Origin: Gammaproteobacteria bacterium | GTDB taxonomy: Bacteria > Pseudomonadota > Gammaproteobacteria > Tethybacterales > Persebacteraceae | Reading direction: 5' to 3' | Length of the DNA: 64,000 nt | Assembly: GCA_965221835.1 (NCBI GenBank) | Contig: OZ244916.1 | Span: 528,750 to 592,749, forward strand | Part shown: in pieces, positions 1-64,000 of the stretch | Numbering within the stretch: position 1 is the stretch's first letter | How the letters are laid out: every line of letters begins with the position of its first letter | Position numbers and translations under genes: made by a program | Notes under the pieces: model-generated | Databases searched by the model: none | Told to the model about the DNA's origin: nothing | What the model saw: only the letters and a program-made list of their open reading frames with translations

Positions 1-1440
1 GTCGGACAAAACCGCGAATTTATCGCCGTCTTTGATGAGTCCCATCGCAATGCCGGAAACATGCGCAGACAACGGTACACCGGCGTCCATCATGGAAAGC
101 GAACCGCCGCAAACCGATGCCATGGAACTGGAACCGTTGGATTCGGTAATTTCTGAAACCAGACGCAGCGAAAACGCGAAATCTTCTTTGTCCGGCAATA
201 CTGCCATTAAACCGCGTCTTGCCAAATGTCCGTGTCCAACTTCGCGGCGTTTGGGTGTGCCGGCGCGTCCGGTTTCGCCGGTGGCATAAGGCGGCATATT
301 GTAATGCACCATAAAACGGTCGTATTGCATTCCGGACAAGGCGTCAATTTTTTGTTCGTCGCGTTCGGCACCCATTGTCGTGATTACCAAAGATTGCGTT
401 TCGCCGCGCGTAAATAAGGCGGAACCGTGAGTGCGCGGCAAGACGCCGAGGCGGATGCTAATCGGGCGAATCGTGCGCGTGCCGCGTCCGTCAATGCGCG
501 GATTGCCGGCGAGAATTCGCCCGCGGACGATGCCGGATTCTATTTTTTTCAGTTGCGAACTGACGAGATTTTTTTCGAGCGGCGTGGAATCGGCGGAAAG
601 TACCGCATTTTCGCCGCTGCGGCGGATTTCGGATAACTTCGCGCTGCGTTCTTGTTTTTCGGTGATGTTGTAGGCGTCGGCGAAAGTGTCGGCGGTGGCG
701 GCTTGCAACGCCGATTTTTGCTCATCCGAAAGGGACGGGGCAGTCCAATCCCACGGCGTTCTGCCCGCTTCGCGTCCGAGATGTTCTATTGCGTCAATAA
801 TCGCTTGCATACTTTCGTGTCCGCCCAGTACCGAATTTAACATCGCCTCTTCGGAAAGTTCTTTCGCCTCAGATTCCACCATCAGAACGCCTTCGCGCGT
901 GCCGGCGACGATTAAATCCAGCGACGATTGGGAAAGTGCGCTTTGGTAAGGATTCATAACCGGTTTGCCGTCAATGTAGCCGACTCGCATTCCGCCGATG
1001 GGACCGGCGAAGGGAATGCCGGAAAGATGCAACGCTGCGGATGCGCCGACAATGGCGGGAATATCGGGATTGACTTCCGGATTGAACGACAAAACGCTTG
1101 CTAAAACTTGCGTTTCGTGATAAAAGAAATCGGGAAAAAGCGGGCGGATGGAGCGGTCAATTAGACGGCTGGTTAAAACTTCCTTGTCGCTGGGGCGACC
1201 TTCGCGCCGCAAAAAACTGCCGGGAATGCGTCCCGCCGCGTAATATTTTTCTTGATAATCCACAGTCAGCGGCAAAAATGTCGCGTCCGCTTTGGCATCC
1301 CGCCCTGCGGTGACGGCAACAAGAACGACGGTATCTTCCACATTGACCAGCACGGTCGCCCCCGCTTGTCTGCCGATTTCTCCGTATTCCAAAGTCGCTT
1401 GCCGGTCGCCGAGGGCGAAAGATTTTTTGTAGTGGGGCAT
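1..1440 (-). CDS. pnp: polyribonucleotide nucleotidyltransferase (PNPase), N-terminal ~480 codons; the rest lies outside the window
   Basis: Absent from the ORF track because it runs off the window edge. My minus-strand translation from ATG 1440 reads [32 protein letters not shown]...[38 protein letters not shown], a typical PNPase N-terminus. It lies directly downstream of rpsO, as in the canonical rpsO-pnp operon. Confidence 0.9.
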
Positions 1441-1457
1441 GATGGTTTCCTTGTTGT

Positions 1458-1500
1458 AAAAAAAAATAAAGTGCGCTGTTGCGTTGCCGATGCGGGGCGC
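1458..1500 (-). terminator. candidate rpsO terminator/attenuator in the rpsO-pnp spacer
   Basis: On the minus strand, an imperfect GC-rich hairpin (GCGCCCCGCATCGGCAACGCAACAGCGC) is followed by ACTTTATTTTTTTTT (A9 run at 1458-1466 on the plus strand). The stem is weak. Confidence 0.35.
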
Positions 1501-1501
1501 G

Positions 1502-1780
1502 TTATTTGCGCAAACCCAGAGTCGCGAGCGTTTTGCCGTGCGTTGCCGGATTTGTTCTTTTGAGATAGGCGGTCAGTTTGCGGCGGCGGGAAATCATTGC
1601 AATCAGCCCGCGGCGCGTGTGTTTGTCTTTTTTGTGGACGGAAAGATGGCGCGTCAGTTGGGTGATGCGTTCTGTTAGGCGGACGATTTGTACTTGCGAA
1701 GAACCGACATCTTTGTCGTGCAGACGCAAGGCGGCGATGTGGTCGCCGGAGTTGGGGGAGAGGGAGTGTGTGTCGTTCAT
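1502..1780 (-). CDS. rpsO: 30S ribosomal protein S15
   Basis: 92-aa ORF ...[50 protein letters not shown], a typical S15. Adjacent to pnp. Confidence 0.95.
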
Positions 1781-1913
1781 AAGTGTCGCCTTTTTTCGGA
1801 AAAAATGTTATTATACCGCAAAAAACGCCGAAAGAAGTTTATAATTTGAAAAAGTTTTTATATTTGACGAAAAAAACGGAAAAAAATATGTACGAAAATA
1901 TGCGAAAAATATT

Positions 1914-3218
1914 ATGTCGCCGCCGGTAATGCCCGATAGTGTCGTTTTCCCGTGCGGGACGGATGCCGATTTGTCCGCGTTGGCGGCGTATCGTGCGGCG
2001 GGCGGTTATGAAGTTTTGGAGCGCGTTTTGCGCGAAAAAATCAACCCGGACGATTTGCTGGCACAAATTAAAGAATCCGGATTGCGCGGGCGCGGCGGGG
2101 CGGGATTTCCGACCGGACTTAAATGGTCGTTCATTCCGCGCGGACTGCCGACCGATGTGTATCTCGTTTGCAACAGCGACGAAGGCGAACCCGGCACATT
2201 CAAAGATCGCGACATTTTGCGCCGCAATCCGCACCAATTAATTGAGGGAATGATTTTGGGCGCGTACATTATGGGCGCATCGCGCGGCTACAACTATATT
2301 CACGGCGAAATTTGGGAGGCGTACGAATTGATGGAACGGGCGGTGGACGAATCGCGCACCGCCGGTTATTTGGGCGATGATATTCTCGCTTCCGGATTTT
2401 CGTTTGAGTTGTACAATCATCATGGCTACGGGGCGTATATTTGCGGCGAAGAATCGGCGTTGCTGGAATCGTTGGAAGGCAAAAAAGGGCAGCCGCGCAA
2501 CAAACCGCCGTTTCCGGCGAGTAGCGGATTGTACGGCAAACCGACGACGATTAACAACACCGAAACTTTCGCGTGCGTTCCCTATATTTTGCGGCACGGC
2601 GGCGAAAAATTCGCGGCGCTCGGCAAACCGAACAACGGCGGCACGAAAGTTTTTTCGGTGTCCGGACATGTGGAAAAACCGGGCAACTACGAAGTGCCGC
2701 TCGGCTTTCCCTTCGCCGATTTGCTCAAAATGGCGGGCGGCGTGCGCGGCGGACGCAAACTGAAAGCGGTCATTCCCGGCGGTTCTTCGGTGCCGGTCGT
2801 GCCGGGCGAAAAAATGATGGAACTGACAATGGATTACGATTGTCTCGGCAAAGCGGGAACGATGTTAGGTGCGGGTTCGGTGATTGTGATGGACGAAAAT
2901 GTTTGTATGGTGCGGGCGTTAATGCGCCTTTCGTATTTTTATTTTGAAGAATCGTGCGGGCAATGCACGCCGTGCCGAGAAGGGACGGGCTGGCTGTATC
3001 GCGTCGTCAAACGGATAGAAGAAGGCGAGGGACGCGCGGACGATTTGGACTTACTAAAAAGCGTTTCCGACAACATAGACGGGCGAACGATTTGCGGTTT
3101 AGGCGCGGCAGCGGCAACACCGGTACGCAGTTTTATCAAACACTTCCGCGCAGAGTTTGATTATCATATTCAACACAAAAAATGCCTCCCCGGCACTTGC
3201 GGATTTGGCGATGAGTGA
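1914..3218 (+). CDS. nuoF: NADH-quinone oxidoreductase subunit F
   Basis: 434 aa with [18 protein letters not shown] (NADH/FMN site) and the C-terminal [12 protein letters not shown] 4Fe-4S motif. Confidence 0.95.
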
Positions 3219-3234
3219 GGCGGTTTTCGCCGCC

Positions 3235-3987
3235 TTACTCCGCTTTCACCGATTTGCATTCCGGTAGATAGCGGCGTTTCAGAATTTCATACGGCGACTC
3301 CGGTCGGTAAATGTTGTTTTTGTCTGCGTCTAAACAATGGAAAGCGTAGCAATCTTTCAACAGCGTCTTCGTATTGACGCCAGTGGCTACGATAAAATGG
3401 TAATCCTTGCCCCATCCAAAATGCCGCCCCTTATCGGCTGTTCTGCACGGTGTTCTTCGGCAAAACCGAGGCGAACGTACTAATACTGCAAGTGTAGGGG
3501 GAGGGATAATTTGAGGTTTTTTACGCCTTGATGTCGCATACTCTGCCATTTCCACGACGAATTCGTGTTCTTTCGGAAATTTCATAAAGTGGTAGAATTC
3601 TTTTTCATGATCCATGGCAAAAACAATCTGGTTATCGCAATTAATCGGACGCAAGCAGACCATATTCATATCAGTACACCAGCCGCCGATTTTGCGAAGC
3701 AGTTCCCAGCGAAACCAATCCGAGCATCCGTCCAGCGATCTGCCGATAGAGTAAATTTTGCTTTTCGGCAAAATGTTTTCAGCGTTGCCCATAATCACCT
3801 TTCCCGGTGCCGTGTCGGACGGCAGATTCGGAATGTCGCCGTACGACCAAAGGTGAAAATCATGTCCGTTCGCGCAGAACGAGTGTATGCAAAGCCGTGC
3901 CAAATCAGAAAGCGGCTTGTCTTTGTCGTCCGGAGAAATCCAAAGTCCGTTAAATACTTTATTGTTGGTGGAAAATTTTTCGTTCAT
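3235..3987 (-). CDS. glycosyltransferase-like protein (DXD-motif sugar-binding / capsular-synthesis family), possibly degenerate
   Basis: 250 aa. N-terminal LWISPDDKDKPLSDLARLCIHSFCANGHDFHLWSY and central SDWFRWELLRKIGGWCTDMNMVCLRP match the family pattern I recall (sD..R..lL..yGG.Y.D.D). The DXD position reads D-M-N. AT-rich and on the opposite strand to the nuo genes. Confidence 0.55.
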   Translation of the reverse strand: MNEKFSTNNKVFNGLWISPDDKDKPLSDLARLCIHSFCANGHDFHLWSYGDIPNLPSDTAPGKVIMGNAENILPKSKIYSIGRSLDGCSDWFRWELLRKIGGWCTDMNMVCLRPINCDNQIVFAMDHEKEFYHFMKFPKEHEFVVEMAEYATSRRKKPQIIPPPTLAVLVRSPRFCRRTPCRTADKGRHFGWGKDYHFIVATGVNTKTLLKDCYAFHCLDADKNNIYRPESPYEILKRRYLPECKSVKAE

Positions 3988-4131
3988 AGCGGTCTCTTTC
4001 GTTTCCGCCTGAAAATCGGGCGATCATCCTCGTCATTATACGGAATTTCCTCCGAAATGCATAAAATACGATTCACGCCGCCCAATTTGCGTGTACAATA
4101 TCGGGTGTTTGAGTAGTTTGGAGGAATTATT

Positions 4132-4539
4132 ATGCATATCATTTATTGCGCTGTCTGTATTAATTATGGACCTGATAGGATAAACAAAAAATATATCGGA
4201 CGAACCCGATATATTTATGTCGACACGGGTGGACAGATTATTAGACCGAACCGGCGATCGTTAGACGAAGACCAGCGTACGCTTGTCAAAGTGCAGAATC
4301 GGCATTTGGAGTGTGCGCGTATCCGTGGAAATTGCCTGCATTTTTATAACGCCCTCCGATGCTACGGAAATGACCAGTTCTGTTGGGGCGTTATTGATAC
4401 TGCCGAAACTCGGAAAGAAGCGATTAAAAAAGAAACAGGGTATATCGTCAAGCATAAAACGTACAAGAGAGAATACGGATACAACCTTCTCCTCAATCAC
4501 TCCGATTTGCCGGATGAGCAAGGAGGGCTTTCAATATAA
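4132..4539 (+). CDS. stand-alone GIY-YIG nuclease domain protein (I-TevI-like catalytic domain, no DNA-binding tail)
   Basis: 135 aa: HIIYCAV...KKYIGRT...NRHLE...HFYNALRCYGNDQFCWGVID..ETRKEAIKKETGYI...EYGYNL. This parallels the I-TevI layout GIY..YVGS..RW.RH...LQRSFNKHGNVFECSILEE..E..WI..LNS..GYNI. GGAGG RBS about 8 nt upstream. 18/60 G+C at 4141-4200. Confidence 0.65.
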   Translation: MHIIYCAVCINYGPDRINKKYIGRTRYIYVDTGGQIIRPNRRSLDEDQRTLVKVQNRHLECARIRGNCLHFYNALRCYGNDQFCWGVIDTAETRKEAIKKETGYIVKHKTYKREYGYNLLLNHSDLPDEQGGLSI

Positions 4540-4608
4540 TTCATGCGTGCGCCGTGGATGTGATATGCAAAATGCTGAAAGTTGCGCAAACAGGGTATAA
4601 TATCAACG

Positions 4609-5019
4609 ATGAATGAGCAAGCGCAAACGCCGTTTTTTGCGGAAGTTGTCGCCGCTTTGCGCGAAAGTTTCCGCATTTCCGAAGCGGACAAACAGGCGAA
4701 ATTCGGGGTATTTCGGCGCTTTTTCTTCAATTTAATGCAAATCGGCGGGGCGGTGTTTTATCCTCTGTGGGTTGCGTCAAAAACGCCGCGGCAGTTGTTT
4801 TCGGATAACGCTGATTTATACAATCAAATGGCGGATGTCGGCTTTTGGCTTGTAGCGGCGGGCTGGTTTTTGTGCGCGTTGTTTTGCCGCGTGGAAATGA
4901 ACGACAAAAGCGGGCGCGTTCGTACGATGCATCCCGCCGGACAGTTCGGCGGACGAGTTTTGGCGGCGGGCGCGTTGCTATTAATCGCGGCGATTGCGAT
5001 TGATGCATTTGCGGCATAA
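4609..5019 (+). CDS. hypothetical small membrane protein (about 3 hydrophobic segments)
   Basis: Track ORF 4582-5019 trimmed to ATG 4609 (MNEQAQTPFF...). Hydrophobic stretches IGGAVFYPLWVA, VGFWLVAAGWFLCALF and VLAAGALLLIAAIAIDAF. No homolog recognised. Confidence 0.45.
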   Translation: MNEQAQTPFFAEVVAALRESFRISEADKQAKFGVFRRFFFNLMQIGGAVFYPLWVASKTPRQLFSDNADLYNQMADVGFWLVAAGWFLCALFCRVEMNDKSGRVRTMHPAGQFGGRVLAAGALLLIAAIAIDAFAA

Positions 5020-5059
5020 CGCCGCCTGCAATTTCGGCAAAATCTGATATAATTCCGAA

Positions 5060-5431
5060 ATGGGTGCGATTGCGAAGTTGAAGAATAACGGGCGGGCGGC
5101 GAATTCGGCGGTCGCGGTGCGCGTTAAATCTGCAAAAACGGCGGCGAAATCGGAGGAGTTGCCGGAATCGTATACGGACAAAGTGCGGCGGGGCGGCGGA
5201 CGGACGAAACTCGCCGAGGATGCGGGAGTTTTGTTTGAAAGAATTCAGGATTTTGCCGAAAAACACGAACTTCCGCGCGGATTGAAACGCCGATTGGATA
5301 ATTGCACCGATGCTTTGTGGGATTTGGAAATGGAAGAAGACGCGAAAAGCGGCGCATTGGAGCGCGGCTATGGCGAAGCGGCGAGGCGCGCGCGACTCAC
5401 CGGCGCACGCGGCGAAAATGATCCTTTGTGA
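5060..5431 (+). CDS. putative antitoxin partner (unclassified fold), copy 1
   Basis: 123 aa. Its stop overlaps the downstream GTG start (GTGA). Position and size fit the upstream partner of a type II TA pair. No DNA-binding fold recognised by eye. Confidence 0.45.
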   Translation: MGAIAKLKNNGRAANSAVAVRVKSAKTAAKSEELPESYTDKVRRGGGRTKLAEDAGVLFERIQDFAEKHELPRGLKRRLDNCTDALWDLEMEEDAKSGALERGYGEAARRARLTGARGENDPL

Positions 5432-5694
5432 AACATCGCAAAAATGCCGATTTTGACAAGGCATATTCGCGATTGCCGCCGCGCATACAACATCTTGCGG
5501 ACAAATGCTTTGAAAAACTACGCGAAAATCCGCCGCGTCCGTCCGTCCGTCTAAAACGAGTCGGATTGAATTGGGCGGCGCGAGTTGACGGAAACTACCG
5601 AATGACGGGAACGATGTCTGATGACGGCGAGAGTATTGAATGGTTTGATGTGGATACGCACAAAAAACGCGACAAACTTTTACGGCGGCGATAA
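5428..5694 (+). CDS. RelE/ParE-superfamily toxin-like protein, copy 1
   Basis: 88 aa: FDKAYSRLPPRIQHLADKCFEKLRENPPRPSVRLKRVGLNWAARVDGNYRMTGTMSDDGESIEWFDVDTHKKRDKLL. The pattern (LP..IQ, NP..PS.R.K.V, W.ARV...YR, I.WF......H) matches RelE/ParE toxins as I recall them. Confidence 0.6.
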   Translation: MKHRKNADFDKAYSRLPPRIQHLADKCFEKLRENPPRPSVRLKRVGLNWAARVDGNYRMTGTMSDDGESIEWFDVDTHKKRDKLLRRR

Positions 5695-5796
5695 CGCGAT
5701 TTTCCGCCATTCATAACCGGCGGAAAAAAGCCGCGTTTCGGGCGGGGAATCGGCAAATTGCCGCCGTCCGCCGCAAAAATCAGGTATAATTCCGAA

Positions 5797-6165
5797 ATGG
5801 GTGCGATTGCGAAATTGAAGAATAACGGGCGGGCGAATTCGGCGGTCGCGGTGCGCGTTAAATCTGCAAAAACGGCGGCGAAATCGGCGGAGTTGCCGGA
5901 ATCGTATACGGACAAAGTGCGGCGGGGCGGCGGGCGAACGAAACTCGCCGAGGATGCGGGAGTTTTGTTTGAAAGAATTCAGGATTTTGCCGAAAAACAC
6001 GAACTTCCGCGCGGATTGAAACGCCGATTGGATAATTGCACCGATGCTTTGTGGGATTTGGAAATGGAAGAAGACGCGAAAAGCGGCGCATTGGAGCGCG
6101 GCTATGGCGAAGCGGCGAGGCGCGCGCGACTCACCGGCGCACGCGGCGAAAATGATCCTTTGTGA
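5797..6165 (+). CDS. putative antitoxin partner, copy 2
   Basis: Track ORF 5758-6165 trimmed to the MGAIAKL start shared with copies 1 and 3. Differs from copy 1 by a one-codon indel (RAANS/RANS) and one E/A change. Confidence 0.45.
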   Translation: MGAIAKLKNNGRANSAVAVRVKSAKTAAKSAELPESYTDKVRRGGGRTKLAEDAGVLFERIQDFAEKHELPRGLKRRLDNCTDALWDLEMEEDAKSGALERGYGEAARRARLTGARGENDPL

Positions 6166-6428
6166 AACATCGCAAAAATGCCGATTTTGACAAGGCATAT
6201 TCGCGATTGCCGCTGCGCATACAACATCTTGCGGACAAATGCTTTGAAAAACTACGCGAAAATCCGCCGCGTCCGTCCGTCCGTCTAAAACGGGTCGGAT
6301 TGAATTGGGCGGCGCGAGTTGACGGAAACTACCGAATGACGGGAACGATGTCCGATGACGGCGAAAGTATTGAATGGTTTGATGTGGATACGCACAAAAA
6401 ACGCGACAAACTTTTACGGCGGCGATAA
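6162..6428 (+). CDS. RelE/ParE-superfamily toxin-like protein, copy 2
   Basis: 88 aa, identical to copy 1 except P18L. Same GTGA overlap. Confidence 0.6.
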   Translation: MKHRKNADFDKAYSRLPLRIQHLADKCFEKLRENPPRPSVRLKRVGLNWAARVDGNYRMTGTMSDDGESIEWFDVDTHKKRDKLLRRR

Positions 6429-6530
6429 CGCGATTTTTTGCCATTCATAACCGGCGGAAAAAAGCCGTGTTTCGGGCGGGAAATCGGCAAATTGCCGCCG
6501 TCCGCCGCGAAAATCTGATATAATTCCGAA

Positions 6531-6914
6531 ATGGGTGCGATTGCGAAATTGAAGAATAACGGGCGGGCGAATTCGGCGGTCGTGGCGCGCGTTAAATCTG
6601 CAAAAACGGCGGCGAAATCGGAGGAGTTGCCGGAATCGTATACGGACAAAGTGCGGCGGGGCGGCGGACGGACAAAACTCGCCGAGGATGCGGGAGTTTT
6701 GTTTGAAAGAATTCAGGATTTTGCCGAAAAACACGAACTTCCGCGCGGATTGAAACGCCGATTGGATAATTGCACCGATGCTTTGTGGGATTTGGAAATG
6801 GAAGAAGACGCGAAAAGCGGCGCATTGGAGCGCGGCTATGGCGCGATTGCCCGGTCTTCGGGAAAAAGCATTCCGTTGGAAGAGGCGCTGGAAAAAATGA
6901 AATCTCGGCGGTGA
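6531..6914 (+). CDS. putative antitoxin partner, copy 3 (divergent C-terminus)
   Basis: 127 aa. The first ~104 residues are near-identical to copies 1 and 2. The C-terminus is replaced by AIARSSGKSIPLEEALEKMKSRR. Confidence 0.45.
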   Translation: MGAIAKLKNNGRANSAVVARVKSAKTAAKSEELPESYTDKVRRGGGRTKLAEDAGVLFERIQDFAEKHELPRGLKRRLDNCTDALWDLEMEEDAKSGALERGYGAIARSSGKSIPLEEALEKMKSRR

Positions 6915-7180
6915 TAAAACATCGCATCAAAGAAAAATTTTGGAAGCGGTATAAGAAGTTACCGCCGCGCATACAATCTCTTGTGGATGAATGTTTTGGG
7001 AAGTTGCACGAAAATCCGCCGCGTCCGTCCGTCCGTCTAAAACGGGTCGGATTGAATTGGGCGGCGCGAGTTGACAAAAACTACCGAATGACGGGAACGA
7101 TGTCCGATGACGGCGAGAGTATTGAATGGTTTGATGTGGACACGCACAAAAAACGCGACAAACTTTTGCGGCGGCGATAG
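6911..7180 (+). CDS. RelE/ParE-superfamily toxin-like protein, copy 3 (divergent N-terminus)
   Basis: Track ORF 6770-7180 trimmed to the in-frame GTG at 6911, which overlaps the upstream stop as in copies 1 and 2. The N-terminal ~33 aa differ (IKHRIKEKFWKRYKKLPPRIQSLVDECFGKLHE). The last ~55 aa match copy 1 except for one G/K change. Confidence 0.55.
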   Translation: MIKHRIKEKFWKRYKKLPPRIQSLVDECFGKLHENPPRPSVRLKRVGLNWAARVDKNYRMTGTMSDDGESIEWFDVDTHKKRDKLLRRR

Positions 7181-7245
7181 CGCCCGTTTTTTGTCGCCCG
7201 AAAAACTTTAACTTGCGTTTAACTTGCGGAAATTCGCAAAAAAAT

Positions 7246-7272
7246 CCGTCCGCCGCAAAAATCAGGTATAAT
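7246..7272 (+). promoter_or_regulatory. promoter-like 27-mer CCGTCCGCCGCAAAAATCAGGTATAAT upstream of nuoG
   Basis: Identical 27-mer at 5764-5790 (upstream of TA copy 2). The -10 hexamer TATAAT is at 7267-7272. A related AAAATCAGGTATAATT occurs at 15217-15233, upstream of the 928-aa surface-protein gene. Confidence 0.5.
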
Positions 7273-7297
7273 TTGCCGATGAAAAAGGGGCATCGCC

Positions 7298-9589
7298 GTG
7301 GAAATTGAACTGGAAATTAACGGGCAGAAAGTGCGGGCGCAAGAAGGCGCCACAATTATGCAGGTTGCAACGCAAATGGGGTTGTATATTCCCCATTTTT
7401 GCTGGCATCCGAAGTTGTCTATCGCCGCCAATTGCAGGATGTGTTTGGTGGAAGTGGAAAAATCGCCGAAACCGCTGCCGGCATGCGCTACCGTCGCGTT
7501 GGATGGAATGAGTGTGCAACTTTATTCGCCCAAAGCGAAAGAGGCGCAAAATAGCGTGATGGAGTTTTTGCTGATTAATCATCCGCTGGATTGCCCCATT
7601 TGCGACCAAGGCGGCGAATGTCAATTGCAAGATTTGGCGGTCGGTTATGGCGTTTCCAAATCGCGTTACGCCGAAGAAAAACGCGTTGTGCTGGAAAAAA
7701 ATCTCGGTCCGCTTATCGCTACCGATATGACACGATGCATTCATTGCACCCGCTGCGTCCGTTTCGGGCGCGAAATCGGCGGCATTATGGAACTCGGCAT
7801 GACCGGACGCGGCGAACACGCCGAAATTATGCCGTTCGTGGAACGCACCGTCAATTCCGAATTGTCCGGCAATATGATTGATGTCTGCCCCGTCGGCGCG
7901 CTGACTTCCAAACCTTTTCGGTTTACTGCGCGTCCGTGGGAGTTGTCGCATGCGCCCGGCATTTCGCCGCACGATTCGTGGGGCGCAAATCTGACTTTGC
8001 AAACCAAAGACGGAAATGTTATGCGCGTTGTCCCGCGCGAAAAAGAGGACATTAACGAATGCTGGATTTCGGACCGCGACCGCTTTTCATATCCCGGATT
8101 GGCAGCGGCGGATCGCGCGAAAACGCCGATGCTCCGCGCCCCCGATGCGCGACAATTTTCCGATGCGGGCTGGCGCGAATCTGTTGCCGTTGTCGTCCGC
8201 GAATTGCGAAAACGCGCGCCCGAAAAAACCGCGTTTTTTATTTCGCCGCACGCGACATGCGAAGAAATGTTTTTGTGGCAAAAACTCGCCCGCGCCCTCG
8301 GATGCGAAAATATCGATTCGCGATTGCGGCAACGCGATTTTTCGGCGGAAACGCCGTCCCGATTCGGATTTTCCGTTTCCGCGTTAGAAAAGGCGGGGGC
8401 GGTGTTGTTTGTCGGCGCGGATCCGGCGCGCGAACAGCCGCTTATCGCGCCCCGGTTGCGCAAACGCCGCCGCTTGTTTTCGGTCGGGGCGCGCAATATC
8501 GGCGGCGTTTTTCCGGCGGCGACTCAACAAATCTGCCGCCCGTCCGAAATCGCGATGCATTTGCGGCACATCAACGGACTTTTGAACGAAGCGCACCGTC
8601 TGGAAACATTGTTTGACGAAGGCAAAACCGTCGCCGAAGAAATCAAAACAATTGCGAAAAGTTTTGCCGCGCCGGCGAAAGGCGAAAAACACATTATCCT
8701 CGGCGATGCGGTTTGCGGCGCGGAAGATTTTGGCGATATTTTTCGGGCGGCGCAAATACTCGCCGAAACGACCGGCGCGAGTTTGGGGACGCTTTCTGCC
8801 GGTGCGAACGGCGCAGGCGCGCGACATTTCGGGGCGTTCGCGCGCGAGGGCGGAATGCCGGTCGGCGCGATGTTGCGCGCCGCACCCGATGCGGTAATGT
8901 TGTTCGGTTGCGAACCGCGCGATTTTGCCGAAAACGCGCTTGCAAAACAGACATTTGCCGCCGCCGGTTTTGTCTGCGTGCTCGCGCCTTTTAGCGGCGG
9001 CGTACGCGATTTTGCGCATGCGATTTTGCCGCTCGCGACATTCGGCGAAAACGAAGGAACGCTGATGAACGGCGAAGGAAAAATGCAACAATTTTCCGCT
9101 GTTGCCGCACCGCCCGCCGAATCGCGTCCGGGCTGGAAAGTGTTGCGTGTATTAGGAGAAGCGTTGGGTTTGGATGGATTCAAATTTAATACTTTGAACG
9201 AAGTGCGCGAAATGATGAAAGACGCGCCGCAGTTTTCGCCCGCGCTTTTGCAAAACGAAACCGCCGAATCGCTCGCGGATTCTTTGGAAGTTATCGGCGG
9301 CGTGCCGATTTACGATTCGGATATGCTCGTTCGCCGCGCGACTCCGTTGCAAAAAACGGCGCGCGGGGCGGAATCGGCGACCGTGCGAATGCATCCGGAC
9401 GATATGGCGCGACTCGGATTTGCGGACGGGGCGGCGGTTATTCTCGGCGACGGTGAAGCGGAAGAAGAATCGCGCGCGTTTGCGGATTCCGCCGTTGCGC
9501 GCGGGGCGATTGCCGCCTATCCGTCCGGGTTGTGCGGTGCGCGGCTTTGCGTGTCGGCGGCGGAAGTGCCGCAACAGGCGGCGGGTTGA
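7298..9589 (+). CDS. nuoG: NADH-quinone oxidoreductase subunit G
   Basis: 763 aa. N-terminal 2Fe-2S/4Fe-4S region INGQKV...[21 protein letters not shown]...[18 protein letters not shown]...[13 protein letters not shown] start with a GGGG Shine-Dalgarno 7 nt upstream. Confidence 0.95.
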
Positions 9590-10644
9590 TGCAAGAATGG
9601 ATGCACGAAATGCTGTCGCCTTTTTTGGGCGATTATGCGGAGTGGGGGGCGATATTTTTCGCGACATTGGCGAAAATTGTGGCGATTGTCGCTCCGCTGA
9701 TGTTGTGCGTTGCCTATCTGACTTACGCCGAACGCCGCGTTATCGGCGCGATTCAATTGCGCATCGGACCGAATCGCGTGGGACCGTTCGGACTTTTGCA
9801 GCCGATTGCGGATGCGTTAAAACTTTTGCTGAAAGAAATTATTCTCCCCGCCGAATCCAGCCGTTTTTTGTTGCTAATTGCCCCGGCAATTTCGCTTACT
9901 GCGGCGTTGGCGGCGTGGGCGGTGATTCCGTTCGCGCCCGAAGTGGTTTTGGCGGATGTCAATGCGGGTTTGCTTTTCGTATTGGCGGCGACTTCGGTCG
10001 GCGTTTATGGCGTAATTATCGCGGGCTGGGCGTCTAACTCAAAATACGCGTTTTTGGGTTGCTTGCGTTCGGCGGCGCAAATTGTATCGTACGAAATTGC
10101 GATGGGTTTTGCGTTGGTGGTGGTTTTGATGGCGGCGGGCAGTTTAAATTTTTCCGAAATTGTAGAGGGGCAAGCGGGGGCGACTTTTTTGTCGTGGTAT
10201 TGGTTGCCGCTGTTTCCGATGTTTATCGTGTATTTTATTTCCGGCGTTGCCGAAACGAATCGCGCACCGTTTGATGTGGCGGAAGGCGAATCGGAAATTG
10301 TCGCGGGTTTTCATGTGGAATATTCGGGGATGGCGTTTGCGATATTTTTTCTCGCCGAATACGCAAATATGATTTTAATTTCCGCGTTGACGGCGGTGAT
10401 GTTTTTGGGCGGATGGCTGCCGCCGTTTGATTTTGCGCCGTTTACATGGGTGCCGGGAATGATTTGGTTGTTTATAAAAATCGCGTTTTTATTATTTTGT
10501 TTTTTGTGGTTGCGCGCGACATTTCCGCGTTATCGCTACGACCAAATCATGCGCCTCGGCTGGAAAGTTTTCATCCCCCTCACCATCGTCTGGCTCGTCA
10601 TCATCGGACTCTGGATGCAAACCCCGCTGTGGTTTTGGGATTGA
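9589..10644 (+). CDS. nuoH: NADH-quinone oxidoreductase subunit H
   Basis: Track ORF 9532-10644 trimmed to ATG 9589, which overlaps the nuoG stop (ATGA). [33 protein letters not shown] and [28 protein letters not shown] are NuoH/ND1 signatures. Confidence 0.93.
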
Positions 10645-10729
10645 TAAAATTGATAAATGCGATGAAACGGACGGATTTTATTATCTAATTGAACTCCGAA
10701 AATAAAAATTATCAGACGAAGCGCAAAAA

Positions 10730-11449
10730 ATGTTTTTGACCGATGAAGAGCGGGCGTATGAACGCGGACGAGAGGGCGAAGACGCGGTGGGTTTGGAATT
10801 GATGCAACTGCCGGAAAACGACTACGCCGTTTTGCATAATTTGCTGCTACCCATCGGGCGGGGCTACACCCAAATTGATCATATTGTATTTTCCCGCAAA
10901 GGCGTTTGGGTTTTGGAAACCAAAACGGTGGGCGGCAACATTTACTGCAAAGCCGGCGACAGAACATGGACGCAAGTTATGCGAAACGGACATAAAACGG
11001 TGTTCCAAAATCCGATTCGGCAAAACTATAAACATGTACTTGCCGTGCAGAGAATAACCAGATTGCCGCGGGGTGCAATTTACGATATTATCGTTTTTGC
11101 GGGCGCCGCGATATTTCGGACACCGCGCCCGGAACAAGTTGTCATGTGCGATGAATTGCTGGATGAAATTTTTTCGCGCCGGGATGATTCGCTTTCGGTG
11201 ATGCAAATTAAGCGCGCCATTGCGGCGATATATTATGCCGACAAACAGAACAATGAAGAGGCGGTTAATAGACATTTGACGGATGTGCGGCAACGCAAGG
11301 AACGGAATGAACAGCGCCGCGCCCGGCGACTTGCCGCCCGGGAAATGCGCACGCAATATGCCGAAGGCAGTTCGTCTGCATATAACGGGAAAGGGTGTTT
11401 TTGGATTATAATCGCGGCATTAATATTCTTGTTTTTGTTTATTCGTTAA
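10730..11449 (+). CDS. NERD (nuclease-related domain) protein with C-terminal hydrophobic anchor
   Basis: 239 aa: GREGEDAVGLELMQL..YAVLHNLLLP..GYTQIDHIVFSRKGVWVLETKTVGGNIY...QNPIRQNYKHV fits the NERD pattern as I recall it. Basic RRARRLAAREMR stretch followed by CFWIIIAALIFLFLFI. Confidence 0.65.
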   Translation: MFLTDEERAYERGREGEDAVGLELMQLPENDYAVLHNLLLPIGRGYTQIDHIVFSRKGVWVLETKTVGGNIYCKAGDRTWTQVMRNGHKTVFQNPIRQNYKHVLAVQRITRLPRGAIYDIIVFAGAAIFRTPRPEQVVMCDELLDEIFSRRDDSLSVMQIKRAIAAIYYADKQNNEEAVNRHLTDVRQRKERNEQRRARRLAAREMRTQYAEGSSSAYNGKGCFWIIIAALIFLFLFIR

Positions 11450-11451
11450 AT

Positions 11452-12519
11452 ATGCGCCGAAAAATTTTCCCGTCCGTCAATCAAAATCGCCGCCGTCTGT
11501 TGCGGATGTTGGGGGCGGTGGTGGCGATTCCGTTTGTTGGGAAAAGCGGGCGGGGCGGGGCGGCGGAAAATCTGCCGTTTCATCATTTGCCGAACGGGGA
11601 GTTTCGCAACAACTTTATCGGGCAAATCAATAAACCGTTCGCCGATTTATTAAAATGGCGGCGCGAGGCACCTGTTCGTCCGCTATTATCGTTTCCGCTT
11701 GCCGCAAACGATTCCGCATTTTTGCGCGACAACCGCACGCGAAATACGATTACTTGGATAGGGCATTCAACTCTTTTGTTGCAAATCGGCGGCGCGAATA
11801 TTCTCACCGACCCGCATTTTTCGGAACGCGCTTCGCCGTTTTCTTTCGCCGGTCCGAAACGCGGTACGCCGCCGGGAATAAATATAAACGATTTGCCGAA
11901 AATTGATGCGGTCGTCATTTCGCACAATCATTATGATCATTTAGATTCCGATTCTATTAAAATGTTGGCGCGTAAAAATCCGGCGGCGCGATTTTTTTGT
12001 CCGCTTAAAAACGGGGCATTTTTGTCGGCACGAGGTGCGCGCGATGTTCGCGAATTGGATTGGGGCGAGTTTGCCGAATTTAACGGCGTGCGATTTACTG
12101 CCGCACCGTGTCAGCATTGGAGTTCGCGTTTTCCGTGGGACCGCAATCGGGCGTTGTGGGCGGCGTGGATTTTGGAATCGCCGTCTTTTCGTTTTTTGTT
12201 TGTCGGCGACACCGGCTATTCGCCCGATTTCGCCGCACTCGGCGAAAAATACGGCGGTTTTGATTGGGCGGCAATTCCGGTTGGCGCATACGAACCGCGA
12301 TGGTTTATGCGGCAGGCGCACATTGACGGGCGCGAAGCGGCGCAAATTTATTTGGACACAAAAACGAAAAACGCGGTCGGGATTCATTGGGGGGCTTTTC
12401 AATTGACCGACGAACCGATGGACGAACCGCCGCAAAAACTGCGACAAGCGGCGGCGGAAATCGGCGCGCAAAACTTTCATTTATTTCAACACGGCGAAAC
12501 GCGCGTTTTGGATTCTTGA
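11452..12519 (+). CDS. MBL-fold metallo-hydrolase (NAPE-PLD-like), Tat-type signal
   Basis: Track ORF trimmed to MRRKIFPSVNQNRRRLLRMLGAVVAIPFV. Contains ISHNHYDHLD (the metallo-beta-lactamase HxHxDH motif) and VGDTGY. The start lies 3 nt after the NERD gene stop. Confidence 0.8.
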   Translation: MRRKIFPSVNQNRRRLLRMLGAVVAIPFVGKSGRGGAAENLPFHHLPNGEFRNNFIGQINKPFADLLKWRREAPVRPLLSFPLAANDSAFLRDNRTRNTITWIGHSTLLLQIGGANILTDPHFSERASPFSFAGPKRGTPPGININDLPKIDAVVISHNHYDHLDSDSIKMLARKNPAARFFCPLKNGAFLSARGARDVRELDWGEFAEFNGVRFTAAPCQHWSSRFPWDRNRALWAAWILESPSFRFLFVGDTGYSPDFAALGEKYGGFDWAAIPVGAYEPRWFMRQAHIDGREAAQIYLDTKTKNAVGIHWGAFQLTDEPMDEPPQKLRQAAAEIGAQNFHLFQHGETRVLDS

Positions 12520-12521
12520 CG

Positions 12522-13355
12522 ATGTGCGCGGAAAATATCCGGCGGTGGCGTTGCGGCGAGTTTGTTTTTTTTCTGAATCGCCCGCTGATTATGGGAATCG
12601 TCAACGCGACTCCCGATTCGTTTTCGGATGGCGGATGTTTTGCCGCCGCCGCAGATGCTATCGCACACGGGCGCAAAATGTTGGAAGACGGCGCGGATAT
12701 TTTGGATGTCGGCGGCGAATCTACGCGCCCGAATGCGATTCCGGTGGATGCCGAAACCGAAAAACGCCGCATTTTGCCGGTGATTGAATCGCTGGCAAAA
12801 GAGGGCGCGGCGATTTCCGCCGATACGATGAAACCGGCAGTAATGCGCGGGGCGTTGGAATCGGGCGCTTGCATTCTCAACGATGTGTGCGGATTTTCGT
12901 CCGCCGATTCGCGCGCCGTTGCTGCCGATTCCGATTGCGGCGTTGTCGTAATGCACATGAAAGGCGACCCGCAAACGATGCAAAATGCGCCGGTATATGA
13001 CGATGTTTGCGCCGAAGTTGCGGCATTTTTGCACAATCGCGCCGATGAATTGCAATCCGCCGGAATCGCGGCGGAACGAATTTGCATAGACCCCGGAATC
13101 GGTTTCGGCAAAACGGCGGCACATAATTTGCAATTAATGCGCGGGCTTTCGCGGCTGGACGAAAAATATCCGCTATTGTTGGGCGCCTCCCGCAAATCGT
13201 GGTTGCGCGCGATGTGCGGGGAAGATATGCAAATGCGCGATATTGCGGGCGCGGCGGCGGCGGCAATTTTGGCATCTCGCGGCGCGGCGATATTGCGCGT
13301 ACATAATGTTGCGGCAACGCGAGTCGCATTGCAAATCGCGGCGGCGTTAGAATAA
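12522..13355 (+). CDS. folP: dihydropteroate synthase
   Basis: Trimmed to ATG 12522. Contains IMGIVNATPDSFSDGG, DILDVGGESTRP and IDPGIGFGKT. Confidence 0.9.
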   Translation: MCAENIRRWRCGEFVFFLNRPLIMGIVNATPDSFSDGGCFAAAADAIAHGRKMLEDGADILDVGGESTRPNAIPVDAETEKRRILPVIESLAKEGAAISADTMKPAVMRGALESGACILNDVCGFSSADSRAVAADSDCGVVVMHMKGDPQTMQNAPVYDDVCAEVAAFLHNRADELQSAGIAAERICIDPGIGFGKTAAHNLQLMRGLSRLDEKYPLLLGASRKSWLRAMCGEDMQMRDIAGAAAAAILASRGAAILRVHNVAATRVALQIAAALE

Positions 13356-13399
13356 TCCGCGGTTATCGCATAATGCGCGGTTAGCGAAATAATCCGCGA

Positions 13400-13900
13400 T
13401 TATCGTGAACGGTTGGGTTTTTGTTCGCCGAAAATATCGTCAAACTCGCAGGGCGATTCTTCTTTTTTTTGCGGTTTCTTTCCCGCCGAATCGTCATAAC
13501 CGGAATCGTAAAATACCGTTTCCGGCGGCGGCGGCGGGGGCGGCGGCGGAATGTTTTCGGCTTCTTGCGGGAGCGGCGGCGGCATATTTTTTATGGACAA
13601 CGCGCTTTTTGTCGGCGGCGTATTTGGCATCGGCGGGGCGGTTTGTATCGGCGGAGATTTTTTGGGCGGGGAGATATTTTCCCAATCTGCTTCGTCCATT
13701 TCGGTTTTTTTGCCGGGCGTAATGCGATGCCATTTTTTAACATTCGGATTGAATCGTTCGGCGAGTGCCATTGACAAATAAATGAGCGCGGCGAGACAAA
13801 TCAGCATCGCGAAACCGGTGATGAAACTTGCTTCTTTGGCGCCGACATCAATAAATGTGGTGGCGGCAACTAAAACGAGAATGGCGACAATTTCGCGCAT
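13400..13900 (-). CDS. hypothetical membrane protein with proline-rich tail (PPPPPPPPP)
   Basis: 166 aa. Two N-terminal hydrophobic helices, then SPPKKSPPIQTAPPMPNTPPTK...IPPPPPPPPPETVFYDSGYDD. Its start lies 1 nt after the LysR-family gene stop. Confidence 0.5.
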   Translation of the reverse strand: MREIVAILVLVAATTFIDVGAKEASFITGFAMLICLAALIYLSMALAERFNPNVKKWHRITPGKKTEMDEADWENISPPKKSPPIQTAPPMPNTPPTKSALSIKNMPPPLPQEAENIPPPPPPPPPETVFYDSGYDDSAGKKPQKKEESPCEFDDIFGEQKPNRSR

Positions 13901-13901
13901 G

Positions 13902-14888
13902 TTAGTTGGCGGTGGTTTGGAACATTGCGATGTCGCTTGCCGCTTCTTCGGTCAACCATTCGCGCAACGCGGCAATTTTGGGCGATTCCCAGATTTCTTT
14001 GCGCGCGCACAAATAGCAACCGGATTGGACTGGTACGCGAATGCCGAGCGGGTCGGTTAGCAATCCTTTTCGCACATCGTCTGCGGCGAGCGACGAACGC
14101 GCGATGGCGATTCCGTGTCCTTCTATCGCCGCTTGCAGAGTCAAATCGCTTTGGGTAAAAAGTCGTCCGTCGCGGATATTGATTTTTTGACCGGGGGCGG
14201 CGATTCGCATCCATGCGTGCCAATCCAGATTTCGTTTGCTGGCGATTTCGGTTTGGTCGTGCAAAAGCGTATGAAAACGCAAATCGTCCGGCGTGCGCAA
14301 GGGGCGGGCGGCGTCTTGCAAATACGCCGGGCTGCATACCGCAAATAATGTTTCGCGCCATAAAAGTTGCGAACGCAACGCCGCGGAAGCGGGGGCGGAC
14401 GGCAGATTAATTGCCGCGAGTTCCACATCTTCGCGTTCCACATCAATGGTGTGATTGTACGAGCGGATAATCATCGGCAAATCGGGGTGTCGGCGGTAAA
14501 AGCGGTGCAGACGCGGAATTAGCCATTTGGCAGTAAAAGACGAAAGCGCGCCGAATACGGTGCTGCCGCCGAGTTGCCCGGAAACGATTTGCGCGATGGC
14601 GCGGTCAATATCGGACATTGCGCGGGAAAGTTTTTCGTACAAAAAACGCCCTTCGGCGGTGAGGGCGATGCCGCCTCTTCGCCGCGACATCAATCCGCAT
14701 CCGACGCTTGTTTCCAGTTGTTTGATTCGCTGGCTGACGGCACTCGGCGTTACTTGCAGATATTCGGCGGCGTGTGTGAAACTGTCGCGGCGGACGACTT
14801 CGCAAAAAACGCGAATGGCGGATAATGAATAGGCGCGGTTGTCCTTGCCGTCGTCGTGAATAATGTGCGCTGCTGCGGTTGCGGTCAT
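13902..14888 (-). CDS. LysR-family transcriptional regulator
   Basis: Track ORF 13902-15041 overlaps tRNA-Leu, so it is trimmed to ATG 14888 (MTATAAAH...). HTH region FCEVVRRDSFTHAAEYLQVTPSAVSQRIKQLE. 328 aa is a typical LysR length. Confidence 0.85.
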   Translation of the reverse strand: MTATAAAHIIHDDGKDNRAYSLSAIRVFCEVVRRDSFTHAAEYLQVTPSAVSQRIKQLETSVGCGLMSRRRGGIALTAEGRFLYEKLSRAMSDIDRAIAQIVSGQLGGSTVFGALSSFTAKWLIPRLHRFYRRHPDLPMIIRSYNHTIDVEREDVELAAINLPSAPASAALRSQLLWRETLFAVCSPAYLQDAARPLRTPDDLRFHTLLHDQTEIASKRNLDWHAWMRIAAPGQKINIRDGRLFTQSDLTLQAAIEGHGIAIARSSLAADDVRKGLLTDPLGIRVPVQSGCYLCARKEIWESPKIAALREWLTEEAASDIAMFQTTAN

Positions 14889-14982
14889 GGCGTTGGATTG
14901 TTGCGGCAATATTACCATTAATCGGGCGGGAATGTGCAAATTGGTATTGCGGCGGCAATTTGCGTTATAATTTCGGAAGGAT

Positions 14983-15066
14983 GCCGAGGTGGCGGAATTG
15001 GTAGACGCGCCGGACTCAAAATCCGGTGTCGGAAACGGCATGAGGGTTCGAGTCCCTCCTTCGGCA
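14983..15066 (+). tRNA. tRNA-Leu (anticodon CAA)
   Basis: GCCGAGGTGGCGGAATTGGTAGACGCG-CCGGA-CTCAAAA-TCCGG, a long variable arm, then GAGGGTTCGAGTCCCTC-CTTCGGC-A. Folded by hand into a cloverleaf. Closely resembles E. coli tRNA-Leu. Confidence 0.9.
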
Positions 15067-15070
15067 CCGC

Positions 15071-15144
<74 letters not shown>

Positions 15145-15284
15145 CGGTTTTGCGCATTCCGGCGAAACGCGGCGATTTTTTTCTTAAATTGATCGCCCCG
15201 ATTTTGCCATCGCGCCCAAAATCAGGTATAATTTCCGATATATTTTTCGAGGGGATTTTTGGGGGATTAATGGGAGTAAAAACG

Positions 15285-18068
15285 ATGAATAAATGGCAAA
15301 AAGTTATCGGCAAATCCGCCGCGTTTTTTCTTATCCTTTTCGGGAGCGGAATTGACGATGCGCATGCGTACGGCGCGGCAATACGCCTTGACGACGGAAG
15401 TTTTTCCATCGTGGCAAACTACGAATCCGAACAAATCGCACAAGATTCGGTTATCGCCGCTTGCACAGACACCGCGAATATCGAAAATCCGGAAAACGTA
15501 CAAAGATGCAGACCGTCGGCGATTGTGGACACTTTCAGCGATGAAGTATTTCTTTACGCACCTTTTGCGGACAGTTTCGGCAGAGGGGCGGACACTGAGG
15601 CGGCGGTGTATGACGCCATTGACGATTGCGTTGTAAATAGTTTTTTGTTTTCCTTCCTCCCCGACCCGTATCAGGCGTGTCAAGAGGCGGTTCTCGGGCT
15701 GGAATCGAGAGAGATTACGGTGATTGTTGACGCCGACGAAGGCACTACCCGCGTTCATCGGGTTGAGAATATATTGGCGAATAATAACCCGGCTTTCGCC
15801 CCGATTTTTTGCGGAGACGGCTCTGTTGCGGATGATATTTCCAGCAGCGTAGAAACGCTTGATGTTACGCAAATAGTCGGCGATACGAACAACGATGGCA
15901 CCATTTCCTTGGACCCGGCGGACGGCGAAATCACGACAATTCAGCGACAACTCACCGTTTTGATTCTCGGCACGATTACTGTTGAGGTGGCGGGACCGCT
16001 TTCTTATACCCCGAACTGCGACCGGGTGGATCCTGCTTGTGCCACTGGTACGACTCTCCAAGTTAGCAACAATACTTGCGTAGCAGATTCAACCGCTATG
16101 TGTCCGGACGGGCAACGAAGAGATCCCGTTAATAACGAATGCGTACTGCAGTGCGATGCGCATTTGGTGTTGCAACCGAATCCCGATAATCCCGGCAATT
16201 CGGGTAATGAAAATATGGCATGCTTTCCGCGAACGGCGGATTTGTGCGGGTATTGGGAAACTTTTGAAGCAAATCCGGCGGGGGTTGGCGGATTTTGCGT
16301 GCCGACAACACAGGCGGATTGCGAGGCGGACGGGCTTATATTAAAATACCGGTTTGGCGACAGCAGCAGAGAAGGGCGGGAATGTCTTCCGCCGATTCGC
16401 GAAGAATGCGTATTCGGGACAAGATTCGTGCCGGACGACCCCGCAGTTGCGGAAAATGATGCGGCGGCGGTCGGTCGTTGCGTTCCAATACAAGGCGCAC
16501 AAGATTGCGAAGAATATGAAAGATTCGACAATGGCGGTTGCATCCCCAGAAGTATGGAAAATTGTATGGACGATGAAGTATTTTCTCCGAGGTTAAACGA
16601 TGATGGTACACCGGCTAACAACGGCGGCGTTTGCATTTTTGCGGGCGATTTTTTGCTGACGACATCCGTCACGCCGGATTCCCACGAATACACTTCCGAT
16701 TTTTGCGATGAGGATTGGCAATCAAGATTTATATTAAGCAATGACGGGCAAAATGCGGCGGAAGTTTGCGAAATTCCCTTAGATTTGGGCGATTCATTGC
16801 AAATTACTGTGACAGTAACAGATACAATGGAGACGTTGACATTAAATTTGGGCGGAAACTTCCAATTTAGACCGGATGAGAATGGCAACGCCCGTGTGGA
16901 CGGATGTCTTATCCGGGAATCCGCCCATTTTTCCGGAATAGTACCTTGCAACAACCCGCGATTGTTCGGCGAAATCGGCGGATTTCCGCAAATGCCCCCC
17001 AGTTTTGTGCCGGGAGACAGATTAACGGTTGCGGTATCGCTAATGACAACGAACATAGGCACTACTAACGATGTCATATCCGCCATCCAAATCACTCACA
17101 ACAATCAAGAAATTGGTCGTGTTGAAATGCTGACTTGCGACGAAAATGAAGAGGCAATCAATGGTATGTGCGTATGCGGCAATGGATTTGAGCGTGAGGG
17201 CGGAGATGGCAGAAACGCATGCGTAGAAATCATGTGTGAAGCAAATGAAGTAGTAGACGAGCAAAATATGTGCGTATGCCAAAATGGATTTGATCGTGAA
17301 AATCCGGATGGCACCGGCGCATGCGTGAGAACCGGAACCGGGTGTGGCACAAATGAAGTGCCAAGCGGGAGTGCATGTATATGCCTTCCGGACCATAGCC
17401 GGGATAGCACCGGCGCATGCGTGAGAGACAGCGGCGGCGACACGGGTAATCGTCCGACACTTCCGACACCTCCGACAACAAGCACCGGTCCTGTTGTCGT
17501 TGATTTCCAAAGAGACACGGCGAAAGATTCGCAAGTTATCGCCGGTGCCGTTGTCGGCGGTTTTGCGGTTTTCTACGGAATGTCGTATTTTCTCGGCGGC
17601 GATATTTTATACACCCCCGATTTCGGCTATTCCGTCACCGAAAACGGCTACTCCATAAACGGCGGCGGACGGGCGTCTTTCCGCAAAGACGGATGGCATT
17701 TTTATTATTCCGCAAAACAAACAAATCGGGACGGCGAATTCGGCGATTTACGCTACGCCAGCGGCGGCAAATACACCGGAGATATATTTACGGCGGCGTT
17801 TTCCGAATCCGTCAGCGGCAAAACGGTGAATTATAATGTGTCATTGTCCGCCGATATTTCGGGCGGCGTTTGGAATATATCGCCCGTCTATCGCATGCGT
17901 TCCCGCTTTCACGAAGGCGAAACAACCACCCGCAACTCGCTGAATTTGCAAAGCGAATTCCGCTATAACGGCTGGCGAATCCGCTCCTCCGCCGGATTCC
18001 GGTGGCGACAAACAAACGAATTCGCCGACAGCGGCAAATTCCGCATAGACGCAATTCATCGTTTCTAA
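15285..18068 (+). CDS. secreted Cys-rich repeat protein with C-terminal beta-barrel-like anchor domain (family member 1)
   Basis: Track ORF 15108-18068 overlaps tRNA-Val, so it is trimmed to ATG 15285 (GGGAG 9 nt upstream; ATG 15270 is also possible). Signal peptide MNKWQKVIGKSAAFFLILFGSGIDDAHA. Three CxxNE...C(V/I)C...ACV modules. Hydrophobic VIAGAVVGGFAVFYGMSYFL. The last ~155 aa show an alternating pattern ending FRIDAIHRF. Confidence 0.8.
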   Translation: MNKWQKVIGKSAAFFLILFGSGIDDAHAYGAAIRLDDGSFSIVANYESEQIAQDSVIAACTDTANIENPENVQRCRPSAIVDTFSDEVFLYAPFADSFGRGADTEAAVYDAIDDCVVNSFLFSFLPDPYQACQEAVLGLESREITVIVDADEGTTRVHRVENILANNNPAFAPIFCGDGSVADDISSSVETLDVTQIVGDTNNDGTISLDPADGEITTIQRQLTVLILGTITVEVAGPLSYTPNCDRVDPACATGTTLQVSNNTCVADSTAMCPDGQRRDPVNNECVLQCDAHLVLQPNPDNPGNSGNENMACFPRTADLCGYWETFEANPAGVGGFCVPTTQADCEADGLILKYRFGDSSREGRECLPPIREECVFGTRFVPDDPAVAENDAAAVGRCVPIQGAQDCEEYERFDNGGCIPRSMENCMDDEVFSPRLNDDGTPANNGGVCIFAGDFLLTTSVTPDSHEYTSDFCDEDWQSRFILSNDGQNAAEVCEIPLDLGDSLQITVTVTDTMETLTLNLGGNFQFRPDENGNARVDGCLIRESAHFSGIVPCNNPRLFGEIGGFPQMPPSFVPGDRLTVAVSLMTTNIGTTNDVISAIQITHNNQEIGRVEMLTCDENEEAINGMCVCGNGFEREGGDGRNACVEIMCEANEVVDEQNMCVCQNGFDRENPDGTGACVRTGTGCGTNEVPSGSACICLPDHSRDSTGACVRDSGGDTGNRPTLPTPPTTSTGPVVVDFQRDTAKDSQVIAGAVVGGFAVFYGMSYFLGGDILYTPDFGYSVTENGYSINGGGRASFRKDGWHFYYSAKQTNRDGEFGDLRYASGGKYTGDIFTAAFSESVSGKTVNYNVSLSADISGGVWNISPVYRMRSRFHEGETTTRNSLNLQSEFRYNGWRIRSSAGFRWRQTNEFADSGKFRIDAIHRF

Positions 18069-18229
18069 CACCCACCCCCCGCCCAACAAATAATCGGAAA
18101 GCGGGGGATTTCCCGCATCATCCCGCCCCCGTTTGCGGAGGCGGAAGATGTTTGCTTTTTTCCGATTTTTGTTATAATCGGAAGTATGCATTTATGCGCT
18201 TGCTATTTTTTAATAAAGGAGACAAAACA

Positions 18230-19273
18230 ATGAAAAAATCCCTCGTTATTTCTGTTGCGCTGGCGGCGGCGATGCTTTCCGCCCCCGCACATGCCAAGCC
18301 GGTATTGTTAAAAACGCCGGTCGCATTCGGTTCGCACTTGCCCGCATTGGGAAGTCCGATTAAATTTATTTCGCGCGAGTTGGAACGCGTATCCGGCGGC
18401 GACATCAAAATGCGGTTTTACGAACCGGGCAAACTTGTCGCGCCGTTTGAGATTTTGGATTCGGTTTCTTCCGGCAAAATCAATTCCGGCTACACGACTT
18501 CCGGTTATTGGTACGGCAAAATGAAAGCCGCGGCGCTTTTCGCCGCCGTTCCGTTCGGTCCCGAAGCGCCTGAATATATGGCGTGGATATATTACGGCGG
18601 CGGGCTGGAACTGTGGCAGGAAACGTACGACCGCGCCGGCTACAATGTCAAAGTGTTGCCTTGCACCATCATTTCGCCGGAAACTTCCGGCTGGTTCAAA
18701 GAAAAAATGAATTCGCCCGCGCAGTTTCAAGGATTGAACATTCGCTTTTTCGGATTGGGCGGCGAAGTGATGAAGGAAATGGGCGCAAATCCGTCTTTGT
18801 TGCCGGGCGGCGAAATTTTCGGCGCGCTGGAAAAAGGGCAGATTGATGCAACGGAGTTTTCCATGCCGGCGATTGATGAGCGTTTGGGATTTTATAAAAT
18901 TGTCAAAAACAACTATTTTCCGGGCTGGCATCAGCAGGCGACGATATTTGAATTGATGATCAACAAAGATACATGGAACGAGATGAGCGAACAACAGCGC
19001 GCCATCGTGGAAATCGTATGCAAAGCGTCCATGACCAACTCCCTCGCCGAAGCCGAGTCGGCGCAACCGCCCGCCCTTAAGCGGCAATCCGAAGAAAACG
19101 GCGTTTCGCTGGAATATTGGAGCGACGAAATGCTGGACGCTTTTCATTCGGCGTGGGAGCGGGTGCTTGCCGAACAGATTAAAGATCCGCAATTTAAGCG
19201 GGTGTGGGACAATTTGGACGCTTTCCGCAAAGATTACGATATTTGGGAGAAAAAAGCGTTTCTGCCCCGGTAA
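18230..19273 (+). CDS. TRAP transporter substrate-binding protein (DctP family, COG4663-like)
   Basis: Trimmed to MKKSLVISVALAAAMLSAPAHA (AAGGAG RBS). FYEPGKLVAPFEILDSVSSGKINSGYTTSGYWYGKMKAAALFAAVPFGP is typical of this TRAP SBP class. Confidence 0.85.
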   Translation: MKKSLVISVALAAAMLSAPAHAKPVLLKTPVAFGSHLPALGSPIKFISRELERVSGGDIKMRFYEPGKLVAPFEILDSVSSGKINSGYTTSGYWYGKMKAAALFAAVPFGPEAPEYMAWIYYGGGLELWQETYDRAGYNVKVLPCTIISPETSGWFKEKMNSPAQFQGLNIRFFGLGGEVMKEMGANPSLLPGGEIFGALEKGQIDATEFSMPAIDERLGFYKIVKNNYFPGWHQQATIFELMINKDTWNEMSEQQRAIVEIVCKASMTNSLAEAESAQPPALKRQSEENGVSLEYWSDEMLDAFHSAWERVLAEQIKDPQFKRVWDNLDAFRKDYDIWEKKAFLPR

Positions 19274-19295
19274 TGCGCGGGGCGCAAACGGCGCA

Positions 19296-19886
19296 ATGAA
19301 TTCTCCCGGTGCGCAAACAAACGGCGCGCGGCGTCCGTCTCTTCTTTGCGTTATTGCCGATAAAATGGACGGAATCGTCCGCCGAATCGGATATGTTTTC
19401 GCCGCTTTCAATGTCGTTCTCATCGCGGTTATTCTCGCGCAGGTGGGAATGCGCCATTTGTTCGCCGGCGGTCATCAAATCGTACTCGGCGAGTTGGAAT
19501 GGCATTTGTATGCGACCGCGATGCTATTCGGAATGGCGTATTCGCAATCCGAAAACGCGCATGTGCGAGTGGATGCGCTGGCGCGTAACTGGACGGCGCG
19601 GCGGCGGGCGGCGGTGGAAATTTTCGGCGCGCTGTTTTTTATGGCGCCGTTTATCACAATCGTATTTTTGCACGGGCTGGATTATGTCGCCGATTCGTGG
19701 CGGGTGTCGGAGCGTTCGGATTCGCCGGCGGGACTGCATTATCGCTGGTTGATTAAAAGCGTCATTCCGGCGAGTTTCGCGCTGTGGTTTTTCGCGTTGA
19801 CGGCGCGATTATTGCGCGACATCGCGATTTTGCGCGGAGATGATTTTGCGTCTTCCGCCGCACCGAAAAACGCGGATGAACATTAA
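19296..19886 (+). CDS. TRAP transporter small permease (DctQ-like)
   Basis: Trimmed from 19167. Four hydrophobic segments. Sits between the SBP and large-permease genes. The start is uncertain (ATG 19296, or a later Met). Confidence 0.7.
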   Translation: MNSPGAQTNGARRPSLLCVIADKMDGIVRRIGYVFAAFNVVLIAVILAQVGMRHLFAGGHQIVLGELEWHLYATAMLFGMAYSQSENAHVRVDALARNWTARRRAAVEIFGALFFMAPFITIVFLHGLDYVADSWRVSERSDSPAGLHYRWLIKSVIPASFALWFFALTARLLRDIAILRGDDFASSAAPKNADEH

Positions 19887-21264
19887 CGAAGTTCTTGTTT
19901 TGGGAATGTTCGCCGCGTTTATGGCGGCTTTGTTTACCGGCTATCCCGTCGGGTATGTGCTGGCGGGAATCGGCGTGTGGTTTGCTTTGGTCGGATGGTG
20001 CGCGGATATGTGGTTCGGTGCTGCGACCGGGTTGGATTATCTGACGATGGGATTGGTCGTGAACCGGATTTATAAAGGCGTCGTGGAAAACTGGATTTTG
20101 ATAGCGTTGCCGATGTTTATTTTCATGGGAAGTATGCTGCATCATTCGGGAGTCGCCGAACGGATGATGCACGCTTTTCAATCGCTTTTCGGCGGATTGC
20201 GCGGCGGATTGGCGGTGACCGTGGTGGCAATCGGAATGATATTGGCGGCGTCCACGGGAATTATCGGCGCTTCCGTGGTGTTGCTGACGGTGATGTCGCT
20301 GCCGCTGATGTTGAAGCAGGGATATCCGGCGCCGCTGGCGACCGGCACTATCGCCAGTGCGGGAACGCTGGGAATTTTATTGCCGCCGTCCATTATGTTA
20401 ATTTTGATGGCGGATCAGATGGGGTTGGCGGTCGGCGATTTGTTTGTCGGCGCGATTTATCCGGGGCTTTTGTTGGGCGGATTGTATATCGCGTTTATCA
20501 TCGCAAAAGGTTTTTTGCATCCGGCACAATTGCCGTTGCCGGCGAATGTCCGCCCGCCGGGATGGCGCGCGTTGGCGGAAGTGGCGACGGCGACATTGCC
20601 GGCGCTTGCGCTGATTTTCGCGGTGCTGGGTTCCATTTTTTCGGGCGTCGCGACTCCGACCGAAGCGTCCGGAGTCGGCGCGCTGGGCGCGATTTTATTG
20701 ACGGTGTATTACCGCCGTTTTTCAATGAAAATATTGCGCGAAACGACGATGGAAACATTTCGCACGACAGCGAACATATTCGCAATTTTTATCGGTGCGA
20801 CATGTTTTGCGCTGGTATTGCGCGAACTCGGCGGCGACCGGGTGATAGAAGACGCGTTGTCGGCGTTGCCGTTTGACAAATATGGCGTGGTGATTTTTAT
20901 TTTGTGCATCGTGTTTATTTTGGGATTCTTTTTGGACTGGATAGAAATTACATTAATCATTCTGCCGCTGATGGGACCGGTGGTGGAAGGATTGGGATTC
21001 GGTTTTGACGGGCGCGGGGCGGTGGATTTTCCGGATTTGTTGTGGTTTGTGATGCTGGTGGCGATTACGCTGCAAACTTCGTTTCTTACGCCGCCGGTCG
21101 GATTTGCGTTGTTTTATATGAAAAGCGCCGCGCCGCCGCAAATAAAAATTACGGACATTTACCGCGGCGTCTGGCCGTTCGTGATCATTCAACTAATCGT
21201 CATCGCGCTGGTCGTGGCGTTTGAAGATTTAGTGATTTCATTGCCCGCGCTGGTGTACGGATAG
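19876..21264 (+). CDS. TRAP transporter large permease (DctM-like)
   Basis: Trimmed to MNINEVLVLGMF. About 462 aa and polytopic. Overlaps the small-permease end by 11 nt. Confidence 0.85.
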   Translation: MNINEVLVLGMFAAFMAALFTGYPVGYVLAGIGVWFALVGWCADMWFGAATGLDYLTMGLVVNRIYKGVVENWILIALPMFIFMGSMLHHSGVAERMMHAFQSLFGGLRGGLAVTVVAIGMILAASTGIIGASVVLLTVMSLPLMLKQGYPAPLATGTIASAGTLGILLPPSIMLILMADQMGLAVGDLFVGAIYPGLLLGGLYIAFIIAKGFLHPAQLPLPANVRPPGWRALAEVATATLPALALIFAVLGSIFSGVATPTEASGVGALGAILLTVYYRRFSMKILRETTMETFRTTANIFAIFIGATCFALVLRELGGDRVIEDALSALPFDKYGVVIFILCIVFILGFFLDWIEITLIILPLMGPVVEGLGFGFDGRGAVDFPDLLWFVMLVAITLQTSFLTPPVGFALFYMKSAAPPQIKITDIYRGVWPFVIIQLIVIALVVAFEDLVISLPALVYG

Positions 21265-21292
21265 CGCGCGCCTTAAACAATTCACCGCCGGT

Positions 21293-22612
21293 TCAATAGC
21301 GATAATGTGCTGGTTTGAACGGTCCTTCTTTTTTAATTCCGAGATACGCCGCTTGTTTTTCGGTCATTTCGGTAAGCACGGCGCCGACATGTGCGAGGTG
21401 CAGGCGGGCGACTTTTTCGTCTAAATGTTTCGGCAGAACATAAACATCCGCGGCGTATTTTCCATGATTGGAAAATAATTCAATTTGCGCCAGTACCTGA
21501 TTGCAAAAAGAGTTGCTCATTACAAAACTCGGATGTCCGGTCGCGCAACTTAAATTGACCAGACGCCCTTCGGCGAGAACGATGACGCGTTTGCCGTCCG
21601 GAAAAATAAAATGGTCGACCAGCGGTTTGATTTGTTCTACTTTGCATTCTTCGCGCAATTCGGCAATTTGAATTTCGGAATCGAAATGTCCGATGTTGCA
21701 TAAAATTGCATTTTCTTTCATTTTTCGCGCGTGTTCGCAAGTGATGACATCCACATTGCCGGTGGCGGTGACGAAAATATCTGCGCGCCCGCACATTTCG
21801 TCCATTGTCGCAACGCGATAACCTTCCATCGCCGCCTGCAACGCGCAAATCGGATCTATTTCGGTAATCCACACCGCCGCACCCAACGCCCGCAACGATT
21901 GCGCGCATCCTTTGCCGACATCGCCGTAGCCGCAAACGACAGCGGTTTTGCCGGCGATCATCACATCGGTCGCGCGTTTAATTCCGTCCAGCAACGATTC
22001 GCGACAGCCGTAAAGATTGTCAAACTTGCTTTTGGTTACCGAATCGTTGACATTAAACGCCGGACATAAAAGTTCGCCTTTGTCGCGCATTTCGTATAAC
22101 CGCTGCACGCCGGTGGTGGTTTCTTCGGAAATGCCGTACAATCGTGCGCCGACATCGCGAAGTTTTCCGTGTGCGAGAATTGTCGCATCGCCGCCGTCAT
22201 CCAAAATCATATTGGGCGTCCAATCGTTCGGACCGGCGAAAGTTTGTTCCACGCATTGCCAATATTCTTCTTCGGTTTCGCCGCGCCATGCGAAAACCGG
22301 AATTCCAACTGCCGCCATTGCGGCGGCGGCATGATCCTGAGTGGAAAAAATATTGCAAGACGACCAGCGAACTTCCGCACCCAACGCCCGCAAAGTTTCA
22401 ATCAGCACCGCCGTTTGTATGGTCATGTGCAGACAACCGGCGATGCGTGCGCCCGCCAAAGGTTGCGTTTTTGCGTAGTCGCGCCGCAATTGCATCAATC
22501 CCGGCATTTCGGTTTCGGCAATGACGATTTCGCGGCGCCCCCATTCGGCGAGGGACATATCGGCGACGGCGAAGTCGTTTTGCGAATCAATTTTTACAGC
22601 GGCAACGGTCAT
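21293..22612 (-). CDS. ahcY: adenosylhomocysteinase
   Basis: 439 aa: [48 protein letters not shown] and a C-terminal PFKPAHYRY. Confidence 0.95.
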
Positions 22613-22705
22613 TTTTTTCTCCTTTTCGTTTTGTTAAATTTGCGGCAAAATCCGCGCACCGCATTATACCACCGCCGCCGCAAAAACCATATTTTCGCCG
22701 GCAAA

Positions 22706-24349
22706 CTATGCGGCGGGGCGGGCGGCGAGAACGCCGTCCAGCCAGCCGGGATTCATGTCGGGGACGGACGACAATAATAATTCGGTGTATTCGTGATGCG
22801 GCGGTGTAAAAATTTTATCGCGTTCGCCCGATTCCGCAACTTTTCCGTTGTGCATTACCGTCACTTCATCCGCAATCGCGCGCACCAACGAAATGTCGTG
22901 CGTGATAAAAAAATAACACAGCGAAAACTCGTCTTGCAATTTTTGCAATAAACGCAAAATTCCTTCTGCGACAAGTTGATCCAACGCCGAAGTAATTTCA
23001 TCGCAAATAATTAAACGCGGATTTGCCGCCAATGCGCGGGCGATGCAAACGCGTTGTTTTTGTCCGCCCGATAACTCATCAGGTGCGCGTTCCAAAAATT
23101 GTTCGGGCGGCAACTCTATCTGTTCCAAAAGTTCGCAAACGCGAGTATGCAATTTTTTGCCGGAAAGCCCGAGATAAAATTGCAGCGGTCGTCCGACAAT
23201 ATCGCGTACGCGATGACGCGGATTTAACGCAGTATCGGGCGTTTGATAAATCATCTGAATATTTTGCAATAAAGTTTTGTCGCGCGCCGTATAATGCGGC
23301 GGCAACAATTCGCCGTCCATTAAAATGCGTCCGGCGGAAGGCGGTAAAAGTCCGGCGATGCATCGCGCCAATGTGGATTTTCCCGAACCGGATTCGCCCA
23401 CGACAGCAGTCGTCCGCCCGCGATATAGCGACAACGAAACATCCGACAACGCGCGCGCATCGCCGTAATGCGCCGATATATTTTCCGCCCGCAAAAGCGG
23501 TTCTTCGGGCGGCGGCGGTTTCGCGATTTTTTGCATTTGTCGCACCGCCCACAACGATTTTGTATAATCGGCTTTCGGTGCGGAAAGTATTTCGCGGGTA
23601 TCGGCTTCTTCTACTTTTTTTCCGTCTTTTAGTACGAGAATGCGATTTGCCATTTGTGCGACAACTGCCAAATCGTGCGTGATATACAACGCCGCGGTTT
23701 TATATTCGCGCACAATATCGCGAATCGCGGCGAGTACTTCTATTTGCGTAGTGACATCCAACGCGGTAGTCGGTTCGTCAAAAACTATCATATCGGGGCG
23801 GCAAAGCATCGCCATCGCAGTCATCGCGCGTTGCAATTGTCCGCCGGAAACTTGATGCGGATAGCGAAATCCGATTTCGTCCGGCGAAGGCAGATGCAGT
23901 TTGCGATATAATGCGATTGCATCTGCATCCGCTTCGGCGCGCGATTTAATGCCGAATAATACCGCGCTTTCGCGGCATTGTTTTATGAGGCGGTGCGCGG
24001 GATTGAATGCTGCCGCCGCCGATTGTGCGATATAGGCGATTCGCGCACCGCGAAGTTTGCGGCGTTGTTCTTCGCTGCAACGAACGAGATTCGCGCCGTC
24101 AAATAAAACTTCGCCGCCGGTAATGCGACAACCATCGCGCGTATAACCCATTCCCGCCAATCCCAGCGTGGATTTTCCCGCCCCCGATTCGCCGATAAGT
24201 CCCAACACTTCACCGCGCCGCAAAGACAAACTAACGCCGCGAATAATAGGCGTCGTTTCATCACCGCCATCAATATGCAAATCATTAATTTGCAACAACG
24301 GCGCCCCCAAATCAACATTTTTCATTTTGTCATCATCACTAATTTTCAT
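22706..24349 (-). CDS. ABC transporter ATP-binding protein, duplicated ATPase (peptide/nickel type, YejF/DppDF-fusion-like)
   Basis: 547 aa with two Walker A motifs (GESGAGKST, GESGSGKST), two LSGGQ signatures (VSGGQLQR, LSGGQKQR) and two Walker B motifs (IVFDEPTTALD, IICDEITSALD). Confidence 0.9.
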   Translation of the reverse strand: MKISDDDKMKNVDLGAPLLQINDLHIDGGDETTPIIRGVSLSLRRGEVLGLIGESGAGKSTLGLAGMGYTRDGCRITGGEVLFDGANLVRCSEEQRRKLRGARIAYIAQSAAAAFNPAHRLIKQCRESAVLFGIKSRAEADADAIALYRKLHLPSPDEIGFRYPHQVSGGQLQRAMTAMAMLCRPDMIVFDEPTTALDVTTQIEVLAAIRDIVREYKTAALYITHDLAVVAQMANRILVLKDGKKVEEADTREILSAPKADYTKSLWAVRQMQKIAKPPPPEEPLLRAENISAHYGDARALSDVSLSLYRGRTTAVVGESGSGKSTLARCIAGLLPPSAGRILMDGELLPPHYTARDKTLLQNIQMIYQTPDTALNPRHRVRDIVGRPLQFYLGLSGKKLHTRVCELLEQIELPPEQFLERAPDELSGGQKQRVCIARALAANPRLIICDEITSALDQLVAEGILRLLQKLQDEFSLCYFFITHDISLVRAIADEVTVMHNGKVAESGERDKIFTPPHHEYTELLLSSVPDMNPGWLDGVLAARPAA

Positions 24350-24474
24350 ACTATATGCCTAACTATAACAAATCCGGGCGGCAAAAACATTTTCGCCCGA
24401 AATGTCGCGAAAAACTAATTCGCAAAAATGGTTGACAGATACTTTTTATTTTATAATGCCGCCTGATATAGATT

Positions 24475-24551
24475 TGCAAGACAGCCCCGATTGCCGGGCG
24501 CTGTCTGAATACAATACCTCCGGGGAAACGGGCAGCGGAATCTTTCTTGCA
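24475..24551 (+). ncRNA. candidate structured RNA motif, copy 1 (class unknown)
   Basis: Closing stem TGCAAGA/TCTTGCA encloses CCCCGATTGCCGGG..CGCTG-TCTGA..ACCT.CGGGGAA..GGG-CAGCG.ATCTT. Homologous to 27055-27134 with compensatory stem changes. Begins 17 nt after a TATAAT (24452-24457). The strand assignment is tentative. Confidence 0.4.
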
Positions 24552-24558
24552 GATGTTA

Positions 24559-25725
24559 TCAAACGGACGCAAGTTCGCGTTCCACCAGACGCGTCCAATA
24601 GGCGGCGCCAACGGGTAGAATGTCATCGTTAAAATCAAACCGGGGATTATGCAATGCGGGGCTGTCTTTGCCGTTGCCGATGAACATAAAACAGCCGGGT
24701 TTTTCTTTGAGCATCCGTCCGAAATCTTCCGAAAACATCATGCGCGGGCAGTCGCCGTCAACGCGGCTTTCACCGGCGATTTCGCGGGCGGCGGCAATTC
24801 CGGCGCGCGTTTCGGCGGCGGTGTTTGCAGTTATGCCGAAGCAATGTTGATACGAAAAATCGGCGACCGTCGCGCGGTGCGCATCGCAAACGCCGTCCGC
24901 GATTCGTTTAATTGCGTTGCGAATTTCGCCGCGAGTCGCATCGGAATAGGCGCGCGCGTCTCCGCGCAATATCACGCGTCCGGGGATGACATTTTGCGCG
25001 CCGTCCGTTTGGAATTCGGTTACCGAAACTACTCCGCCGAGGGAGGGATTAATCACCCGCGACACCACGGTTTGCAGCGCGCCCACAATTTCGGCGCCGG
25101 CAACTAATGCGTCCGCGCACAAATGCGGCAACGCCGCATGTCCGCCGCGACCTTTGACGGTAATTTGAAAATGATCTTCGCATGCCATCACCGGTCCGGT
25201 GCGAGTGGCAAAATGTCCGGCGGGCAGGGAGGGCAAATTGTGCATCCCGAATATCCGCTGCATTGGAAATTTCCGCAATAATCCGTCGTTCAGCATGGCT
25301 TCCGCGCCCAACCCGTTTTCTTCATCGGGTTGAAAAATAAAAACCGCAGAGCCGTCAAATTTTCCGTCCGCCGCCAATTGCCGCGCCGCGCCCAGCAACA
25401 TCGCCGCGTGACCATCGTGTCCGCAGGCATGCATTTTGCCTTCATAAACGGAGCGATGGCGAAACCGGGATTCTTCGGCAATCGGCAGCGCGTCCAACTC
25501 CGCGCGCAAACCGATGGCGCGCTTTTTTGTGCCGCGGCGCAAAACGCCGACAACGCCGACATCGGCAACGCGGCGGGGATTCGCGCCGCATTCGCGCAAA
25601 ACATTTTCCACTATCGCGGCGGTTCGTTCCACCGCGAATCCCGTTTCCGGATGGCGATGAAAATCCCGCCGCCAGACGGTCATTTGCCGCCGCAACTGCG
25701 CGGCGATTCGCGGAGGCGAAACCAT
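24559..25725 (-). CDS. M20-family amidohydrolase (hippurate hydrolase / N-acyl-amino-acid amidohydrolase-like)
   Basis: Trimmed to MVSPPRIAAQL...WRRDFHRHPETGF. Contains MHACGHDGH, IFQPDEE and HNPRFDFND. Confidence 0.85.
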   Translation of the reverse strand: MVSPPRIAAQLRRQMTVWRRDFHRHPETGFAVERTAAIVENVLRECGANPRRVADVGVVGVLRRGTKKRAIGLRAELDALPIAEESRFRHRSVYEGKMHACGHDGHAAMLLGAARQLAADGKFDGSAVFIFQPDEENGLGAEAMLNDGLLRKFPMQRIFGMHNLPSLPAGHFATRTGPVMACEDHFQITVKGRGGHAALPHLCADALVAGAEIVGALQTVVSRVINPSLGGVVSVTEFQTDGAQNVIPGRVILRGDARAYSDATRGEIRNAIKRIADGVCDAHRATVADFSYQHCFGITANTAAETRAGIAAAREIAGESRVDGDCPRMMFSEDFGRMLKEKPGCFMFIGNGKDSPALHNPRFDFNDDILPVGAAYWTRLVERELASV

Positions 25726-25736
25726 TCGTTTTTGAA

Positions 25737-26762
25737 TCAACGCATCGGCGGCGCGTACAAAATGCCTCCCCGCGACCACAGCGCATTCGGACTGCCCGCG
25801 CGCGGAATGCCGATGGGCGTATTTTCGCCCACATTGGCTTCGTAAATTTCCCCGTAGTTGCCGACTTGCCGAATGACCTGATAAAAACAATCATCCGCCA
25901 ATTTATCGCTCAGAAATTCGCATAAGCCGCTTTCCACCCCCAACAAACGCCGTATTTGCGGATTGTCGGATTTTTTCATTTCCGCCGCGTTTTGCGAAGA
26001 CACGCCCAATTCTTCGGCGTTAAGCATCCCGTAAATTGTCCACCGCACGATATTCGCCCACACATCGTCGCCCTGCCGCACCACCGGCCCCAAAGGCTCT
26101 TTGGAAATGGTTTCGGGCAAAATCACCGCCGCCGACTGATCGCGCAACTCGCTGCGAATTGCCGCCAGTTGCGATTTGTCGGAAGTCAAAACATCGCAGG
26201 ATTCTTTCTCAAATGCTTCGCGGGTTTGCGCCGTATTGCCGTACGATTTGGGGGTAAAGGTCATGCCGTTGGTGCGAAAATAATCGGCGAGATTGCCTTC
26301 CGAAGTCGTTCCCGCCAAAACGCAGACGCGCGCGCCGTCCAGATCTTTGGCGCTGTCCGCCCCCAGCGATTTGCGGACCAAAAATCCCTGCCCGTCAATG
26401 AAGTTGTAATAGGTGAAATTCATTCCCAGCGAACCGTCGCGGTTGAGCGTGTGCGTCGTCGCAAACGGCAAAACATCCACTTCGCCCGCCACCAGCGCGG
26501 TGAGCCCCGATTTGAAGTCCATCGCGACAAATCGCGCCTTTTCGGCATCGCCAAACACCATCGCGGCGATCGCGCGGCAAGTATCGCTGTCCAAACCCGA
26601 ATATCTGCCGTCATCGCCGACCGCGGAAAAACCGGCGATAGTTCCCAGCGCGCCGCATTTTACTTCGCCGCGCGCCAGCACTTCTTCCAGCAAACCCGCC
26701 TGGGCGGCGTTCGCCGACATCGCTATTGCCGCCATCGCAATTCCCGTAATCGCTTTTTTCAT
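25737..26762 (-). CDS. amino-acid ABC transporter substrate-binding protein (AapJ/BztA-like)
   Basis: 341 aa. Signal peptide MKKAITGIAMAAIAMSANAAQA. Contains KCGALGTIAGFS..DDGRYSGLDSDTCRAIAAMVFGDAEK and a C-terminal LWSRGGILYAPPMR. Confidence 0.85.
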   Translation of the reverse strand: MKKAITGIAMAAIAMSANAAQAGLLEEVLARGEVKCGALGTIAGFSAVGDDGRYSGLDSDTCRAIAAMVFGDAEKARFVAMDFKSGLTALVAGEVDVLPFATTHTLNRDGSLGMNFTYYNFIDGQGFLVRKSLGADSAKDLDGARVCVLAGTTSEGNLADYFRTNGMTFTPKSYGNTAQTREAFEKESCDVLTSDKSQLAAIRSELRDQSAAVILPETISKEPLGPVVRQGDDVWANIVRWTIYGMLNAEELGVSSQNAAEMKKSDNPQIRRLLGVESGLCEFLSDKLADDCFYQVIRQVGNYGEIYEANVGENTPIGIPRAGSPNALWSRGGILYAPPMR

Positions 26763-26930
26763 CGTTCATTACTCCTTGTTGCGCCAACAAAATGATGGCG
26801 TTTTTAGAGTTTAATGCAATTTACAGAAAAAGTTGAGAAATTTGCGAAAAATTTTGCCGCATTGTTGCTTTTCGTAATTCTCCGATTCACCTCCGATTCC
26901 ATTCTCGCGTTCGCAAGAATGAAAGAAAAA

Positions 26931-26963
26931 CCGGCGGAGATTCCATTTCCCCGCCGTTTTTTT
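26931..26963 (+). terminator. Rho-independent terminator cassette (copy 1, one stem mismatch)
   Basis: GGCGGAG-ATTCCATTT-CCCCGCC followed by T7. The same hairpin family recurs at 27996, 29584 and 32800. Confidence 0.5.
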
Positions 26964-27009
26964 GCGAGTTTTTTTCGGCAAGCAAAAGTTCGCATTCGCC
27001 GACGGTTTT

Positions 27010-27038
27010 TTGCATTTTCGGGCGGGATATGTTATACT
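27010..27038 (+). promoter_or_regulatory. sigma70-like promoter with conserved spacer box (TTGCAT-N17-TATACT)
   Basis: -35 TTGCAT at 27010-27015, a 17-nt spacer containing TTCGGGCGG, and -10 TATACT at 27033-27038. The box TTCGGGCGG..TATACTTTCGC recurs at 48537-48563 and 62380-62407. Confidence 0.55.
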
Positions 27039-27054
27039 TTCGCCCGAGTTGTTT

Positions 27055-27134
27055 GTGAAGTTCCCCCGATTGCCGGGGGTGCCGTCTGATAGAACACCTG
27101 CGGGGAATGGGCGGCGGTATCTTTACAACTTCAC
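27055..27134 (+). ncRNA. candidate structured RNA motif / 5' leader, copy 2 (class unknown)
   Basis: Closing stem GTGAAGTT/AACTTCAC, inner helix TGCCG/CGGCG, and the same conserved single-stranded blocks as copy 1. Begins 16 nt after the TATACT and ends 68 nt before the lipoprotein ATG at 27203. Confidence 0.45.
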
Positions 27135-27202
27135 GATACAACTCAACGCCCGGCGGTGTCGGGCATCGTGCGGGCGATTTCCCGTTATTAACCTGAAAGG
27201 AA

Positions 27203-27604
27203 ATGAAAATGAAAATTAAAACTATTCTTTTGCCGCTGTTTGCGGTTTTGTTGGCGGGATGCGGCGGTGGTCCCGCACCCGGGCATTTTGTAAAACCGAA
27301 TACATCGGCGGATTATGGACTTTCCTGCGATGCTATACAAGGAGAGATTCATGCGAACGACACACAACTTCGTCAAGCACAAGCGGGAGGGGTAATAAGT
27401 GGCTTTTGCAGTTTCAATAAGGAAGCGTGTTCCCGTGATATTCGGGCTCGCAACAATGTGTTGCAGGGATTGTTGTACCAGAAAGGGTGCGTGAATCCGA
27501 ATGCTGCCGGTGCGGGTGCGAATTCGGGTACGCAACAGCCCGAATCAAAAGAAAAATCGCGAGTGATTATCTGCAACGATGACCAAACATGCGTTGTTGA
27601 ATAA
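27203..27604 (+). CDS. small lipoprotein, paralog A
   Basis: MKMKIKTILLPLFAVLLAGC has the lipobox LLAGC. Conserved C-terminus SKEKSRVIICNDDQTCVVE. The start may be ATG 27209. Confidence 0.7.
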   Translation: MKMKIKTILLPLFAVLLAGCGGGPAPGHFVKPNTSADYGLSCDAIQGEIHANDTQLRQAQAGGVISGFCSFNKEACSRDIRARNNVLQGLLYQKGCVNPNAAGAGANSGTQQPESKEKSRVIICNDDQTCVVE

Positions 27605-27614
27605 TGGGAAAATA

Positions 27615-27980
27615 ATGAAAAAAGCGATATTAATTTTCTTATGCCCGGGATTGTTTGGATGTGCGGGTGCTTTTGTTGAGGCACGCCAGAATTCTGACTA
27701 CGCGCTCACTTGTGATTTGATTGATTACGAGATTATTGAAAACGAATCTGAGATTCTTCGGGGATACGATATTCCCGGAGTTCTCGGCACGGGCAACAAT
27801 ACTTGGATATTAATGCAAAGACGGGATCTTCAAGCAAGATTGAATGTTCTGCATCAACTTCGTAGCGAAAAGAAATGTGGACAAAATACGAACAAACCTG
27901 CGGCATCTAATAATCCCGATTCTAAAGAAAAATCACGCATTATTATTTGCAAAGACGACCAAACCTGCATTATTGAGTAG
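27615..27980 (+). CDS. small lipoprotein, paralog B
   Basis: Trimmed to MKKAILIFLCPGLFGC (lipobox-like). Shares SDYALTCD.I..EI and the C-terminus SKEKSRIIICKDDQTCIIE with paralog A. Confidence 0.65.
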   Translation: MKKAILIFLCPGLFGCAGAFVEARQNSDYALTCDLIDYEIIENESEILRGYDIPGVLGTGNNTWILMQRRDLQARLNVLHQLRSEKKCGQNTNKPAASNNPDSKEKSRIIICKDDQTCIIE

Positions 27981-27995
27981 ACAGAAAACAAAAAA

Positions 27996-28029
27996 CCGGC
28001 GGGGGATTCCGTGTCCCCGCCGTTTTTTT
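27996..28029 (+). terminator. Rho-independent terminator cassette (copy 2)
   Basis: GGCGGGG-GATTCCGTGT-CCCCGCC (7-bp stem) plus T7. Confidence 0.7.
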
Positions 28030-28228
28030 GCGGGGTTTTTCGGCGGCGAAAATGCGTAAATTTATGAATTCCCGTGTTTGCGGCAAATTACAGAACTGTT
28101 ATTGCAAATTACAGAACTGTAAAATGGAATGCTAATGTAAAAACTTTCGCAATTCGGGCGGAAGTTTGTATTCCCCGCCGTTTTTTCGTATAATCTTATT
28201 TTTTACAAAACCGAAAGGGAAAATCATT

Positions 28229-29578
28229 ATGAAAATCAAGACCGTTCTTTTGCCGCTTTTCGCCGCCGTTTTGTTTGCGATTTCGCCGCCCGCTTTTGCT
28301 GGAGAAATTCCATTACTACTCCCTTGTGATGATATAGATAGAAAACACAATAAAAAGCATTATTCAAGAAAAGGAGACAACTCCTCCCACGGCGTGCTTA
28401 TTAGCATGGCTAAATGCTCTGACTCAGAAAATGAAAGAAGGCGGCTTTTGCAAATTGTTTCGGATAGAGGCATTCCTGCAGGAAAATATCTTTTGGCTTG
28501 GCTTGAGTATTCAGAAAATTGGGATGTAGAAGAAACAACAGATTTAGAAAATCTGAAAAAATCTTATGATTTATTTATGGAAACTTTGGAAAGTATTCAA
28601 GATCAGCCCGACTACCCTTATGTAAGTGAAATTGGTGATAAAGAAGTATATAATGACAGTTACTATGAGATGCGATTTGGAATCTTACCCCATTCTTGTA
28701 TTTCTAAAAGTTATGCACTATACGAAATGCAACTTCAAGTACCAATTGAAACTATCAATCAAATCAATAGATACGAAGATCTTCAAAAACAAATTTGCGG
28801 TAGTTTGGATGAAAACAATCAACCATTAGAAACTGCTATCAGTTATAGAAATAAAATTAAAGAACGTGTATTAGAAAAAAGAGGACATAGAATCAGCGGC
28901 TTTGATGAAAGATATGAAAGAAATTTCAATAAATTAGATAATGAAGAACTTGTAAAATTTTTTAGAGATTTGTTATCTTTTGCATTAAATCCAACAGATA
29001 ATACTGATACACAATCAAAATCGGAATATGCGGCGGCGGCGTTTGCGGCGATGTCGGAAAATGAACAGGCGGAGTTTTGTATTTCAATTCGCAGTCCGCA
29101 AAGACCGTGTTTTTGTACAACTGGAATTGTCTGCACGGAAAATTATTGCATAGATAGACCGAATTGCATTGAACCCGAAGATGTGGATTATGGGCATTTG
29201 CTAAACGATTATACGCCGTCCGAAAAATCGGCGGAAGAATCAGCGGCGGAAGAACCGGCGAACGAATCGGCGACAGATGAATCGGTTGCGGACGAATCGG
29301 TGAACGAATCGGCGGCGGAAGAATCACCGGCGGAAGAACCGGCGGAAGAAATAGCGGAAGAACCGGCGGAACCGGAAACAAAAACCGTATGCCGTTCTTT
29401 TGCAAACGGCATAAATCCCGACAATACGGAATGGGGAAGAATTGGTGCAAGCGAAGCGGGAGTAGGCGAAACGGAATATGCGGCTATCCGTGCGGCAATA
29501 AGAATATGCGAAAATGACGGCTTAACAGAATGTCAAACCGATTTGGAAGTCAAATGCGAGGAAGTTGCGGTACAATAA
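28229..29578 (+). CDS. secreted hypothetical protein: AT-rich unique N-terminal part plus shared acidic/Cys-rich C-terminal module
   Basis: Trimmed to MKIKTVLLPLFAAVLFAISPPAFA. The N-terminal ~270 aa have no homolog I recognise (18/60 G+C at 28321-28380). The C-terminal ~175 aa are near-identical to the C-terminus of 31610-32794. Confidence 0.7.
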   Translation: MKIKTVLLPLFAAVLFAISPPAFAGEIPLLLPCDDIDRKHNKKHYSRKGDNSSHGVLISMAKCSDSENERRRLLQIVSDRGIPAGKYLLAWLEYSENWDVEETTDLENLKKSYDLFMETLESIQDQPDYPYVSEIGDKEVYNDSYYEMRFGILPHSCISKSYALYEMQLQVPIETINQINRYEDLQKQICGSLDENNQPLETAISYRNKIKERVLEKRGHRISGFDERYERNFNKLDNEELVKFFRDLLSFALNPTDNTDTQSKSEYAAAAFAAMSENEQAEFCISIRSPQRPCFCTTGIVCTENYCIDRPNCIEPEDVDYGHLLNDYTPSEKSAEESAAEEPANESATDESVADESVNESAAEESPAEEPAEEIAEEPAEPETKTVCRSFANGINPDNTEWGRIGASEAGVGETEYAAIRAAIRICENDGLTECQTDLEVKCEEVAVQ

Positions 29579-29617
29579 CAAAACCGGCAGGGATTCCATT
29601 TCCCCGCCGTTTTTTTA
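29046..29617 (+). repeat. ~570-bp dispersed repeat, copy 1 (3' coding module plus terminator)
   Basis: Near-identical to 32262-32832 at the nucleotide level, with small indels in the GAAGAA/CCGGCG acidic tract. Confidence 0.85.
29584..29616 (+). terminator. Rho-independent terminator cassette (copy 3)
   Basis: GGCAGGG-ATTCCATTT-CCCCGCC (one mismatch) plus T7. Confidence 0.6.
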
Positions 29618-29640
29618 CAAAACCAAAAGGAGAAATTATA

Positions 29641-30777
29641 ATGAAAATCAAATCTATTATTTTATCGCTGTTTGCGGTTTTTGCGTTGGCAGTTTCGCCC
29701 GTTTCTTTCGCCGATAAATGCTCGTTATGCGGTCCTGCCTTTAATGGCGACATTGCTGAAATTAATCGTCTGCTTGCTGGCGGGGCGAATGTGGATGCGA
29801 CAAGTGAGACCGGCTGGACGGCTTTGATGTTTGCGACAATACAGGGACATGCCGAAGTTACCGAGATTCTGTTGGCGGCGGGAGCGGATGTGAATATGGC
29901 GGATAATGGCGGTGGGACGGCTTTGTATAATGCGGTAATACGAAGACATGCCGAAGTTGCGAAAATGCTCATAGCGGCGGGTGCAAATCCAAATGCGGTG
30001 GGTAAAGACGGTATAACGAGTTTGATAATGGCGGCAAGAAACGGATATACCGAAGTTGCCGAGATTCTGTTGGCGGCGGGGGCGAATCCGAATGCGGCAG
30101 AAGAGGATGGCGAGACAGTTTTGATAGCGGCGGCAAGAAACGGACATGCCGAAGTTGCGAAAATTCTCATATCGGCGGGGGCAAATGTGAATGTGGCGAG
30201 TAAGTCCGGCTGGACGGCTTTGATAGCAGCGGGATTCGGACATGCCGAAGTTGTTAAGATTCTGTTGTCGGCGGGGGCGAATCCGAATGCGGAGGATAAT
30301 GGCGGCTGGACGGCTTTGATAGTGGCGGCAAGATACGGACATGCCGAAGTTGCGAAAGTTCTAATTGCGGCGGGGGCGAATGTGGATGCGGCGAGTAATG
30401 ACGGCAAGACGGCTTTGTATTTGGCGGAAGATAACGGACATGCCGAAATTATTAATATCTTGGAATGTTATAAGTCCGATTTAACTTCGCTTCCGCCCGA
30501 AGTGTATGCCGACCGAAAACTGGTAGAAGTGGAACGGCAAATCGGCGAGGGCGATTATGCGGCGGCGGCGTTGACGATGGGATTTATCGCTTGTTATAGC
30601 GAAAAAAATGATGTCGCCCTACCGACAGAGTTTCATTTTAAGAATGCGCAGATATTGCAACTTGCCGGCGACAATAAGAGGGCGTTGACGGCGATTACCG
30701 CCTATTTGAAGGAAGCGGGGCGGGAAGGCGAAAACTATTTGGCGGCATTGCAAATGTTGGATGAGTTGGAAAAATGA
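29641..30777 (+). CDS. secreted ankyrin-repeat protein (about 8 repeats) with helical C-terminal region
   Basis: Trimmed to MKIKSIILSLFAVFALAVSPVSFA. Repeated G.TAL..A...GH.EV...LL.AGAN.N units. Confidence 0.9.
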   Translation: MKIKSIILSLFAVFALAVSPVSFADKCSLCGPAFNGDIAEINRLLAGGANVDATSETGWTALMFATIQGHAEVTEILLAAGADVNMADNGGGTALYNAVIRRHAEVAKMLIAAGANPNAVGKDGITSLIMAARNGYTEVAEILLAAGANPNAAEEDGETVLIAAARNGHAEVAKILISAGANVNVASKSGWTALIAAGFGHAEVVKILLSAGANPNAEDNGGWTALIVAARYGHAEVAKVLIAAGANVDAASNDGKTALYLAEDNGHAEIINILECYKSDLTSLPPEVYADRKLVEVERQIGEGDYAAAALTMGFIACYSEKNDVALPTEFHFKNAQILQLAGDNKRALTAITAYLKEAGREGENYLAALQMLDELEK

Positions 30778-31562
30778 TGAACAAAACAGCGTTTATCGTT
30801 TTCATATTATCATCGTTTCTTTTTGCATTTCCTGCATCGGCGGCGGGAAAGGCGAGAAGCAGTTTGCTGTTGCTGATTGATTCGTCCGGCAGTATGGGCA
30901 ATTCTATCAGTAGCACGAATCCGGAAATAAAAATAGAAGCCGCAAAAGCGGCGGCACAGGCGGCAGTTGCACAGGCGACACAAAAGGGATTGGTAGAAGT
31001 GGCGGTTTTGGCATTTGAGGGCGGATGCGAAAATCCCGTGCCGAGATATTTGGATTTTACGACTGACACGGACGATTTGATTGATTTTATTTGGTCTTTG
31101 CAGCCGGGCGGCGGAACGCCGATGGCAGATGCGGTTTTGTTCGCGAACGATTTTATGAAACGCAACAGCGTTCCCGAAGCGGTATCGCAATTAATTGTTT
31201 TGCTTGCGGACGGGCAAAATGGTTGCGGTGATGTAAAAGAGGCGATGCGGACTTTGCAAAATAGCGGGGTTATATTTCGGCATGAAACGGTCGGATTCGG
31301 TATTGAACCGCTTTCGCAGGCGGCGGAAGATTTGCAGCATATCGCCGAAAAAACGGGTGGCATATATCATCATGCGAATAATGCGAATCAATTGGCGAAT
31401 GTCTTTATGGAGTTGGTGAATACGCTGACGGTTTTGGATATTATCGGAAAGACCGGCGGAATTAGTGCAACGATGAATATATCAAATCAGAGAAATACCG
31501 TGCAAATCCAAAATAAAAAAGGGATTACACGGGAATTGCTTGACGGATTGAAGTTGCCGTAA
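30774..31562 (+). CDS. secreted von Willebrand factor type A (vWA) domain protein
   Basis: 262 aa. Signal peptide MMNKTAFIVFILSSFLFAFPASA. MIDAS motif LLLIDSSGSMG, then GGGTPMADA and VLLADGQNGCGD. Its ATG overlaps the ankyrin gene stop (ATGA). Confidence 0.85.
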   Translation: MMNKTAFIVFILSSFLFAFPASAAGKARSSLLLLIDSSGSMGNSISSTNPEIKIEAAKAAAQAAVAQATQKGLVEVAVLAFEGGCENPVPRYLDFTTDTDDLIDFIWSLQPGGGTPMADAVLFANDFMKRNSVPEAVSQLIVLLADGQNGCGDVKEAMRTLQNSGVIFRHETVGFGIEPLSQAAEDLQHIAEKTGGIYHHANNANQLANVFMELVNTLTVLDIIGKTGGISATMNISNQRNTVQIQNKKGITRELLDGLKLP

Positions 31563-31609
31563 ATTTTGTATAATCTCGTTTTTTTTACAAAACCGAAAGG
31601 GGAATTATT

Positions 31610-32794
31610 ATGAAAATCAAATCTATTATTTTGCCGTTGTTTGCGGTTTTTGCGTTGGCAGTTTCGCCCGTTGCGGTTGCCTCTGAATGCCCGTTATGCA
31701 AACCCGCCAAAAACGGCGATATTGCTGAAGTTAAGCGTTTGCTTGACGGCGGGGCGAATCCGAATGCGGTGTCTTATGACGGCTTTTCTACGGCTTTGAT
31801 GTATGCGACATTTTTCGGACATGCCGAAATTGCGAAAATACTGTTGTCGGCGGGGGCGAATCCGAATGCGGCGATTATTAACGGCGAGACGGTTTTGATA
31901 TTGGCGACAATCAAAGGACATGCCGAAATTGCGAAAATGTTGTTTTCGGCGGGGGCTAATCTGGATTTGGCAGACAACAACGGCGTGACGGCTTTGATGA
32001 TTGCGACAGAGAAAGGACATGCTGAATTTGTAAAAGTGTTATTAGAAAGCGGGGCAAATCCGAATGCGGTGGATAATGACGGCTGGACGGCTTTGGAGAT
32101 TGCGGAACATTATGGACATACCGAAGTTATTTCTATTTTGCAGAATTTTCGCCCGTCTATTTCGCCGGAGGATATTGAGTTTGCGCCGTTTGATGAAAAT
32201 AACATAGATTTGCAGGATGAAATTATTAAGGATAAATCAGAATATGCCTTTCGTCAATTTTCGGCGATGTCGGAAAATGAACAGGCGGAGTTTTGTATTT
32301 CAATTCGCAGTCCGCAAAGACCATGTTTTTGTACAACGGGAATTGTCTGCACGAAAAATTATTGCATAGACAGACCGAATTGCGTTGAACCCGAAGATGC
32401 AGATTACAAACATTTGCTAAATGATTATACGCCGTCCGAAAAATCGGCGGAAGAATCAGCGGCGGAAGAACCGACAAACGAATCGGCAGCAGATGAATCG
32501 TCAGCGGAAGAACCGGCGGAAGAACCGGCGGCGGAAGAATCACCGGCAGAAGAACCGGCGGAAGAAATAGCGGAAGAACCGGCGGAACCAGAGACGAAAA
32601 CGGTATGCCGTGCTTTTGCAAACGGCATAAACCCCGACAATACGCAATGGGGAAGAATTGGTGCAAGCGAAGCGGGAGTGGGCGAAACGGAATATGCCGC
32701 TATCCGTGCGGCAATAAGAATATGCGAAAATGACGGCTTAACAGAATGTCAAACCGATTTGGAAGTTGAATGCGAGGAAGTTTTGGTACAATAA
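31610..32794 (+). CDS. secreted ankyrin-repeat protein (about 4-5 repeats) fused to the shared acidic/Cys-rich C-terminal module
   Basis: 394 aa. Signal peptide MKIKSIILPLFAVFALAVSPVAVA. Ankyrin units. The C-terminus from SAMSENEQAEFCISIRSPQRPCFC to ...ECEEVLVQ duplicates that of 28229-29578. Confidence 0.9.
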   Translation: MKIKSIILPLFAVFALAVSPVAVASECPLCKPAKNGDIAEVKRLLDGGANPNAVSYDGFSTALMYATFFGHAEIAKILLSAGANPNAAIINGETVLILATIKGHAEIAKMLFSAGANLDLADNNGVTALMIATEKGHAEFVKVLLESGANPNAVDNDGWTALEIAEHYGHTEVISILQNFRPSISPEDIEFAPFDENNIDLQDEIIKDKSEYAFRQFSAMSENEQAEFCISIRSPQRPCFCTTGIVCTKNYCIDRPNCVEPEDADYKHLLNDYTPSEKSAEESAAEEPTNESAADESSAEEPAEEPAAEESPAEEPAEEIAEEPAEPETKTVCRAFANGINPDNTQWGRIGASEAGVGETEYAAIRAAIRICENDGLTECQTDLEVECEEVLVQ

Positions 32795-32832
32795 CAAAAC
32801 CGGCGGGGATTCCATTTCCCCGCCGTTTTTTT
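32262..32832 (+). repeat. ~570-bp dispersed repeat, copy 2 (3' coding module plus terminator)
   Basis: See 29046-29617. Confidence 0.85.
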
Positions 32833-32833
32833 T
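32800..32833 (+). terminator. Rho-independent terminator cassette (copy 4)
   Basis: GGCGGGG-ATTCCATTT-CCCCGCC (perfect 7-bp stem, 9-nt loop) plus T8. Confidence 0.75.
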
Positions 32834-32947
32834 GCGGGGATTTTCGGCAATTCGGGCGGGAGTTTGTATTCGTTGTTGGTTTGCTGTATAATCGGTGCAG
32901 GGCGGGGGGATGGCTTTTCGCTGATATTCAAATGAGGAGATAATACG

Positions 32948-33895
32948 ATGAAGAAAAATTTTATTAATGCTATTTTTGCTTGCACTATTTTGGTGATGCC
33001 GTTCGCACCGGCGAACGCGGCACCGGAAAACTGCCGCAAACCGCGTTTTTCCAATGTCGGATGGACGGACACCATCGCGACAACTTCCACGGCGAAGGCG
33101 ATTTTGTCGGCGATAGGGTATGAGCCGGTGGAAATAAATCTTTCTATTCCCATTACTTATGCGTCCATGAAAAATGGCGATATTGATATTTATCTCGCCG
33201 ATTGGGAACCGAGTATGCAAAGCGATCGCGCACCTTATGTGGATGCCGGCGATGTGGAAGTGCTGACTCCGGCGGCGATTACCGGGGCGAAATATACCAT
33301 TGCTGTGCCGAAATATGTCGCCGATGGCGGAGTGCGAGATTTCGCCGACATTGCCGCACATGCGGAAAAGTTTGACCGCAAGTTTTACGGTTTGGAACCT
33401 GGTGATTCGGGCGGCGGATTGATTTTGGATATGATTTCCAAAAACGCGTTCGGACTCGGCGAATTTGAACTTGTCGAATCCAGCGAACAGGGAATGTTGT
33501 CGCATGTCAATCGGTCGGTTAAACGCGGCGAATGGGTTGCTTTTCTTGCATGGGAACCGCATCCGATGAATATTGAATACGACCTCGTTTATCTTACCGG
33601 CGGCGATGATTATTTTGGTCCCGATTTGGGCGGTGCGGAAATTTTTATTAATGTGCGACGCGGGTATCGGGAGGAATGCGAAAATCTTGGCGTGTTTTTG
33701 GAAAATCTTAAATTCTCTCTCGCGATGATGAACGAAGTGATGGGAGGAATTTTGGAAAACGAACAGGAGCCGGAAGAAGTTGCGTTGGCGTGGATGAAAA
33801 ACAATCCGGCGGATGTAGATAAATGGCTTGCGGGCGTTTCCACATTTGACGGCGGAGATGCGCGCGCGGAATTCCGAAAAGTACACGGATTTTAA
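32948..33895 (+). CDS. quaternary-amine (glycine betaine/choline/carnitine-type) ABC substrate-binding protein, orphan
   Basis: 315 aa with a signal peptide. FSNVGWTDTIATTSTAKAILSAIGYEPVEINLSIPITYASMKNGDIDIYLADWEPS matches ProX/ChoX-type SBPs. No adjacent permease or ATPase. Confidence 0.8.
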   Translation: MKKNFINAIFACTILVMPFAPANAAPENCRKPRFSNVGWTDTIATTSTAKAILSAIGYEPVEINLSIPITYASMKNGDIDIYLADWEPSMQSDRAPYVDAGDVEVLTPAAITGAKYTIAVPKYVADGGVRDFADIAAHAEKFDRKFYGLEPGDSGGGLILDMISKNAFGLGEFELVESSEQGMLSHVNRSVKRGEWVAFLAWEPHPMNIEYDLVYLTGGDDYFGPDLGGAEIFINVRRGYREECENLGVFLENLKFSLAMMNEVMGGILENEQEPEEVALAWMKNNPADVDKWLAGVSTFDGGDARAEFRKVHGF

Positions 33896-33898
33896 TTC

Positions 33899-35011
33899 GT
33901 GAAAACGGAAGCGTTCGTTTTGCGCGAAGTCGGTGTTCCGATGCGCGCGGAGGATATATTTTTGGAAGATCCCCGCCCCGGCGAAGTTTTGGTATCCATC
34001 GTTGCCGCCGGATTGTGTCGCTCCGATTTGCATTCCATTAACGGGCATGATGTTTCGCCGAAACCGATTATTCTCGGACATGAAGCCGTTGCAATTGTCG
34101 AGAAAAAAGGGGATGACGACATTGCGTTACAAATCGGCGACAGGGTAATTTTGTCGTGGATGCCGGGGTGCGGCAGTTGCGGCGGATGCGTTCGCGGTCG
34201 TCCCGCATTGTGCGAAGTCGCCGACCGTTGTTTTGCAAGCGGTGAGTTGCCCGGCGGCGGTACGCGAATGCGCGACAAAAACGGCAAGGAAGTTTATTAT
34301 TATTCAAGTTTGGCGTCGTTCGCCCGTCATGCGGTTGTGCCCGCAAACGGATGCATTCCGTTGAAAGATGAAAGCATTAGCAGCGTGTCCGCCTCCGCCA
34401 TTGGTTGTGCGGCGATCACCGGCATCGGTGCGGCGATGAATGCGGGGCGGGTGCGTCCCGGCGATTCGGTTGTCGTGTTCGGTTTGGGCGGAGTCGGATT
34501 GAATGTTTTACAAGGCGCGAAACTTGCGGGTGCGGCGATTATTGCGGGCGTGGATACAAATACGAAAAAGGCGGCGATTGCCAAACAATTCGGCGCAACG
34601 CATTTTTTTGACGGCGCGCGCGCGGATATTCTTCCCGCCTTATCCGATGTTTGCGGCGGCGGTGCGAATGTCGCATTTGATGCACTCGGTCATCCCGCGC
34701 TTATCCAAAAATCGTTTGATGCGATTGCGCCGGGCGGTCGGGTTGTTTGCGTAGGAATTTCGCCGGACGGAACACAGGTGCAGATTCCCGCCGATGTTAT
34801 TGTCGGTACCGAAAAAGAAATTGTCGGCTGTTATTACGGCGGTGCGAATCCCGCGCGGGATTTTCCGATGCTGATTAATTTGTTTCGCAACGGACGAATT
34901 CTTTTGGACGAATTGGTGGAAGAAGTAATTCCATTTTCGGCGATTGCGGACGGATTCGTCAAAATGCGGGAAGGAAATATTTTCGGACGGCTGGTGGCGA
35001 AGTTGGATTGA
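33899..35011 (+). CDS. zinc-dependent alcohol dehydrogenase family oxidoreductase
   Basis: 370 aa, GTG start 3 nt after the SBP stop. Contains GLCRSDLH, GHEAVAIVEKKG, CGSCGGCVRGRPALC and GLGGVGL. Confidence 0.85.
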   Translation: MKTEAFVLREVGVPMRAEDIFLEDPRPGEVLVSIVAAGLCRSDLHSINGHDVSPKPIILGHEAVAIVEKKGDDDIALQIGDRVILSWMPGCGSCGGCVRGRPALCEVADRCFASGELPGGGTRMRDKNGKEVYYYSSLASFARHAVVPANGCIPLKDESISSVSASAIGCAAITGIGAAMNAGRVRPGDSVVVFGLGGVGLNVLQGAKLAGAAIIAGVDTNTKKAAIAKQFGATHFFDGARADILPALSDVCGGGANVAFDALGHPALIQKSFDAIAPGGRVVCVGISPDGTQVQIPADVIVGTEKEIVGCYYGGANPARDFPMLINLFRNGRILLDELVEEVIPFSAIADGFVKMREGNIFGRLVAKLD

Positions 35012-35133
35012 CGGGCGGGAAGAGAATTAGAAATTTGGAGTGTCGCCTTGCAACGACAAGATTCCTGCTTTCGCGAGAATGGTATTTTTTTGCAAAAAAT
35101 TCGGCGATGAAAATGCGGACAATTGCGGCAGTT

Positions 35134-35949
35134 TTATTTTTTCAATCCGCTGACGAGATGTAAAAACCAGTCTACGACGAAGTTGACGGCGATTGTGAGA
35201 AGTGCGATGGCGCCTGCCGGAAGAAGGGGCGTGATGTCGCCGAAAGTGATGAGAGTCGCGTTTTCGCGTACCATCGCGCCCCAATCGGCGGTCGGCGGTT
35301 GCAATCCCAATCCCAAAAACGACAACGCGCTGATAAACAAAAAAACGAAAATAAAACGCAATCCGAATTCCGCCACCAGCGGCGGGGCGGCGTTCGGTAA
35401 AATTTCGTGCGCCATAATCCATCCCAAACTTTCCCCGCGTAAACGCGCGGCTTCCACATAATCCATCACCGCCTGATTCATCGCCGCCGCCCGCGCAATG
35501 CGAAATACGGGCGGCGTTTGTATGGCGGCAATCACGGCAACTAACGCCCATGCGCCGGTGCCGGTAATTGTCAGCATCAGCAACGCAAAAATCAATGTCG
35601 GCACCGCCATCATCACATCCGCCAAGCGACCGAGAATTTGATCCGTCGCACCGCCTTTCGCTGCGGCGAGCAATCCCAGCGAAGTGCCGCCCAAAAATGC
35701 CAGCGCGGTAATGGCAAACGCCAAACCCACCGTGTTGCGCGCGCCGTATAACATTCGCGTGAGCATATCGCGCCCCAAATTGTCGGTGCCGAAAACAAAC
35801 TCTTCGCCCCACGGCGCAAACGCATCGCCGACAATTTCGGTTTCCGAAAAGGCGGTGAGTACCGGCGCGAAAATGCCGGCGAACAAATACGCCGCAATAA
35901 CAAACATTCCGAACTGCGCGGACGGCGGTGCTTTTCGCGCAAGATTCAT
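35134..35949 (-). CDS. peptide/nickel-type ABC transporter permease (DppC/OppC-like)
   Basis: 271 aa, polytopic. Contains GTDNLGRDMLTRMLYGARN and EAARLRGES. Confidence 0.85.
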   Translation of the reverse strand: MNLARKAPPSAQFGMFVIAAYLFAGIFAPVLTAFSETEIVGDAFAPWGEEFVFGTDNLGRDMLTRMLYGARNTVGLAFAITALAFLGGTSLGLLAAAKGGATDQILGRLADVMMAVPTLIFALLMLTITGTGAWALVAVIAAIQTPPVFRIARAAAMNQAVMDYVEAARLRGESLGWIMAHEILPNAAPPLVAEFGLRFIFVFLFISALSFLGLGLQPPTADWGAMVRENATLITFGDITPLLPAGAIALLTIAVNFVVDWFLHLVSGLKK

Positions 35950-36905
35950 CGCGGATGCAAAAGGCGCGGATTGGTCGCAACCGAAATAATATCGGCGGCG
36001 AGATTGAGCGAAATATATGCCGCCGCAAAAATCAAACTCGTCGCTTGCACCACCGGAATGTCGCGTTTGGAAACCGAATCTACCATCAGTTGACCGAGTC
36101 CGGGATAAACGAAAACTACTTCCACGACCACCACGCCCGCTACCATATAAGCGAGATTGACCGCGATAACATTGACAATCGGCGCCGCCGCGTTCGGCAG
36201 CGCATGAAATAATATGATGTGCGCCGCCGGTAATCCTTTTAATCGCGCCATTTCAATGTAGGGCGAGGCGAGCAAATTGATAATTGCGGCGCGCGTCATT
36301 CGCATCATGTGCGCGGCGACCACCAGCGTTAATGTAATCGCCGGTAAAAATGTTTTGTGAATTTTTTCGGCGAAAGATGAGTCCGGCGAAATGTTGGACA
36401 AACTCGGAAACCACGGCAAAGACACCGAAAACGCCAGCACCAGCAAATAGGCGACAAAAAACTCCGGCAACGAAATCGCCGACAACGCGCCGACATTCGC
36501 CGCGCGGTCAAACCATGTATTGCGATATAACGCGGCGGCAACTCCCAACGCCAGCGCCAGCGGCACCGCAATCAGCGCGGCATAGCCCGCCAAAAAAAGC
36601 GTATTGCCGAGTCGCCCCGAAACGAGCGCGGAAACTTCCCGCCCGTTCGCGAGCGAGTTGCCGAAATCGCCCGTCAACATATTTCCCGCCCATTCCAAAA
36701 AACGTTCCAGCGGCGGTTTGTCCAAACCGAGTTCTTTGCGAAACGCCGCCACCGTCTCCGGCGTCGCGCTTTGCCCCAAAACTTCCTGTGCCAAATCGCC
36801 GGGCAACAATTCCACCACCGAAAAAATAAAAACAGCAACAACCGCAAGAGTCATAAATCCGAAAAGCAGGCGTTTTGCAATCATTTTAGATAACGGGATA
36901 TTCAT
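35946..36905 (-). CDS. peptide/nickel-type ABC transporter permease (DppB/OppB-like)
   Basis: 319 aa. Contains LGLDKPPLERFLEWAGNMLTGDFGNS and YIEMARLKGL. 4-nt overlap with the downstream permease. Confidence 0.85.
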   Translation of the reverse strand: MNIPLSKMIAKRLLFGFMTLAVVAVFIFSVVELLPGDLAQEVLGQSATPETVAAFRKELGLDKPPLERFLEWAGNMLTGDFGNSLANGREVSALVSGRLGNTLFLAGYAALIAVPLALALGVAAALYRNTWFDRAANVGALSAISLPEFFVAYLLVLAFSVSLPWFPSLSNISPDSSFAEKIHKTFLPAITLTLVVAAHMMRMTRAAIINLLASPYIEMARLKGLPAAHIILFHALPNAAAPIVNVIAVNLAYMVAGVVVVEVVFVYPGLGQLMVDSVSKRDIPVVQATSLIFAAAYISLNLAADIISVATNPRLLHPR

Positions 36906-37495
36906 CGCGGCAATGCGGGCGCGCGTTCGCCGAGGTCGTTTACGATTTTTGCCAGATAGGGCGCGATATTTTCCGCCACCGCGCGAACGCCCGCCGCGTT
37001 TGGATGCACATCATCGCCGGGCAGCAGCAGAGACGGGTCGGAAACGACACCGCCCAGAAAAAATGGATACAACGGCGCCTCGCATTCGTCCCGCAACGAT
37101 TCGTACATTGCCGCGAGATTTTTTTCTTCGTTTGCCGTTGTGCCGGGCGGGGCGTGAATTCCGGCGAGCAATGTCCGCGCGCCCGATTGTTTTATGCGGG
37201 CGAGAATCGCCGTCAAATTTTGTTTGAGCGATGCGAGCGGCGCGCCGTAATATAAATCGTTGTAGCCGAATTGCACGATGACAATATCGGGATTTTGCCG
37301 CAACATTTCATCCGCGCGCGCGAGTCCGTCTGCGGAAGTGTCGCCGGAAACGGCGGCGCAAAAAATTTCCGCCCGTATTCCCATGCGCGACAAAGTATTT
37401 TGCAAAACGGGCGCGAATCCCTCGCGGGTTTTCAATGCATAAGCGGCGGACAAACTGTCGCCGAATGCGGCGATTTTAATCGCAATGTCCGCCAC
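36902..37495 (-). CDS. SGNH/GDSL hydrolase (arylesterase/TesA-like), no signal peptide
   Basis: 197 aa. Contains FGDSLSAAY, VSGDTSADGL, FGYNDL and DDVHPN. Embedded in the peptide ABC operon with a 4-nt overlap. Confidence 0.8.
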   Translation of the reverse strand: MADIAIKIAAFGDSLSAAYALKTREGFAPVLQNTLSRMGIRAEIFCAAVSGDTSADGLARADEMLRQNPDIVIVQFGYNDLYYGAPLASLKQNLTAILARIKQSGARTLLAGIHAPPGTTANEEKNLAAMYESLRDECEAPLYPFFLGGVVSDPSLLLPGDDVHPNAAGVRAVAENIAPYLAKIVNDLGERAPALPR

Positions 37496-37508
37496 GGCGA
37501 CAAGCGGT

Positions 37509-39101
37509 TTATGCGAACCACCAGCGTTCGGGCGCTTTGAATCCGTCGCCTTCCCAATTGATGGCGATATTGCCGTCGTTCGCTACTTTTTTGCTGTTGA
37601 CATCCAAATAGTTGGCGTACATTAAATTCGGCGTGCCGCCTTCGTCGCGAACGATGCCTTGCATTTCCACATACATTTCGCGGCGTTTGGCGTCATCCAA
37701 TTCGGCACGGGCGGCAACAAGCAATTCGTTAAACCGGTTGTGCGACCAATAGGCGTCGTTCCATTTCGCGCCTTCGGCGTAGGCAACCGAAAACATCGCG
37801 TCTTCGGTCGGGCGTCCGCCCCAAAAACACATACACCAATCTTTTTTCAGCCAGACATTGGACCAATAGCCGTCGTTCGGTTCGCGCACGACTTCTATGT
37901 TGATGCCGCATTTTTTCGCGCTTTCTGACCATAATGTGGCGGCGTCTACCGCGCCTTCAAAGGCGGCGTCCGCGCTGCTGAGTTTTACCGAAAGCGAATC
38001 CAGCCCCGCTTTTTTCAAATGATATTTCGCGCGTTCCGGATCATATTTGCGTTGTTCCAACTCCGCCGCATAATAACGATTCGCCGGTGCGATGGGATGA
38101 TCGTTGCCGGGCAAACCGTGTCCGCGCAGGACTTTTTGCACGAGTTCTTCGCGATCCACCGCATATTTCAGCGCGAGACGGATATTGTTGTCGTCAAACG
38201 GCGCATTTGTCGTAATCATCGGCGCGGTGTAATGTTGCGTGCCGGTGGTTTCAATGACATAAATATCGGGATTGCGTTCCAAAAGATGCAGCGTTTTGCG
38301 GTCGGCGCGATTGATGGCATCCACTTGTCCGGTGGTCAGCGCGTTGGTGCGGGCGGCAACATCGGAAATGGCGGTAAGTTCCAACGCGTCAAAATGCGCC
38401 CGTCCCGATTTCCAATAGTTTGCGGCGCGTTCTAAAGAGGCGCGAACGCCCGGTTCAAAATCGCGCAAAACATAACCGCCCGCGCCGACACCTGATTGCC
38501 AATCCATCGTGCCGTCTTCGTTGGCGGGGCAGATTCCGAGATGATAATCGCTCATCAAAAACGGAAAATCGGCGTTGCCGGACGACAATTTGAAGACGAC
38601 ATAATCGCCGTCAACGCGGATTTCGTCCACTGCGTCAAAATAGGGTTTGGCGGCGGATTTGGTATTTTCGTTGCGGTGGTGATTGACGGAGGCGACAACA
38701 TCTTTCGCTGCGACCGTCCGCCCGTTGTGGAATTCTACGCCGCGGCGGATTTTGAATCGCCATACTTTGGCGCCGTCTTCCGCCTCCCAACTTTCGGCGA
38801 GTTGCGGAATGACTTCGTTTTTGTGATTGATTTCGGTCAATTCGCAACGCGAAACGGACGACAATGTTTGCATAAAGAAATCGGTGATTTGCCCGGGATC
38901 CAGCGAATCGGTTGTGGAACCGCCGCCGAGTCCGTAGCGGAAAGTGCCGCCTTTTTGCGGCGTTTGCGCCAGCGCGGAAGCGGAAAATAACGCGCCCGCA
39001 GTCGGGGCGGCAACGCCCAGAAGGGCGGCGCGGCGCATAAATTCGCGGCGCGATATTTGGCTTTGCGCGGCGATAAATTGTTGGATTTGATTTTTATTCA
39101 T
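37509..39101 (-). CDS. ABC transporter substrate-binding protein, family 5 (peptide/nickel), Tat-type signal
   Basis: Trimmed to MNKNQIQQFIAAQSQISRREFMRRAALLGVAAP (AAGGAG RBS). About 530 aa. Confidence 0.85.
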   Translation of the reverse strand: MNKNQIQQFIAAQSQISRREFMRRAALLGVAAPTAGALFSASALAQTPQKGGTFRYGLGGGSTTDSLDPGQITDFFMQTLSSVSRCELTEINHKNEVIPQLAESWEAEDGAKVWRFKIRRGVEFHNGRTVAAKDVVASVNHHRNENTKSAAKPYFDAVDEIRVDGDYVVFKLSSGNADFPFLMSDYHLGICPANEDGTMDWQSGVGAGGYVLRDFEPGVRASLERAANYWKSGRAHFDALELTAISDVAARTNALTTGQVDAINRADRKTLHLLERNPDIYVIETTGTQHYTAPMITTNAPFDDNNIRLALKYAVDREELVQKVLRGHGLPGNDHPIAPANRYYAAELEQRKYDPERAKYHLKKAGLDSLSVKLSSADAAFEGAVDAATLWSESAKKCGINIEVVREPNDGYWSNVWLKKDWCMCFWGGRPTEDAMFSVAYAEGAKWNDAYWSHNRFNELLVAARAELDDAKRREMYVEMQGIVRDEGGTPNLMYANYLDVNSKKVANDGNIAINWEGDGFKAPERWWFA

Positions 39102-39306
39102 TTGTGTCTCCTTGTTTATTTTGCGAGTCATTCGCAAACCTATTATATGCATATTTTTCGTTTTTATGCATTTTTTTTTCGCGGATGTAAAACTTTTTTC
39201 GCTTGCGCATTGCCGGAAAATGCGCCGCTAAAAATGCCGGAAAAATATAGAGTTTATAATAATAGTTGAAAATATAATACTGAATTGGCGAAAATAATAA
39301 AATGTT

Positions 39307-40026
39307 TTATTGTGCGATTTTTCCGTCATTTTCCGCGAGAATTTCCGCCCAGTGGTAAAAAGTGATATTTTTGCCGAGGCGGCGGATGCGCCCTTCCAAA
39401 TGCAGAATGCAGCCCAAATCGCCGAGGAGGGCGGTGTCGGCGGCGGCGGCGATATTGTCGCATTTCCGGTCGGCGAGAGAGACGGACAAATCGCCGAACT
39501 TCACAGAAAACGCACCGCCGAAGCCGCAACATTCTTCGCAATCGCGCATTTCTACGATTTCCACGCCCGCCCGGGTCAGCAAATCGCGCGGTCCTTGTTT
39601 GATTCCGAGTTCGCGCAATCCCGCACAACAATCATGATAGGTCGCGCGAAAAGGGCGGCGGAGTCGGCGGGGGGCGTAGTTCATTTTTAACAAAAACTCG
39701 CTCAACTCCAAACATTTGTCGGCGAATAATCGCATTTTTTCGTTTTCCGCGCCGAAGATTTCGCGCCAGTGGACGCGGAAAAATCCGCAACAAGAAGCGG
39801 AAGGAAATACGACCGCATCGCATTCGGCGAATAAATCGGCGCATTTTTCCGCCAATATTGCGGCGTCTGCGAAGTTGCCGCTGTTGAAAGCGATTTGACC
39901 GCAGCAAGTTTGACGGGGCGGATAAAACGGTGTTGCACCTGCCGCACGGATAAGATGCGAGGCGGCGGCGGCGATTTGCGGACGAAAAACATCCGCCAAA
40001 CAAGTCGCAAAAAGTCCGGTTTTCAC
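39307..40026 (-). CDS. lutA: (Fe-S)-binding CCG-domain protein, LutA/YkgE-like
   Basis: 239 aa: KTGLFATCLADVFRPQIAAAASHLIRAAGATPFYPPRQTCCGQIAFNSGN...PSASCCGF. No LutB or LutC is adjacent. Confidence 0.75.
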   Translation of the reverse strand: MKTGLFATCLADVFRPQIAAAASHLIRAAGATPFYPPRQTCCGQIAFNSGNFADAAILAEKCADLFAECDAVVFPSASCCGFFRVHWREIFGAENEKMRLFADKCLELSEFLLKMNYAPRRLRRPFRATYHDCCAGLRELGIKQGPRDLLTRAGVEIVEMRDCEECCGFGGAFSVKFGDLSVSLADRKCDNIAAAADTALLGDLGCILHLEGRIRRLGKNITFYHWAEILAENDGKIAQ

Positions 40027-40203
40027 GGACGCATTTTATCATTTTATATCGCCGCCTTCGCGCACCGCCGCCAATTCGCACCCGCCCGCAAACCGAAAAA
40101 AAACGCCGTCTAATGGCAACAGACAAAAAACATTTTTTGGATAGTTTGGAATTTGTCGCCCGAATCTGCTACAATTGAATTTTTTGCGAAAGGAGAAATT
40201 TTA

Positions 40204-40452
40204 ATGTCAACAGCAGAATCGTTAGAAACACGTCTTAAAAAGATAGTGTCCGAAGAACTCGGAGTAGAAGAATCCAAAATCAATCCGGAATCGAAATTTA
40301 TAGACGATCTCGGCGCCGATTCCTTGGATGTGGTGGAATTGGTTATGAATTTGGAAGAGGAATTTCAATGCGAAATTCCGGACGAAGAGGCGGAAAAAAT
40401 CGTCACCGTTGGCGACGCCTTGCGCTACATAGAAGCCGTCAAGTCGGAGTAA
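40204..40452 (+). CDS. acpP: acyl carrier protein
   Basis: Trimmed to [15 protein letters not shown].... Contains the [20 protein letters not shown] phosphopantetheine site. Confidence 0.95.
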
Positions 40453-41694
40453 ATGACGCGGCGTAAGGTTGCCGTAACCGGTCTGGGGATTTTATCTCCG
40501 GTCGGCAATACGGTGGCGGAATCGTGGCGCGCCGTGATGGCGGGCGAATCGGGAATCCGCAAAATCACCCGCTTTGACGCATCCGCTTTTTCCACCGGCA
40601 TCGTTGGCGAAGTGCGCGATTTCAATGTCGGCGATTTCATCCCCGAAAAACGCGCGCGTCACATGGATTTATTTATCCATTACGGCGTCGTTGCCGCAAT
40701 GCAGGCGGTTGCGGACGCGGGATTGACCGATTCCGAATCCGACCGCGAGCGCATCGGAGTCGCTATCGGTTCCGGCATCGGCGGCTTGCGGATGATAGAA
40801 AAAGTGCAAGATATTTATCGCGAAGGCGGTCCCCGCCGCATTTCGCCTTTTTTTATTCCGTCCACAATTATTAACATGATTTCCGGGCATGTTTCCATTC
40901 AATATAACTTTTTGGGACCGAATATTTCTATGGTATCTGCCTGCACGACCGGCGCGCACAATATCGGCGATGCCTACCGCATGATCGCTTACGGCGACGC
41001 CGATGCGATGATTTGCGGCGGCGCCGAGGCGGCAATTACGCCGCTCGGACTCGGCAGTTTCGCCACGGCGCGCGCGCTTGCAACCGGTTACGATGAAACA
41101 CCGGCGCAAGCATCTCGTCCTTTCGATTCCCGCCGTTGCGGTTTTGTGTTGGGCGAGGGGGCGGGCGTATTGGTGCTGGAAGAATACGAACGGGCGCGGG
41201 CGCGCGGTGCGAACATATATGCGATGATGGCAGGTTACGGAATGAGCGCGGACGGTCATCACATCACCGCCCCGCCGGAAGACGGCGCGGGCGCGGCGCG
41301 GGCAATGACAAACGCCATGCGGGATGCGGGAGTCGCGGCGGACGAAGTCCACTACATCAACGCGCACGGCACTTCCACGCCGCTGGGAGATGCCGCCGAA
41401 ACCCGCGCGATTCGGCGGGCGCTCGGATCATCCGCCGACAAAGCAATTATCAGTTCCACCAAATCCATGACCGGACATTTGTTGGGGGCGGCGGGCGGCA
41501 TAGAAGCCGTATTTTCGGTTCTGGCGTTGCGCGACCAGACCGCACCGCCGACGATCAATTTAGAATCGCCTGATGCGCAATGCGATTTAGATTATGTGCC
41601 GGGCGCGGCGCGGCGGGCGCGGATGAAAATCGCACTCAGCAACTCCTTCGGTTTCGGCGGCACAAACGCGACTTTGGCTTTTGCCGCAGTCTGA
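40453..41694 (+). CDS. fabF: beta-ketoacyl-ACP synthase II
   Basis: 413 aa. Contains the active-site SACTTGAH, HGTSTPLGD and SNSFGFGGTN. Immediately follows acpP. Confidence 0.95.
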   Translation: MTRRKVAVTGLGILSPVGNTVAESWRAVMAGESGIRKITRFDASAFSTGIVGEVRDFNVGDFIPEKRARHMDLFIHYGVVAAMQAVADAGLTDSESDRERIGVAIGSGIGGLRMIEKVQDIYREGGPRRISPFFIPSTIINMISGHVSIQYNFLGPNISMVSACTTGAHNIGDAYRMIAYGDADAMICGGAEAAITPLGLGSFATARALATGYDETPAQASRPFDSRRCGFVLGEGAGVLVLEEYERARARGANIYAMMAGYGMSADGHHITAPPEDGAGAARAMTNAMRDAGVAADEVHYINAHGTSTPLGDAAETRAIRRALGSSADKAIISSTKSMTGHLLGAAGGIEAVFSVLALRDQTAPPTINLESPDAQCDLDYVPGAARRARMKIALSNSFGFGGTNATLAFAAV

Positions 41695-41705
41695 ACGACA
41701 CCGCC

Positions 41706-44700
41706 ATGCGCCTGACCGCAATTTATCTGACGGGTTTTAAGTCGTTTTGCGACCGCGCCGCCGTGACGGTGCGAGAAGGAATTACCGGCGTTGTCGGTCC
41801 AAACGGCTGCGGAAAATCCAATATCGTGGACGCCTTGCGTTGGGTACTCGGCGAATCGCGCGCCGCCCGATTGCGCGGAGATGCGTTGCAAGATGTTTTA
41901 TTTAACGGCGGCGGCAATCGCCCGCCCGGCGATTGGTGCGCGGTTGAAACGCGTTTTTCTGCGGAAGAAAACGACGATTTGGGAATGTGGAAAGGATGCG
42001 CCGAAATTGTCGTAAAACGCGAACTCGCGCGCGATGGACAATCGTATTTTTACATTAACGGGCAAACCGTGCGGCGGCGCGATGTCGTTTCGCTTTTTCG
42101 CGGCACCGGCGTTTCGCCCCGTTCTTATGCGGTCGTAGAACAAGGCGTTGTCGGTTCCATCGCCGAAGCGTCCGCGGACGAGTTGCGGCTTTTTTTGGAA
42201 GAGACGGCGGGCGTGTCGCACTACAAAGACCGCCGCAAAGACGCCGAAAGACGGCTGGCGAGTTGCCGGGCAAACTTGGAACAATTGGCGCGATTGATAG
42301 AAGACGCCCGCCGTCAACAAGAATCGCTCAAACGGCAGGCACGGGCGGCGCGACGGTATCGGGAGTTGGGCGAATCGGTCAACGATATGGAAGTCGTTTT
42401 GATTTTGCGAAACCGCGAAATCACCGCGCAAAAAATTAACAAAAAAGATGAAGAAATAACCGTATTAGACGGAAAAATCGCCGAATTGCAAACGCAATGC
42501 GATTCGTTGCGGCAACGCGCCGAAGACGCCGGCAAACAGCGGGACGAATGGCGACAAAAAGCGGGCGGGTACGAAGCGGAACTCGCCCGGACACAAGAAG
42601 CGGCGCGCCGCATTCGCGAAGATTACGAACAAAGCGGACAAAAACGCGCCCGATTAATTGAACGGGGCGAGATTGAAAAAGCGGAACTTGGCGAAGTTGA
42701 AAACGCCGCCCGTCAATGCGCCGAAGAATTGCAAAAAACTTCCGCCGATTTGGACGACATCGCCGCGCAACTCAAAAAACACGAAAGCGAATCGCAAGAC
42801 AAATCCGCGGCGCTTAAAGATTTTCAGAAAACATTGCGCGCGGCGGAAGCAGAAATGGAATCCGCCCGTCAAGGTTTGCAGCAAATTGAACACCGGCGGG
42901 CGACAGCGCAAATGGAAACGCAAATGGCGGAAGAAAAACGCGCCGCATTGCGCGGGCGATTGGACAAATTGCGCGCGGCGGAATCCGGATTGGCGCCCGG
43001 TGATGCGCCGCCGCCTGCGGACGAATCGGAAGTCGCGCGATGCGAAAACGCTTTGCGCACCGCCGAATCGGCGTGCAAACAAAACGCGGAAGAGTTGGAA
43101 AATGCGCGTGCGGCGTTGCGCAAAGCCGAAAATACGCATGTCGCCGCCGCCGCCGAACGAGACGCCTTGCATTCTATGGTGCAAAAACACGAATGGAAAG
43201 TTGCCGCGACTCCGCCGCGTTTGTCCGAATTGTTGCAAGCCGAAGCCGGCGAATGGTCGCGCGCATTGGATGCCGCATTGGGGCGTTTTGCCGATGGTTA
43301 TGCGGTGGAATCGCTGGACGATTTTTTGCGCGAACACGGTTTTCCGCCCGCCGGGGCGGGAATTGTGGAAATGCGCGCCGACAACGCCGTCGCCGAATCG
43401 CGCGCGGGATGGATTCCGTTGTTGTCGCACATTGATGCGCCCGCCGCCGCGAAAAAGTTTTTGTCCGCGAGATTGCGCGGCGTTTATGCTGCCGAATCGG
43501 CGGCGGAAGCGCGACAAATTCGCGATTCGCTGGCGGATGATGAAATGCTGATTACCCGCGATGGCGCGATATTTATGAAATGCGCGGTTTTTTCGGTCGG
43601 CGAAGTGCGCGGCGGTTTTGATTGGCGGCGGCGACTCGCGGTGCTGGACGATTCGCTTGCCGATTATGAAAAAAAGTTGCAGGCGGCGCGGCAACGCGAA
43701 GAAGCGAGTATTTTAAGGCGGACGAAATCCGATTCCGCGCGCGATTCGGCGGCGGCGGCATTGTCTGCGGCGCGCGGCGAAATGTCTGAACGCCGCATTG
43801 CGGTCGGGCAGTGGGAAGAACGGCGAATGGCGGCGGATGCGCGCCGCGAAGAAATGCGCGCCGAAATGGATTTTATCGCGGCGGAGTTGCAGCGGCTGGA
43901 TGATGAAACGGCGCGCCGTGCCGATGGCGACAATTTGCGCGGCGAATACGATTCGGCAGCGGCAGCAGCGGCGGCGGCAAAATCGTCCGCCGAAACGGCA
44001 GCGCACAATTTAGAAACGCGCCGCGCCGAAGCCGCACAATCGGAAATGGCATTGCGCGAATTGCAAGTGCGCCGCGAAAATTCGGGACGGCAAAAAGAAT
44101 CGTTAAACGGGCGCGCCGATGAATTGAAACGCCGTCATGCCGCATTGACGGAACAAATCGCGCACACCGAAAAAGAAATCGCGGAGTTGTCGCAGTTGGC
44201 GACCGGCGAGACGCTTTCTAAATATGATGCCGATATTGCGGCGGCAAAAAACGCGTTGCAAGAAACCGCCGCCGCAGAATCGAAATGGTCGGCAAAAATG
44301 ACCGCGCACGGCGAAGAACGCGAAAAACAATTGCAGCAATTGCAAATATTGCGCGACAAAAACACCGCCTTGCAATTAGAAAAACGCGAGTTGCGCGTTT
44401 CGGCGGAAGGAATGGATAACTCGCTGGAAGAATACGAAAAAGATGAATCGCGACTTTCGTCATTGCGCGAACGCGATATGTCGTCTGAAGAGTTGCGCGC
44501 ACAAATCGCCGAGTTGCGCGGACGGCGCGACCGTCTCGGCGCAATCAATTTCGCCGCCGAACAAGAACTCGGCGAAGGCGAAGCGCGGCTGGAAGGAATG
44601 CAAATGCAAAAAAACGATGTGGAAACAGCGGCGGACGATTTGCAAAAAACTATTCATCGCATAGACGATGAAACGCGCACTCGCATGCGCGGCGTTTACG

Positions 44701-45142
44701 AAGCGATTAATCGCGAATTTGGCGGACTCTTCAAAAAAATGTTCGGCGGCGGGTCGGCGGAGTTGGCAATGCGCGGCAACTCTTTTTTGGATGCCGAGTT
44801 TGAAATTCGCGCCCGTCCGCCGGGCAAACAAATGTTTCCGGTGCGGATGTTGTCGGGCGGCGAAAAATCGGCGACCGCGCTGGCGTTTGTTTTTACTTTA
44901 ATGCGTCATACGCCGCCGCCGTTTTGCGTTATGGACGAAGTGGATGCCGCGTTGGACGATTCGCGTTCCGATTTATTCGTTGGTTTGTTGCGCGAAATGG
45001 CGCAACATTTTCAATGTCTCGTCGTCACGCACAACAAAAATACAATTGAAGCGGCGGACAATCTCATCGGCGTCACGCAGGAAGAAAAAGGCGTTTCCAA
45101 AATCGTTTCAGTCACGCGCGCGGAGGCGGCAAAGGCGGCGTC

Positions 45143-45146
<4 letters not shown>
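41706..45146 (+). CDS. smc: chromosome partition protein Smc
   Basis: Trimmed to MRLTAIYLTGFKSFCDR...GPNGCGKSNIVDALRWVLGE. Long coiled coils. The C-terminus has LSGGEKSATALAFVF and MDEVDAALD. Canonical smc-zipA-ligA context. Confidence 0.93.
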
Positions 45147-48519
<3,373 letters not shown>

Positions 48520-48536
48520 CGAATTTTGGAATCGTT

Positions 48537-48558
48537 TTCGGGCGGAATGTGTTATACT
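48537..48558 (+). promoter_or_regulatory. conserved promoter box TTCGGGCGGAATGTGTTATACT
   Basis: The same box and spacing as at 27017-27038 and 62380-62402. About 30 nt upstream of the RBS of family member 2. Confidence 0.5.
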
Positions 48559-48586
48559 TTCGCAAATACAAAAGAGGAGAAAATAA

Positions 48587-50641
48587 ATGAAAAACACCAT
48601 CAATAAAATCATCTTTTTCGCCGCTGTTTTGTTTGCGGCGGGATTGTCTAACATTTCCGCAAATGCACAACAAACGTACAGCTATTATCTTGCTGATACC
48701 AATTCCGGTGTCGGTTTTAATGTTCTCTATACGGCAACGGGTTATCCATCTGCCGATGACGCAGAAGATGCGGCTGAACAGAATTGCGCCGACGGGGGTT
48801 CAGGTTCTATTGATGATTGCCGAACACATTTTATTGGAAACAGAGGCGTGTTTGGAGACACGGAGACAAATCAAGTGATTGTTTGGTCTAATGAAACTGT
48901 TTTTGGTTTAAATTTTACTGGTTTGGGTGTTGATATTGCTGCCGCTCATGCAGATTTATTTGCGAAATGTGTGGCTTCCCGAGGCATGGCGGCTTGCGCA
49001 GATACCGCTTATGCGGAAGAAAATGTATTATCTTGCGGTACCGGTACGGCGGAAGATTTAACGGATGATTGCGGCGAACGATTTACTCCGCCGCTGAATT
49101 GCGATGGCGGAAGCACGACCTGAGTGGATGGAGACGGCGATGGAAACTGCGATTGTTTGGAAGATGCTCAGATTCAGGTAGATGCGGAGAATTGCCGTTC
49201 GCCGGAAACTTTGCAAGATTGCGTAAATGCAGGGTTCACTTCTTTTAATCCAGAAACAGTAATGTGCACAAACACCGCCCCGAATTGCACCGACAATGCA
49301 ACATTAAACGATGCGGGAGTTTGCGAATGTGACCCCGGATTTCCGATTTTGGAGGAAGAGGGCGAAAATACATTTGCCTGCCGTGCCCCCCTTGTCGCAA
49401 CCGATTGCGGTGACGATTTACCGGATTTTTATGACGGTTCCACATGCGTTTCAGATTGCGGTGAGGGATTTAGAAATCCTGCAAATGCGGGCGAAACTTG
49501 CATTGAGATTACCGCCGCCGATTGCGGACAAAATAACATGCCGGATTTTTATGACGGTTCAATGTGCGTTGCCGATTGCGGGGATAATTTTGTAAATCCT
49601 GCAAATGCGGGCGAAACTTGCCGCCCGATTGCCGAAGTTTTGGCAACCGTCTCCGTTTCGCCGACATATACCGCCGAATCATGCGAAAACGCACGATGGG
49701 AAACGGAATTTGTATTCAGCAACAACAAACAAGAAGTCGCCGAAGTTTGCGGAATTCCTGTTGAACGAAACGATAATCTTCCCGCCGCCGCCCGAGAATC
49801 GCAACCGCAAATCGCAAACGGCGAAATGGCAAACGGATGCATAATTAGAATGTCGGACGATTTTGACAAGGAAAACTCCACGCCCGACATTTCCGCCGCC
49901 GTGCGTTGCGATGACCCGGAACTTTTCGGCAATGACGGATTTCCGCAAATGCCCGAAAATTTTAATCTCGCAACCGACCGGTTAATAATTGTGGTTGCAG
50001 ATGGCAGAAATCGGATTTTCTTTAACGACAACGAGATTCGGATTGCCGTTGCATCGCCGAGAAACAACGATGCCGAAGTTGCGATTATCGGGGCGGTCGG
50101 TGTTGCGATGGCGATGTATGCGATTGCCGATTTCTTGCACGACGGTCGCCCCGCCGATGCTTTCGCATTTTCGCCCGAATTCGGCTACCGCATCAGCGAA
50201 AACGATTATTTCGTGCAGGCAGGCGGCAAAATAGAATACGCCGTTAACGAAAAACTGCGGATGCAATGGTCGGCGGGGCAGACAAACACCGGCGGCGATT
50301 TCGGCGATTTCCGCTATTTATCAAAAGCGGAATATAAAGCGGATTTTTGGGCGGCGACATTTTCGGAATCGGTCAGCGGCAAAACCGCCGATTATGATTT
50401 TTCCCTTTCCGCCGATTTACAAAACGGAATCTGGAAAATCTCCCCCGTTTACCGAATGCAATCCGAATGGAAAGAATCCGATTCCGGCATAAAAACCGAA
50501 ACGCAAAACGAATTAAATCTGGAATCCGAATTCCGCTACAACAATTGGCAAATCCGCCCGTCTGCCGGTTTCAAATGGCAAAATTTCGGGAATTTCACCG
50601 AAAACGGCAAACTCCAAATGAACGCGGTTTATCGGTTTTAA
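48587..50641 (+). pseudogene. Cys-rich repeat / beta-barrel-anchor family member 2, interrupted by one in-frame TGA (49121-49123)
   Basis: Track ORFs 48587-49123 and 49124-50641 are in the same frame, separated only by TGA and then GTG. Joined, they reproduce the member-1 architecture: signal peptide MKNTINKIIFFAAVLFAAG, an N-domain, Cys modules, hydrophobic VAIIGAVGVAMAMYAIADFL, and a beta-domain ending LQMNAVYRF. Confidence 0.6.
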
Positions 50642-50662
50642 TTTCGGGAGAAAAAAAGAAAA

Positions 50663-50690
50663 GGCGGCGGGGAAACTCGCCGCTTTTTTT
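50663..50690 (+). terminator. Rho-independent terminator
   Basis: GCGGCG-GGGAAACT-CGCCGC followed by T7. Confidence 0.65.
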
Positions 50691-50692
50691 GG

Positions 50693-50860
50693 TTTACTCG
50701 CCCCCGACATTTGTCGGGGGCGAAACAAGCCGCAGCAGTTTACTGCTGCAAAACCCGGCATTTTCCGCAAACGATAGACAGCGGCGGAAAAGCGGAAATT
50801 GCGGGGCGGAGTAAACTCCGCCGAACTCGTTTCGCCCCCGACAAATGTCGGGGGCGAGTC
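50693..50860. repeat. MITE/REP-like element: 30-bp perfect terminal inverted repeats flanking ~100 bp with two internal hairpins
   Basis: CTCGCCCCCGACATTTGTCGGGGGCGAAAC at 50697-50726 is the exact reverse complement of 50829-50858. Each arm is itself a palindrome (CGCCCCCGACA/TGTCGGGGGCG). Inner hairpins are GCAGCAG-TTTA-CTGCTGC (50732-50749) and CGGAGT-AA-ACTCCG (50807-50820). Confidence 0.8.
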
Positions 50861-50924
50861 GGGAAGGCGGAAATGACGGCGGGCGGGAATTTGGGAGGCG
50901 TTTGCCCGTGTTATAATCTTTTGT

Positions 50925-51824
50925 ATGCTGAATGAAGTTTTTATTACTTGTGCGGTAACCGGCAGCGGCGATAGTGTTGCAAAATCGGAACATGTGCCGA
51001 TTACGCCGAAACAAATTGCGGATGCCGCAATTGATGCGGCGAGGGCGGGGGCGGCGATTGTGCATTGTCATGTTCGCGACCCGAAAACCGGAAAACCATC
51101 GCGAGATCCGGAATTGTACCGCGAAACGACAATGCGCATTCGCGATTCCGCCGAAGATGTTGTTTTGAATTTGACTGCCGGACACGGTGCGGATTTGGTG
51201 TTGCCCGGTGCGGAAACGCCGCTGCCGCCCGATGCGGCGAAAACCGATATGGCGGGTGCGACCGAAAGATGCAAACATTTGGAGTTGTGCCGCCCCGAAA
51301 TCGCGACATTGGATTGCGGCACGATGAATTTCGGCGAGGGCGATTATGTGATGACAAACACGCCTGCGATGTTGCGGGCGATGGCGGTGCGCATGCGCGA
51401 ACTCGGAGTCAAACCGGAAATGGAAGTTTTTGATACCGGGCATTTGTCGTTTGCCAAAAAACTCGTCGCCGAAGGATTGATAGAATCGCCGCCCCTCGCG
51501 CAGTTTTGCACAGGAATTCCGTGGGGCGCGCCGGACGATTTAAATACGCTTCTCGCGTTGGTCAACAACACGCCCGCCGGATGGATTTATTCGGCGTTTT
51601 CCATCGGGCGAATGGAGTTGCCGTTTGTCGCCGCCGCGACTCTTGCCGATGGCAATGTGCGGGTCGGGCTGGAAGATAACTTATATTTGCAAAAAGGAAT
51701 TAAGGCGACAAATCAAATGTTGGTAGAACGCGCGGCGACAATTTTATCGGCGATGAATGTTCGCATTTTGTCGCCGCAAGAAGTGCGCGAAAAATTGCAA
51801 GTTCAAAAACGCGCGCCGATTTAA
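50925..51824 (+). CDS. BKACE-family (3-keto-5-aminohexanoate cleavage / DUF849) enzyme, probable dehydrocarnitine cleavage enzyme
   Basis: 299 aa: ITCAVTGSGDSVAKSEHVPITPKQIADAAIDAARAGAAIVHCHVRDPKTGKPS. Adjacent to a carnitine-dehydrogenase-like gene. Confidence 0.8.
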   Translation: MLNEVFITCAVTGSGDSVAKSEHVPITPKQIADAAIDAARAGAAIVHCHVRDPKTGKPSRDPELYRETTMRIRDSAEDVVLNLTAGHGADLVLPGAETPLPPDAAKTDMAGATERCKHLELCRPEIATLDCGTMNFGEGDYVMTNTPAMLRAMAVRMRELGVKPEMEVFDTGHLSFAKKLVAEGLIESPPLAQFCTGIPWGAPDDLNTLLALVNNTPAGWIYSAFSIGRMELPFVAAATLADGNVRVGLEDNLYLQKGIKATNQMLVERAATILSAMNVRILSPQEVREKLQVQKRAPI

Positions 51825-51853
51825 TTTTTTGCGGACGGCGGGCGAAATGACGA

Positions 51854-53284
51854 ATGATTAAACGGGTGGCGATTATCGGCGGCGGCGTTATCGGTGCGGG
51901 ATGGACGGCGCGGCTGGCGTTAAACGGAGTTGAAACGCGCGTATATGATCCGGATTCGGATGCGCCGCGCAAAGTCGGAGAGACGATGCAAAATGCCGCC
52001 GCTGCTATCGGCAAACTGACTTCCGCGCCGTTGCCGCCGCCGGTTGCGCCGTTGTTTGTCGATTCTATCGCCGCCGCTGTTGCCGATGCCGAATGGATTG
52101 TGGAAGCCGTGCCGGAACGCGCTGAATTGAAAAAAAATGTATACGCGGAAATTGAATCCGCTTGTCCGGCAGACGCGCTGATTTCTTCGTCTACTTCCGG
52201 TTTTCGTCCGAGTATGTTGCAAGAAGAAATGACGAATCCGGCGCGTTTTATTGTTGCGCATCCGTTCAATCCGGTGTATCTTTTGCCGCTGGTGGAAATT
52301 GTGTGCGGCGAAAAAACCGCGCCGCAAACGGGCGAAAATGCGGCGGAAATATTAACTGCATTGGGAATGCGTCCGTTGCGAGTCAAAAAAGAAATTGACG
52401 CTTTTATCGCGGATCGTTTAATGGAAGCGTTGTGGCGTGAGGCGTTGTGGCTTGTGCATTCCGGTGCGGCGACGACCGCCGACATAGACGATTCCATTCG
52501 TTTCGGTTGCGGATTGCGATGGGCGCAAATGGGGACATTTGAAACTTTTCGCATCGCAGGCGGCGAAGGCGGAATGGCGCATTTCTTAAAACAATTCGGA
52601 CCGTGTTTGCAATGGCCGTGGACGAAACTTACGGATGTGCCGGAATTGACCGATGATTTTGCGGAAGAAATCGCGGCGCAATCAGATGCGCAATCGTCCG
52701 GCTATTCGGTGCGCGATTTGGAACGAATTCGCGATGACAATCTCATCGCTTTTTTGCAAGGATTGAAAGCCAACAATTGGGGGGCGGGCGAAACGCTGGC
52801 GAAATGGGAAAACCGTTTGCATTCGTTAGCATCCGCACCGGAAAATATTTCGCCGCCGTTGCGCACTTTGACGAGACGGGCGCCTCGCCATTGGACGGAT
52901 TATAACGGACACATCAACGAAAGCCGCTATCTGGAATGTTTCAGCGATGCATCGGATGCGGTCATGCGCATTATCGGGGCGGACGAAAAATATGTTGCCG
53001 CCGGAAATTCTTATTTTACGGTAGAAACGCGCATTCGCAATCTGCAAGAAATGCGGGCGGGAGATGCGATATTTTGCGATTCTACGATACTTTTCGCCGA
53101 AGGAAAAAAACTAAAATTGTTGCACGAATTGAAAAACGAACAAGGCGAAATATGCGCGACCGGAGAACATCTTTTAATTCATGTCAATTTAAACACGCGC
53201 CGTTCTTCCTTTCCTGCGGACGATATATTGCACCGCGCCCAAAAAATTGCCGCCGCCTGCGCCGCATTGCCGCCGTCCGATTAA
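51854..53284 (+). CDS. L-carnitine dehydrogenase-like 3-hydroxyacyl-CoA dehydrogenase family protein fused to a C-terminal thioesterase domain
   Basis: 476 aa. Rossmann motif VAIIGGGVIGAGW, then FIVAHPFNPVYLLPLVE. The C-terminal ~150 aa are hotdog-like (WTDYNGHINESRYLECFSDA). Confidence 0.75.
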   Translation: MIKRVAIIGGGVIGAGWTARLALNGVETRVYDPDSDAPRKVGETMQNAAAAIGKLTSAPLPPPVAPLFVDSIAAAVADAEWIVEAVPERAELKKNVYAEIESACPADALISSSTSGFRPSMLQEEMTNPARFIVAHPFNPVYLLPLVEIVCGEKTAPQTGENAAEILTALGMRPLRVKKEIDAFIADRLMEALWREALWLVHSGAATTADIDDSIRFGCGLRWAQMGTFETFRIAGGEGGMAHFLKQFGPCLQWPWTKLTDVPELTDDFAEEIAAQSDAQSSGYSVRDLERIRDDNLIAFLQGLKANNWGAGETLAKWENRLHSLASAPENISPPLRTLTRRAPRHWTDYNGHINESRYLECFSDASDAVMRIIGADEKYVAAGNSYFTVETRIRNLQEMRAGDAIFCDSTILFAEGKKLKLLHELKNEQGEICATGEHLLIHVNLNTRRSSFPADDILHRAQKIAAACAALPPSD

Positions 53285-53492
53285 CAGAAATTTTGATGCA
53301 AAATAAAATCGGCGAAAAAAGTAATTTTATTTTTAATTACGGAATTCTGCCACATTTTTTAATTGCGACAAAAACGAAGTTTTCTGAAAATTCCGCCGAA
53401 CTTTTTAATTCCGAAAAAAACGAAGTTTTCTGAATTTTCCGAAATTTCAATTGAAAAACTTAAAGTGATTTCGGTGTTCGGGAATGGCGAAG

Positions 53493-56003
53493 TTATTCGT
53501 TGCGGATGATGGCGAGCGGAGGTTGGCGCACCCATTTGGCGATTCCGGCGCAACCGAAAATGAGAAATAATGTCACGCCGCCGCAAGCGACAACAAGCGG
53601 GGAACCGTCGCCGATATTCCAATGCAAATCAAAAATATGTTCCACCACGAGTTTGCCGGCGATGAGTCCGAAAATAATCGCCGGCAAAAGTGCCGCCGCC
53701 GCCATTGCCGCAAACTCCGCCATTCCTTTTATGATTAATGCGCCGGTCGACGCGCCCAACAATCTTAAAGTAATAGCATCGCGCACGCGCCGCCGTTGCC
53801 CGTCCATCAGCGAGGCGACAATGACGGGTGCCGCACCAAACAACATAAACAACGCCGCCGCTTGCAACAACAGCGACACATTTTCCAGAAGTCGCCGCCC
53901 GACTTCAAACACCGCGCTCATCGCAATCGGGGTGATGTTCGGAAACGCGCGGACGATTTCCAGTTTGGCGCGATTTTCGTCTTCGGGCGGCAAAAACGCC
54001 GCGCCCATCAGCGAATAAGGCGCATCGCCGAACGGGCGGCGGTCCAAAATGACGACAAAATTAATGTCAAAACTCTGCCAATCAATTTCGCGAAAACTCG
54101 TAATGACGGTCGTCAAACGCCGCCCCAAAATTGTCAGTTCCAACTCGTCGCCGAGTTCCAGCCCGAACGCATCCGCCGCGCCGCTGTCAAAAGATGCTTG
54201 CGGGCGGGTTTCGGAATCGTCCCACAAAACGCCGTCCGATACTTTGCTCGCGCCGATGTAGTCGCCGTTTTCGGTCCAGGTCAGGGCGCGGTCGTTGCCG
54301 AGTATCCAGCGAAAATCGGACGGCGCATCAATGTCGGCGGAATCGCGTCCGCCGATAGCGGCGATTTTTCCGCGCAAAAACGGAATCGTCCGCAAGCGCG
54401 ATTTTTCGCTTACCGCCGTCAATGTTTTTTGTAGCGATTCGCGTTGTTCGGTGCGCGCGCCGGTCAGATAAAAAGTCGGTGCTTCTTGCCGCAGTGTGTC
54501 GTTGATGCGGGCGGCGAAGTTGCCTTCAATATTGAGAATCGCGACCAGCAACGCCATTCCGACCCCGAGTGCGACAACGCCGGTTGCGGTTTGACGGCGA
54601 TTGCGCGCGACCGCCGACAAACCCCACGAAAAGGGCGGCGGCAAACGCCGTGCCGCCGCACCCGCCATTCCCGCACATGCGGCGGAAAGCGCGTACAATA
54701 CCGCCGCCGCCAACGCAATCGCGCCCGCCGCAAACTTTTCGCGCCATTCCAAAGGCAAAAACAGCAACGCCGGAATCCAGACGGCGGCGGCAATTAAAAT
54801 GTCGCGGCGCGAATAGGGCGGCGAATCTTGTTCGTTGCCGCCCGCATTGAATAATGCCAGCGGATTGACTCTGCCGGCGCGCGAAACCGGCAACACCGCA
54901 AACGCCGCGCCGGTCGCTGTTGCAACCAAAATTGCTTTGAAAAACGCCGCCCATGGCCAATGCGGCGAAAGCGGCAACGGCAACGCCGAAGACAAATACG
55001 GCGCCGCCTGATAAGAAAGTGCCGCCCCGCAAATCGCGCCCGCCAACGCGCCGCCGGCAATGAAAATCGCCGCAATTTTCAGATAAACGCGGGCGACAAG
55101 CGTCTCGCTTCCGCCCAACATTTTAACGACCGCGATGGCGCGCATGCGGGCGCGCAAAAATGCCGAAGTCGCGCCGCCGATTCCGATTCCGGCGGTGAGA
55201 ATTGCGGCGAGCGACATGATGGACAAAAACGCGCGCATTCGTTCCACAAAACGGCGCAAACCCGGCATTGCCGCCGCCGCCGCGCGCACATTCCAGCCCG
55301 CTTCGGGAAAGGCGGTCTGCAATCGCGCCGTCCATTCGTCGACGCTTTCGCCTTCGGCAAGACGGACGCGCGCAAATCGGGACGACAACATTCCCGCACC
55401 GGAAAAGTTGCCGCCCGCCGCCGCCGATTCGCCCGCCAAAATGAGCGGTGCCGCCATCCACATTCGCGGGTCGGGGTCGGGTTCGGCGGTGACCACCTCC
55501 GCGATTCGCATCGTCAAACCGGCGGCGGAAAAAGTGTCGCCGGGACGCAAGTTTGCCAACTCCAAAAAATCCGTATCCACCGCCGCCGGATAAACGCCGT
55601 CCGCATCCTCCGCCGATAACAATGCTTGCAAATCGCCGCCGCCTTGCAATTTTAATTCGCCGTACAGCGGATAGGCGGAATCGGCAATTTTGACGCGCGT
55701 CATTTGCGCGTTGTCATCTGCAACCGCCAGCACGGCGGCGACACGGACAAACGAAACACCGGCGGCATTGTCGCGCAACCATTCTTCTTCGGGCGGAGAA
55801 AAATCGCGCGCGCGCAAACGCACCGAAACATCGCCGCCCAGCAAAGTCCGCGCCGAAGACGCAAACGACCGTTCAAAAGTATCGGCAAGTGCCAGCACCA
55901 AAGTCAATGCGGCGGCGGCAAAAGCGGTCGTCAATGCGGCGAGGGCATACAGGCGCGTTTCGCCGCGCAACTCGGCGCGCAAAAGCGAAGATTCAGCCGA
56001 CAT
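53493..56003 (-). CDS. ybbP: FtsX-family ABC transporter permease (YbbP-like, duplicated FtsX domains)
   Basis: About 836 aa and polytopic. Downstream of, and overlapping, the ybbA-like ATPase gene. The start is ATG 56003 or 56039. Confidence 0.8.
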   Translation of the reverse strand: MSAESSLLRAELRGETRLYALAALTTAFAAAALTLVLALADTFERSFASSARTLLGGDVSVRLRARDFSPPEEEWLRDNAAGVSFVRVAAVLAVADDNAQMTRVKIADSAYPLYGELKLQGGGDLQALLSAEDADGVYPAAVDTDFLELANLRPGDTFSAAGLTMRIAEVVTAEPDPDPRMWMAAPLILAGESAAAGGNFSGAGMLSSRFARVRLAEGESVDEWTARLQTAFPEAGWNVRAAAAAMPGLRRFVERMRAFLSIMSLAAILTAGIGIGGATSAFLRARMRAIAVVKMLGGSETLVARVYLKIAAIFIAGGALAGAICGAALSYQAAPYLSSALPLPLSPHWPWAAFFKAILVATATGAAFAVLPVSRAGRVNPLALFNAGGNEQDSPPYSRRDILIAAAVWIPALLFLPLEWREKFAAGAIALAAAVLYALSAACAGMAGAAARRLPPPFSWGLSAVARNRRQTATGVVALGVGMALLVAILNIEGNFAARINDTLRQEAPTFYLTGARTEQRESLQKTLTAVSEKSRLRTIPFLRGKIAAIGGRDSADIDAPSDFRWILGNDRALTWTENGDYIGASKVSDGVLWDDSETRPQASFDSGAADAFGLELGDELELTILGRRLTTVITSFREIDWQSFDINFVVILDRRPFGDAPYSLMGAAFLPPEDENRAKLEIVRAFPNITPIAMSAVFEVGRRLLENVSLLLQAAALFMLFGAAPVIVASLMDGQRRRVRDAITLRLLGASTGALIIKGMAEFAAMAAAALLPAIIFGLIAGKLVVEHIFDLHWNIGDGSPLVVACGGVTLFLIFGCAGIAKWVRQPPLAIIRNE

Positions 56004-56673
56004 GCAATTGGCCGCCGCGCAAAGTGTAGACCGTGTCAAATCGTTTTAAGATATCGTGATTGTGCGTGACAAACAACAGCGTGGAGTTGTGTTCGCGCGC
56101 CGCACCGAGCAACAAATCCAATACTTCGCGCCCGGTGTCGTAATCTAAATTGCCGGTTGGTTCATCTGCCAGCAAAAGTTCGGGGCGCACCGAAAATGCG
56201 CGGGCGATGGCGACCCGCTGCCGTTCGCCGCCCGACAACTGCGAAGGAAAATGTCCCGTGCGCGCCGCGAGTCCGACTGCTTCCAAAGCGCGCGCGGCTT
56301 CTTCGGCGGCGTCTGTTCGTCCTTGCAATTCCAGCGGCAGCGCGGCGTTTTCCAGCGCGGTCATTGTTTCCAAAAGATGAAAATGTTGAAAGACAACGCC
56401 GATTTTGTCGCGCCGCAAATCGGCGAGACCGTTTTCGTTTAGCGCATTTAAGTTTTCGCCTAATGTGCGTACTTCGCCGCTGTCCGGGCGCAACAATCCG
56501 GCGATAACGGCGAGCAAACTCGTTTTGCCCGCACCGGACGGACCGGTCAGCGCGACCGATTCGCCGGCGGCGACGGAAAGAGTCGTTTGGTTGAGAACAT
56601 GTACCGAGGCGCCGAAAGAAAGAGAGACGTCCGATAACTTCACCGCCTCGGATGGTATAGAATCTTGTTTCAT
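55993..56673 (-). CDS. ybbA: ABC transporter ATP-binding protein (YbbA/LolD-like)
   Basis: 226 aa. Contains GPSGAGKTS, LSGGERQRVAIARA and LLADEPTGNLD. Confidence 0.9.
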   Translation of the reverse strand: MKQDSIPSEAVKLSDVSLSFGASVHVLNQTTLSVAAGESVALTGPSGAGKTSLLAVIAGLLRPDSGEVRTLGENLNALNENGLADLRRDKIGVVFQHFHLLETMTALENAALPLELQGRTDAAEEAARALEAVGLAARTGHFPSQLSGGERQRVAIARAFSVRPELLLADEPTGNLDYDTGREVLDLLLGAAREHNSTLLFVTHNHDILKRFDTVYTLRGGQLHVG

Positions 56674-57292
56674 GAGAAATTTAATTATAACACTAATTTT
56701 CGCCGCCGCTTTCGCCGCGATTTCAAATGCCGCAGACGGCGTTCGCGTTGCCGCGTTCGGCGATAGTTTATCGGCGGGTTACGGCTTGCCGGAAGAAGAC
56801 GGATTCGCGCCCGCTTTGCAAAAAGAGTTGCGCGCAGCGGGAGTCGCCGCCGAAGTTTTTAACGCCGCCGTTTCCGGCGATACTTCCGCCGATGGATTGT
56901 TGCGGGTAGATTGGATGTTGCGACAAACGCGCCCCGATATTGTTGTGGTGGAATTCGGCGCGAACGATATGTTTCGCGGTTTTCCCGCACCGCTAATTCA
57001 AAAAAATCTTGCGCAAATCATAACGCGAATTCGCGAAAGCGGCGCGCGCGTTCTGCTCGCCGGCATGCGCGCCCCGCGCAACTATAACGCGCAATACCGG
57101 CGGGAGTTGGCGGAAATGTACGACAATCTCGCCGCGCAGTTTGACATTTCGCTGTATCCGTTTTTTTTGGAAGGCGTAGCGTTAAATCCGGAATTGAATC
57201 TCGCGGACGGCATCCATCCGAACGCGGCGGGCGTGCGTAAAATTGCGGGCAATATCGCGCCGCTAATCGCCGAAATGGTGCGCACACAATGA
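56672..57292 (+). CDS. tesA: periplasmic SGNH arylesterase/thioesterase I (TesA-like)
   Basis: Trimmed to MRNLIITLIFAAAFAAISNA. Contains FGDSLSAGYGL, VSGDTSADGL, FGANDM and DGIHPN. Divergent from ybbA-ybbP, as in E. coli. Confidence 0.85.
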   Translation: MRNLIITLIFAAAFAAISNAADGVRVAAFGDSLSAGYGLPEEDGFAPALQKELRAAGVAAEVFNAAVSGDTSADGLLRVDWMLRQTRPDIVVVEFGANDMFRGFPAPLIQKNLAQIITRIRESGARVLLAGMRAPRNYNAQYRRELAEMYDNLAAQFDISLYPFFLEGVALNPELNLADGIHPNAAGVRKIAGNIAPLIAEMVRTQ

Positions 57293-57768
57293 TGCGTTTG
57301 TCGTGTTTGGGCGGGGCGGGCATTTGTTTTGCGTCTTTGGCGATTGCCTATTTTTATATGGAGCGTTATTTGCTTTTGGCGCCGTGTCCGCTATGCATTC
57401 TTGACCGCATTGTGGTTGCGGCGATGGGATTTACATTTTTGGCGGCGGCGTTTTTGCCGAATTGGCGGCGCGTTTTGTGGGGGGCGAATGCGTTGTTTTT
57501 GGCGGCGGGTTTTGTTTTTGCCGGTCGTCATATTTGGCTGCAAAATCGTCCGCCGGACGAATCGGCGGGATGCCTTTCCGATTCCGCCGCCGCCGAATCT
57601 TTGATTGAAATTGTCCGTCTCGCGTTTGATGCGTCCGGCGATTGCGGCGCGATATATTGGGAATTCGCCGGATTAAGTATTCCCGAACAAGTGTTCATTT
57701 TGTTTCTGGCATTCGCGGCGTTGCTGGCGTGGCAGGGATATGCGTTGTTTGTCGCCCCTAAAAAATGA
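57289..57768 (+). CDS. dsbB: disulfide bond formation protein B
   Basis: 159 aa, four TM segments, CPLCILDR motif and a second Cys pair (GCLSD...GDC). Confidence 0.8.
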   Translation: MMRLSCLGGAGICFASLAIAYFYMERYLLLAPCPLCILDRIVVAAMGFTFLAAAFLPNWRRVLWGANALFLAAGFVFAGRHIWLQNRPPDESAGCLSDSAAAESLIEIVRLAFDASGDCGAIYWEFAGLSIPEQVFILFLAFAALLAWQGYALFVAPKK

Positions 57769-58871
57769 CGCCGTCCGGCGTGAGTAAAGTACGCGAAATT
57801 GTCGGCGAAATCGCCGCCGGACGAATGATTGTACTGGTCGACGACGAAGATCGCGAAAATGAAGGAGATTTGCTGATTGCCGCGAATTTTGCGGATGCGG
57901 CGGCGATTAATTTTATGGCGGCGGAAGGGCGCGGTTTGATTTGTCTGGCGTTGACTGCCGAACAGTGCGACCGATTAAAATTGCCGCTGATGTCGCCGGC
58001 GAATCAATCCGCATTCGGCACAAATTTTACCGTTTCCATAGAATCCGCTTGCGATGTGACGACCGGCATTTCCGCGCATGACCGCGCCCGCACAGTGGCG
58101 GCGGCGGCAAATCCCGCAGCACACGCCGAAGATATTGTGTCGCCCGGGCATATATTTCCGTTGCGCGCCGATCCCGGCGGCGTATTGGTACGCGCCGGAC
58201 ACACCGAAGCGGGATGCGATTTGGCGCGATTGGCGGGTTTGTTTCCCGCCGCCGTAATTTGCGAAGTAATGAACGGCGACGGCACGATGGCGCGATTGGA
58301 AGACCTTAAAATTTTCGCCGCCCGTCATCATCTAAAAATCGGTACTATTAAAAGTTTAATAGAATACCGTTTGCATAACGAAGCGTTGGTGCGGCGCGAA
58401 TCGGAAACGACAGTAGACACCGCCGCCGGAGAATTCAAACTCGTTTCTTATCGCGATTCGGTTGCCGGACATTTGCATCTCGCGTTTTGTGCGGGAAAAA
58501 TGGATGCGCAAACGCCCGCCGCAGTGCGGGTTTTGGTTGCGCCGACTTTTTTGGATGGCATTCTCGCGGAGTTGCCGGAACGGTCGTGGAGCATATTGGA
58601 ATCGTTGCGCCGCATTGCCGAAGACGGCTGCGGCGCTTTGGTTTTGCTCGGTGCGGACGAAGTAAATGTGGAGCAAATTTGTGCGCAGTTGCGTTCGCTG
58701 TCGCAAGAAACGCCGTCCGTGCCGGTTGCGGGGCGGTTGCGTACTTACGGAATTGGCGCACAAATTTTGCGTGATTTGGGGGCGGGCAAAATTCGCCTGC
58801 TATCCAGCCGCCTGACAATTCCGAGTTTGGAAGCGTTCGGATTGGAAATTGCGGAAGTAATTGAACGATGA
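57765..58871 (+). CDS. ribB: 3,4-dihydroxy-2-butanone-4-phosphate synthase with degenerate GTP-cyclohydrolase-II-like C-terminal domain
   Basis: 368 aa. Contains GRMIVLVDDEDRENEGDLLIAA and RAGHTEAGCDLARLAG. The C-terminal domain lacks the Cys zinc ligands; VRVLVAPTFLDGIL sits where VHSECLTGD..CDCG is expected. Confidence 0.85.
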   Translation: MTPSGVSKVREIVGEIAAGRMIVLVDDEDRENEGDLLIAANFADAAAINFMAAEGRGLICLALTAEQCDRLKLPLMSPANQSAFGTNFTVSIESACDVTTGISAHDRARTVAAAANPAAHAEDIVSPGHIFPLRADPGGVLVRAGHTEAGCDLARLAGLFPAAVICEVMNGDGTMARLEDLKIFAARHHLKIGTIKSLIEYRLHNEALVRRESETTVDTAAGEFKLVSYRDSVAGHLHLAFCAGKMDAQTPAAVRVLVAPTFLDGILAELPERSWSILESLRRIAEDGCGALVLLGADEVNVEQICAQLRSLSQETPSVPVAGRLRTYGIGAQILRDLGAGKIRLLSSRLTIPSLEAFGLEIAEVIER

Positions 58872-59269
58872 AAGCCGCGGTGGTTGTCGCCGATTTTTAC
58901 GCCGATATTGCCGGCGCGCTTTTGGAATCGTGCGAAACCGCGCTTGCCGCAGCGGACATTAAAATGATGCGGATAGTGCGCGTGCCGGGGGCGTTAGAAA
59001 TTCCATTTGCGTTGCAAACCGTCGCGGCACAAAATTTGCCGCAAATGATGATTGCGTTGGGATGCGTTATTCGCGGCGAAACTTATCATTTTGAAACCGT
59101 CGCCGACATTTGCGCGCGCGGTATTTTGCAAGTGCAATTGCAAACAAACATTCCTGTCGGCAACGGCGTTCTGACCGTGGAAAATATGGCGCAGGCAATT
59201 GCGCGCACAAACAAAGGCGCAGACGCCGCGCGCGCCGCGATATGTCTCGCCGAAATTCGCAATGCCTGA
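58868..59269 (+). CDS. ribH: 6,7-dimethyl-8-ribityllumazine synthase (short form)
   Basis: 133 aa. Contains VPGALEIPFA, LGCVIRGETYHFE and GNGVLTVENMAQA. Confidence 0.85.
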   Translation: MKAAVVVADFYADIAGALLESCETALAAADIKMMRIVRVPGALEIPFALQTVAAQNLPQMMIALGCVIRGETYHFETVADICARGILQVQLQTNIPVGNGVLTVENMAQAIARTNKGADAARAAICLAEIRNA

Positions 59270-60074
59270 ACGACACAAATGGACAAAAGAAGACGACATT
59301 CTCGTACTGGATTTGTATTTTCGCGCGCCCGATTTATCCGCGGCGCATCCCGAAGTACAACACACGGCGAAAACAATTAAAACGACCGCGGCGAGTGTGG
59401 CAATGCGCGCAAAAAACTTCGCCGCATTAAATCATTTACATTCCGGCGCGGGATTGCAAAATATCGCCGTTTCAAGCCGGGAAGTGTGGGCGGAATATTG
59501 TTATGATGATCGCTGGATGTTGCAACAACTCGCGCAAACTCCGGCGCGCAATTTTGGCGAAGCATGTCGGGATGCGGAACGATTGCAGCGGGACGCGAAG
59601 GCGATTTTGCGCCGCCGATTGCCGCCGCCGAATGTGTCTCGGCGCGAGGCGCGGCGGGCGGCGATGCATTCGTTGTATGCGGCGGCAATGCAAAATATCA
59701 CAGCAACAGCGGCGCTTTCGCAACTGTGTGCGGCGACTCATTCGCTGCGGAAGAAAGCGGCGTTTTCCGATTCGTTGCCGCGTGCTGTTGCCGATTTTGC
59801 CGATTCGTGCGGCGAAGAAATTGCACGACAAATTACTGCCGCCGCATCGCGCGCACCGGAACGAATTAGCGCGGTAGAATCGGCAATTTTACGCGCCGCC
59901 GTTGCCGAATTGTTGTTGCCGCAAACGCCGCCGGTTAATGTGATAATTAACGAAGCCGTGGAACTCGCAAAAGAATTCGGTGCGGAAGGCGGACACAAAA
60001 TTGTCAACGGCGCGTTGGACAAAATCGCCGCCCGATTGCGAGAAAACGATTCGCCGGACGATGCGCGAGAGTGA
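59262..60074 (+). CDS. nusB: transcription antitermination factor NusB with an unusual ~125-aa N-terminal extension
   Basis: The NusB core runs from about 59634 (SRREARRAAMHSLYAA...INEAVELAKEFGAEGGHKIVNGALDKIA). The frame stays open upstream to ATG 59262, which overlaps the ribH stop. A GTG at 59634 is an alternative start that would give a normal-length NusB. Confidence 0.75.
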   Translation: MPERHKWTKEDDILVLDLYFRAPDLSAAHPEVQHTAKTIKTTAASVAMRAKNFAALNHLHSGAGLQNIAVSSREVWAEYCYDDRWMLQQLAQTPARNFGEACRDAERLQRDAKAILRRRLPPPNVSRREARRAAMHSLYAAAMQNITATAALSQLCAATHSLRKKAAFSDSLPRAVADFADSCGEEIARQITAAASRAPERISAVESAILRAAVAELLLPQTPPVNVIINEAVELAKEFGAEGGHKIVNGALDKIAARLRENDSPDDARE

Positions 60075-61002
60075 AGTTATCGCCCGTTTTTTTCGTTTCG
60101 CGTCCGGTGCGCGGACGATAATCGGGGCGGGAGAAGACGATGCGGCGGTATTGTCGCCGCCGCCGCGAACGCGTTTGGTTTGCAGCAGCGATTCGCTAAT
60201 TGAAGATGTGCATTTTTTCGCCGATGCGGATTCGTATTTTCTGGCGCGCAAATCGGCGGCGGTCAGTTTGTCGGACATTGCCGCGATGGGCGCGCGCCCG
60301 CTGTGGATGACGGTCGCGCTGGCGGCAAACGACAAAAAAACGAAATGGTTCGCGCGTTTCGCCGAAGGATTGAAAAGCAGCACCGCCGAATTCGGTTATG
60401 CAATTGTCGGCGGCGATTTGTGTCGTGCCGCGAAAGTGCATATTACGACAACCGTTATCGGCGCGCTAAAACATCCGCCGTTGTTGCGAAGCGGTGCGCG
60501 GGCGGGCGAAGATGTATGGATTTCGGGCGCGCCGGGAGAAGCGGCGTTGGCGGTGCATTGTCGCAAAAACGGCGCGGACAAAATCCCGCCGAAACATTTG
60601 CGGGCGGCAAACGAAAGATTGCATAATCCGTCTCCGCGTTTAAGTTTGGGATACAAACTCGCAAAAATCGCATCGGCGGCGATTGATATGTCGGACGGTT
60701 TGGCGGCGTGCGCGAACGCGATTGCGGCACGGTCAGGCGTGAAAATTATTTTGCATTTGCGCGACATTCCGCCGCCGCCGTGTTTGGAAAATTTACCGCC
60801 GGATTTGCGACAAAATTTAATGTTGTGCGGCGGCGACGATTACGAGTTATTTTTTTGCGCACCGCAAAATGCCCGCCGCAAACTATCGCACACAAATGCG
60901 ATTCGCATCGGCGAAACTGCGGTCGGCGGCGGCGTAAAAATTGTCGGCGAAAACGGTGCGACTTTCGCCGCACGAGGTTATGAACATGACTTCGGCGGAT
61001 AA
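60061..61002 (+). CDS. thiL: thiamine-monophosphate kinase
   Basis: Trimmed to MRESEVIARFF...GAGEDDAAVL. Contains LSDIAAMGARP and GGDL. Confidence 0.85.
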   Translation: MRESEVIARFFRFASGARTIIGAGEDDAAVLSPPPRTRLVCSSDSLIEDVHFFADADSYFLARKSAAVSLSDIAAMGARPLWMTVALAANDKKTKWFARFAEGLKSSTAEFGYAIVGGDLCRAAKVHITTTVIGALKHPPLLRSGARAGEDVWISGAPGEAALAVHCRKNGADKIPPKHLRAANERLHNPSPRLSLGYKLAKIASAAIDMSDGLAACANAIAARSGVKIILHLRDIPPPPCLENLPPDLRQNLMLCGGDDYELFFCAPQNARRKLSHTNAIRIGETAVGGGVKIVGENGATFAARGYEHDFGG

Positions 61003-61456
61003 AAAATTCGTTTTCGGAGACGCGGGCAATTGCATCGCTTTCGGATTCGGACTCGGACTCGCACCGAAAATGCCGGGGACGGCGGGGACTTTGGCGGCGT
61101 TTCCGTTGTATTGGATTTTTTGCGAATCGCCCGCACGATGGGCGGTGTTTGTTTTGCTTTTCGGTGCGGGCGTTTATCTTTGCGGGCGGGCATGTGCGAT
61201 GTTAAAAAAACACGATGACAGCGGAATCGTGCTGGACGAAATCGCGGCATTTTACGCAGTTTTACTTTTAACACCGGCGGAAACCGAATGGCAAGCGGCG
61301 GCATTTATTTTGTTTCGCATTTTTGATGCGACAAAACCGCCGCCGATTGGCTGGCTGGACAAAAATATGCACGGCGGTTTCGGCGTGATGATTGACGACA
61401 TTGCGGCGGCGGCGTTGACTCTCGCAGTTTTGTCGGCAATAAAATACGCGTTATGA
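60986..61456 (+). CDS. pgpA: phosphatidylglycerophosphatase A
   Basis: Trimmed to MTSADKKF...GFGLGLAPKMPGTAGTLAA.... Contains DDSGIVLDEIAAF, FRIFDATKPPPIGWLD and GFGVMIDDI. Confidence 0.85.
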   Translation: MTSADKKFVFGDAGNCIAFGFGLGLAPKMPGTAGTLAAFPLYWIFCESPARWAVFVLLFGAGVYLCGRACAMLKKHDDSGIVLDEIAAFYAVLLLTPAETEWQAAAFILFRIFDATKPPPIGWLDKNMHGGFGVMIDDIAAAALTLAVLSAIKYAL

Positions 61457-61929
61457 TTTGCCCGCCGGCATTGCTGAAAATCGCGTGCGAGGCGGGGGCG
61501 GCGGCGAAAAAACGCGGCGTTTTATTGTCGGCGGCGGAATCTTGCACCGGCGGTTTGATTGCGGCGGCATTGACGCATTTTCCCGGTTCGTCGGAATGGT
61601 TTTGCCGCGGAATCGTATCGTATTCTAATGCGGCGAAAATGGATTTATTGAATGTGCCGGAAAAAACTTTGCGACAATTCGGGGCGGTCAGCGAAGAGAC
61701 GGCGGCGGCGATGTGCATCGGAATCGGCGATTTTTCGCTTGCCGTCAGCGGTGTCGCCGGACCGGCGGCAAGCGAAAACAAACCCGCCGGAATGGTATGT
61801 TTCGGCTTTCGTTGCGGCGGCGAAGTGCGCACCGAAACACGACATTTTGCGGGCGACCGCGATTCCGTCCGCCTCGCCGCCGCCTGTCATTCTCTGCAAA
61901 CAATAACAAAAATGTTGCGACAAATTTAA
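61453..61929 (+). CDS. pncC: CinA-family nicotinamide-nucleotide amidohydrolase (PncC domain)
   Basis: 158 aa. Contains AESCTGGLIAAALT..PGSSEWF.RGIVSYSNAAK and VSGVAGP. Confidence 0.85.
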   Translation: MICPPALLKIACEAGAAAKKRGVLLSAAESCTGGLIAAALTHFPGSSEWFCRGIVSYSNAAKMDLLNVPEKTLRQFGAVSEETAAAMCIGIGDFSLAVSGVAGPAASENKPAGMVCFGFRCGGEVRTETRHFAGDRDSVRLAAACHSLQTITKMLRQI

Positions 61930-61974
61930 TTTTTCGCCGATTTTATAAGTTAAAAATCTCCGATTTTATTCCCC

Positions 61975-62305
61975 GCCTCCCCGCCGTCATTTTTTACCAT
62001 TCCGATGTAAATCGGAATCTCCCCCGCCGCCGTAATTTTCGCCGACAAAATCCCGCCTTCCCCGCTGTCATTCCCGCGAACGCGGGAATCCATTTTCGCC
62101 GATAAATTCCCGCGTTCACGCCGTTTTTTGCGAAAAAAATGCGCGGGAATTCCAAAATTAATTTTCGCGTAAAATGTGCCGCCTCCCCGCCGTCATTCCC
62201 GCGAAAGCGGGAATCCATTTTTACCGACAAATTCCCGCGTTCACGCCGTTTTTTGCGAAAAAAATGTGCGGAAATTCCAAACTTAATTTTCGCGTAAAAT
62301 GTGCC
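61975..62305. repeat. intergenic hairpin-repeat array: two 125-bp tandem units plus a related upstream hairpin
   Basis: ATTCCCGCGAACGCGGGAAT at 62070-62089 and ATTCCCGCGAAAGCGGGAAT at 62195-62214, exactly 125 bp apart. Related ATTCCGATGTAAATCGGAAT at 61999-62018. The units 62056-62180 and 62181-62305 are near-identical. Confidence 0.85.
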
Positions 62306-62379
62306 ACCCCCGATTCCATTCCCGCCCGTTTTTTCGCGGAATTACCGCCGCCCCTTTTTCCATTTCCGCCTTTTGCGAA

Positions 62380-62402
62380 TTCGGGCGGGATTATGCTATA
62401 CT
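62380..62402 (+). promoter_or_regulatory. conserved promoter box TTCGGGCGGGATTATGCTATACT (TTGCGA -35 candidate at 62374-62379)
   Basis: The same box as at 27017 and 48537, followed by TTTCGC, then AGAGGAG RBS and ATG 62436. Confidence 0.5.
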
Positions 62403-62435
62403 TTCGCAGACATTTTTAATCAGAGGAGCAAAACC

Positions 62436-64000
62436 ATGAAAAACACAATCAATAAAATCATTCTTTTCGCCGCTGTTTTGTTTGCGGCGGGATTTACCGT
62501 TTCGGCGGCGAATGCGCAACAACAGGTTGTTTTTGGTCCGCCGCCGCCCGAAGGAGACCATATTGTCGGAACGCAATGGGTTCCAGAAGGACAATCGGCA
62601 CTGATATATGAATTTACCGATTCTATTCAAGAACATTACAGAAGGAATTCAGGGGCAATATCATGGACAACATGGATGAGATTTTTGGCTATTAACAACG
62701 CCCCGGTAAGAGTAACCAATAATCTTCCCGTATTTCAGATATCCGCTACTGAAATGCGTGAGATACAACCGGGCGACAATTTGATTTTGTATGACCAATT
62801 GGAACAGAGTCATAACTTGACTCTTATCGTTTATATTCGGGCAGACAACGAGTATGGGTTGGCGATGAGTTTAAGTGTGGCAATTAATCCCATGCCTTTA
62901 TCGCCTCCGAATATATTTTTGAATTCCTTAACTTTTCGTTCGACTTCACAGCCCGCCGCAACAAATATCAGACCGGTAAATATCATATTGCCGGATTGCA
63001 CCGGCGGTGCAACGCTGAATGGAAATGTTTGCGAATGTGCAACTGACGCATTGCCGATATTGCAAGACGATGGCGGAAACTCCTTTTCCTGCCGTGCCCC
63101 TAACTCCGCAACCGAATGCCCGGACGAATTTTTTAACAACGCCGTTTCACCCGCCCGATGCGACCCGATTCCGACTTGCGACACAACAACGGAATTAAAT
63201 ACCGGTACGAATATGTGCGATTGCAGAACCGGATTTTCCGGAAGAGTAAGCCCGACAATGTGCGAAAGAAACGCAGCGGATTGCACGGGAGCGACTCCTG
63301 TTTTGTTTAACGGCATTTGCGTAGCCGCTTGTGAATCGGACGAAGCAAGAAACGCCGCCGGAAACTGCGTACCGAATCCTGCAAATTGCGAGGCGAATGC
63401 GATTACTAACCCGGACGATGATATGAATTGCATTTGCATTGACGACATGCATCAATTTGTTGCAGGTTCCACAACGGAATGCGAACCGATTCCCGCAACT
63501 TGCGGGGCGAATGCGATAAATGACCCGAACGATAATACGATGTGCGTTTGCGTTGACGAAATGCATAGATTTGTTGAAGGTTCTACGACAATGTGCGAAC
63601 CGAATTCGCAAGATAACATGGAAGAAACCGAAATGGGAAACGAAATGGAAACCGAAATGGAAGAATCGCAAAATCCGCAATTGCAACCGCAAAACATTGG
63701 AAGCGGCAGACCGAAAGAGTTTGCGTATATCGGGGCGGGCGTTTTTATTATCGGTTTTGCAGCAAGTTATATTGCAGGCGGCGATTTTCCGATATTCACT
63801 TATTCCCCCGATTTTGGATATTCGTTAACCGAAAGCGGCTATTCCGCAAATGTCGGCGGACGGGCGGATTTCCGAAAAGACAATTGGCATTTGTATTATT
63901 CCGCAAATCAAACAAACGCAAACGGCGAATTTGACGATTTCCGTTATACATCGGGCGGCAGATATAACGGCGATTTATTTGCGGCGGCATTTTCCGAATC
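62436..64000 (+). CDS. Cys-rich repeat / beta-barrel-anchor family member 3 (3' end outside the window)
   Basis: Absent from the ORF track because it has no stop in the window. I translated it codon by codon with no stop: MKNTINKIILFAAVLFAAGFTVSAANAQQ..., Cys modules (CEANAITNPDDDMNCICIDDMHQFVAGSTTEC twice), hydrophobic FAYIGAGVFIIGFAASYIAGG, then PDFGYSLTESGYSANVGGRADFRKDNWHLYYSANQTN..., matching the C-domains of members 1 and 2. Confidence 0.85.
   Translation, partial: MKNTINKIILFAAVLFAAGFTVSAANAQQQVVFGPPPPEGDHIVGTQWVPEGQSALIYEFTDSIQEHYRRNSGAISWTTWMRFLAINNAPVRVTNNLPVFQISATEMREIQPGDNLILYDQLEQSHNLTLIVYIRADNEYGLAMSLSVAINPMPLSPPNIFLNSLTFRSTSQPAATNIRPVNIILPDCTGGATLNGNVCECATDALPILQDDGGNSFSCRAPNSATECPDEFFNNAVSPARCDPIPTCDTTTELNTGTNMCDCRTGFSGRVSPTMCERNAADCTGATPVLFNGICVAACESDEARNAAGNCVPNPANCEANAITNPDDDMNCICIDDMHQFVAGSTTECEPIPATCGANAINDPNDNTMCVCVDEMHRFVEGSTTMCEPNSQDNMEETEMGNEMETEMEESQNPQLQPQNIGSGRPKEFAYIGAGVFIIGFAASYIAGGDFPIFTYSPDFGYSLTESGYSANVGGRADFRKDNWHLYYSANQTNANGEFDDFRYTSGGRYNGDLFAAAFSE

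Follow-up and report, generated by a model that had tools for sequence, protein, structure and literature searches.

Strain-variable genes and a tandem toxin-antitoxin-like array between nuoF and nuoG in a Tethybacterales-like sponge-symbiont lineage

In the window analyzed here, a stretch of 64,000 nucleotides of a gammaproteobacterial contig, nuoF and nuoG are separated by 4,079 bp (Table 1), with the end of nuoF (3218) and the start of nuoG (7298) correctly placed in the initial annotation. Of the ten open reading frames (ORFs) originally counted in this gap, nine are supported and the tenth is not: a glycosyltransferase (GT)-like gene, a GIY-YIG nuclease-domain ORF, a membrane-protein gene, and three pairs of putative antitoxin (A) and toxin (T) genes. 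As had been noted, none of these genes is related to complex I, and the absence of an integrase or transposase from the gap is confirmed. Eight of the nine are co-oriented with the nuo genes; the exception is the GT-like gene, which is convergent with nuoF. No direct match above thresholds is obtained for any of the nine in Pfam, NCBIfam, or PADLOC; the DXD glycosyltransferase, GIY-YIG, and toxin-antitoxin (TA) labels stand through homologs (PF04488, PHROG, and PF24732) and the predicted fold of T, and not through direct family assignment.

Table 1. Features in and around the nuoF-nuoG junction (positions within the window)
Feature	Position	Strand	Description and evidence
rpsO	1780..1502		divergent from nuoF; six-frame translation of 1-1900
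nuoF, left anchor	1914..3218	+	434 aa; Pfam Complex1_51K, SLBB, NADH_4Fe-4S
11-bp direct repeat, left copy	3209..3219	+	CGATGAGTGAG; spans nuoF stop codon; junctions compared with L087, L082
Strain-specific indel	3220..4617	.	1,398 bp; GT-like and GIY-YIG ORFs, promoter-like TATAAT of membrane gene (4596-4601); blastn/tblastn, junction alignments
Degenerate DXD-type glycosyltransferase homolog	3235..3987	-	250 aa versus about 281 aa; homologs, alignment
Stand-alone GIY-YIG nuclease-domain ORF	4132..4539	+	135 aa; PHROG matches, motifs GIY/YIG/R-H/E/N in sequence
11-bp direct repeat, right copy	4607..4617	+	CGATGAATGAG; spans membrane-gene ATG; junctions compared with L087, L082
Small hydrophobic (membrane) protein	4609..5019	+	136 aa; true start ATG 4609; L081 gene call also 136 aa
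Tandem array	5039..7273	+	734-bp unit x3 (last copy 752 bp) and partial fourth copy (promoter) abutting nuoG; repeat search, alignment
A1, putative antitoxin, alpha type (short C-terminal tail)	5060..5431	+	123 aa
T1, ParE-like toxin, alpha type ('FD' N terminus)	5428..5694	+	88 aa; GTG start
A2, putative antitoxin, alpha type	5797..6165	+	122 aa
T2, ParE-like toxin, alpha type	6162..6428	+	88 aa
A3, putative antitoxin, beta type (long 'LEEALEKMKSRR' tail)	6531..6914	+	127 aa
T3, ParE-like toxin, beta type ('FW' N terminus)	6911..7180	+	89 aa; query for homology search and structure model
nuoG promoter-like element	7246..7273	+	TATAAT 7267-7272; repeat search, alignment
nuoG, right anchor	7298..9589	+	763 aa; GTG start; Pfam Fer2_4, NADH-G_4Fe-4S_3, Fer4_Nqo3, Molybdopterin; tblastn
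nuoH	9589-10644		directly after nuoG; tblastn

The NuoF encoded here is 80% identical to that of “Ca. Zeuxoniibacter abyssi.” Upstream of nuoF we observe the divergent rpsO and pnp and not nuoE, and the nuoFGH block, bounded by rpsO-pnp on one side and NERD/MBL/folP on the other, contains no further nuo genes; homologs of nuoA-E and nuoI-N were not found within the 64-kb window. The same isolated nuoFGH block is present in the closest relatives (L001 and L003). This gene order argues against the proposal that an insertion splits a canonical nuo operon: the nuo cluster appears to be split in this Tethybacterales-like sponge-symbiont lineage, leaving no canonical operon to interrupt.

The unusual spacing that had drawn attention to the junction is borne out by comparison across related loci, which puts 4,079 bp far outside the norm. 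Of 152 loci in which the gap could be measured, 147 have one of about 260 bp or less, and that of the window is 15 to 40 times longer. Among the genome loci (n = 76), the exceptions to this limit are L003 (884 bp) and L027 (673 bp), and in L002 nuoG was not found within 1.8 kb of nuoF; the metagenome loci (n = 77) stay within 106 bp, except for L094 (1.6 kb). The L027 locus belongs to a Neisseria MAG in which a 157-aa ORF lies inside the nuoF-nuoG gap, and it therefore provides a precedent for an interrupted junction in Betaproteobacteria-type nuo clusters. However, the inserted genes are unrelated to those of the window, and the 12 nuo genes within that locus, nuoA to nuoL, are contiguous, whereas nuoFGH is isolated here.

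Within the gap, only the 1,398-bp segment behaves as a discrete strain-level indel. L081 shares it with the window, but it is missing in L082 and L087, whose flanks are 98 to 99% identical to the window, and is therefore accessory. Its GC content is about 45%; the region 3219-5030 has 47.4% against a window mean of 52.6% (7.6th percentile of equal-size windows), and the GIY-YIG ORF has 43.4% (5th percentile). The hand counts of G+C made earlier are exact on recount (18/60 at 4141-4200 and 35/60 at 2101-2160), and the foreign composition claimed for the left ~1.3 kb agrees with the lower GC and with the absence of the segment from the two strains, but the compositional deviation of the left part of the gap is mild. 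From the junction alignments we infer an insertion: the lower-GC segment would have entered at the overlap of the nuoF stop and the membrane-gene start through recombination at an 11-bp microhomology, an event that would have duplicated the microhomology while leaving both flanking genes as intact ORFs. The event could also have run in reverse, with L082 and L087 having lost the segment by deletion between the 11-bp repeats.

The GT-like ORF in this segment has 35 homologs (33 to 54% identity), several with PF04488, against which alignment shows DMD changed to DMN and approximately 36 residues and the conserved central motifs missing; a tblastn search gave no alternative frame. Intact homologs are located in glycosyltransferase clusters. 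The GIY-YIG ORF matches PHROG homing-endonuclease families (phrog_314, 1.2e-7; phrog_7168, 2.3e-6; phrog_5123 [GIY-YIG], 1.6e-5) and, weakly by tblastn, annotated phage GIY-YIG endonucleases. Free-standing phage endonuclease genes such as seg and mob of T4 lie between conserved coding ends. The 1.4-kb segment is likewise placed exactly between two such ends and is polymorphic for presence or absence among nearly identical strains, and its ORF shares the catalytic domain and motif residues with the T4 Seg proteins and the I-TevI family. It might thus be a free-standing GIY-YIG homing-endonuclease cassette, spread into the site downstream of nuoF by intronless homing, in which recombinational repair is triggered by the nuclease, and dragging a glycosyltransferase fragment along, an origin that we consider unlikely. 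The ORF, a candidate nuclease by sequence, consists at about 135 aa of the catalytic domain only and lacks the DNA-binding domain that would target such enzymes; the window contains no second copy, and the viral contigs contain no close relative. In addition, GIY-YIG domains are found in restriction enzymes and repair proteins too, and the 11-bp flanking duplication is not expected from homing by double-strand-break repair.

To the right of the indel, the membrane protein shows a weak DUF7549 match. A homolog with 33% identity overlaps the nuoF stop in L091, and we take the gene to be an old resident of the junction. L082 and L087 retain just a 5' remnant of it, and tblastn detected no homolog in L088, L089, L093, and L094; the gene is therefore dispensable.

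The remainder of the gap is the tandem array, whose 734-bp repeats are 98 to 99% identical and have a native GC content of 52.4%. Each unit comprises a putative promoter, A (122 to 127 aa), and T (88 to 89 aa), with the A stop and T start overlapping as GTGA. A search with T3 yielded 360 homologs (phmmer); PF24732 (ParE_like) is matched by 50 of 57 aligned T homologs, and T3 itself matches phrog_1213 (RelE-like) at 4e-4. The AlphaFold model of T3 (pLDDT 90.9) has RelE2, RelE1, YafQ, and YoeB as top Foldseek matches (TM 0.62 to 0.69; E = 2e-5 to 1e-3 for RelE2/YafQ/YoeB). Homology and model together point to T as a RelE/ParE-fold toxin of family PF24732, with presumptive toxic activity. Read against the sequence, T keeps eight of the nine residues that are near-invariant in the family. 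In the window, the Gly of the WFWxGxH motif, which is near-invariant, is replaced (WFDVDTH), and the window T may therefore be attenuated or inactive. A, which ranges from 121 to 151 aa across loci, is a putative antitoxin by its position and co-conservation and would neutralize T; its model is poor (pLDDT 57), and it reached no Pfam, NCBIfam, or PADLOC threshold.

The module resembles RelE/ParE type II TA modules (PF24732; RelBE2 3g5o, DinJ-YafQ, and YefM-YoeB) in its 88- to 89-aa toxin with the predicted RelE/ParE fold and sequence homology to PF24732 members, in a toxin start that is overlapped by the stop of the partner gene upstream, and in the covariation of the partner C terminus with the toxin N terminus. 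It differs in that A has no recognizable DNA-binding domain and belongs to no described family, that the window toxin falls below the Pfam threshold and has lost the near-invariant Gly, that the module occurs in three tandem copies, and that it is fixed 5' of nuoG both in the species of the window and in five other lineages.

The order in the window is alpha, alpha, beta; across strains we observe alpha-alpha-beta, alpha-alpha-alpha, alpha-beta, and alpha-beta-beta. Such long, near-identical repeats might reflect a metagenome mis-join or repeat expansion, affecting the array or the entire gap, and the related contig L082 has 2x coverage and frameshifts. We regard this as extremely improbable: L081 (23x) is colinear with window positions 1-10645 at 98.5%, three copies included, and L087 (102x) likewise has three. 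Three contigs, two of which share a sample while the third comes from another, carry two or three copies in differing alpha/beta order, which makes collapse or expansion hard to invoke. An assembly chimera at the junction is ruled out by these independent contigs, with L081 colinear over 10.6 kb.

The alpha and beta types differ only in the antitoxin C terminus and the toxin N terminus, the presumed contact surface. Antitoxin tail length and the FD/FW toxin N terminus are concordant in 7 of 7 pairs, among which L093/L094 and L089/L091 look like sisters and not like independent cases. Over codons 1 to 37 of T, the types differ by pS 0.48 and pN 0.24, compared to pS 0.05 to 0.11 elsewhere, a divergence that appears to be old and under constraint. 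Alpha and beta match two co-varying types of ancient origin that occur singly elsewhere, and the A-T unit was probably amplified in tandem in the window's species. A likely route would be unequal recombination involving the near-identical promoter segments that precede A and nuoG, and continuing exchange among copies would give the strain-variable order.

The promoter-like motif recurs before every A and before nuoG. The nuoG element matches the one preceding cassette 2 (5764-5791) at 28/28 positions, and six lineages conserve its core 5' of nuoG. A TATAAT precedes the A1 ATG by 6 nt, a leaderless-type start, and the window contains 10 TATAAT-N5-10-start arrangements where 1.4 would be expected. 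The TATAAT elements probably act as promoters, although they have no canonical -35 and a consensus promoter scan did not call them. The core also precedes unrelated genes and a tRNA and therefore resembles a generic -10 region of this organism. Transcription of nuoG from its own conserved TATAAT promoter would make complex I expression independent of nuoF read-through and would allow the junction to hold cargo.

An A-T pair is located directly 5' of nuoG in five lineages and six loci (L088, L089, L091/L092, L093, and L094), with NuoG 63 to 92% and the pair 43 to 67% identical to the window; 76 more distant metagenome loci lack it. Since a single pair holds this position in these five more distant lineages, it is an old resident. 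These comparisons document the anatomy of the junction, the homology and fold of its products, its synteny, and its polymorphism among strains. We consider it likely that the gap is a layered junction and not a single insertion, combining old residents, amplified A-T units, and a foreign 1.4-kb piece. The residents would be the membrane gene, with its ATG overlapping the nuoF stop, and one type II A-T pair before nuoG.

The initial annotation had instead taken the whole gap for one 4-kb insertion with the character of a defense or mobile island. A recently acquired defense or mobile island splitting a canonical junction would account for the excess length, the lower GC on the left side, the nuclease-domain ORF alongside TA pairs, and the content differing among strains; we find it highly improbable, and synteny largely refutes it. 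The A-T pair (in five lineages) and the membrane gene (in L091) occupy the junction in relatives down to 63% NuoG identity, and the composition of these genes is native, as is the GC content of the array; this is the pattern that the initial annotation had named as refuting its reading. Indel behavior is limited to 1,398 bp, PADLOC models match no gap ORF, no integrase is present, and the operon is noncanonical. Equally improbable to us is a role of A, T, and the membrane protein as domesticated complex I factors, accessory or regulatory and specific to the lineage, and not as selfish or defense genes, for example with A/T as a repressor pair acting on the promoter motif shared with nuoG and the membrane protein as an assembly factor coupled to nuoF. 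In its favor, the A-T position 5' of nuoG is kept in the window's species and five lineages while neighboring cargo turns over, 28 bases are identical between the promoters of A and nuoG in the window, and in L091 the membrane gene overlaps with the end of nuoF. However, the membrane gene is dispensable, the promoter core is not specific to these genes, T shares its fold and family with classical toxins and carries an in-frame stop in L094, and A-T was not found in the relatives L001 and L003.

The layered junction is a known kind of variable spot, well resolved here, and not a new system. It differs from described variable core-gene hot spots with defense or mobile cargo in having no integrase, tRNA, or phage-satellite features, in lying inside a normally tightly packed respiratory operon, and in that one flank is the TA pair itself. 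It resembles them in its conserved flanks (nuoF and A-T/nuoG) and in cargo that differs by lineage or strain: next to the GIY-YIG ORF found here, other lineages carry restriction genes at this junction, namely, an N6_N4 methyltransferase with a weak DpnII/BanI-like protein (type II R-M) or GmrSD. A further likeness is a second variable spot 3' of nuoH, where NERD contrasts with a D12 methyltransferase plus an unassigned protein.

The initial annotation had placed the end of nuoF at 3218 and the start of nuoG at 7298, and both coordinates were confirmed: 4,079 bp separate the two genes in the window, a distance well beyond chance. Of the 80 related loci retrieved with NuoF, 76 had a locatable nuoG. 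In related genome loci the nuoF-nuoG distance is at most ~260 bp, except in L003, one of the two closest genomes (884 bp), and in L027, a Neisseria MAG (673 bp); a further locus, L002, shows no nuoG within 1.8 kb downstream of nuoF. In 77 metagenome loci retrieved with NuoG, the gap does not exceed 106 bp, with more distant relative L094 (1.6 kb) as the sole exception. The same annotation took a canonical nuo operon to be split here, which is not what we observe. The fourteen (or thirteen) contiguous co-transcribed genes of the canonical nuoA-N operon are absent from the 64-kb window, where no nuo gene besides nuoF, nuoG, and nuoH is found and the flanking genes are rpsO/pnp on one side and NERD/MBL/folP on the other. 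The closest genomes (L001 and L003) likewise carry nuoFGH without nuoA-E upstream, and thus the operon used as a yardstick does not exist in this lineage.

Recounting returned exactly the G+C values (18/60 and 35/60) from which the left part of the gap had been called compositionally foreign. GC is indeed lower there, yet the deviation is modest: 47.4% at 3219-5030 versus a window mean of 52.6% (7.6th percentile), with 43.4% in the GIY-YIG ORF, while the right half (5031-7297) is native at 52.4%. Discrete edges with direct repeats, presence/absence among strains, and atypical composition coincide at 3220-4617 only, and the remainder of the gap does not combine them. This segment (1,398 bp, GC ~45%) is extra in the window and L081 relative to L082 and L087, these three loci being of the same species. 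It is bordered by CGATGAGTGAG (3209-3219, at the nuoF stop) and CGATGAATGAG (4607-4617, at the membrane-gene ATG), which match at 10 of 11 positions. In four relatives (L087, L082, L088, and L091) the ATG of the next gene lies inside the nuoF end ‘...GATGA(A/G)T(A/G)A’, which indicates that the 11-bp repeat is an ancestral stop/start overlap that became duplicated; nuoF and the membrane gene have both remained intact ORFs. We infer that the 1,398-bp piece was inserted by recombination at the 11-bp microhomology. Deletion between the repeats in L082/L087-type strains could also have produced the difference. Domain scans (Pfam, NCBIfam, and PHROG) detected no integrase, transposase, or recombinase in any gap ORF, as had been noted by eye, and the proposed defence island finds no counterpart in PADLOC, which returned no match for any gap ORF at E≤0.1.

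The inserted segment carries two ORFs. The glycosyltransferase-like protein has 35 homologues (E down to 3e-60), several with PF04488 (Gly_transf_sug), and itself has no Pfam match. At 250 aa it is shorter than its family (~281 aa), with ~36 residues absent; the DXD motif reads DMD in 10/10 aligned homologues and DMN here, and the conserved central stretches PWD and QGWGE.GGP are missing. Its earlier label as a DXD glycosyltransferase therefore holds for family homology and not for an intact DXD motif or a full catalytic core. A frameshifted gene was ruled out, since tblastn with intact homologues revealed no alternative-frame segments, which indicates that the shortening is in frame. In the same samples, other bacteria carry intact family members, which sit within their glycosyltransferase clusters. 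The second ORF (135 aa) matches phrog_314 (1.2e-7), phrog_7168 (2.3e-6), and phrog_5123, “homing endonuclease with GIY-YIG motif” (1.6e-5), with alignments confined to the catalytic portion of these profiles (152-574 positions), and matches TIGR01453 weakly (0.03). With the motifs IIY, YIG, RH, E, and GYN readable in its sequence, it is a predicted GIY-YIG catalytic domain, and these phage homing-endonuclease matches uphold its designation as a stand-alone nuclease at the domain level. GIY-YIG homing endonucleases possess a C-terminal DNA-binding/targeting domain and span ~200-280 aa, whereas this ORF has no such domain. A viral-contig scan yielded no further relatives of it.

The right 2.2 kb of the gap is a tandem array, in which a repeat search recovered three copies of one unit (spacing, 734, 734, and 752 bp). 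Each comprises a promoter-like AAAATCnGnTATAAT, the putative antitoxin gene A (122-127 aa) with its ATG six bases past that element, the toxin gene T (88-89 aa), and a hairpin-bearing spacer; the GTG start of T overlaps the A stop as GTGA in all three copies. The third unit is followed by the opening 28 bases of a fourth (CCGTCCGCCGCAAAAATCAGGTATAATT, 7246-7273), which adjoin nuoG and are identical at 28/28 positions to 5764-5791. An integron-like cassette array was rejected, as the copies are near-identical, tandem, and bounded by the promoter segment, with no integrase and no attC-like imperfect palindromes seen at the unit boundaries. A 25-nt segment in each A gene (encoding RGGGRTKLAE) is 76-80% complementary to the spacer before the next promoter (5193-5217 versus 5750-5774 and 6484-6508; also 6661-6685). 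A single A-T transcript would carry both arms, ~530 nt apart, and the complementarity could be chance in GC-rich repeats.

The earlier description of these genes as toxin-antitoxin-like is sustained for T by homologues and predicted fold. Direct scans assigned T1 and T3 to no Pfam family at E≤0.01, the curated threshold not being reached, no gap ORF scored significantly against Pfam, NCBIfam, or PADLOC, and a search by word index yielded just two near-identical proteins. A phmmer search with T3 over 1.84 billion representatives recovered 360 proteins at E≤1e-3 (10 at E≤1e-10), all ~85-90 aa long, and 50 of the 57 aligned homologues match PF24732, a ParE-like toxin domain (best, 6e-14), as does T of the more distant relative L093 in precomputed data; T3 also matches the RelE-like toxin phrog_1213 (4e-4). 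An AlphaFold2 model on the homologue alignment (pLDDT 90.9, pTM 0.79; order E-H-H-E-E-E-E-H) has RelE2 (3g5o_B, E 2e-5) as its best Foldseek match in the PDB, alongside RelE1, YafQ (9lew_B), and YoeB (7v6w), with E-values of 2e-5 to 1e-3, probability 1.00, and TM scores of 0.62-0.69. The predicted fold is that of RelE/ParE, in which an N-terminal helical hairpin packs against an antiparallel sheet, and by family match T is a putative RelE/ParE-superfamily toxin of PF24732 (ParE_like). It keeps 8/9 near-invariant family residues (F10, L17, P18, K44, R53, R59, W73, and H79); the ninth, G77 (the Gly of WFWxGxH), is Asp in every window copy. In L094, an in-frame stop interrupts the conserved WFW motif of the T gene (2607-2870; WF*AG), reflecting either a pseudogene or a sequencing error.

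The partner A, a putative antitoxin, belongs to an undescribed family. Searches of Pfam, NCBIfam, PHROG, and PDB returned no match for it, a PDB profile search giving chance-level matches only; an indexed search found three homologues, and a metagenome scan with the antitoxin alignment found no more. Its structure model is poor (pLDDT 57, helices at 49-110 only) and unsuitable as a search query. The conserved core, RRLxN..LWD.E.EEDAKSG..R.FG, is followed by a tail of variable length and presumably resembles antitoxins beside ‘WFWIG.H.EYD’ toxins of other phyla. A is a putative antitoxin on the strength of gene order, start/stop overlap, and co-conservation: adjacent, co-oriented small genes in antitoxin-first order, the arrangement of translationally coupled type II toxin-antitoxin modules, occur in the window and in L088, L089, L091, L093, and L094, all more distant relatives. 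In the literature, we found nothing on toxin-antitoxin genes in Tethybacterales, nor between nuoF and nuoG.

The array units are 94-100% identical outside ~170 nt spanning the A C-terminus and T N-terminus, and fall into two types, alpha and beta. In this segment pS is 0.48 and pN 0.24, compared with a pS of 0.05-0.11 in the remainder, marking an old divergence of the two types, under coding constraint and between homogenised flanks. A short A tail (...PL* or ...LR*) accompanies an ‘FD’ toxin in window alpha, L093, and L094, and a long ‘LEEAL...’ tail accompanies an ‘FW’ toxin in window beta, L088, L089, and L091. Tail type and toxin N-terminus type are concordant in 7/7 pairs, from lineages that are not all independent, and this covariation fits a toxin-binding C-terminus of A, which in type II antitoxins accompanies a DNA-binding domain. 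The co-occurrence of both types in one array, in strain-variable order, is consistent with two co-adapted interfaces and ongoing unequal exchange.

Features of the window and of related loci at the nuoF-nuoG junction
Feature or locus	Position or contig	Nuo proteins	A and T	Remarks
rpsO	1780..1502			opposite strand to nuoF; with pnp upstream of nuoF, in place of nuoE
nuoF	1914-3218	NuoF, 434 aa		Complex1_51K, SLBB, NADH_4Fe-4S
GT-like ORF	3987..3235 (-)			
GIY-YIG ORF	4132-4539			
Membrane gene	4609-5019			small hydrophobic protein
nuoG	from GTG 7298	NuoG, 763 aa		Fer2_4, NADH-G_4Fe-4S_3, Fer4_Nqo3, Molybdopterin
nuoH	9589-10644			followed by NERD-domain gene, MBL-fold hydrolase, folP
L081 (same species)	113-kb contig, 23x	colinear with window 1-10645, 98.5%	alpha-alpha-alpha	same island
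L081, after nuoH	13731-15898			D12 adenine methyltransferase and 344-aa unknown protein; NERD absent there
L087 (same species)	580-kb contig, 102x; sample shared with L081		alpha-beta-beta	membrane-gene 5' remnant; NERD after nuoH
L082 (same species)	2x coverage; contig stops inside nuoG		alpha-beta	same membrane-gene remnant as L087
L088 (more distant)		NuoF 92%, NuoG 92% (first 157 aa only)	A 67%, T 43%	nuoF-to-A: N6_N4 methyltransferase, weak DpnII/BanI-like protein
L091, L092 (more distant)		NuoF 89%, NuoG 63%	A 52%, T 50%	nuoF-to-A: membrane-protein homologue, 33% identical, ATG overlapping nuoF stop
L093 (more distant)		NuoF 87%, NuoG 65%	A 53%, T 50%	nuoF-to-A: GmrSD and two MBL genes
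L094 (more distant)		NuoF 88%, NuoG 65%	A 45%, T 45%	nuoF-to-A: ~1 kb of short ORFs
L089 (more distant)		nuoF not upstream, NuoG 64%	A 44%, T 49%	unrelated genes upstream

In each of the more distant lineages, a single A-T pair lies directly before nuoG and the cargo between nuoF and A differs; L091 and L092 have an additional 106-aa ORF between T and nuoG. L001 and L003 (NuoG ~51%) lack the pair, as does every one of the 76 distant metagenome loci. Within a sub-clade, then, both the pair and the membrane gene are old residents of the junction. Relatives with the same genes at this position were the outcome that the initial annotation had itself set against a recent insertion of a single island, and the reading as one accessory island splitting a canonical operon is borne out only in part. 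What stands of the one accessory island is the foreign 1.4-kb indel; the other residents are old and the operon is not canonical. The locus combines a ParE-like toxin-antitoxin pair, which is fixed and has been amplified in tandem in this species, with a long-resident membrane-protein gene, the foreign indel of 1.4 kb, and a junction at which other lineages accumulate cargo of restriction type. A second variable spot follows nuoH (10645-11487 in the window), holding a NERD-domain gene in the window (10730-11449) and in L087, and a T5orf172 (GIY-YIG-related) gene in L089 (10065-10883). In L003, nuoG and nuoH form a single 1,164-aa ORF (12168-15662, an apparent fusion; genome, 1.99 Mb), preceded by unrelated small ORFs in its 884-bp gap and with nuoI 1.5 kb beyond.

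The core CCAAAATCGGTTATAATT is found upstream of nuoG in six lineages, and in 4/6 of these the nuoG ATG lies 8-10 nt past it, while the window and L088 carry an insert of 17 nt after the core, which supplies AAGGGG and the GTG start. We consider that nuoG has its own putative promoter, and the orientation of the glycosyltransferase-like gene, convergent with nuoF, argues against nuoF-nuoG read-through. A motif confined to the promoters of the cassette and nuoG was ruled out as a strong claim, because a similar core precedes a tRNA (14966), a 927-aa ORF (15219), and other genes. What A and nuoG share is probably for the most part a -10 region in general use in this organism; in this species the 28-nt identity would have served as a substrate for array amplification. 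TATAAT-N5-10-start arrangements number 10 in the window versus 1.4 expected, which suggests frequent leaderless transcripts and gene-by-gene promoters; a consensus sigma-70 and terminator scan showed no enrichment and left the TATAAT elements uncalled because they have no -35. A (TG)nTATAAT lies 5-10 nt before gene starts at 4609, 5060, 5797, 6531, 39131(-), 50925, and 56673(-), as well as before 14966 (tRNA-Leu) and 15219, and the same pattern occurs in L089, L091, and L093. A nine-codon uORF (7279-7308; ATG AAA AAG GGG CAT CGC CGT GGA AAT TGA), starting 6 nt past the nuoG TATAAT, overlaps the GTG start of nuoG in a different reading frame and is missing in L088, L089, L091, L093, and L094.

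A broader reading would make the A-T pair more than a passenger. Two ancient, mutually insulated specificity types (short-tail A with ‘FD’ T, and long-tail A with ‘FW’ T) would be maintained together in the array, with gene conversion homogenising all but the contact segment; an A-T repressor complex would act through the promoter segment common to A and nuoG, tying the expression of nuoG and nuoH of complex I to the toxin-antitoxin state; and the pair would anchor a cargo hot spot in the respiratory gene cluster across the sponge-symbiont clade. Taken as a whole, we judge the broader reading very unlikely.

All components of the locus are of known kinds; what is unusual is that they sit inside a nuo cluster and that two interface types reside there together, and current understanding of complex I and defence systems is unchanged. 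The locus cautions annotators that what looks like a foreign island within an essential operon may consist largely of old, lineage-fixed genes, and that both close strains and more distant relatives are needed to tell a recent 1.4-kb piece from the residents. For the genomics of sponge symbionts (Tethybacterales-like), it documents a split nuo cluster with gene-by-gene promoters and a toxin-antitoxin pair fixed before nuoG, adjoining restriction cargo turnover and with strain-level copy-number change. The pairing of tail and N-terminus types, both in one array, is a possible test case for toxin-antitoxin specificity.

Extra ORFs within the nuo cluster are known in Neisseria and, together with the 52% GC, hinted at such an origin, which was ruled out by the absence of Neisseria-type DNA uptake sequences of any dialect across the 64 kb and by a NuoF match elsewhere. 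The closest NuoF match (80% identity) is from Candidatus Zeuxoniibacter abyssi, a member of Tethybacterales that lives in symbiosis with a glass sponge and has a genome of 2.05 Mb (PMC11525543). An exact-sequence look-up gave no recorded identical entry for NuoF or T1. Two ankyrin-repeat proteins (29530-30777 and 31610-32794) carry 99-bp tandem repeats (region 28166-32794) and are bordered by proline/glutamate-rich 12-42-bp repeats (29222-29371 and 32445-32587); eukaryote-like ankyrin-repeat proteins are typical of sponge symbionts. At 62053-62305, 125-bp tandem repeats with the palindrome GTCATTCCCGCGAAAGCGGGAATC look like a REP/dRS3-like extragenic repeat family, and the same kind of element (translating as IPAFAGMT / FPRKRES) fills 8690-10450 after nuoF in L002. 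Finally, another toxin-antitoxin or defence gene near the nuoFGH block, of DarT-Macro (DarTG) type, lies left of the window's edge, two genes past pnp and beyond an AraC-type regulator, in the same species (L081, 107-1192; L082, 1172-2389; L087, 2905-3990).

Follow-up and report, generated by a model that had tools for sequence, protein, structure and literature searches.

Three tandem two-gene units between nuoF and nuoG

The window (the whole stretch of DNA analysed, 64,000 nucleotides) contained three head-to-tail two-gene units on the plus strand at positions 5033-7251, whose start-to-start periods were 737 and 734 bp. A unit consisted of an extended -10 box, a partner gene for an antitoxin-like protein of 122-127 aa and then a toxin-like gene of 88-89 aa. 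As delimited by a three-unit alignment, repeat units 1 (5033..5769) and 2 (5770..6503) belong to one type, termed A, with promoter box, partner, toxin and internal spacer. Repeat unit 3 (6504..7251), termed type B, has the same flanks as units 1 and 2, a diverged central cassette and a different 3' spacer. In unit 1, partner copy 1 (5060..5431, 123 aa), identified from its reading frame, its homologues (P0003-P0005 and P0155-P0162) and an hhalign comparison, is followed by toxin copy 1 (5428..5694, 88 aa), assigned by reading frame, profile search and fold model. The corresponding reading frames are partner copy 2 (5797..6165, 122 aa counted from the ATG) and toxin copy 2 (6162..6428, 88 aa) in unit 2, and partner copy 3 (6531..6914, 127 aa) and toxin copy 3 (6911..7180, 89 aa) in unit 3. 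The toxin GTG start overlapped the partner TGA as GTGA in all three units. The array is anchored upstream by nuoF (1914..3218, plus strand), encoding the complex I 51-kDa subunit (Pfam Complex1_51K on orthologues; tblastn), and downstream by nuoG (7298..9589, plus strand; locus comparison and tblastn). Three minus-strand reading frames (4727-5710, 5680-6444 and 6592-7077) were rejected as spurious; their lengths varied in the related loci L003 and L004, whereas the two plus-strand frames were conserved, with dN/dS below 0.5.

Units 1 and 2 were identical at 716 of 737 positions. Their toxins differed solely by P18L, and between their partners there was a single-codon indel (RAANSA versus RANSA) together with a single substitution (E to A). 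The original prediction of a head-to-tail triplication was thus correct in all its numbers, including the periods and these copy differences. Its description as near-identical is valid for units 1 and 2 but not for unit 3, which is a mosaic with a diverged block at 6844-7008.

An extended -10-like box, AAAATCTGATATAAT, lies at 5040..5053 (plus strand) in unit 1, 6 nt 5' of the partner ATG, and is a putative promoter element. Equivalent boxes were found by sequence match at the unit junctions (5768-5790 and 6502-6524). The 23-bp form, CCGCCGCRAAAATCWGRTATAAT, had three exact occurrences in 64 kb (none expected): at both junctions and just 5' of nuoG, where the copy at 7250..7272 (plus strand), identical to 5768-5790, delimits the repeated DNA on its 3' side. 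None of the boxes was called as a promoter in a sigma-70 scan, a -35 match being absent. The box-to-ATG spacing of 6-7 nt was kept in distant relatives. Because the extended -10 box sits 6 nt from the ATG, a leaderless partner mRNA is suggested for each unit, and the 4-bp GTGA overlap would couple toxin translation to that of the partner. The internal spacer contained a 9-bp hairpin; no plus-strand U-tract was found in it. An origin of the duplication by crossing-over of two promoters, that of the partner and that of nuoG, was considered and rejected, as the internal spacer matches the nuoG-proximal spacer over its last 28 bp only. Beyond these 28 bp the internal spacer resembles DNA upstream of unit 1 in strains without extra ORFs.

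The order nuoF-module-nuoG was present in loci L001-L014 and in every relative with a NuoF at least 85% identical, and the module lay immediately 5' of nuoG in all relatives carrying it at the nuo site. The partner-toxin pair was conserved in L003, L004, L007 (twice) and L008-L014, and it occurred twice outside the nuo context in MEX2-MAG1. It was absent from Ca. Zeuxoniibacter abyssi and about 75 other proteobacteria, in nearly all of which nuoF and nuoG are adjacent, and from the nuoF-nuoG gaps of the more distant L016 and L017. The module probably entered the gap in an ancestor of a clade of sponge-symbiont-like bacteria with genomes of roughly 2 Mb, related to Ca. Zeuxoniibacter abyssi (Tethybacterales), and has been inherited since. 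In these bacteria the gap between nuoF and nuoG forms an island that varies from strain to strain. It is an unusual location for a selfish-type module to persist in, within a core gene cluster for respiration in a symbiont with a reduced genome, and a literature search returned no papers linking Tethybacterales with toxin-antitoxin systems. Since the array directly precedes nuoG and has the 23-bp promoter box of nuoG at its junctions, an antitoxin-toxin complex could also modulate nuoG-nuoH transcription and so make complex I expression depend on the module's state, a possibility regarded as doubtful. Neither the conserved nuo-cluster position nor the A/B cassette described below had been noticed in the original prediction.

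Family and fold of the two proteins

Direct HMM scans of the window toxins against Pfam and NCBIfam gave nothing above threshold. Toxin copy 1 reached 12.7 bits (E 0.13; threshold 24.4 bits) over profile positions 2-63 of 67 of PF24732 (ParE_like), and toxin copy 3 did not match this profile. A word-indexed homologue search returned sister-strain copies only, and an exhaustive profile search was needed to reach wider relatives. A profile built from the window toxins recovered 592 relatives at E <= 1e-3 among 1.84 billion proteins. PF24732 was matched by 50 of 55 aligned relatives (best E 6.2e-14), and the L009 orthologue, encoded at the same site, carried a precomputed PF24732 match. A PDB sequence search with a single toxin yielded no significant chain and one spurious match, a myosin-binding-protein; with the family profile, weak matches to RelE3 and YoeB (E 0.14-0.27) were the only ones obtained.

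The fold was addressed with an AlphaFold2 model of toxin copy 3 (pLDDT 90.2). Its elements (E3-6, H8-16, H19-32, E44-46, E49-53, E58-64, E70-78 and H79-88) follow the order beta-alpha-alpha-beta4-alpha, so that the model has the N-terminal helical hairpin on a 3-5-stranded antiparallel sheet, within some 85-100 aa, by which the RelE/ParE fold is defined. In a Foldseek search the top matches were RelE2 and RelE1 of M. tuberculosis, YoeB, YafQ and RelE (from E 1.9e-5, TM 0.62-0.70), and every one of the 19 PDB chains at E <= 1e-3 was RelE, YoeB, YafQ or a related toxin. Family relations and model thus agree in supporting the small protein as a divergent ParE_like member with a RelE/ParE fold, as had been proposed for the 88-aa ORF from its sequence.

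Ten of 15 conserved PF24732 positions were kept in the window toxins (F10, L17, P18, K44, W50, R53, Y58, R59, W73 and H79), and five were changed (H38R, L41V, W75D, G77D and Y82R). By sequence, the window toxin may thus be attenuated or have an altered target. The W, G and Y at positions 75, 77 and 82 were retained in L004 and L009, whose modules at this site are more distantly related. Four of the replacements (W75D, G77D, Y82R and H38R) affect the most conserved residues of the family and are among the points in favor of an attenuated or decaying toxin-antitoxin relic, in which the toxin would be inactive here, copy number would drift neutrally and A and B would be old haplotypes without functional difference. 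An orphan partner, without a toxin and directly before nuoG in one related lineage, points in the same direction, but the basic and histidine residues K44, R53, R59 and H79 were retained in the window.

The partner was always found directly upstream of the toxin. Its close family is small (11 proteins), and neither partner type matched a Pfam or NCBIfam family at E <= 1. Four partner homologues gave no match to a known antitoxin family (ParD/RHH, RelB, Phd/YefM, HigA/HTH or DinJ) at E <= 5. In 79 of 80 other genomes, the ParE_like toxin was preceded by a canonical partner of about 66 aa, with a 4-bp overlap in 73 of the 79. When the two partner families were aligned with hhalign, columns 75-124 of the array family mapped onto columns 26-71 of the canonical one (probability 96.1%, E 2.9e-9). 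On this alignment the array partner is an N-terminally extended member of the uncurated ~66-aa family, homologous in its C-terminal half; the suggestion that it might be a new antitoxin type was accordingly corrected, in that the protein is not an isolated case. The canonical family itself had no entry in Pfam, NCBIfam or the PDB. The N-terminal extension, some 55 residues long, is lineage-specific and predicted to be basic and disordered. A model of the partner showed a helical hairpin with disordered ends and was confident for residues ~45-100 only; its PDB fold search gave chance helical matches only (E >= 2.7). The earlier statement that the partner has no recognizable DNA-binding fold was borne out, the domain and PDB fold searches having given no significant match, and autoregulation is for this reason unsupported.

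At least 589 loci in representative genomes combine a ParE_like toxin with the ~66-aa partner. The pair is therefore widespread, and we know of no solved structure, curated partner family or established target for it; a literature search returned no papers on PF24732.

Variation in copy number and in the central cassette

The locus was compared in 13 contigs, comprising the window and 12 further contigs from four other samples, ERZ25072152, ERZ25070530, ERZ25072479 and ERZ25072490. The 12 contigs carried 1-3 units at the same site, some at 100-630x coverage. Seven array configurations were seen among the 13: A, AA, AB (five times), BB (three times), AAA, AAB and ABB. SNPs in the flanks, such as G55/K55, were common to different unit types and positions. 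The predicted recent amplification or ongoing gene conversion was supported by this survey of related strains, in which co-occurring strains had 1-3 units and SNPs were shuffled between them. The view that a three-unit array is unusual for toxin-antitoxin loci was also upheld, as a second copy within 1.5 kb was present at only one of 80 other ParE_like loci, and there it was diverged.

Repeats of this kind might arise during assembly, either as a collapsed or expanded repeat or as a chimera of strain haplotypes. The presence of many co-occurring strains, with at least eight contigs over the locus in ERZ25072152, favors chimeric repeats, and one contig of 2.17x coverage had frameshifts. However, multi-unit arrays with the same unit boundaries and intact ORFs recurred across four samples in independent contigs, with coverage as high as 630x, the units carry diagnostic SNPs and an indel and hence are not exact copies, and the contig names resemble the output of a long-read assembler. 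An artefact is thus very unlikely, and the sequence comparisons indicate an array that is real and still being reshuffled.

Unit 3 differed from the other units in a block of 147-165 bp that coincides exactly with the C-terminus of the partner and the N-terminus of the toxin. The type A cassette of unit 1 (5376..5522, plus strand), defined by clustered differences between units 1 and 3, covers the last ~18 partner codons and the first ~32 toxin codons. In unit 2 the equivalent block is at 6110-6256, and the type B cassette of unit 3, delimited by haplotype comparison and unit alignment, is at 6844..7008 (plus strand). Relative to unit 1, the unit 3 cassette showed many substitutions and two indels; its edges were sharp and the flanks ~99% identical. 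Across 11 units the cassettes formed two discrete haplotypes. The type B partner ends in ...GKSIPLEEALEKMKSRR, as in outgroups. The type A partner lacks this LEEAL...RR tail, and other family members also stop there.

In ParD-ParE and RelB-RelE, the binding interface is formed by the antitoxin C-terminus and the toxin N-terminus. Because the cassette covers this region by analogy, A and B most likely represent two antitoxin-toxin pairs that are co-adapted and possibly insulated. That partner and toxin are of matching type in each unit would follow in any case from the cassette being a single contiguous block of 150 bp. The stronger version, in which A and B do not cross-neutralize and the interface cassette is shielded from the gene conversion that homogenizes its surroundings, so that duplication and insulation are in progress, is regarded as doubtful. 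If it were true, strains in one symbiont population would differ by their combination of pairs, resulting in strain-level incompatibility or defence diversity.

The state of the reading frames bears on the decaying relic introduced above. Both ORFs were intact in all 25 units on contigs of at least 6x coverage. The toxin had a dN/dS of ~0.17-0.47 between diverged orthologues and the partner one of 0.31-0.67, showing purifying selection on the coding sequences of both. Between the A and B cassettes dN/dS was 0.40 (toxin) and 0.35 (partner), both below 0.5. On the other hand, arrays of 1, 2 and 3 units coexisted at high coverage in one sample, suggesting weak dosage constraint. Taking the residue replacements and the orphan partner into account, a relic appears somewhat unlikely.

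Another possibility is diversifying defence or exclusion, with A and B as non-cross-reacting pairs under selection, for example through phage abortive infection or exclusion of related mobile elements, and with adaptive differences between arrays. In the clade, the nuoF-nuoG gap also holds defence-type genes (N6/N4 methyltransferases, HNH and GmrSD, with NERD nearby). The cassette divergence is old (whole-gene toxin pS 0.26, concentrated in ~35 codons), but both alleles are still present in four samples, and the difference is confined to the presumed interface. Against this, PADLOC gave no match at E <= 0.1 for the partners, the toxins or three neighboring ORFs, no phage or mobile-element signature was seen in or beside the array, and single-type arrays (AA, BB and AAA) were as common as mixed ones. 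Such a defence role is considered improbable.

A probable type II-like module and its relation to known systems

The array is probably a chromosomal type II toxin-antitoxin-like module, amplified and homogenized by unequal recombination. Its gene layout is that of type II systems, with two small co-directional, overlapping genes, the antitoxin-like one first, and with the pair conserved across contexts. The downstream gene would encode a divergent ParE_like toxin and the upstream gene its cognate helical partner, which would neutralize it. Unequal homologous recombination between sister copies would expand and contract the locus between one and three units, and gene conversion would keep the flanks ~99% identical.

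Systems of this kind are well known, and the array is a variant of them. Its toxins are homologous to those of the PF24732 loci with ~66-aa partners in Cyanobacteria, Alphaproteobacteria, Acidobacteriota, Verrucomicrobiota, Nitrospirota and others. As in the array, the partner lies upstream with a 4-bp overlap, and the motifs WD-x-Q/E-M/I-E-x-D-x-x-x-G and A...G-x-T-x-L are shared. The array differs by the extra ~55-residue partner N-terminus and by the loss of several toxin consensus residues. Moreover, it has 1-3 tandem units fixed between nuoF and nuoG, whereas the other loci are nearly always single.

RelBE, YefM-YoeB and DinJ-YafQ are type II systems whose toxins are ribosome-dependent mRNA interferases. 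The toxin model came structurally closest to members of these systems (3g5o, 9g12, 7v6w, 9lew, 2a6r and 4mmj), and they resemble the array in a toxin of ~88 aa, an antitoxin gene in first position and translational coupling, which is likewise presumed for the array. However, sequence identity to the array toxin was 11-26% with no significant PDB sequence match, and the array partner is without a RelB, YefM or DinJ domain.

ParD-ParE systems, whose toxins are gyrase poisons, belong to the same toxin superfamily, although the top fold matches of the toxin model included no ParE structure. They also have paralogues from operon duplication; the duplicated, insulated pairs ParD2E2 and ParD3E3 were reportedly studied by Aakre, Lite and colleagues. 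[quoted passage not shown] This region matches the position of the A/B cassette. In contrast to ParD-ParE, the array partner has no ribbon-helix-helix ParD domain, and the array duplicates remain in tandem with homogenized flanks. Duplicated toxin-antitoxin operons are a standard model for the insulation of paralogous protein pairs, and natural intermediates of this process are, to our knowledge, rarely seen. With tandem duplicates that differ in a ~150-bp presumed-interface block and occur in seven configurations among co-occurring strains, the array may represent a natural test of insulation.

Anatomy of the array

Between the respiratory complex I genes nuoF (1914-3218) and nuoG (7298-9589), the stretch 5033-7251 carried three units arranged head to tail, with lengths of 737, 734 and 748 bp. 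Each comprised a box, a partner ORF, a small toxin-like ORF and a spacer. The partner ORFs of units 1 to 3 (5060-5431, 5797-6165 and 6531-6914) encode 123, 122 and 127 aa, and the small ORFs (5428-5694, 6162-6428 and 6911-7180) 88, 88 and 89 aa. The small ORFs start with a GTG overlapping the TGA of the partner gene (GTGA), suggesting that translation of partner and toxin is coupled. A 23-bp box, CCGCCGCRAAAATCWGRTATAAT, was present in three copies in the window, with none expected: at both internal unit junctions and directly 5' of nuoG.

In each unit, the box AAAATC(T/A)G(A/G)TATAAT ended 6 nt 5' of the ATG. Its position 6-7 nt 5' of the ATG was kept in distant relatives, and TATAAT-N5-8-ATG occurred nine times in the window against 1.25 expected, which together suggest leaderless transcripts from the units. 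Such sites lie, for example, at 4596-4611, 5048-5062, 7267-7281, 18173-18188, 50912-50927 and 52889-52904, and several coincide with starts of long ORFs. Promoters abutting the start codon (leaderless mRNAs) may be common in this genome.

Re-measurement gave the originally stated periods of 737 and 734 bp, and toxins 1 and 2 differed as described by P18L and their partners by one codon indel plus one substitution. The copies had been called near-identical; this applied to units 1 and 2, whereas unit 3 was alike only outside a central block. This block (6844-7008, corresponding to 5376-5522 in unit 1) contained many differing positions and two indels, flanked by 170 bp before and 37 bp after it that were identical to units 1 and 2. 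The version in units 1 and 2 was designated A, and that in unit 3 B. Among the first 34 toxin residues, 21 were common to A and B, 20 to B and the toxin of a related lineage (L004), and 18 to A and a homologous protein (P0007). Because divergence within the cassette was about that of either version from other genera, A and B are old alleles whose flanks are being homogenized.

The toxin-like protein and its partner

In direct scans, the small protein scored 12.7 bits with Pfam ParE_like (PF24732; threshold 24.4) and had no NCBIfam, PADLOC or PDB-sequence match. A word-indexed search retrieved only sister-strain copies. When 1.84 billion representatives were searched exhaustively with a profile, 592 proteins were retrieved at E <= 1e-3. 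Most measured 80-110 aa and aligned over their full length, and 50 of 55 aligned relatives matched PF24732 (best E 6e-14). The AlphaFold2 model of the copy 3 toxin, built with the relatives' alignment, reached a pLDDT of 90.2. Its best PDB fold matches were all RelE/ParE-superfamily toxins (M. tuberculosis RelE2 and RelE1, YoeB, YafQ and RelE; from E 1.9e-5, TM 0.62-0.70). The profile relatives and these matches assign a RelE/ParE fold to the protein and a divergent relationship to the ParE_like family; the RelE/ParE-like label was thus correct at superfamily level. RelE cleaves mRNA and ParE poisons gyrase. A PDB search found no solved structure for any ParE_like family member.

The partner had no match in Pfam or NCBIfam, and its relatives formed only 11 protein clusters in a 5.8-billion-cluster database, with a strongly conserved core common to the family (RRL-x-NC-x-x-LWD-x-EMEEDAK-x-GA). 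Its model (pLDDT 65.6) began with a basic, disordered segment (residues 1-35), continued with a helical hairpin modelled with confidence (49-67 and 72-96) and ended in C-terminal helices at lower confidence, without a fold match in the PDB. Of 80 ParE_like loci from other phyla, 79 had an upstream ORF, usually of 65-72 aa, which in 73 of the 79 overlapped the toxin start by 4 bp. [quoted passage not shown] The window partner is therefore no one-off invention: it belongs, with an extended N-terminus, to a partner family that is widespread but uncurated. Of the suggested new antitoxin type, there remained that no known DNA-binding fold was visible.

Array variation and the nuoF-nuoG site

Arrays were compared between the window and twelve further contigs from four samples (flank identity ~99%); one sample supplied eight contigs, with coverage of 18x to 630x. 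The copy-number survey revealed one to three units per array: AB on five contigs, BB on three, and A, AA, AAA, ABB and AAB (the window) on one each. Partner type equaled toxin type in every unit, and in mixed arrays A units always lay 5' of B units. The few SNPs outside the cassette were shared among unit types, positions and strains in every combination; for example, a GG/AA pair gives G55 or K55. Repeated rounds of unequal crossing-over and of gene conversion would be expected to leave such a pattern. Very recent amplification or ongoing conversion had been proposed; the latter held, and the pattern is not that of a single recent duplication. Of the 80 unrelated ParE_like loci, just one carried another copy within 1.5 kb, a diverged one, so a near-identical array is unusual for this family, in line with the original remark on three-unit arrays.

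A partner-toxin pair lay directly 5' of nuoG in every relative found with NuoF at least 85% identical. The partner was 67% identical in L003 (MAG_seacave_91), 44% in L004 and 32% in L008-L013 (circular contigs of ~1.9-2.0 Mb). In the related contig L014, a full pair (2292-2763) was followed by two lactamase_B genes and, 2.2 kb downstream, by an orphan partner without toxin (5001-5324, 58% identical) ending 28 bp 5' of nuoG. Such an arrangement points to an earlier duplication at this site, followed by toxin loss and a two-gene insertion between the copies. MEX2-MAG1 carried two pairs elsewhere in its genome. The module was absent from the sponge symbiont Ca. Zeuxoniibacter abyssi (Persebacteraceae, Tethybacterales; PMC11525543), with NuoF at 80%, and from about 75 other proteobacteria; nuoF and nuoG were adjacent in nearly all of them. 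Among same-site orthologues, with dS almost saturated, toxin dN/dS was 0.17-0.47 and partner dN/dS 0.31-0.67, which argues that both genes have long been maintained as coding sequence at this site.

The gap is a strain-variable island that also gathers genes specific to single strains or lineages, namely methyltransferases, HNH, GmrSD and, in the window, three ORFs of no assigned function. Cargo in L003 (5632-7433), L004 (1597-7779) and L014 (333-4842) included an N6/N4 DNA methyltransferase, a methyltransferase-HNH fusion, GmrSD, two metallo-beta-lactamase-fold genes, an alcohol dehydrogenase and OpuAC; in other lineages the pair was the last element 5' of nuoG whatever the cargo. The window ORFs (3235-3987, minus strand, 250 aa; 4132-4539, 135 aa; 4582/4609-5019, 145/136 aa) had no Pfam or PADLOC match and only a weak DUF7549 match. 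The block 3235-5019 recurred in L002 (6340-8124) and L105, and nothing but ~70 bp from the start of the third ORF was left in L005 (7122-7266), L001 (7389-7533), L096 and others.

Following nuoH, a NERD-domain gene was found in the window (10730-11449) and L005, and a D12-class adenine methyltransferase in L002 (13731-14792), which makes this a second strain-variable slot in the split nuo cluster. Just past pnp-rpsO, upstream of nuoF, sister strains carried an AraC/Ada-like gene and a gene resembling a DarT-Macro fusion, in which the Macro match was faint (L001 1172-2389, L002 107-1192, L005 905-1990); this is a further locus of toxin-antitoxin or defence type close to the array. Repeats in tandem with a period of 99/198 bp (29782-30447 and 31817-32104) encode 33-residue units consistent with ankyrin repeats, and acidic 12-42-bp repeats (GAAGAACCGGCG...; 29222-29371 and 32445-32587) lie within two neighbouring long ORFs. 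Ank-domain genes occurred near nuoG in relatives L010 and L012, which together with the ankyrin-type repeats fits a host-associated lifestyle. Two direct repeats, of 125 bp (92% identical) and 114 bp, were seen in non-coding-looking DNA at 62053-62305 and 63366-63605; the former contains the inverted repeat ATTCCCGCGAAAGCGGGAAT. Rfam matches in the 64-kb window were limited to two adjacent tRNA genes (14983-15144).

Mechanism and relation to known systems

The toxin keeps the ParE_like consensus residues F10, L17, P18, K44, W50, R53, Y58, R59, W73 and H79 and departs from the consensus by H38R, L41V, W75D, G77D and Y82R; the W, G and Y are retained in remoter same-locus orthologues (L004, L009). 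These departures make plausible the main rival reading, in which this species has an attenuated toxin and copy number is neutral. Plain decay is opposed by dN/dS below 0.5 and by intact ORFs: leaving aside two units on a 2.17x contig, partner and toxin were intact in 25 of 25 units. A type II toxin-antitoxin module is the best-supported reading. [quoted passage not shown]

Of interest are the dimorphic, putative interface cassette within a conversion-homogenized, copy-variable array, its long stay inside a symbiont's respiratory gene cluster, and the lack of characterization throughout the ParE_like family and its partners. The array is real and represents a variation on a known type of system rather than a new kind.

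Follow-up and report, generated by a model that had tools for sequence, protein, structure and literature searches.

What kind of protein is encoded by genes that differ over most of their length and yet agree closely at their ends is the question raised by a 64,000-nucleotide stretch of bacterial DNA, referred to here as the window. Three genes in it (genes 1, 2, and 3; Table 1) encode a common layout consisting of a signal peptide, a variable cysteine-rich passenger, a Gly/Ser linker, a Gly/Ala-rich hydrophobic helix, and a conserved C-terminal domain of about 155 aa. We consider it probable, at roughly 0.6, that they belong to a hitherto undescribed family of surface-display proteins, self-contained and type-V-like, in which a barrel anchor would carry a diversifying passenger.

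A preliminary description of this DNA had assigned one architecture to the three genes, and the open reading frames and translations agree with it. By BLASTP, the anchors of genes 1 and 2 share 43% of their residues across 191 aligned aa (E = 1e-48), and those of genes 1 and 3 match at E = 6e-35, a likeness far above chance. The window holds exactly three family copies by hmmsearch and tblastn. An exhaustive HMM search found the C-terminal domain in 248 cluster representatives, all unnamed; family proteins range from 76 to 7188 aa, those shorter than about 300 aa being mostly truncated gene calls. The domain occupies the C-terminus in 138 of 157 proteins. Its length of about 155 aa and its terminal aromatic-x-Phe, both proposed previously, are correct; of these 138 domains, 107 end in F and 26 in L (133/138 F or L). 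One distant member, P0073, has an additional C-terminal hairpin. No conserved gene neighbour was found across the family loci, and no dedicated translocator gene lies nearby.

Table 1. Coordinates of the features of the three family members in the window
Feature	Position	Strand	Basis
Promoter-like site upstream of gene 1, TTGCCA-17-TATAAT, 11/12 matches	15204..15232	+	Consensus match only; such sites no commoner than in shuffled sequence
Gene 1, intact family member, 927 aa	15285..18068	+	ORF, translation; 99.7% identical 927-aa protein P0019 in public collection
Gene 1 Sec signal peptide, aa 1-28, ends AHA, then YGA	15285..15368	+	Translation
Gene 1 eight closely spaced Cys pairs, aa 245-427, partners 4-9 positions apart	16017..16565	+	Cys positions and spacings
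Gene 1 conserved 4-Cys passenger domain, aa 456-600	16650..17084	+	BLASTP to gene 2
Gene 1 three EGF-like 4-Cys modules, C-x10/11-C-x-C-x11/14-C, aa 618-712	17136..17420	+	Regular expression
Gene 1 low-complexity Pro/Thr/Gly/Ser linker	17421..17519	+	Translation
Gene 1 hydrophobic Gly/Ala-rich helix (predicted), AKDSQVIAGAVVGGFAVFYGMSYFL	17520..17594	+	AlphaFold2, query residues 11-35, pLDDT 65-88
Gene 1 C-terminal beta-domain, 10 predicted amphipathic strands, end ...AIHRF	17601..18065	+	AlphaFold2 (strand pLDDT 91-97), Foldseek, covariation of neighbouring hairpins
5' leader, ribosome-binding site, and signal-peptide block common to genes 2 and 3	48537..48673	+	79% nt identity with 62380-62522
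Gene 2, family member, 684 codons, stop-interrupted	48587..50641	+	One reading frame broken by TGA
In-frame TGA of gene 2	49121..49123	+	Aligned residue Gly in ortholog P0037; sibling-strain codon GGA
Gene 2 hydrophobic helix, AEVAIIGAVGVAMAMYAIADFL	50072..50137	+	
Gene 2 C-terminal beta-domain, end ...AVYRF	50159..50638	+	Purifying selection between strains, omega 0.13
Gene 3, family member, window end after 521 codons	62436..64000	+	ORF runs off window
Gene 3 hydrophobic helix, EFAYIGAGVFIIGFAASYIAGG	63717..63782	+	
Gene 3 C-terminal beta-domain, first part, through ...AAAFSE	63792..63998	+	

The domain had been placed outside the described families, and the profile searches bear this out. 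For the three paralogs, Pfam and NCBIfam gave nothing above cut-off and a profile search of the PDB sequence set returned noise only, while 54 diverse family anchors searched against Pfam showed no recurrent family. In both sets, OmpA_membrane, OMP_b-brl, Opacity, and OmpW were absent from the Pfam results even at E ≤ 1, and the YadA_anchor, HP_OMP, and TbpB-type models had no match; a weak glycine-zipper match (DUF883_C, E = 0.004) occurred in one of the 54. The sole autotransporter signal is a sub-threshold match to PF03797 in one paralog, gene 2 (E = 0.005, 17.1 bits against a cut-off of 26, profile positions 23–162 of 255). This match would suit a strongly diverged type Va autotransporter, that is, a shrunken member of the PF03797 superfamily with its helix in the lumen as in NalP and EspP, and the order of signal peptide, passenger, helix, and C-terminal barrel ending in Phe is the same; however, none of the 54 anchors matches PF03797 at E ≤ 1, and the NCBIfam autotransporter models, including those of the TIGR01414 type, give no match. 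On the strength of these comparisons the family, which stems from uncultured bacteria and combines a fast-changing Cys-rich domain with a conserved anchor module, appears to be undescribed.

AlphaFold2, run on a 54-sequence alignment of the anchor, predicts with a pLDDT of 89.5 and a pTM of 0.74 a helix at residues 11–35 followed by 10 amphipathic strands with turns of 2–3 residues. The beta-rich, outer-membrane-like character suggested in the preliminary description is thereby supported, whereas its anchor of eight strands is replaced by one of ten. In a Foldseek search of the PDB, the 50 best matches are membrane beta-barrels, nearly all of them bacterial outer-membrane proteins (probability 0.84–1.0), and include porins, TonB-dependent transporters, FapF, and TamA; no autotransporter barrel and no LolA, START, or GFP-like fold is among these 50. 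The lack of autotransporter barrels among them, together with 10 strands in 155 aa as opposed to 12 in about 250–300 aa, argues against type Va descent.

The statistics of the alignment columns show a strict dyad alternation along the strands, with one face aromatic or aliphatic and the other polar. The hydrophobic face bears a conserved ring of Trp residues (W69, W100, W128, and W162), with a second aromatic ring about 10 residues off, and conserved small residues at lipid-facing positions (G60, A75, S91, G93, and A102); G59, R61, D63, and G92 are near-invariant on the polar face. In the putative beta-signal, F184, I186, A188, and F192 lie on one face, the -3 position mostly has Arg or His in place of an aromatic residue, and the -2 position is R or E. 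The predicted anchor thus described is that of a generic antiparallel amphipathic meander of the outer-membrane-protein type, with two aromatic girdles and a candidate C-terminal beta-signal.

Such a meander may close upon itself or with its neighbours. Each 10-strand sheet could be one protomer of a composite barrel (e.g., a 20-strand dimer or a 30-strand trimer), which would still serve surface display at the outer membrane, as in TolC or the trimeric autotransporters. The Gly/Ala-rich helices would then pack together, either in the pore or where the subunits meet, and the channel would thereby be wide enough for small folded disulfide modules. Foldseek superpositions, whose rmsd and TM values derive from 3Di-guided alignments and are noisy, fit 22-strand barrels with an rmsd of 5.6–5.8 Å (TMq 0.47–0.50) and arcs of 16–22-strand barrels with 5.6–7.5 Å (TMq 0.45–0.50), but the 12-strand FapF and the small PcoB only poorly (12–15 Å), an ordering that an idealised-geometry simulation leads one to expect for an open arc and not for a closed 10-strand barrel. 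DCA recovers the neighbouring hairpins of the meander and no signal between strands 1 and 10 (score 0.38), a comparison of low power because the adjacent b9–b10 pair is also weak, and one that cannot separate pairing within a subunit from pairing between subunits. Gly-zipper-like small-xxx-small motifs in the helix fit a composite assembly as well, and the lipid-facing small residues suggest a protein–protein interface in the membrane. Register arithmetic nevertheless permits a closed monomeric barrel (n = 10, S about 10), and small monomeric barrels are the commoner solution; we regard a composite barrel as unlikely.

The helix preceding the strands is a general property of the family, since a hydrophobic 18-mer comparable to that of gene 1 is found in 127 of 147 relatives (median Kyte-Doolittle hydrophobicity 1.98 over 18 aa). 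Its strongest couplings to the barrel are 35–69 (5.8 sd) and 22–75 (5.5 sd), followed by 26–75, 25–71, and 22–77; all of them map to strand 3, on its hydrophobic face, and their register is compatible with an antiparallel crossing of the membrane, although at a Meff of about 60 subfamily structure could account for them. Taken as contacts, these couplings would place the helix against strand 3, on its hydrophobic side, and not in the lumen. The helix is also uniformly hydrophobic, with no polar face, and the lumen-facing side of the strands is rich in Arg, Asp, and Glu. Both features disfavour the lumenal helix of a diverged type Va protein, even if the near-invariant lumen-facing G59, G92, and G169 and the slim Gly/Ala-rich N-terminal half of the helix could admit one, and we judge that origin to be quite improbable.

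A hydrophobic helix in contact with the hydrophobic face of the sheet would also be expected of a protein outside the outer membrane, in which the helix is either an inner-membrane stop-transfer segment with a cytoplasmic beta-domain or the core of a soluble, GFP-like beta-can, hydrophobic face inward, in the periplasm or the medium; by a rough volume estimate, a 10-strand can could have room for a slim helix. The first form is opposed by the summed free energy of the helix on the Hessa scale (median +1.3 kcal/mol), a positive value at which the helix should not be a strong stop-transfer sequence and its integration by Sec should be inefficient. In the second, the can would be too tight for both the bulky Trp/Phe ring and the equally bulky C-terminal half of the helix, the couplings would not be confined to one strand but spread round the whole barrel, and the conserved charged pairs R61 and D63 on the polar face would be unexpected for a solvent-exposed surface. 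The position of the domain at the extreme C-terminus with its final F or L, the two aromatic rings, whose spacing matches the thickness of the outer membrane, and Foldseek matches that are outer-membrane proteins to the exclusion of LolA, START, and GFP-like folds likewise weigh against a location elsewhere, which we hold to be very unlikely.

Ahead of the anchor, the passengers contain all the cysteines of the three proteins, in even numbers (38, 28, and 22 in genes 1, 2, and 3, respectively); family passengers have 4.7 Cys per 100 aa, and 98 anchors have none. Neighbouring cysteines lie close together (median spacing of nearest neighbours 8 aa, 84% within 15 aa), as they do in autotransporters, which accept only closely spaced disulfides according to the statement in PMC3546941 that cites Leyton 2011 and Jong 2007. 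In gene 1, the signal peptide (MNKWQKVIGKSAAFFLILFGSGIDDAHA) leads into a passenger with several kinds of Cys module. Its 4-Cys domain recurs in gene 2 at about 49598–49999 (gene 1 aa 443–585 against gene 2 aa 338–471, BLASTP E = 1.5e-16) and, by jackhmmer, in 53 of 157 representatives, usually directly before the linker, the median distance between its end and the C-terminus being 214 aa; searches of Pfam and the PDB gave no match to it. The EGF-like modules of the form C..N..C(V/I)C..C noted in the preliminary description are present in gene 1. Its further suggestion of a eukaryote-like, Cys-rich passenger holds for the cysteines and in part for the eukaryotic likeness, one relative having Ephrin_rec_like, TNFR-like, and NCD3G matches. 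Across the family, the 25 residues that precede the helix have a composition of 18% G, 13% S, 9% A/T, and 8% P.

The passenger is also the part that changes. At least 54 intact family copies are present in one MAG. Between co-occurring strains, the passenger of gene 2 is 69–86% identical, compared with 90–97% for the anchor region and about 99% for the flanks; its dN of 0.20 and dS of 0.26 give an omega of 0.77, reaching 1.4–1.7 in two N-terminal segments, as opposed to 0.13 in the anchor, and the dS of ligA in the same comparison is 0.025. The gene-3 locus is occupied by unrelated family members in different strains (passenger identity 20–51%), and one sibling strain has an allele of 607 aa with a 96% identical passenger. 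Hypervariability is confined to the passenger, and the anchor is conserved.

Gene 2 is interrupted by an in-frame TGA, a feature absent from the preliminary description. Its ortholog P0037 is intact (721 aa, 77% identity over the full length), and the same locus in a sibling strain holds an uninterrupted gene of 685 aa; the TGA is either a nonsense mutation, and gene 2 a recent pseudogene, or a sequencing error. The signal peptides of the three genes are of the Sec type, those of genes 2 and 3 with the pattern MKNTINKII.FAAVLFAAG...ANA, and in the translations no lipobox Cys follows the signal peptide of any of the three genes. Ankyrin-repeat and VWA genes are found in the window as well. Among named relatives, Ca. 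Eurynomebacter symbioticus, a sponge symbiont of the Tethybacterales (PMC12625764), comes closest by LigA (54%), and by analogy with this relative the habitat may be a sponge or another invertebrate host.

A barrel in the outer membrane could also tether a Cys-rich N-terminal part that is never exported and stays in the periplasm, the usual site of formation for such numerous disulfides, which would impede passage through a narrow pore; the lack of a nearby translocator gene would agree with this. An even number of strands, however, puts both ends of the barrel in the periplasm, and a hydrophobic helix of membrane length directly before strand 1 would then move the N-terminal part to the opposite side. 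Hypervariability between strains, an omega that approaches or exceeds 1, over 50 paralogs in a genome, giant members of 5–7 kaa, and eukaryote-like modules fit an exposed protein, and a periplasmic passenger seems extremely improbable.

In the surface-display model that we favour, the Sec signal peptide would direct the protein to the periplasm, and BAM would insert the C-terminal module into the outer membrane through the ...R-F beta-signal at its end. This module would comprise the marginally hydrophobic Gly/Ala-rich helix and, 2–8 residues further on, about 10 short amphipathic strands that form a small transmembrane beta-barrel. The barrel would most simply be a 10-strand monomer; that each chain supplies one protomer of a composite barrel is less likely. 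The helix would cross the outer membrane beside the barrel, docked on its lipid-facing surface near strand 3, and a flexible Gly/Ser/Pro stalk would therefore hold the passenger on the outer side of the cell. To our knowledge, a transmembrane alpha-helix beside an outer-membrane beta-barrel has little precedent. The passenger, made up of small disulfide-looped modules, some of them eukaryote-like, would be where the function lies and where evolution is fast. Its most likely ligands are those of the host, a sponge or some other invertebrate, or others external to the cell, and it may have diversified among paralogs and strains by recombination and cassette replacement. The passage of a passenger with multiple disulfides through the outer membrane is a difficulty for the model.

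More tentatively, and with greater doubt than for surface display as such, the family may constitute a novel class among the outer-membrane devices for secretion and display. In it, a lipid-exposed transmembrane alpha-helix and a barrel of roughly 10 strands, or a composite barrel of such protomers, would export multi-disulfide eukaryote-like modules and hold them at the cell surface of symbionts of invertebrates, and would serve as a cassette system through which host-recognition proteins diversify rapidly. If this is true, the module would be the smallest self-translocating anchor yet seen.

Among known systems, the type Va autotransporters (PF03797; NalP, EspP, and Hbp) share the most with the family: a single polypeptide with an N-terminal Sec signal, a variable passenger, a helix, and a C-terminal beta-domain ending in Phe, no partner gene, Cys in close pairs, large expansion of paralogs, and giant members. 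They differ in their PF03797 profile, to which the family has no detectable homology, in the size of the 12-strand barrel, in a polar lumen where the family has a hydrophobic Gly/Ala-rich helix covarying with the lipid-facing side of strand 3, and in a beta-helix passenger where that of the family is Cys-rich and modular. The signal peptide and the C-terminal position of the domain are thus those of type Va, but the profile and the 12-strand barrel are not. The trimeric autotransporter adhesins (type Vc), with an anchor of about 70–100 aa, likewise have a helix rich in small residues directly before the membrane strands, and a composite barrel is possible in both; they contribute four strands per chain below a coiled-coil stalk, whereas the family has 10 predicted strands, a low-complexity Gly/Ser/Pro segment rather than a coiled coil before the helix, and no YadA_anchor match, which rules out membership. 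The inverse autotransporters (type Ve; intimin and invasin) are excluded by the order of domains, their barrel being N-terminal to the passenger. In our reading of these sequences, the family would fall outside every known autotransporter class.

The Hop adhesins of Helicobacter (BabA and SabA) are reportedly type-5-like, with a small interrupted barrel. Like the family, they are multi-paralog proteins, with recombination between copies, that combine a small C-terminal barrel with a large, variable, disulfide-containing ectodomain, which binds the host in Hop. Their barrel reportedly consists of an N-terminal strand and C-terminal strands, whereas in the family the mature N-terminus runs straight into the passenger and the predicted strands are contiguous after the hydrophobic helix; with no HP_OMP match, Hop-type membership is ruled out. 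Cargo of Slam (type 11) is excluded by the lack of a lipobox Cys and of a TbpB-type match. The small monomeric outer-membrane proteins (OmpX/Ail, the OmpA N-domain, NspA/Opa, and OmpT/OpcA) resemble the anchor in size, dyad strands, aromatic girdles, polar charged lumen, and C-terminal Phe, but have neither a passenger nor a preceding helix, and have long extracellular loops where the anchor has, on both sides, turns that are nearly all of 2–3 residues; membership in the 8-strand families is ruled out by the 10 predicted strands and the lack of a profile match at E ≤ 1. The glycine-zipper outer-membrane proteins (SlyB/Pcp and Rickettsia 17-kDa antigen type) are lipoproteins with helical hairpins and no beta-barrel; their Gly-rich hydrophobic helices pass Sec and reside in the outer membrane, and they provide a precedent for helices of this kind at that location.

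The window holds exactly three copies of the family, as found by hmmsearch of all six frames and by tblastn, and the three paralogs (genes 1-3) share one architecture; the finding is real and substantially as first described. All three encode a Sec-type signal peptide without a lipobox and an even number of cysteines (38, 28, and 22 in genes 1, 2, and 3, respectively), all N-terminal. In the three-paralog alignment this Cys-rich part, or passenger, is followed by a low-complexity linker (Gly/Ser/Pro/Thr or Glu/Met), a hydrophobic Gly/Ala-rich segment, and a conserved C-terminal domain of ~155 residues, the last two constituting the anchor. The anchors are closely related (gene 1/gene 2, E = 1e-48; gene 1/gene 3, E = 6e-35), and the N-terminal parts are related only in part: genes 1 and 2 have a ~140-residue 4-Cys domain in common (E = 1.5e-16), and genes 2 and 3 the 5' leader, ribosome-binding site, and signal peptide (79% nucleotide identity). 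The preliminary description of the genes is accurate, its sole omission being the in-frame stop of gene 2. This TGA aligns with a Gly in an intact 721-residue ortholog (P0037), the codon being GGA in the sibling strain's record, and reflects either a read error or a nonsense mutation of recent origin. The ORF downstream of it (49124-50641, GTG start) would be without a signal peptide.

Genes of the family in the window and associated features there and at related loci (loci with an L number lie outside the window)
Feature	Location	Strand	Remarks
Gene 1	window 15285-18068	+	intact ORF, 927 codons, beginning MNKWQKVIGKSAAFFLILFGSGIDDAHA
Gene 2	window 48587-50641	+	one frame, 684 codons, interrupted by TGA at 49121-49123
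Gene 3	window 62436 to window end		521 codons inside window, then runs off
tRNA-Leu(CAA) and tRNA-Val(GAC)	window 14983-15145		immediately upstream of gene 1
Perfect 22-bp palindromic hairpin, GCCCCCGACA(NN)TGTCGGGGGC	window 50700-50721 and 50834-50855		just downstream of gene 2
Same 22-bp hairpin, GCCCCCGACA(NN)TGTCGGGGGC	L001 10826-10847		one copy downstream of a family gene, another assembly
125-bp tandem duplication	window 62053-62305		2.0 copies, 92% identical, just 5' of the conserved gene-3 leader
21-bp tandem-repeat arrays	L061 14351-14709; L002 10870-11100		15 and 11 copies, respectively; units such as ACATTTCCGAACGCTCTGAAA
Ankyrin-repeat proteins	window 29530-30777 and 31610-32794		Ank_2, E = 6e-54 and 4e-37
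VWA-domain protein	window 30774-31562		between the two ankyrin-repeat proteins
rve-family transposase/integrase gene	L060 17257-18207; L061 17091-18041; L062 14567-15520		adjoins the gene-3 locus in sibling strains

The anchor is unrecognised by current libraries. Neither the full proteins nor the isolated anchors of the three paralogs match a Pfam-A or NCBIfam entry above cut-off; the best sub-threshold matches, to gene 2 only, are Porin_10 (E = 0.004) and Autotransporter, PF03797 (E = 0.005; 17 bits, cut-off 26). When 54 diverse anchors are scanned one by one, no Pfam family is matched by more than one member, and PF03797, OmpA, OMP_b-brl, and Opacity, the profiles singled out in the preliminary description, give no match at E ≤ 1. 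Pfam finds nothing for the anchor in seven long relatives, the family profile has two matches among all PDB sequences, both chance-level, and the gene-1 passenger has none there. The claim that the domain belongs to no described family is thus borne out. The Tethybacterales comparative-genomics paper (PMC8546597) makes no mention of such proteins, and a literature search for 10-stranded autotransporters gave nothing relevant. The gene families of Ca. Ichthyocystis, considered as a precedent, are unrelated; they are putative T3SS effectors in genomes of 35-38% G+C (PMC4943182).

Since a word-indexed protein search gave only 8-19 relatives, mostly fragments or truncated gene calls, an exhaustive HMM search over 1.84 billion cluster representatives was needed. 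It yields 248 matches at E ≤ 1e-3 and 183 at E ≤ 1e-10, with lengths of 76-7188 residues, those below about 300 being mostly truncated gene calls. In 138 of the 157 retrieved proteins no more than 8 residues follow the domain, and the last residue of these C-terminal domains is Phe in 107 and Leu in 26 (typical endings HRF, REF, RRF, and YRF), in agreement with the terminal aromatic-x-Phe ending described earlier. The ten clusters looked up are all unnamed and derive from metagenome assemblies at ENA or NCBI, in several cases from ~2-Mb contigs. A GTDB scan with close-subfamily patterns (one genome per species) gives 53 loci, 51 in JBPCXA01 ('MAG_seacave_91', Gammaproteobacteria) and 2 in a second MAG, and a six-frame HMM search finds at least 54 mostly intact copies of about 390-970 residues each in MAG_seacave_91. 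No close relative is found by such patterns in 241 million records of JGI metagenomes, a scan limited to the close subfamily, as the diverse alignment has no stretch conserved enough for scanning. The family is large, lineage-restricted, and hypervariable.

Ankyrin-repeat and VWA-domain proteins are eukaryote-like proteins typical of invertebrate symbionts. Those of the window lie in a stretch of lower G+C content (28166-32794, 42-48%), which suggests acquisition by transfer; alongside them is an unannotated 470-residue ORF with Glu/Pro-rich 15/42-bp repeats. The LigA protein of the window is 100% identical to that on a contig of ENA ERZ25072152 (408,783 bp, 523x coverage) and 54% identical to that of 'Gammaproteobacteria bacterium WSBS_2016_MAG_OTU1', the next named sequences being from Burkholderiales (about 45-47%). 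WSBS_2016_MAG_OTU1 is Ca. Eurynomebacter symbioticus, a sponge symbiont of Tethybacterales/Persebacteraceae (PMC12625764). Because LigA is nearest to that of a sponge symbiont and the window carries ankyrin-repeat and VWA proteins, the source organism is probably a host-associated relative of Tethybacterales. A 2677-residue family member (P0304) is recorded on a 408,783-bp contig, a size shared with ctg52225, the sibling-strain contig on which the syntenic ligA locus lies. Beyond the three members in the window, the genome probably encodes further ones, much larger members included.

AlphaFold2 with a shallow 10-sequence alignment gave an unusable model (pLDDT 41), which was replaced by one from an alignment of 54 diverse anchors (pLDDT 89.5, pTM 0.74). 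It predicts a helix at query residues 11-35 (pLDDT 65-88) and an amphipathic sheet of ten strands, b1-b10 (38-50, 53-66, 69-80, 88-96, 100-109, 112-125, 128-141, 144-159, 162-172, and 183-190; pLDDT 91-97), joined by turns of 2-3 residues except for the b3-b4 loop (7 residues) and the b9-b10 loop (10 residues). Foldseek matches in the PDB are membrane beta-barrel proteins, almost all from the bacterial outer membrane (probability 0.84-1.0), including porins, OccK, BtuB/Cir/FrpB, FapF, TamA, and PcoB; no close structural analogue is among them (best E-value 2e-4, TMq 0.35-0.50), nor is there an autotransporter barrel among the best 50. The 8-strand OMP-like anchor guessed earlier therefore stands as a beta-rich, OMP-like domain, with ten predicted strands in place of eight. 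PopA-type oligomeric lipid-trapping OMPs, considered since 9ga1 was among the Foldseek matches, are unrelated; PopA is a 16-strand plugged barrel (PMC12228718).

Column statistics over 181 sequences reveal a strict dyad alternation along the strands. One face is aromatic/aliphatic, with a conserved Trp first after four tight turns (W69, W100, W128, and W162) and a second ring of aromatics set about 10 residues on along the strand, a spacing close to the hydrophobic thickness of the outer membrane; the opposite face is rich in Ser/Gly/Thr/Arg/Asp/Glu, with near-invariant G59, R61, D63, and G92. Mean-field direct coupling analysis (DCA) on the barrel columns (Meff about 77) picks up the hairpins of adjacent strands, from b1-b2 to b8-b9, and so supports the beta-meander independently; b1-b6 pairs involving the invariant P43 were discarded as artefacts. 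The terminal Phe usually has an Arg directly before it, and a basic penultimate residue is said to have been described by Robert et al. in 2006 as typical of neisserial and betaproteobacterial OMPs. With its meander and dyad pattern, obligatory C-terminal position, and terminal Phe, the modelled module shows the hallmarks of a BAM-type outer-membrane beta-domain.

How the sheet closes can be read in two ways, of which a closed monomeric 10-strand barrel is the simpler predicted form; hairpin register arithmetic permits such closure (n = 10, S about 10, counting strand 1 from the invariant Pro43). Foldseek fits best on 22-strand barrels (rmsd 5.6-5.8 Å, TMq 0.47-0.50), with rmsd of about 7-10 Å on 16-18-strand barrels and 12-15 Å on the 12-strand FapF. 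In an idealised-geometry simulation this order is reproduced by an open, weakly curved arc, whereas a closed 10-strand barrel gives the opposite (3.3 Å against 12 strands, 10.7 Å against 22). Each sheet could accordingly be one protomer of a composite oligomeric barrel, a reading with which the b1-b10 covariation of 0.38, without pairing signal, would agree; this test of closure is weak because the certain pair b9-b10 likewise scores only 0.54. We keep both forms and consider the composite one unlikely.

The hydrophobic Gly/Ala-rich helix noted earlier in the three paralogs is widespread in the family: a comparable 18-mer directly precedes the beta-domain in 127 of 147 relatives (median Kyte-Doolittle 1.98; about 39% Gly+Ala), Gly-containing small-xxx-small-xxx-small motifs occur in 57 of the 147, and the linker N-terminal of it is Gly/Ser-rich across the family. 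Summed by the Hessa biological scale, its free energy has a positive median (+1.3 kcal/mol), so the helix should pass SecYEG and not act as a strong stop-transfer. This also argues against an inner-membrane anchor, which together with a soluble beta-can makes up an improbable location other than the outer membrane.

Between helix and barrel, coupling peaks at 35-69 (5.8 sd) and 22-75 (5.5 sd), ahead of 26-75, 25-71, and 22-77; by MI-APC, too, 35-69 comes out on top, and 33-73 and 23-73 rank directly below it. Every barrel position in these pairs belongs to the hydrophobic face of strand 3, and the register is monotonic, as expected for a helix crossing the membrane antiparallel to this strand. 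Pairs with position 75 compensate in size (G/A with Ala75 vs Ile with Gly/Thr75), and conserved small residues (G60, A75, S91, G93, and A102) line the lipid-facing side of strands 2-5. These couplings, the charged lumen face, and the small lipid-facing residues favour a helix docked outside the sheet within the membrane, which is suggestive at Meff of about 60; a lumenal helix of the autotransporter type is less favoured. For the same reasons, and since PF03797 gives no match at E ≤ 1 in the 54 anchors and ten strands are predicted, a shrunken true type Va domain with a lumenal helix, to which the sub-threshold PF03797 match of gene 2 (E = 0.005) would point, appears quite improbable. The helix ends 2-8 residues before strand 1, and both ends of an even-stranded barrel are periplasmic; the helix, if membrane-spanning, would thus place the passenger outside the cell, which makes a passenger that stays periplasmic very improbable.

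Across the family, median Cys content is 4.7 per 100 residues in the passenger, and the anchor has no Cys (0/98). The Cys count is even in 51 of 57 proteins with a signal peptide, and nearest neighbours are a median of 8 residues apart (84% ≤ 15 residues). Gene 1 has eight consecutive Cys pairs with partners 4-9 positions apart and contains three of the 4-Cys EGF-like modules that the preliminary description reported. According to a statement in PMC3546941, citing Leyton et al. 2011 and Jong et al. 2007, only disulfides of closely spaced cysteines are compatible with secretion by autotransporters; the Cys pattern of the family is, by this analogy, what a narrow-pore, type-V-like route would allow. 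A Pfam run on the seven long relatives finds Cys-rich eukaryote-type domains in one passenger only (Ephrin_rec_like, TNFR-like, and NCD3G), in line with the proposed eukaryote-like passenger, and members of 5686 and 7188 residues are also built from short Cys-bounded modules. The ~140-residue 4-Cys domain is present in 53 of 157 members, usually directly before the linker, and may, speculatively, be a stalk or autochaperone-like element. Inside gene 3, a tandem duplication at window 63366-63605 (114 bp, 2.1 copies, 79% identical) encodes two copies of a 38-residue 4-Cys module, so the passenger can grow by module duplication.

Several co-occurring strains in sample ERZ25072152 carry syntenic loci, and the comparison covers those of genes 2 and 3; for the protein at window 19840-21264, which flanks gene 1, no exact match was found. 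Between the window and ctg52225, identity is about 98-100% in the flanks of gene 2 (about 12 kb on the upstream side, 8 kb on the downstream side), falls to 69-86% in the signal-peptide and passenger region of the gene (about 48510-50009), and returns to 90-97% across the anchor. By the Nei-Gojobori method the passenger has dN = 0.20, dS = 0.26, and omega = 0.77, two N-terminal segments reaching 1.4 and 1.7, vs dN = 0.029, dS = 0.225, and omega = 0.13 for the anchor. This contrast in omega shows a constrained anchor and a passenger that either can change freely or is pushed to do so. For the adjacent ligA, dS is 0.025 and dN 0.001, and the ten-fold excess of synonymous change in gene 2 shows that whole alleles are swapped by recombination, not mutated in place. 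Alleles at the gene-2 locus encode 685, 689, and 728 residues, with three fragments in one strain, at identities of 65-88% in the passenger vs 92-96% in the anchor. The gene-3 locus holds essentially different family members by strain (20-51% passenger, 46-72% anchor), and the adjoining rve-family gene, whose side differs between strains, is probably linked to cassette replacement there. Fragmented copies also occur at loci other than gene 2 of the window. With allele exchange, differing members at one locus, and fragmented copies, the family thus evolves by birth, death, and replacement, like variable surface-protein families.

No neighbouring gene is conserved across the family loci, which fits a self-contained system. 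Upstream of gene 1 are tRNA genes, common integration sites. The two hairpin copies near gene 2 fall within 155 bp. No copy of this hairpin, the one at L001 included, is expected by chance, and it may be a REP- or MITE-like element tied to family loci. The 21-bp arrays adjoin family genes in sibling strains, the L061 gene call beginning inside its array, and could be copy-number-variable regulatory or phase-variation elements.

We favour, at a probability of roughly 0.6, a type-V-like surface-display protein with a novel anchor. Sec would export the protein to the periplasm, BAM would insert the small beta-barrel via its C-terminal beta-signal, the Gly/Ala-rich helix would span the outer membrane alongside the barrel, and the hypervariable, disulfide-looped passenger would be exposed on a flexible stalk to the host or other external partners. 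That it amounts to a new class of secretion and display device whose outer-membrane segment mixes alpha and beta structure is a more tentative proposal. As the feature that varies most between co-occurring strains otherwise ~99% identical, the family is a prime candidate for a part in host recognition, in evasion of phagocytosis, or in phage-receptor variation. Current annotation misses it entirely; copy number reaches at least 54 in a ~2-Mb genome, and member length 7188 residues. The proposed architecture, if true, adds an anchor type to type-V logic, in which one polypeptide inserts itself and displays its own cargo, and its unusual mixed alpha/beta membrane segment would inform how BAM treats segments outside the barrel and how cargo that is folded or disulfide-bonded gets through the outer membrane; the 190-residue display module could also serve surface-display engineering. 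The module is much smaller than known autotransporter barrels. It differs from type Va autotransporters in profile match and strand number and falls outside type Vc, type Ve, Hop-type, and 8-strand OMP anchors as well. The module would work like an autotransporter, yet is a member of none of these classes.
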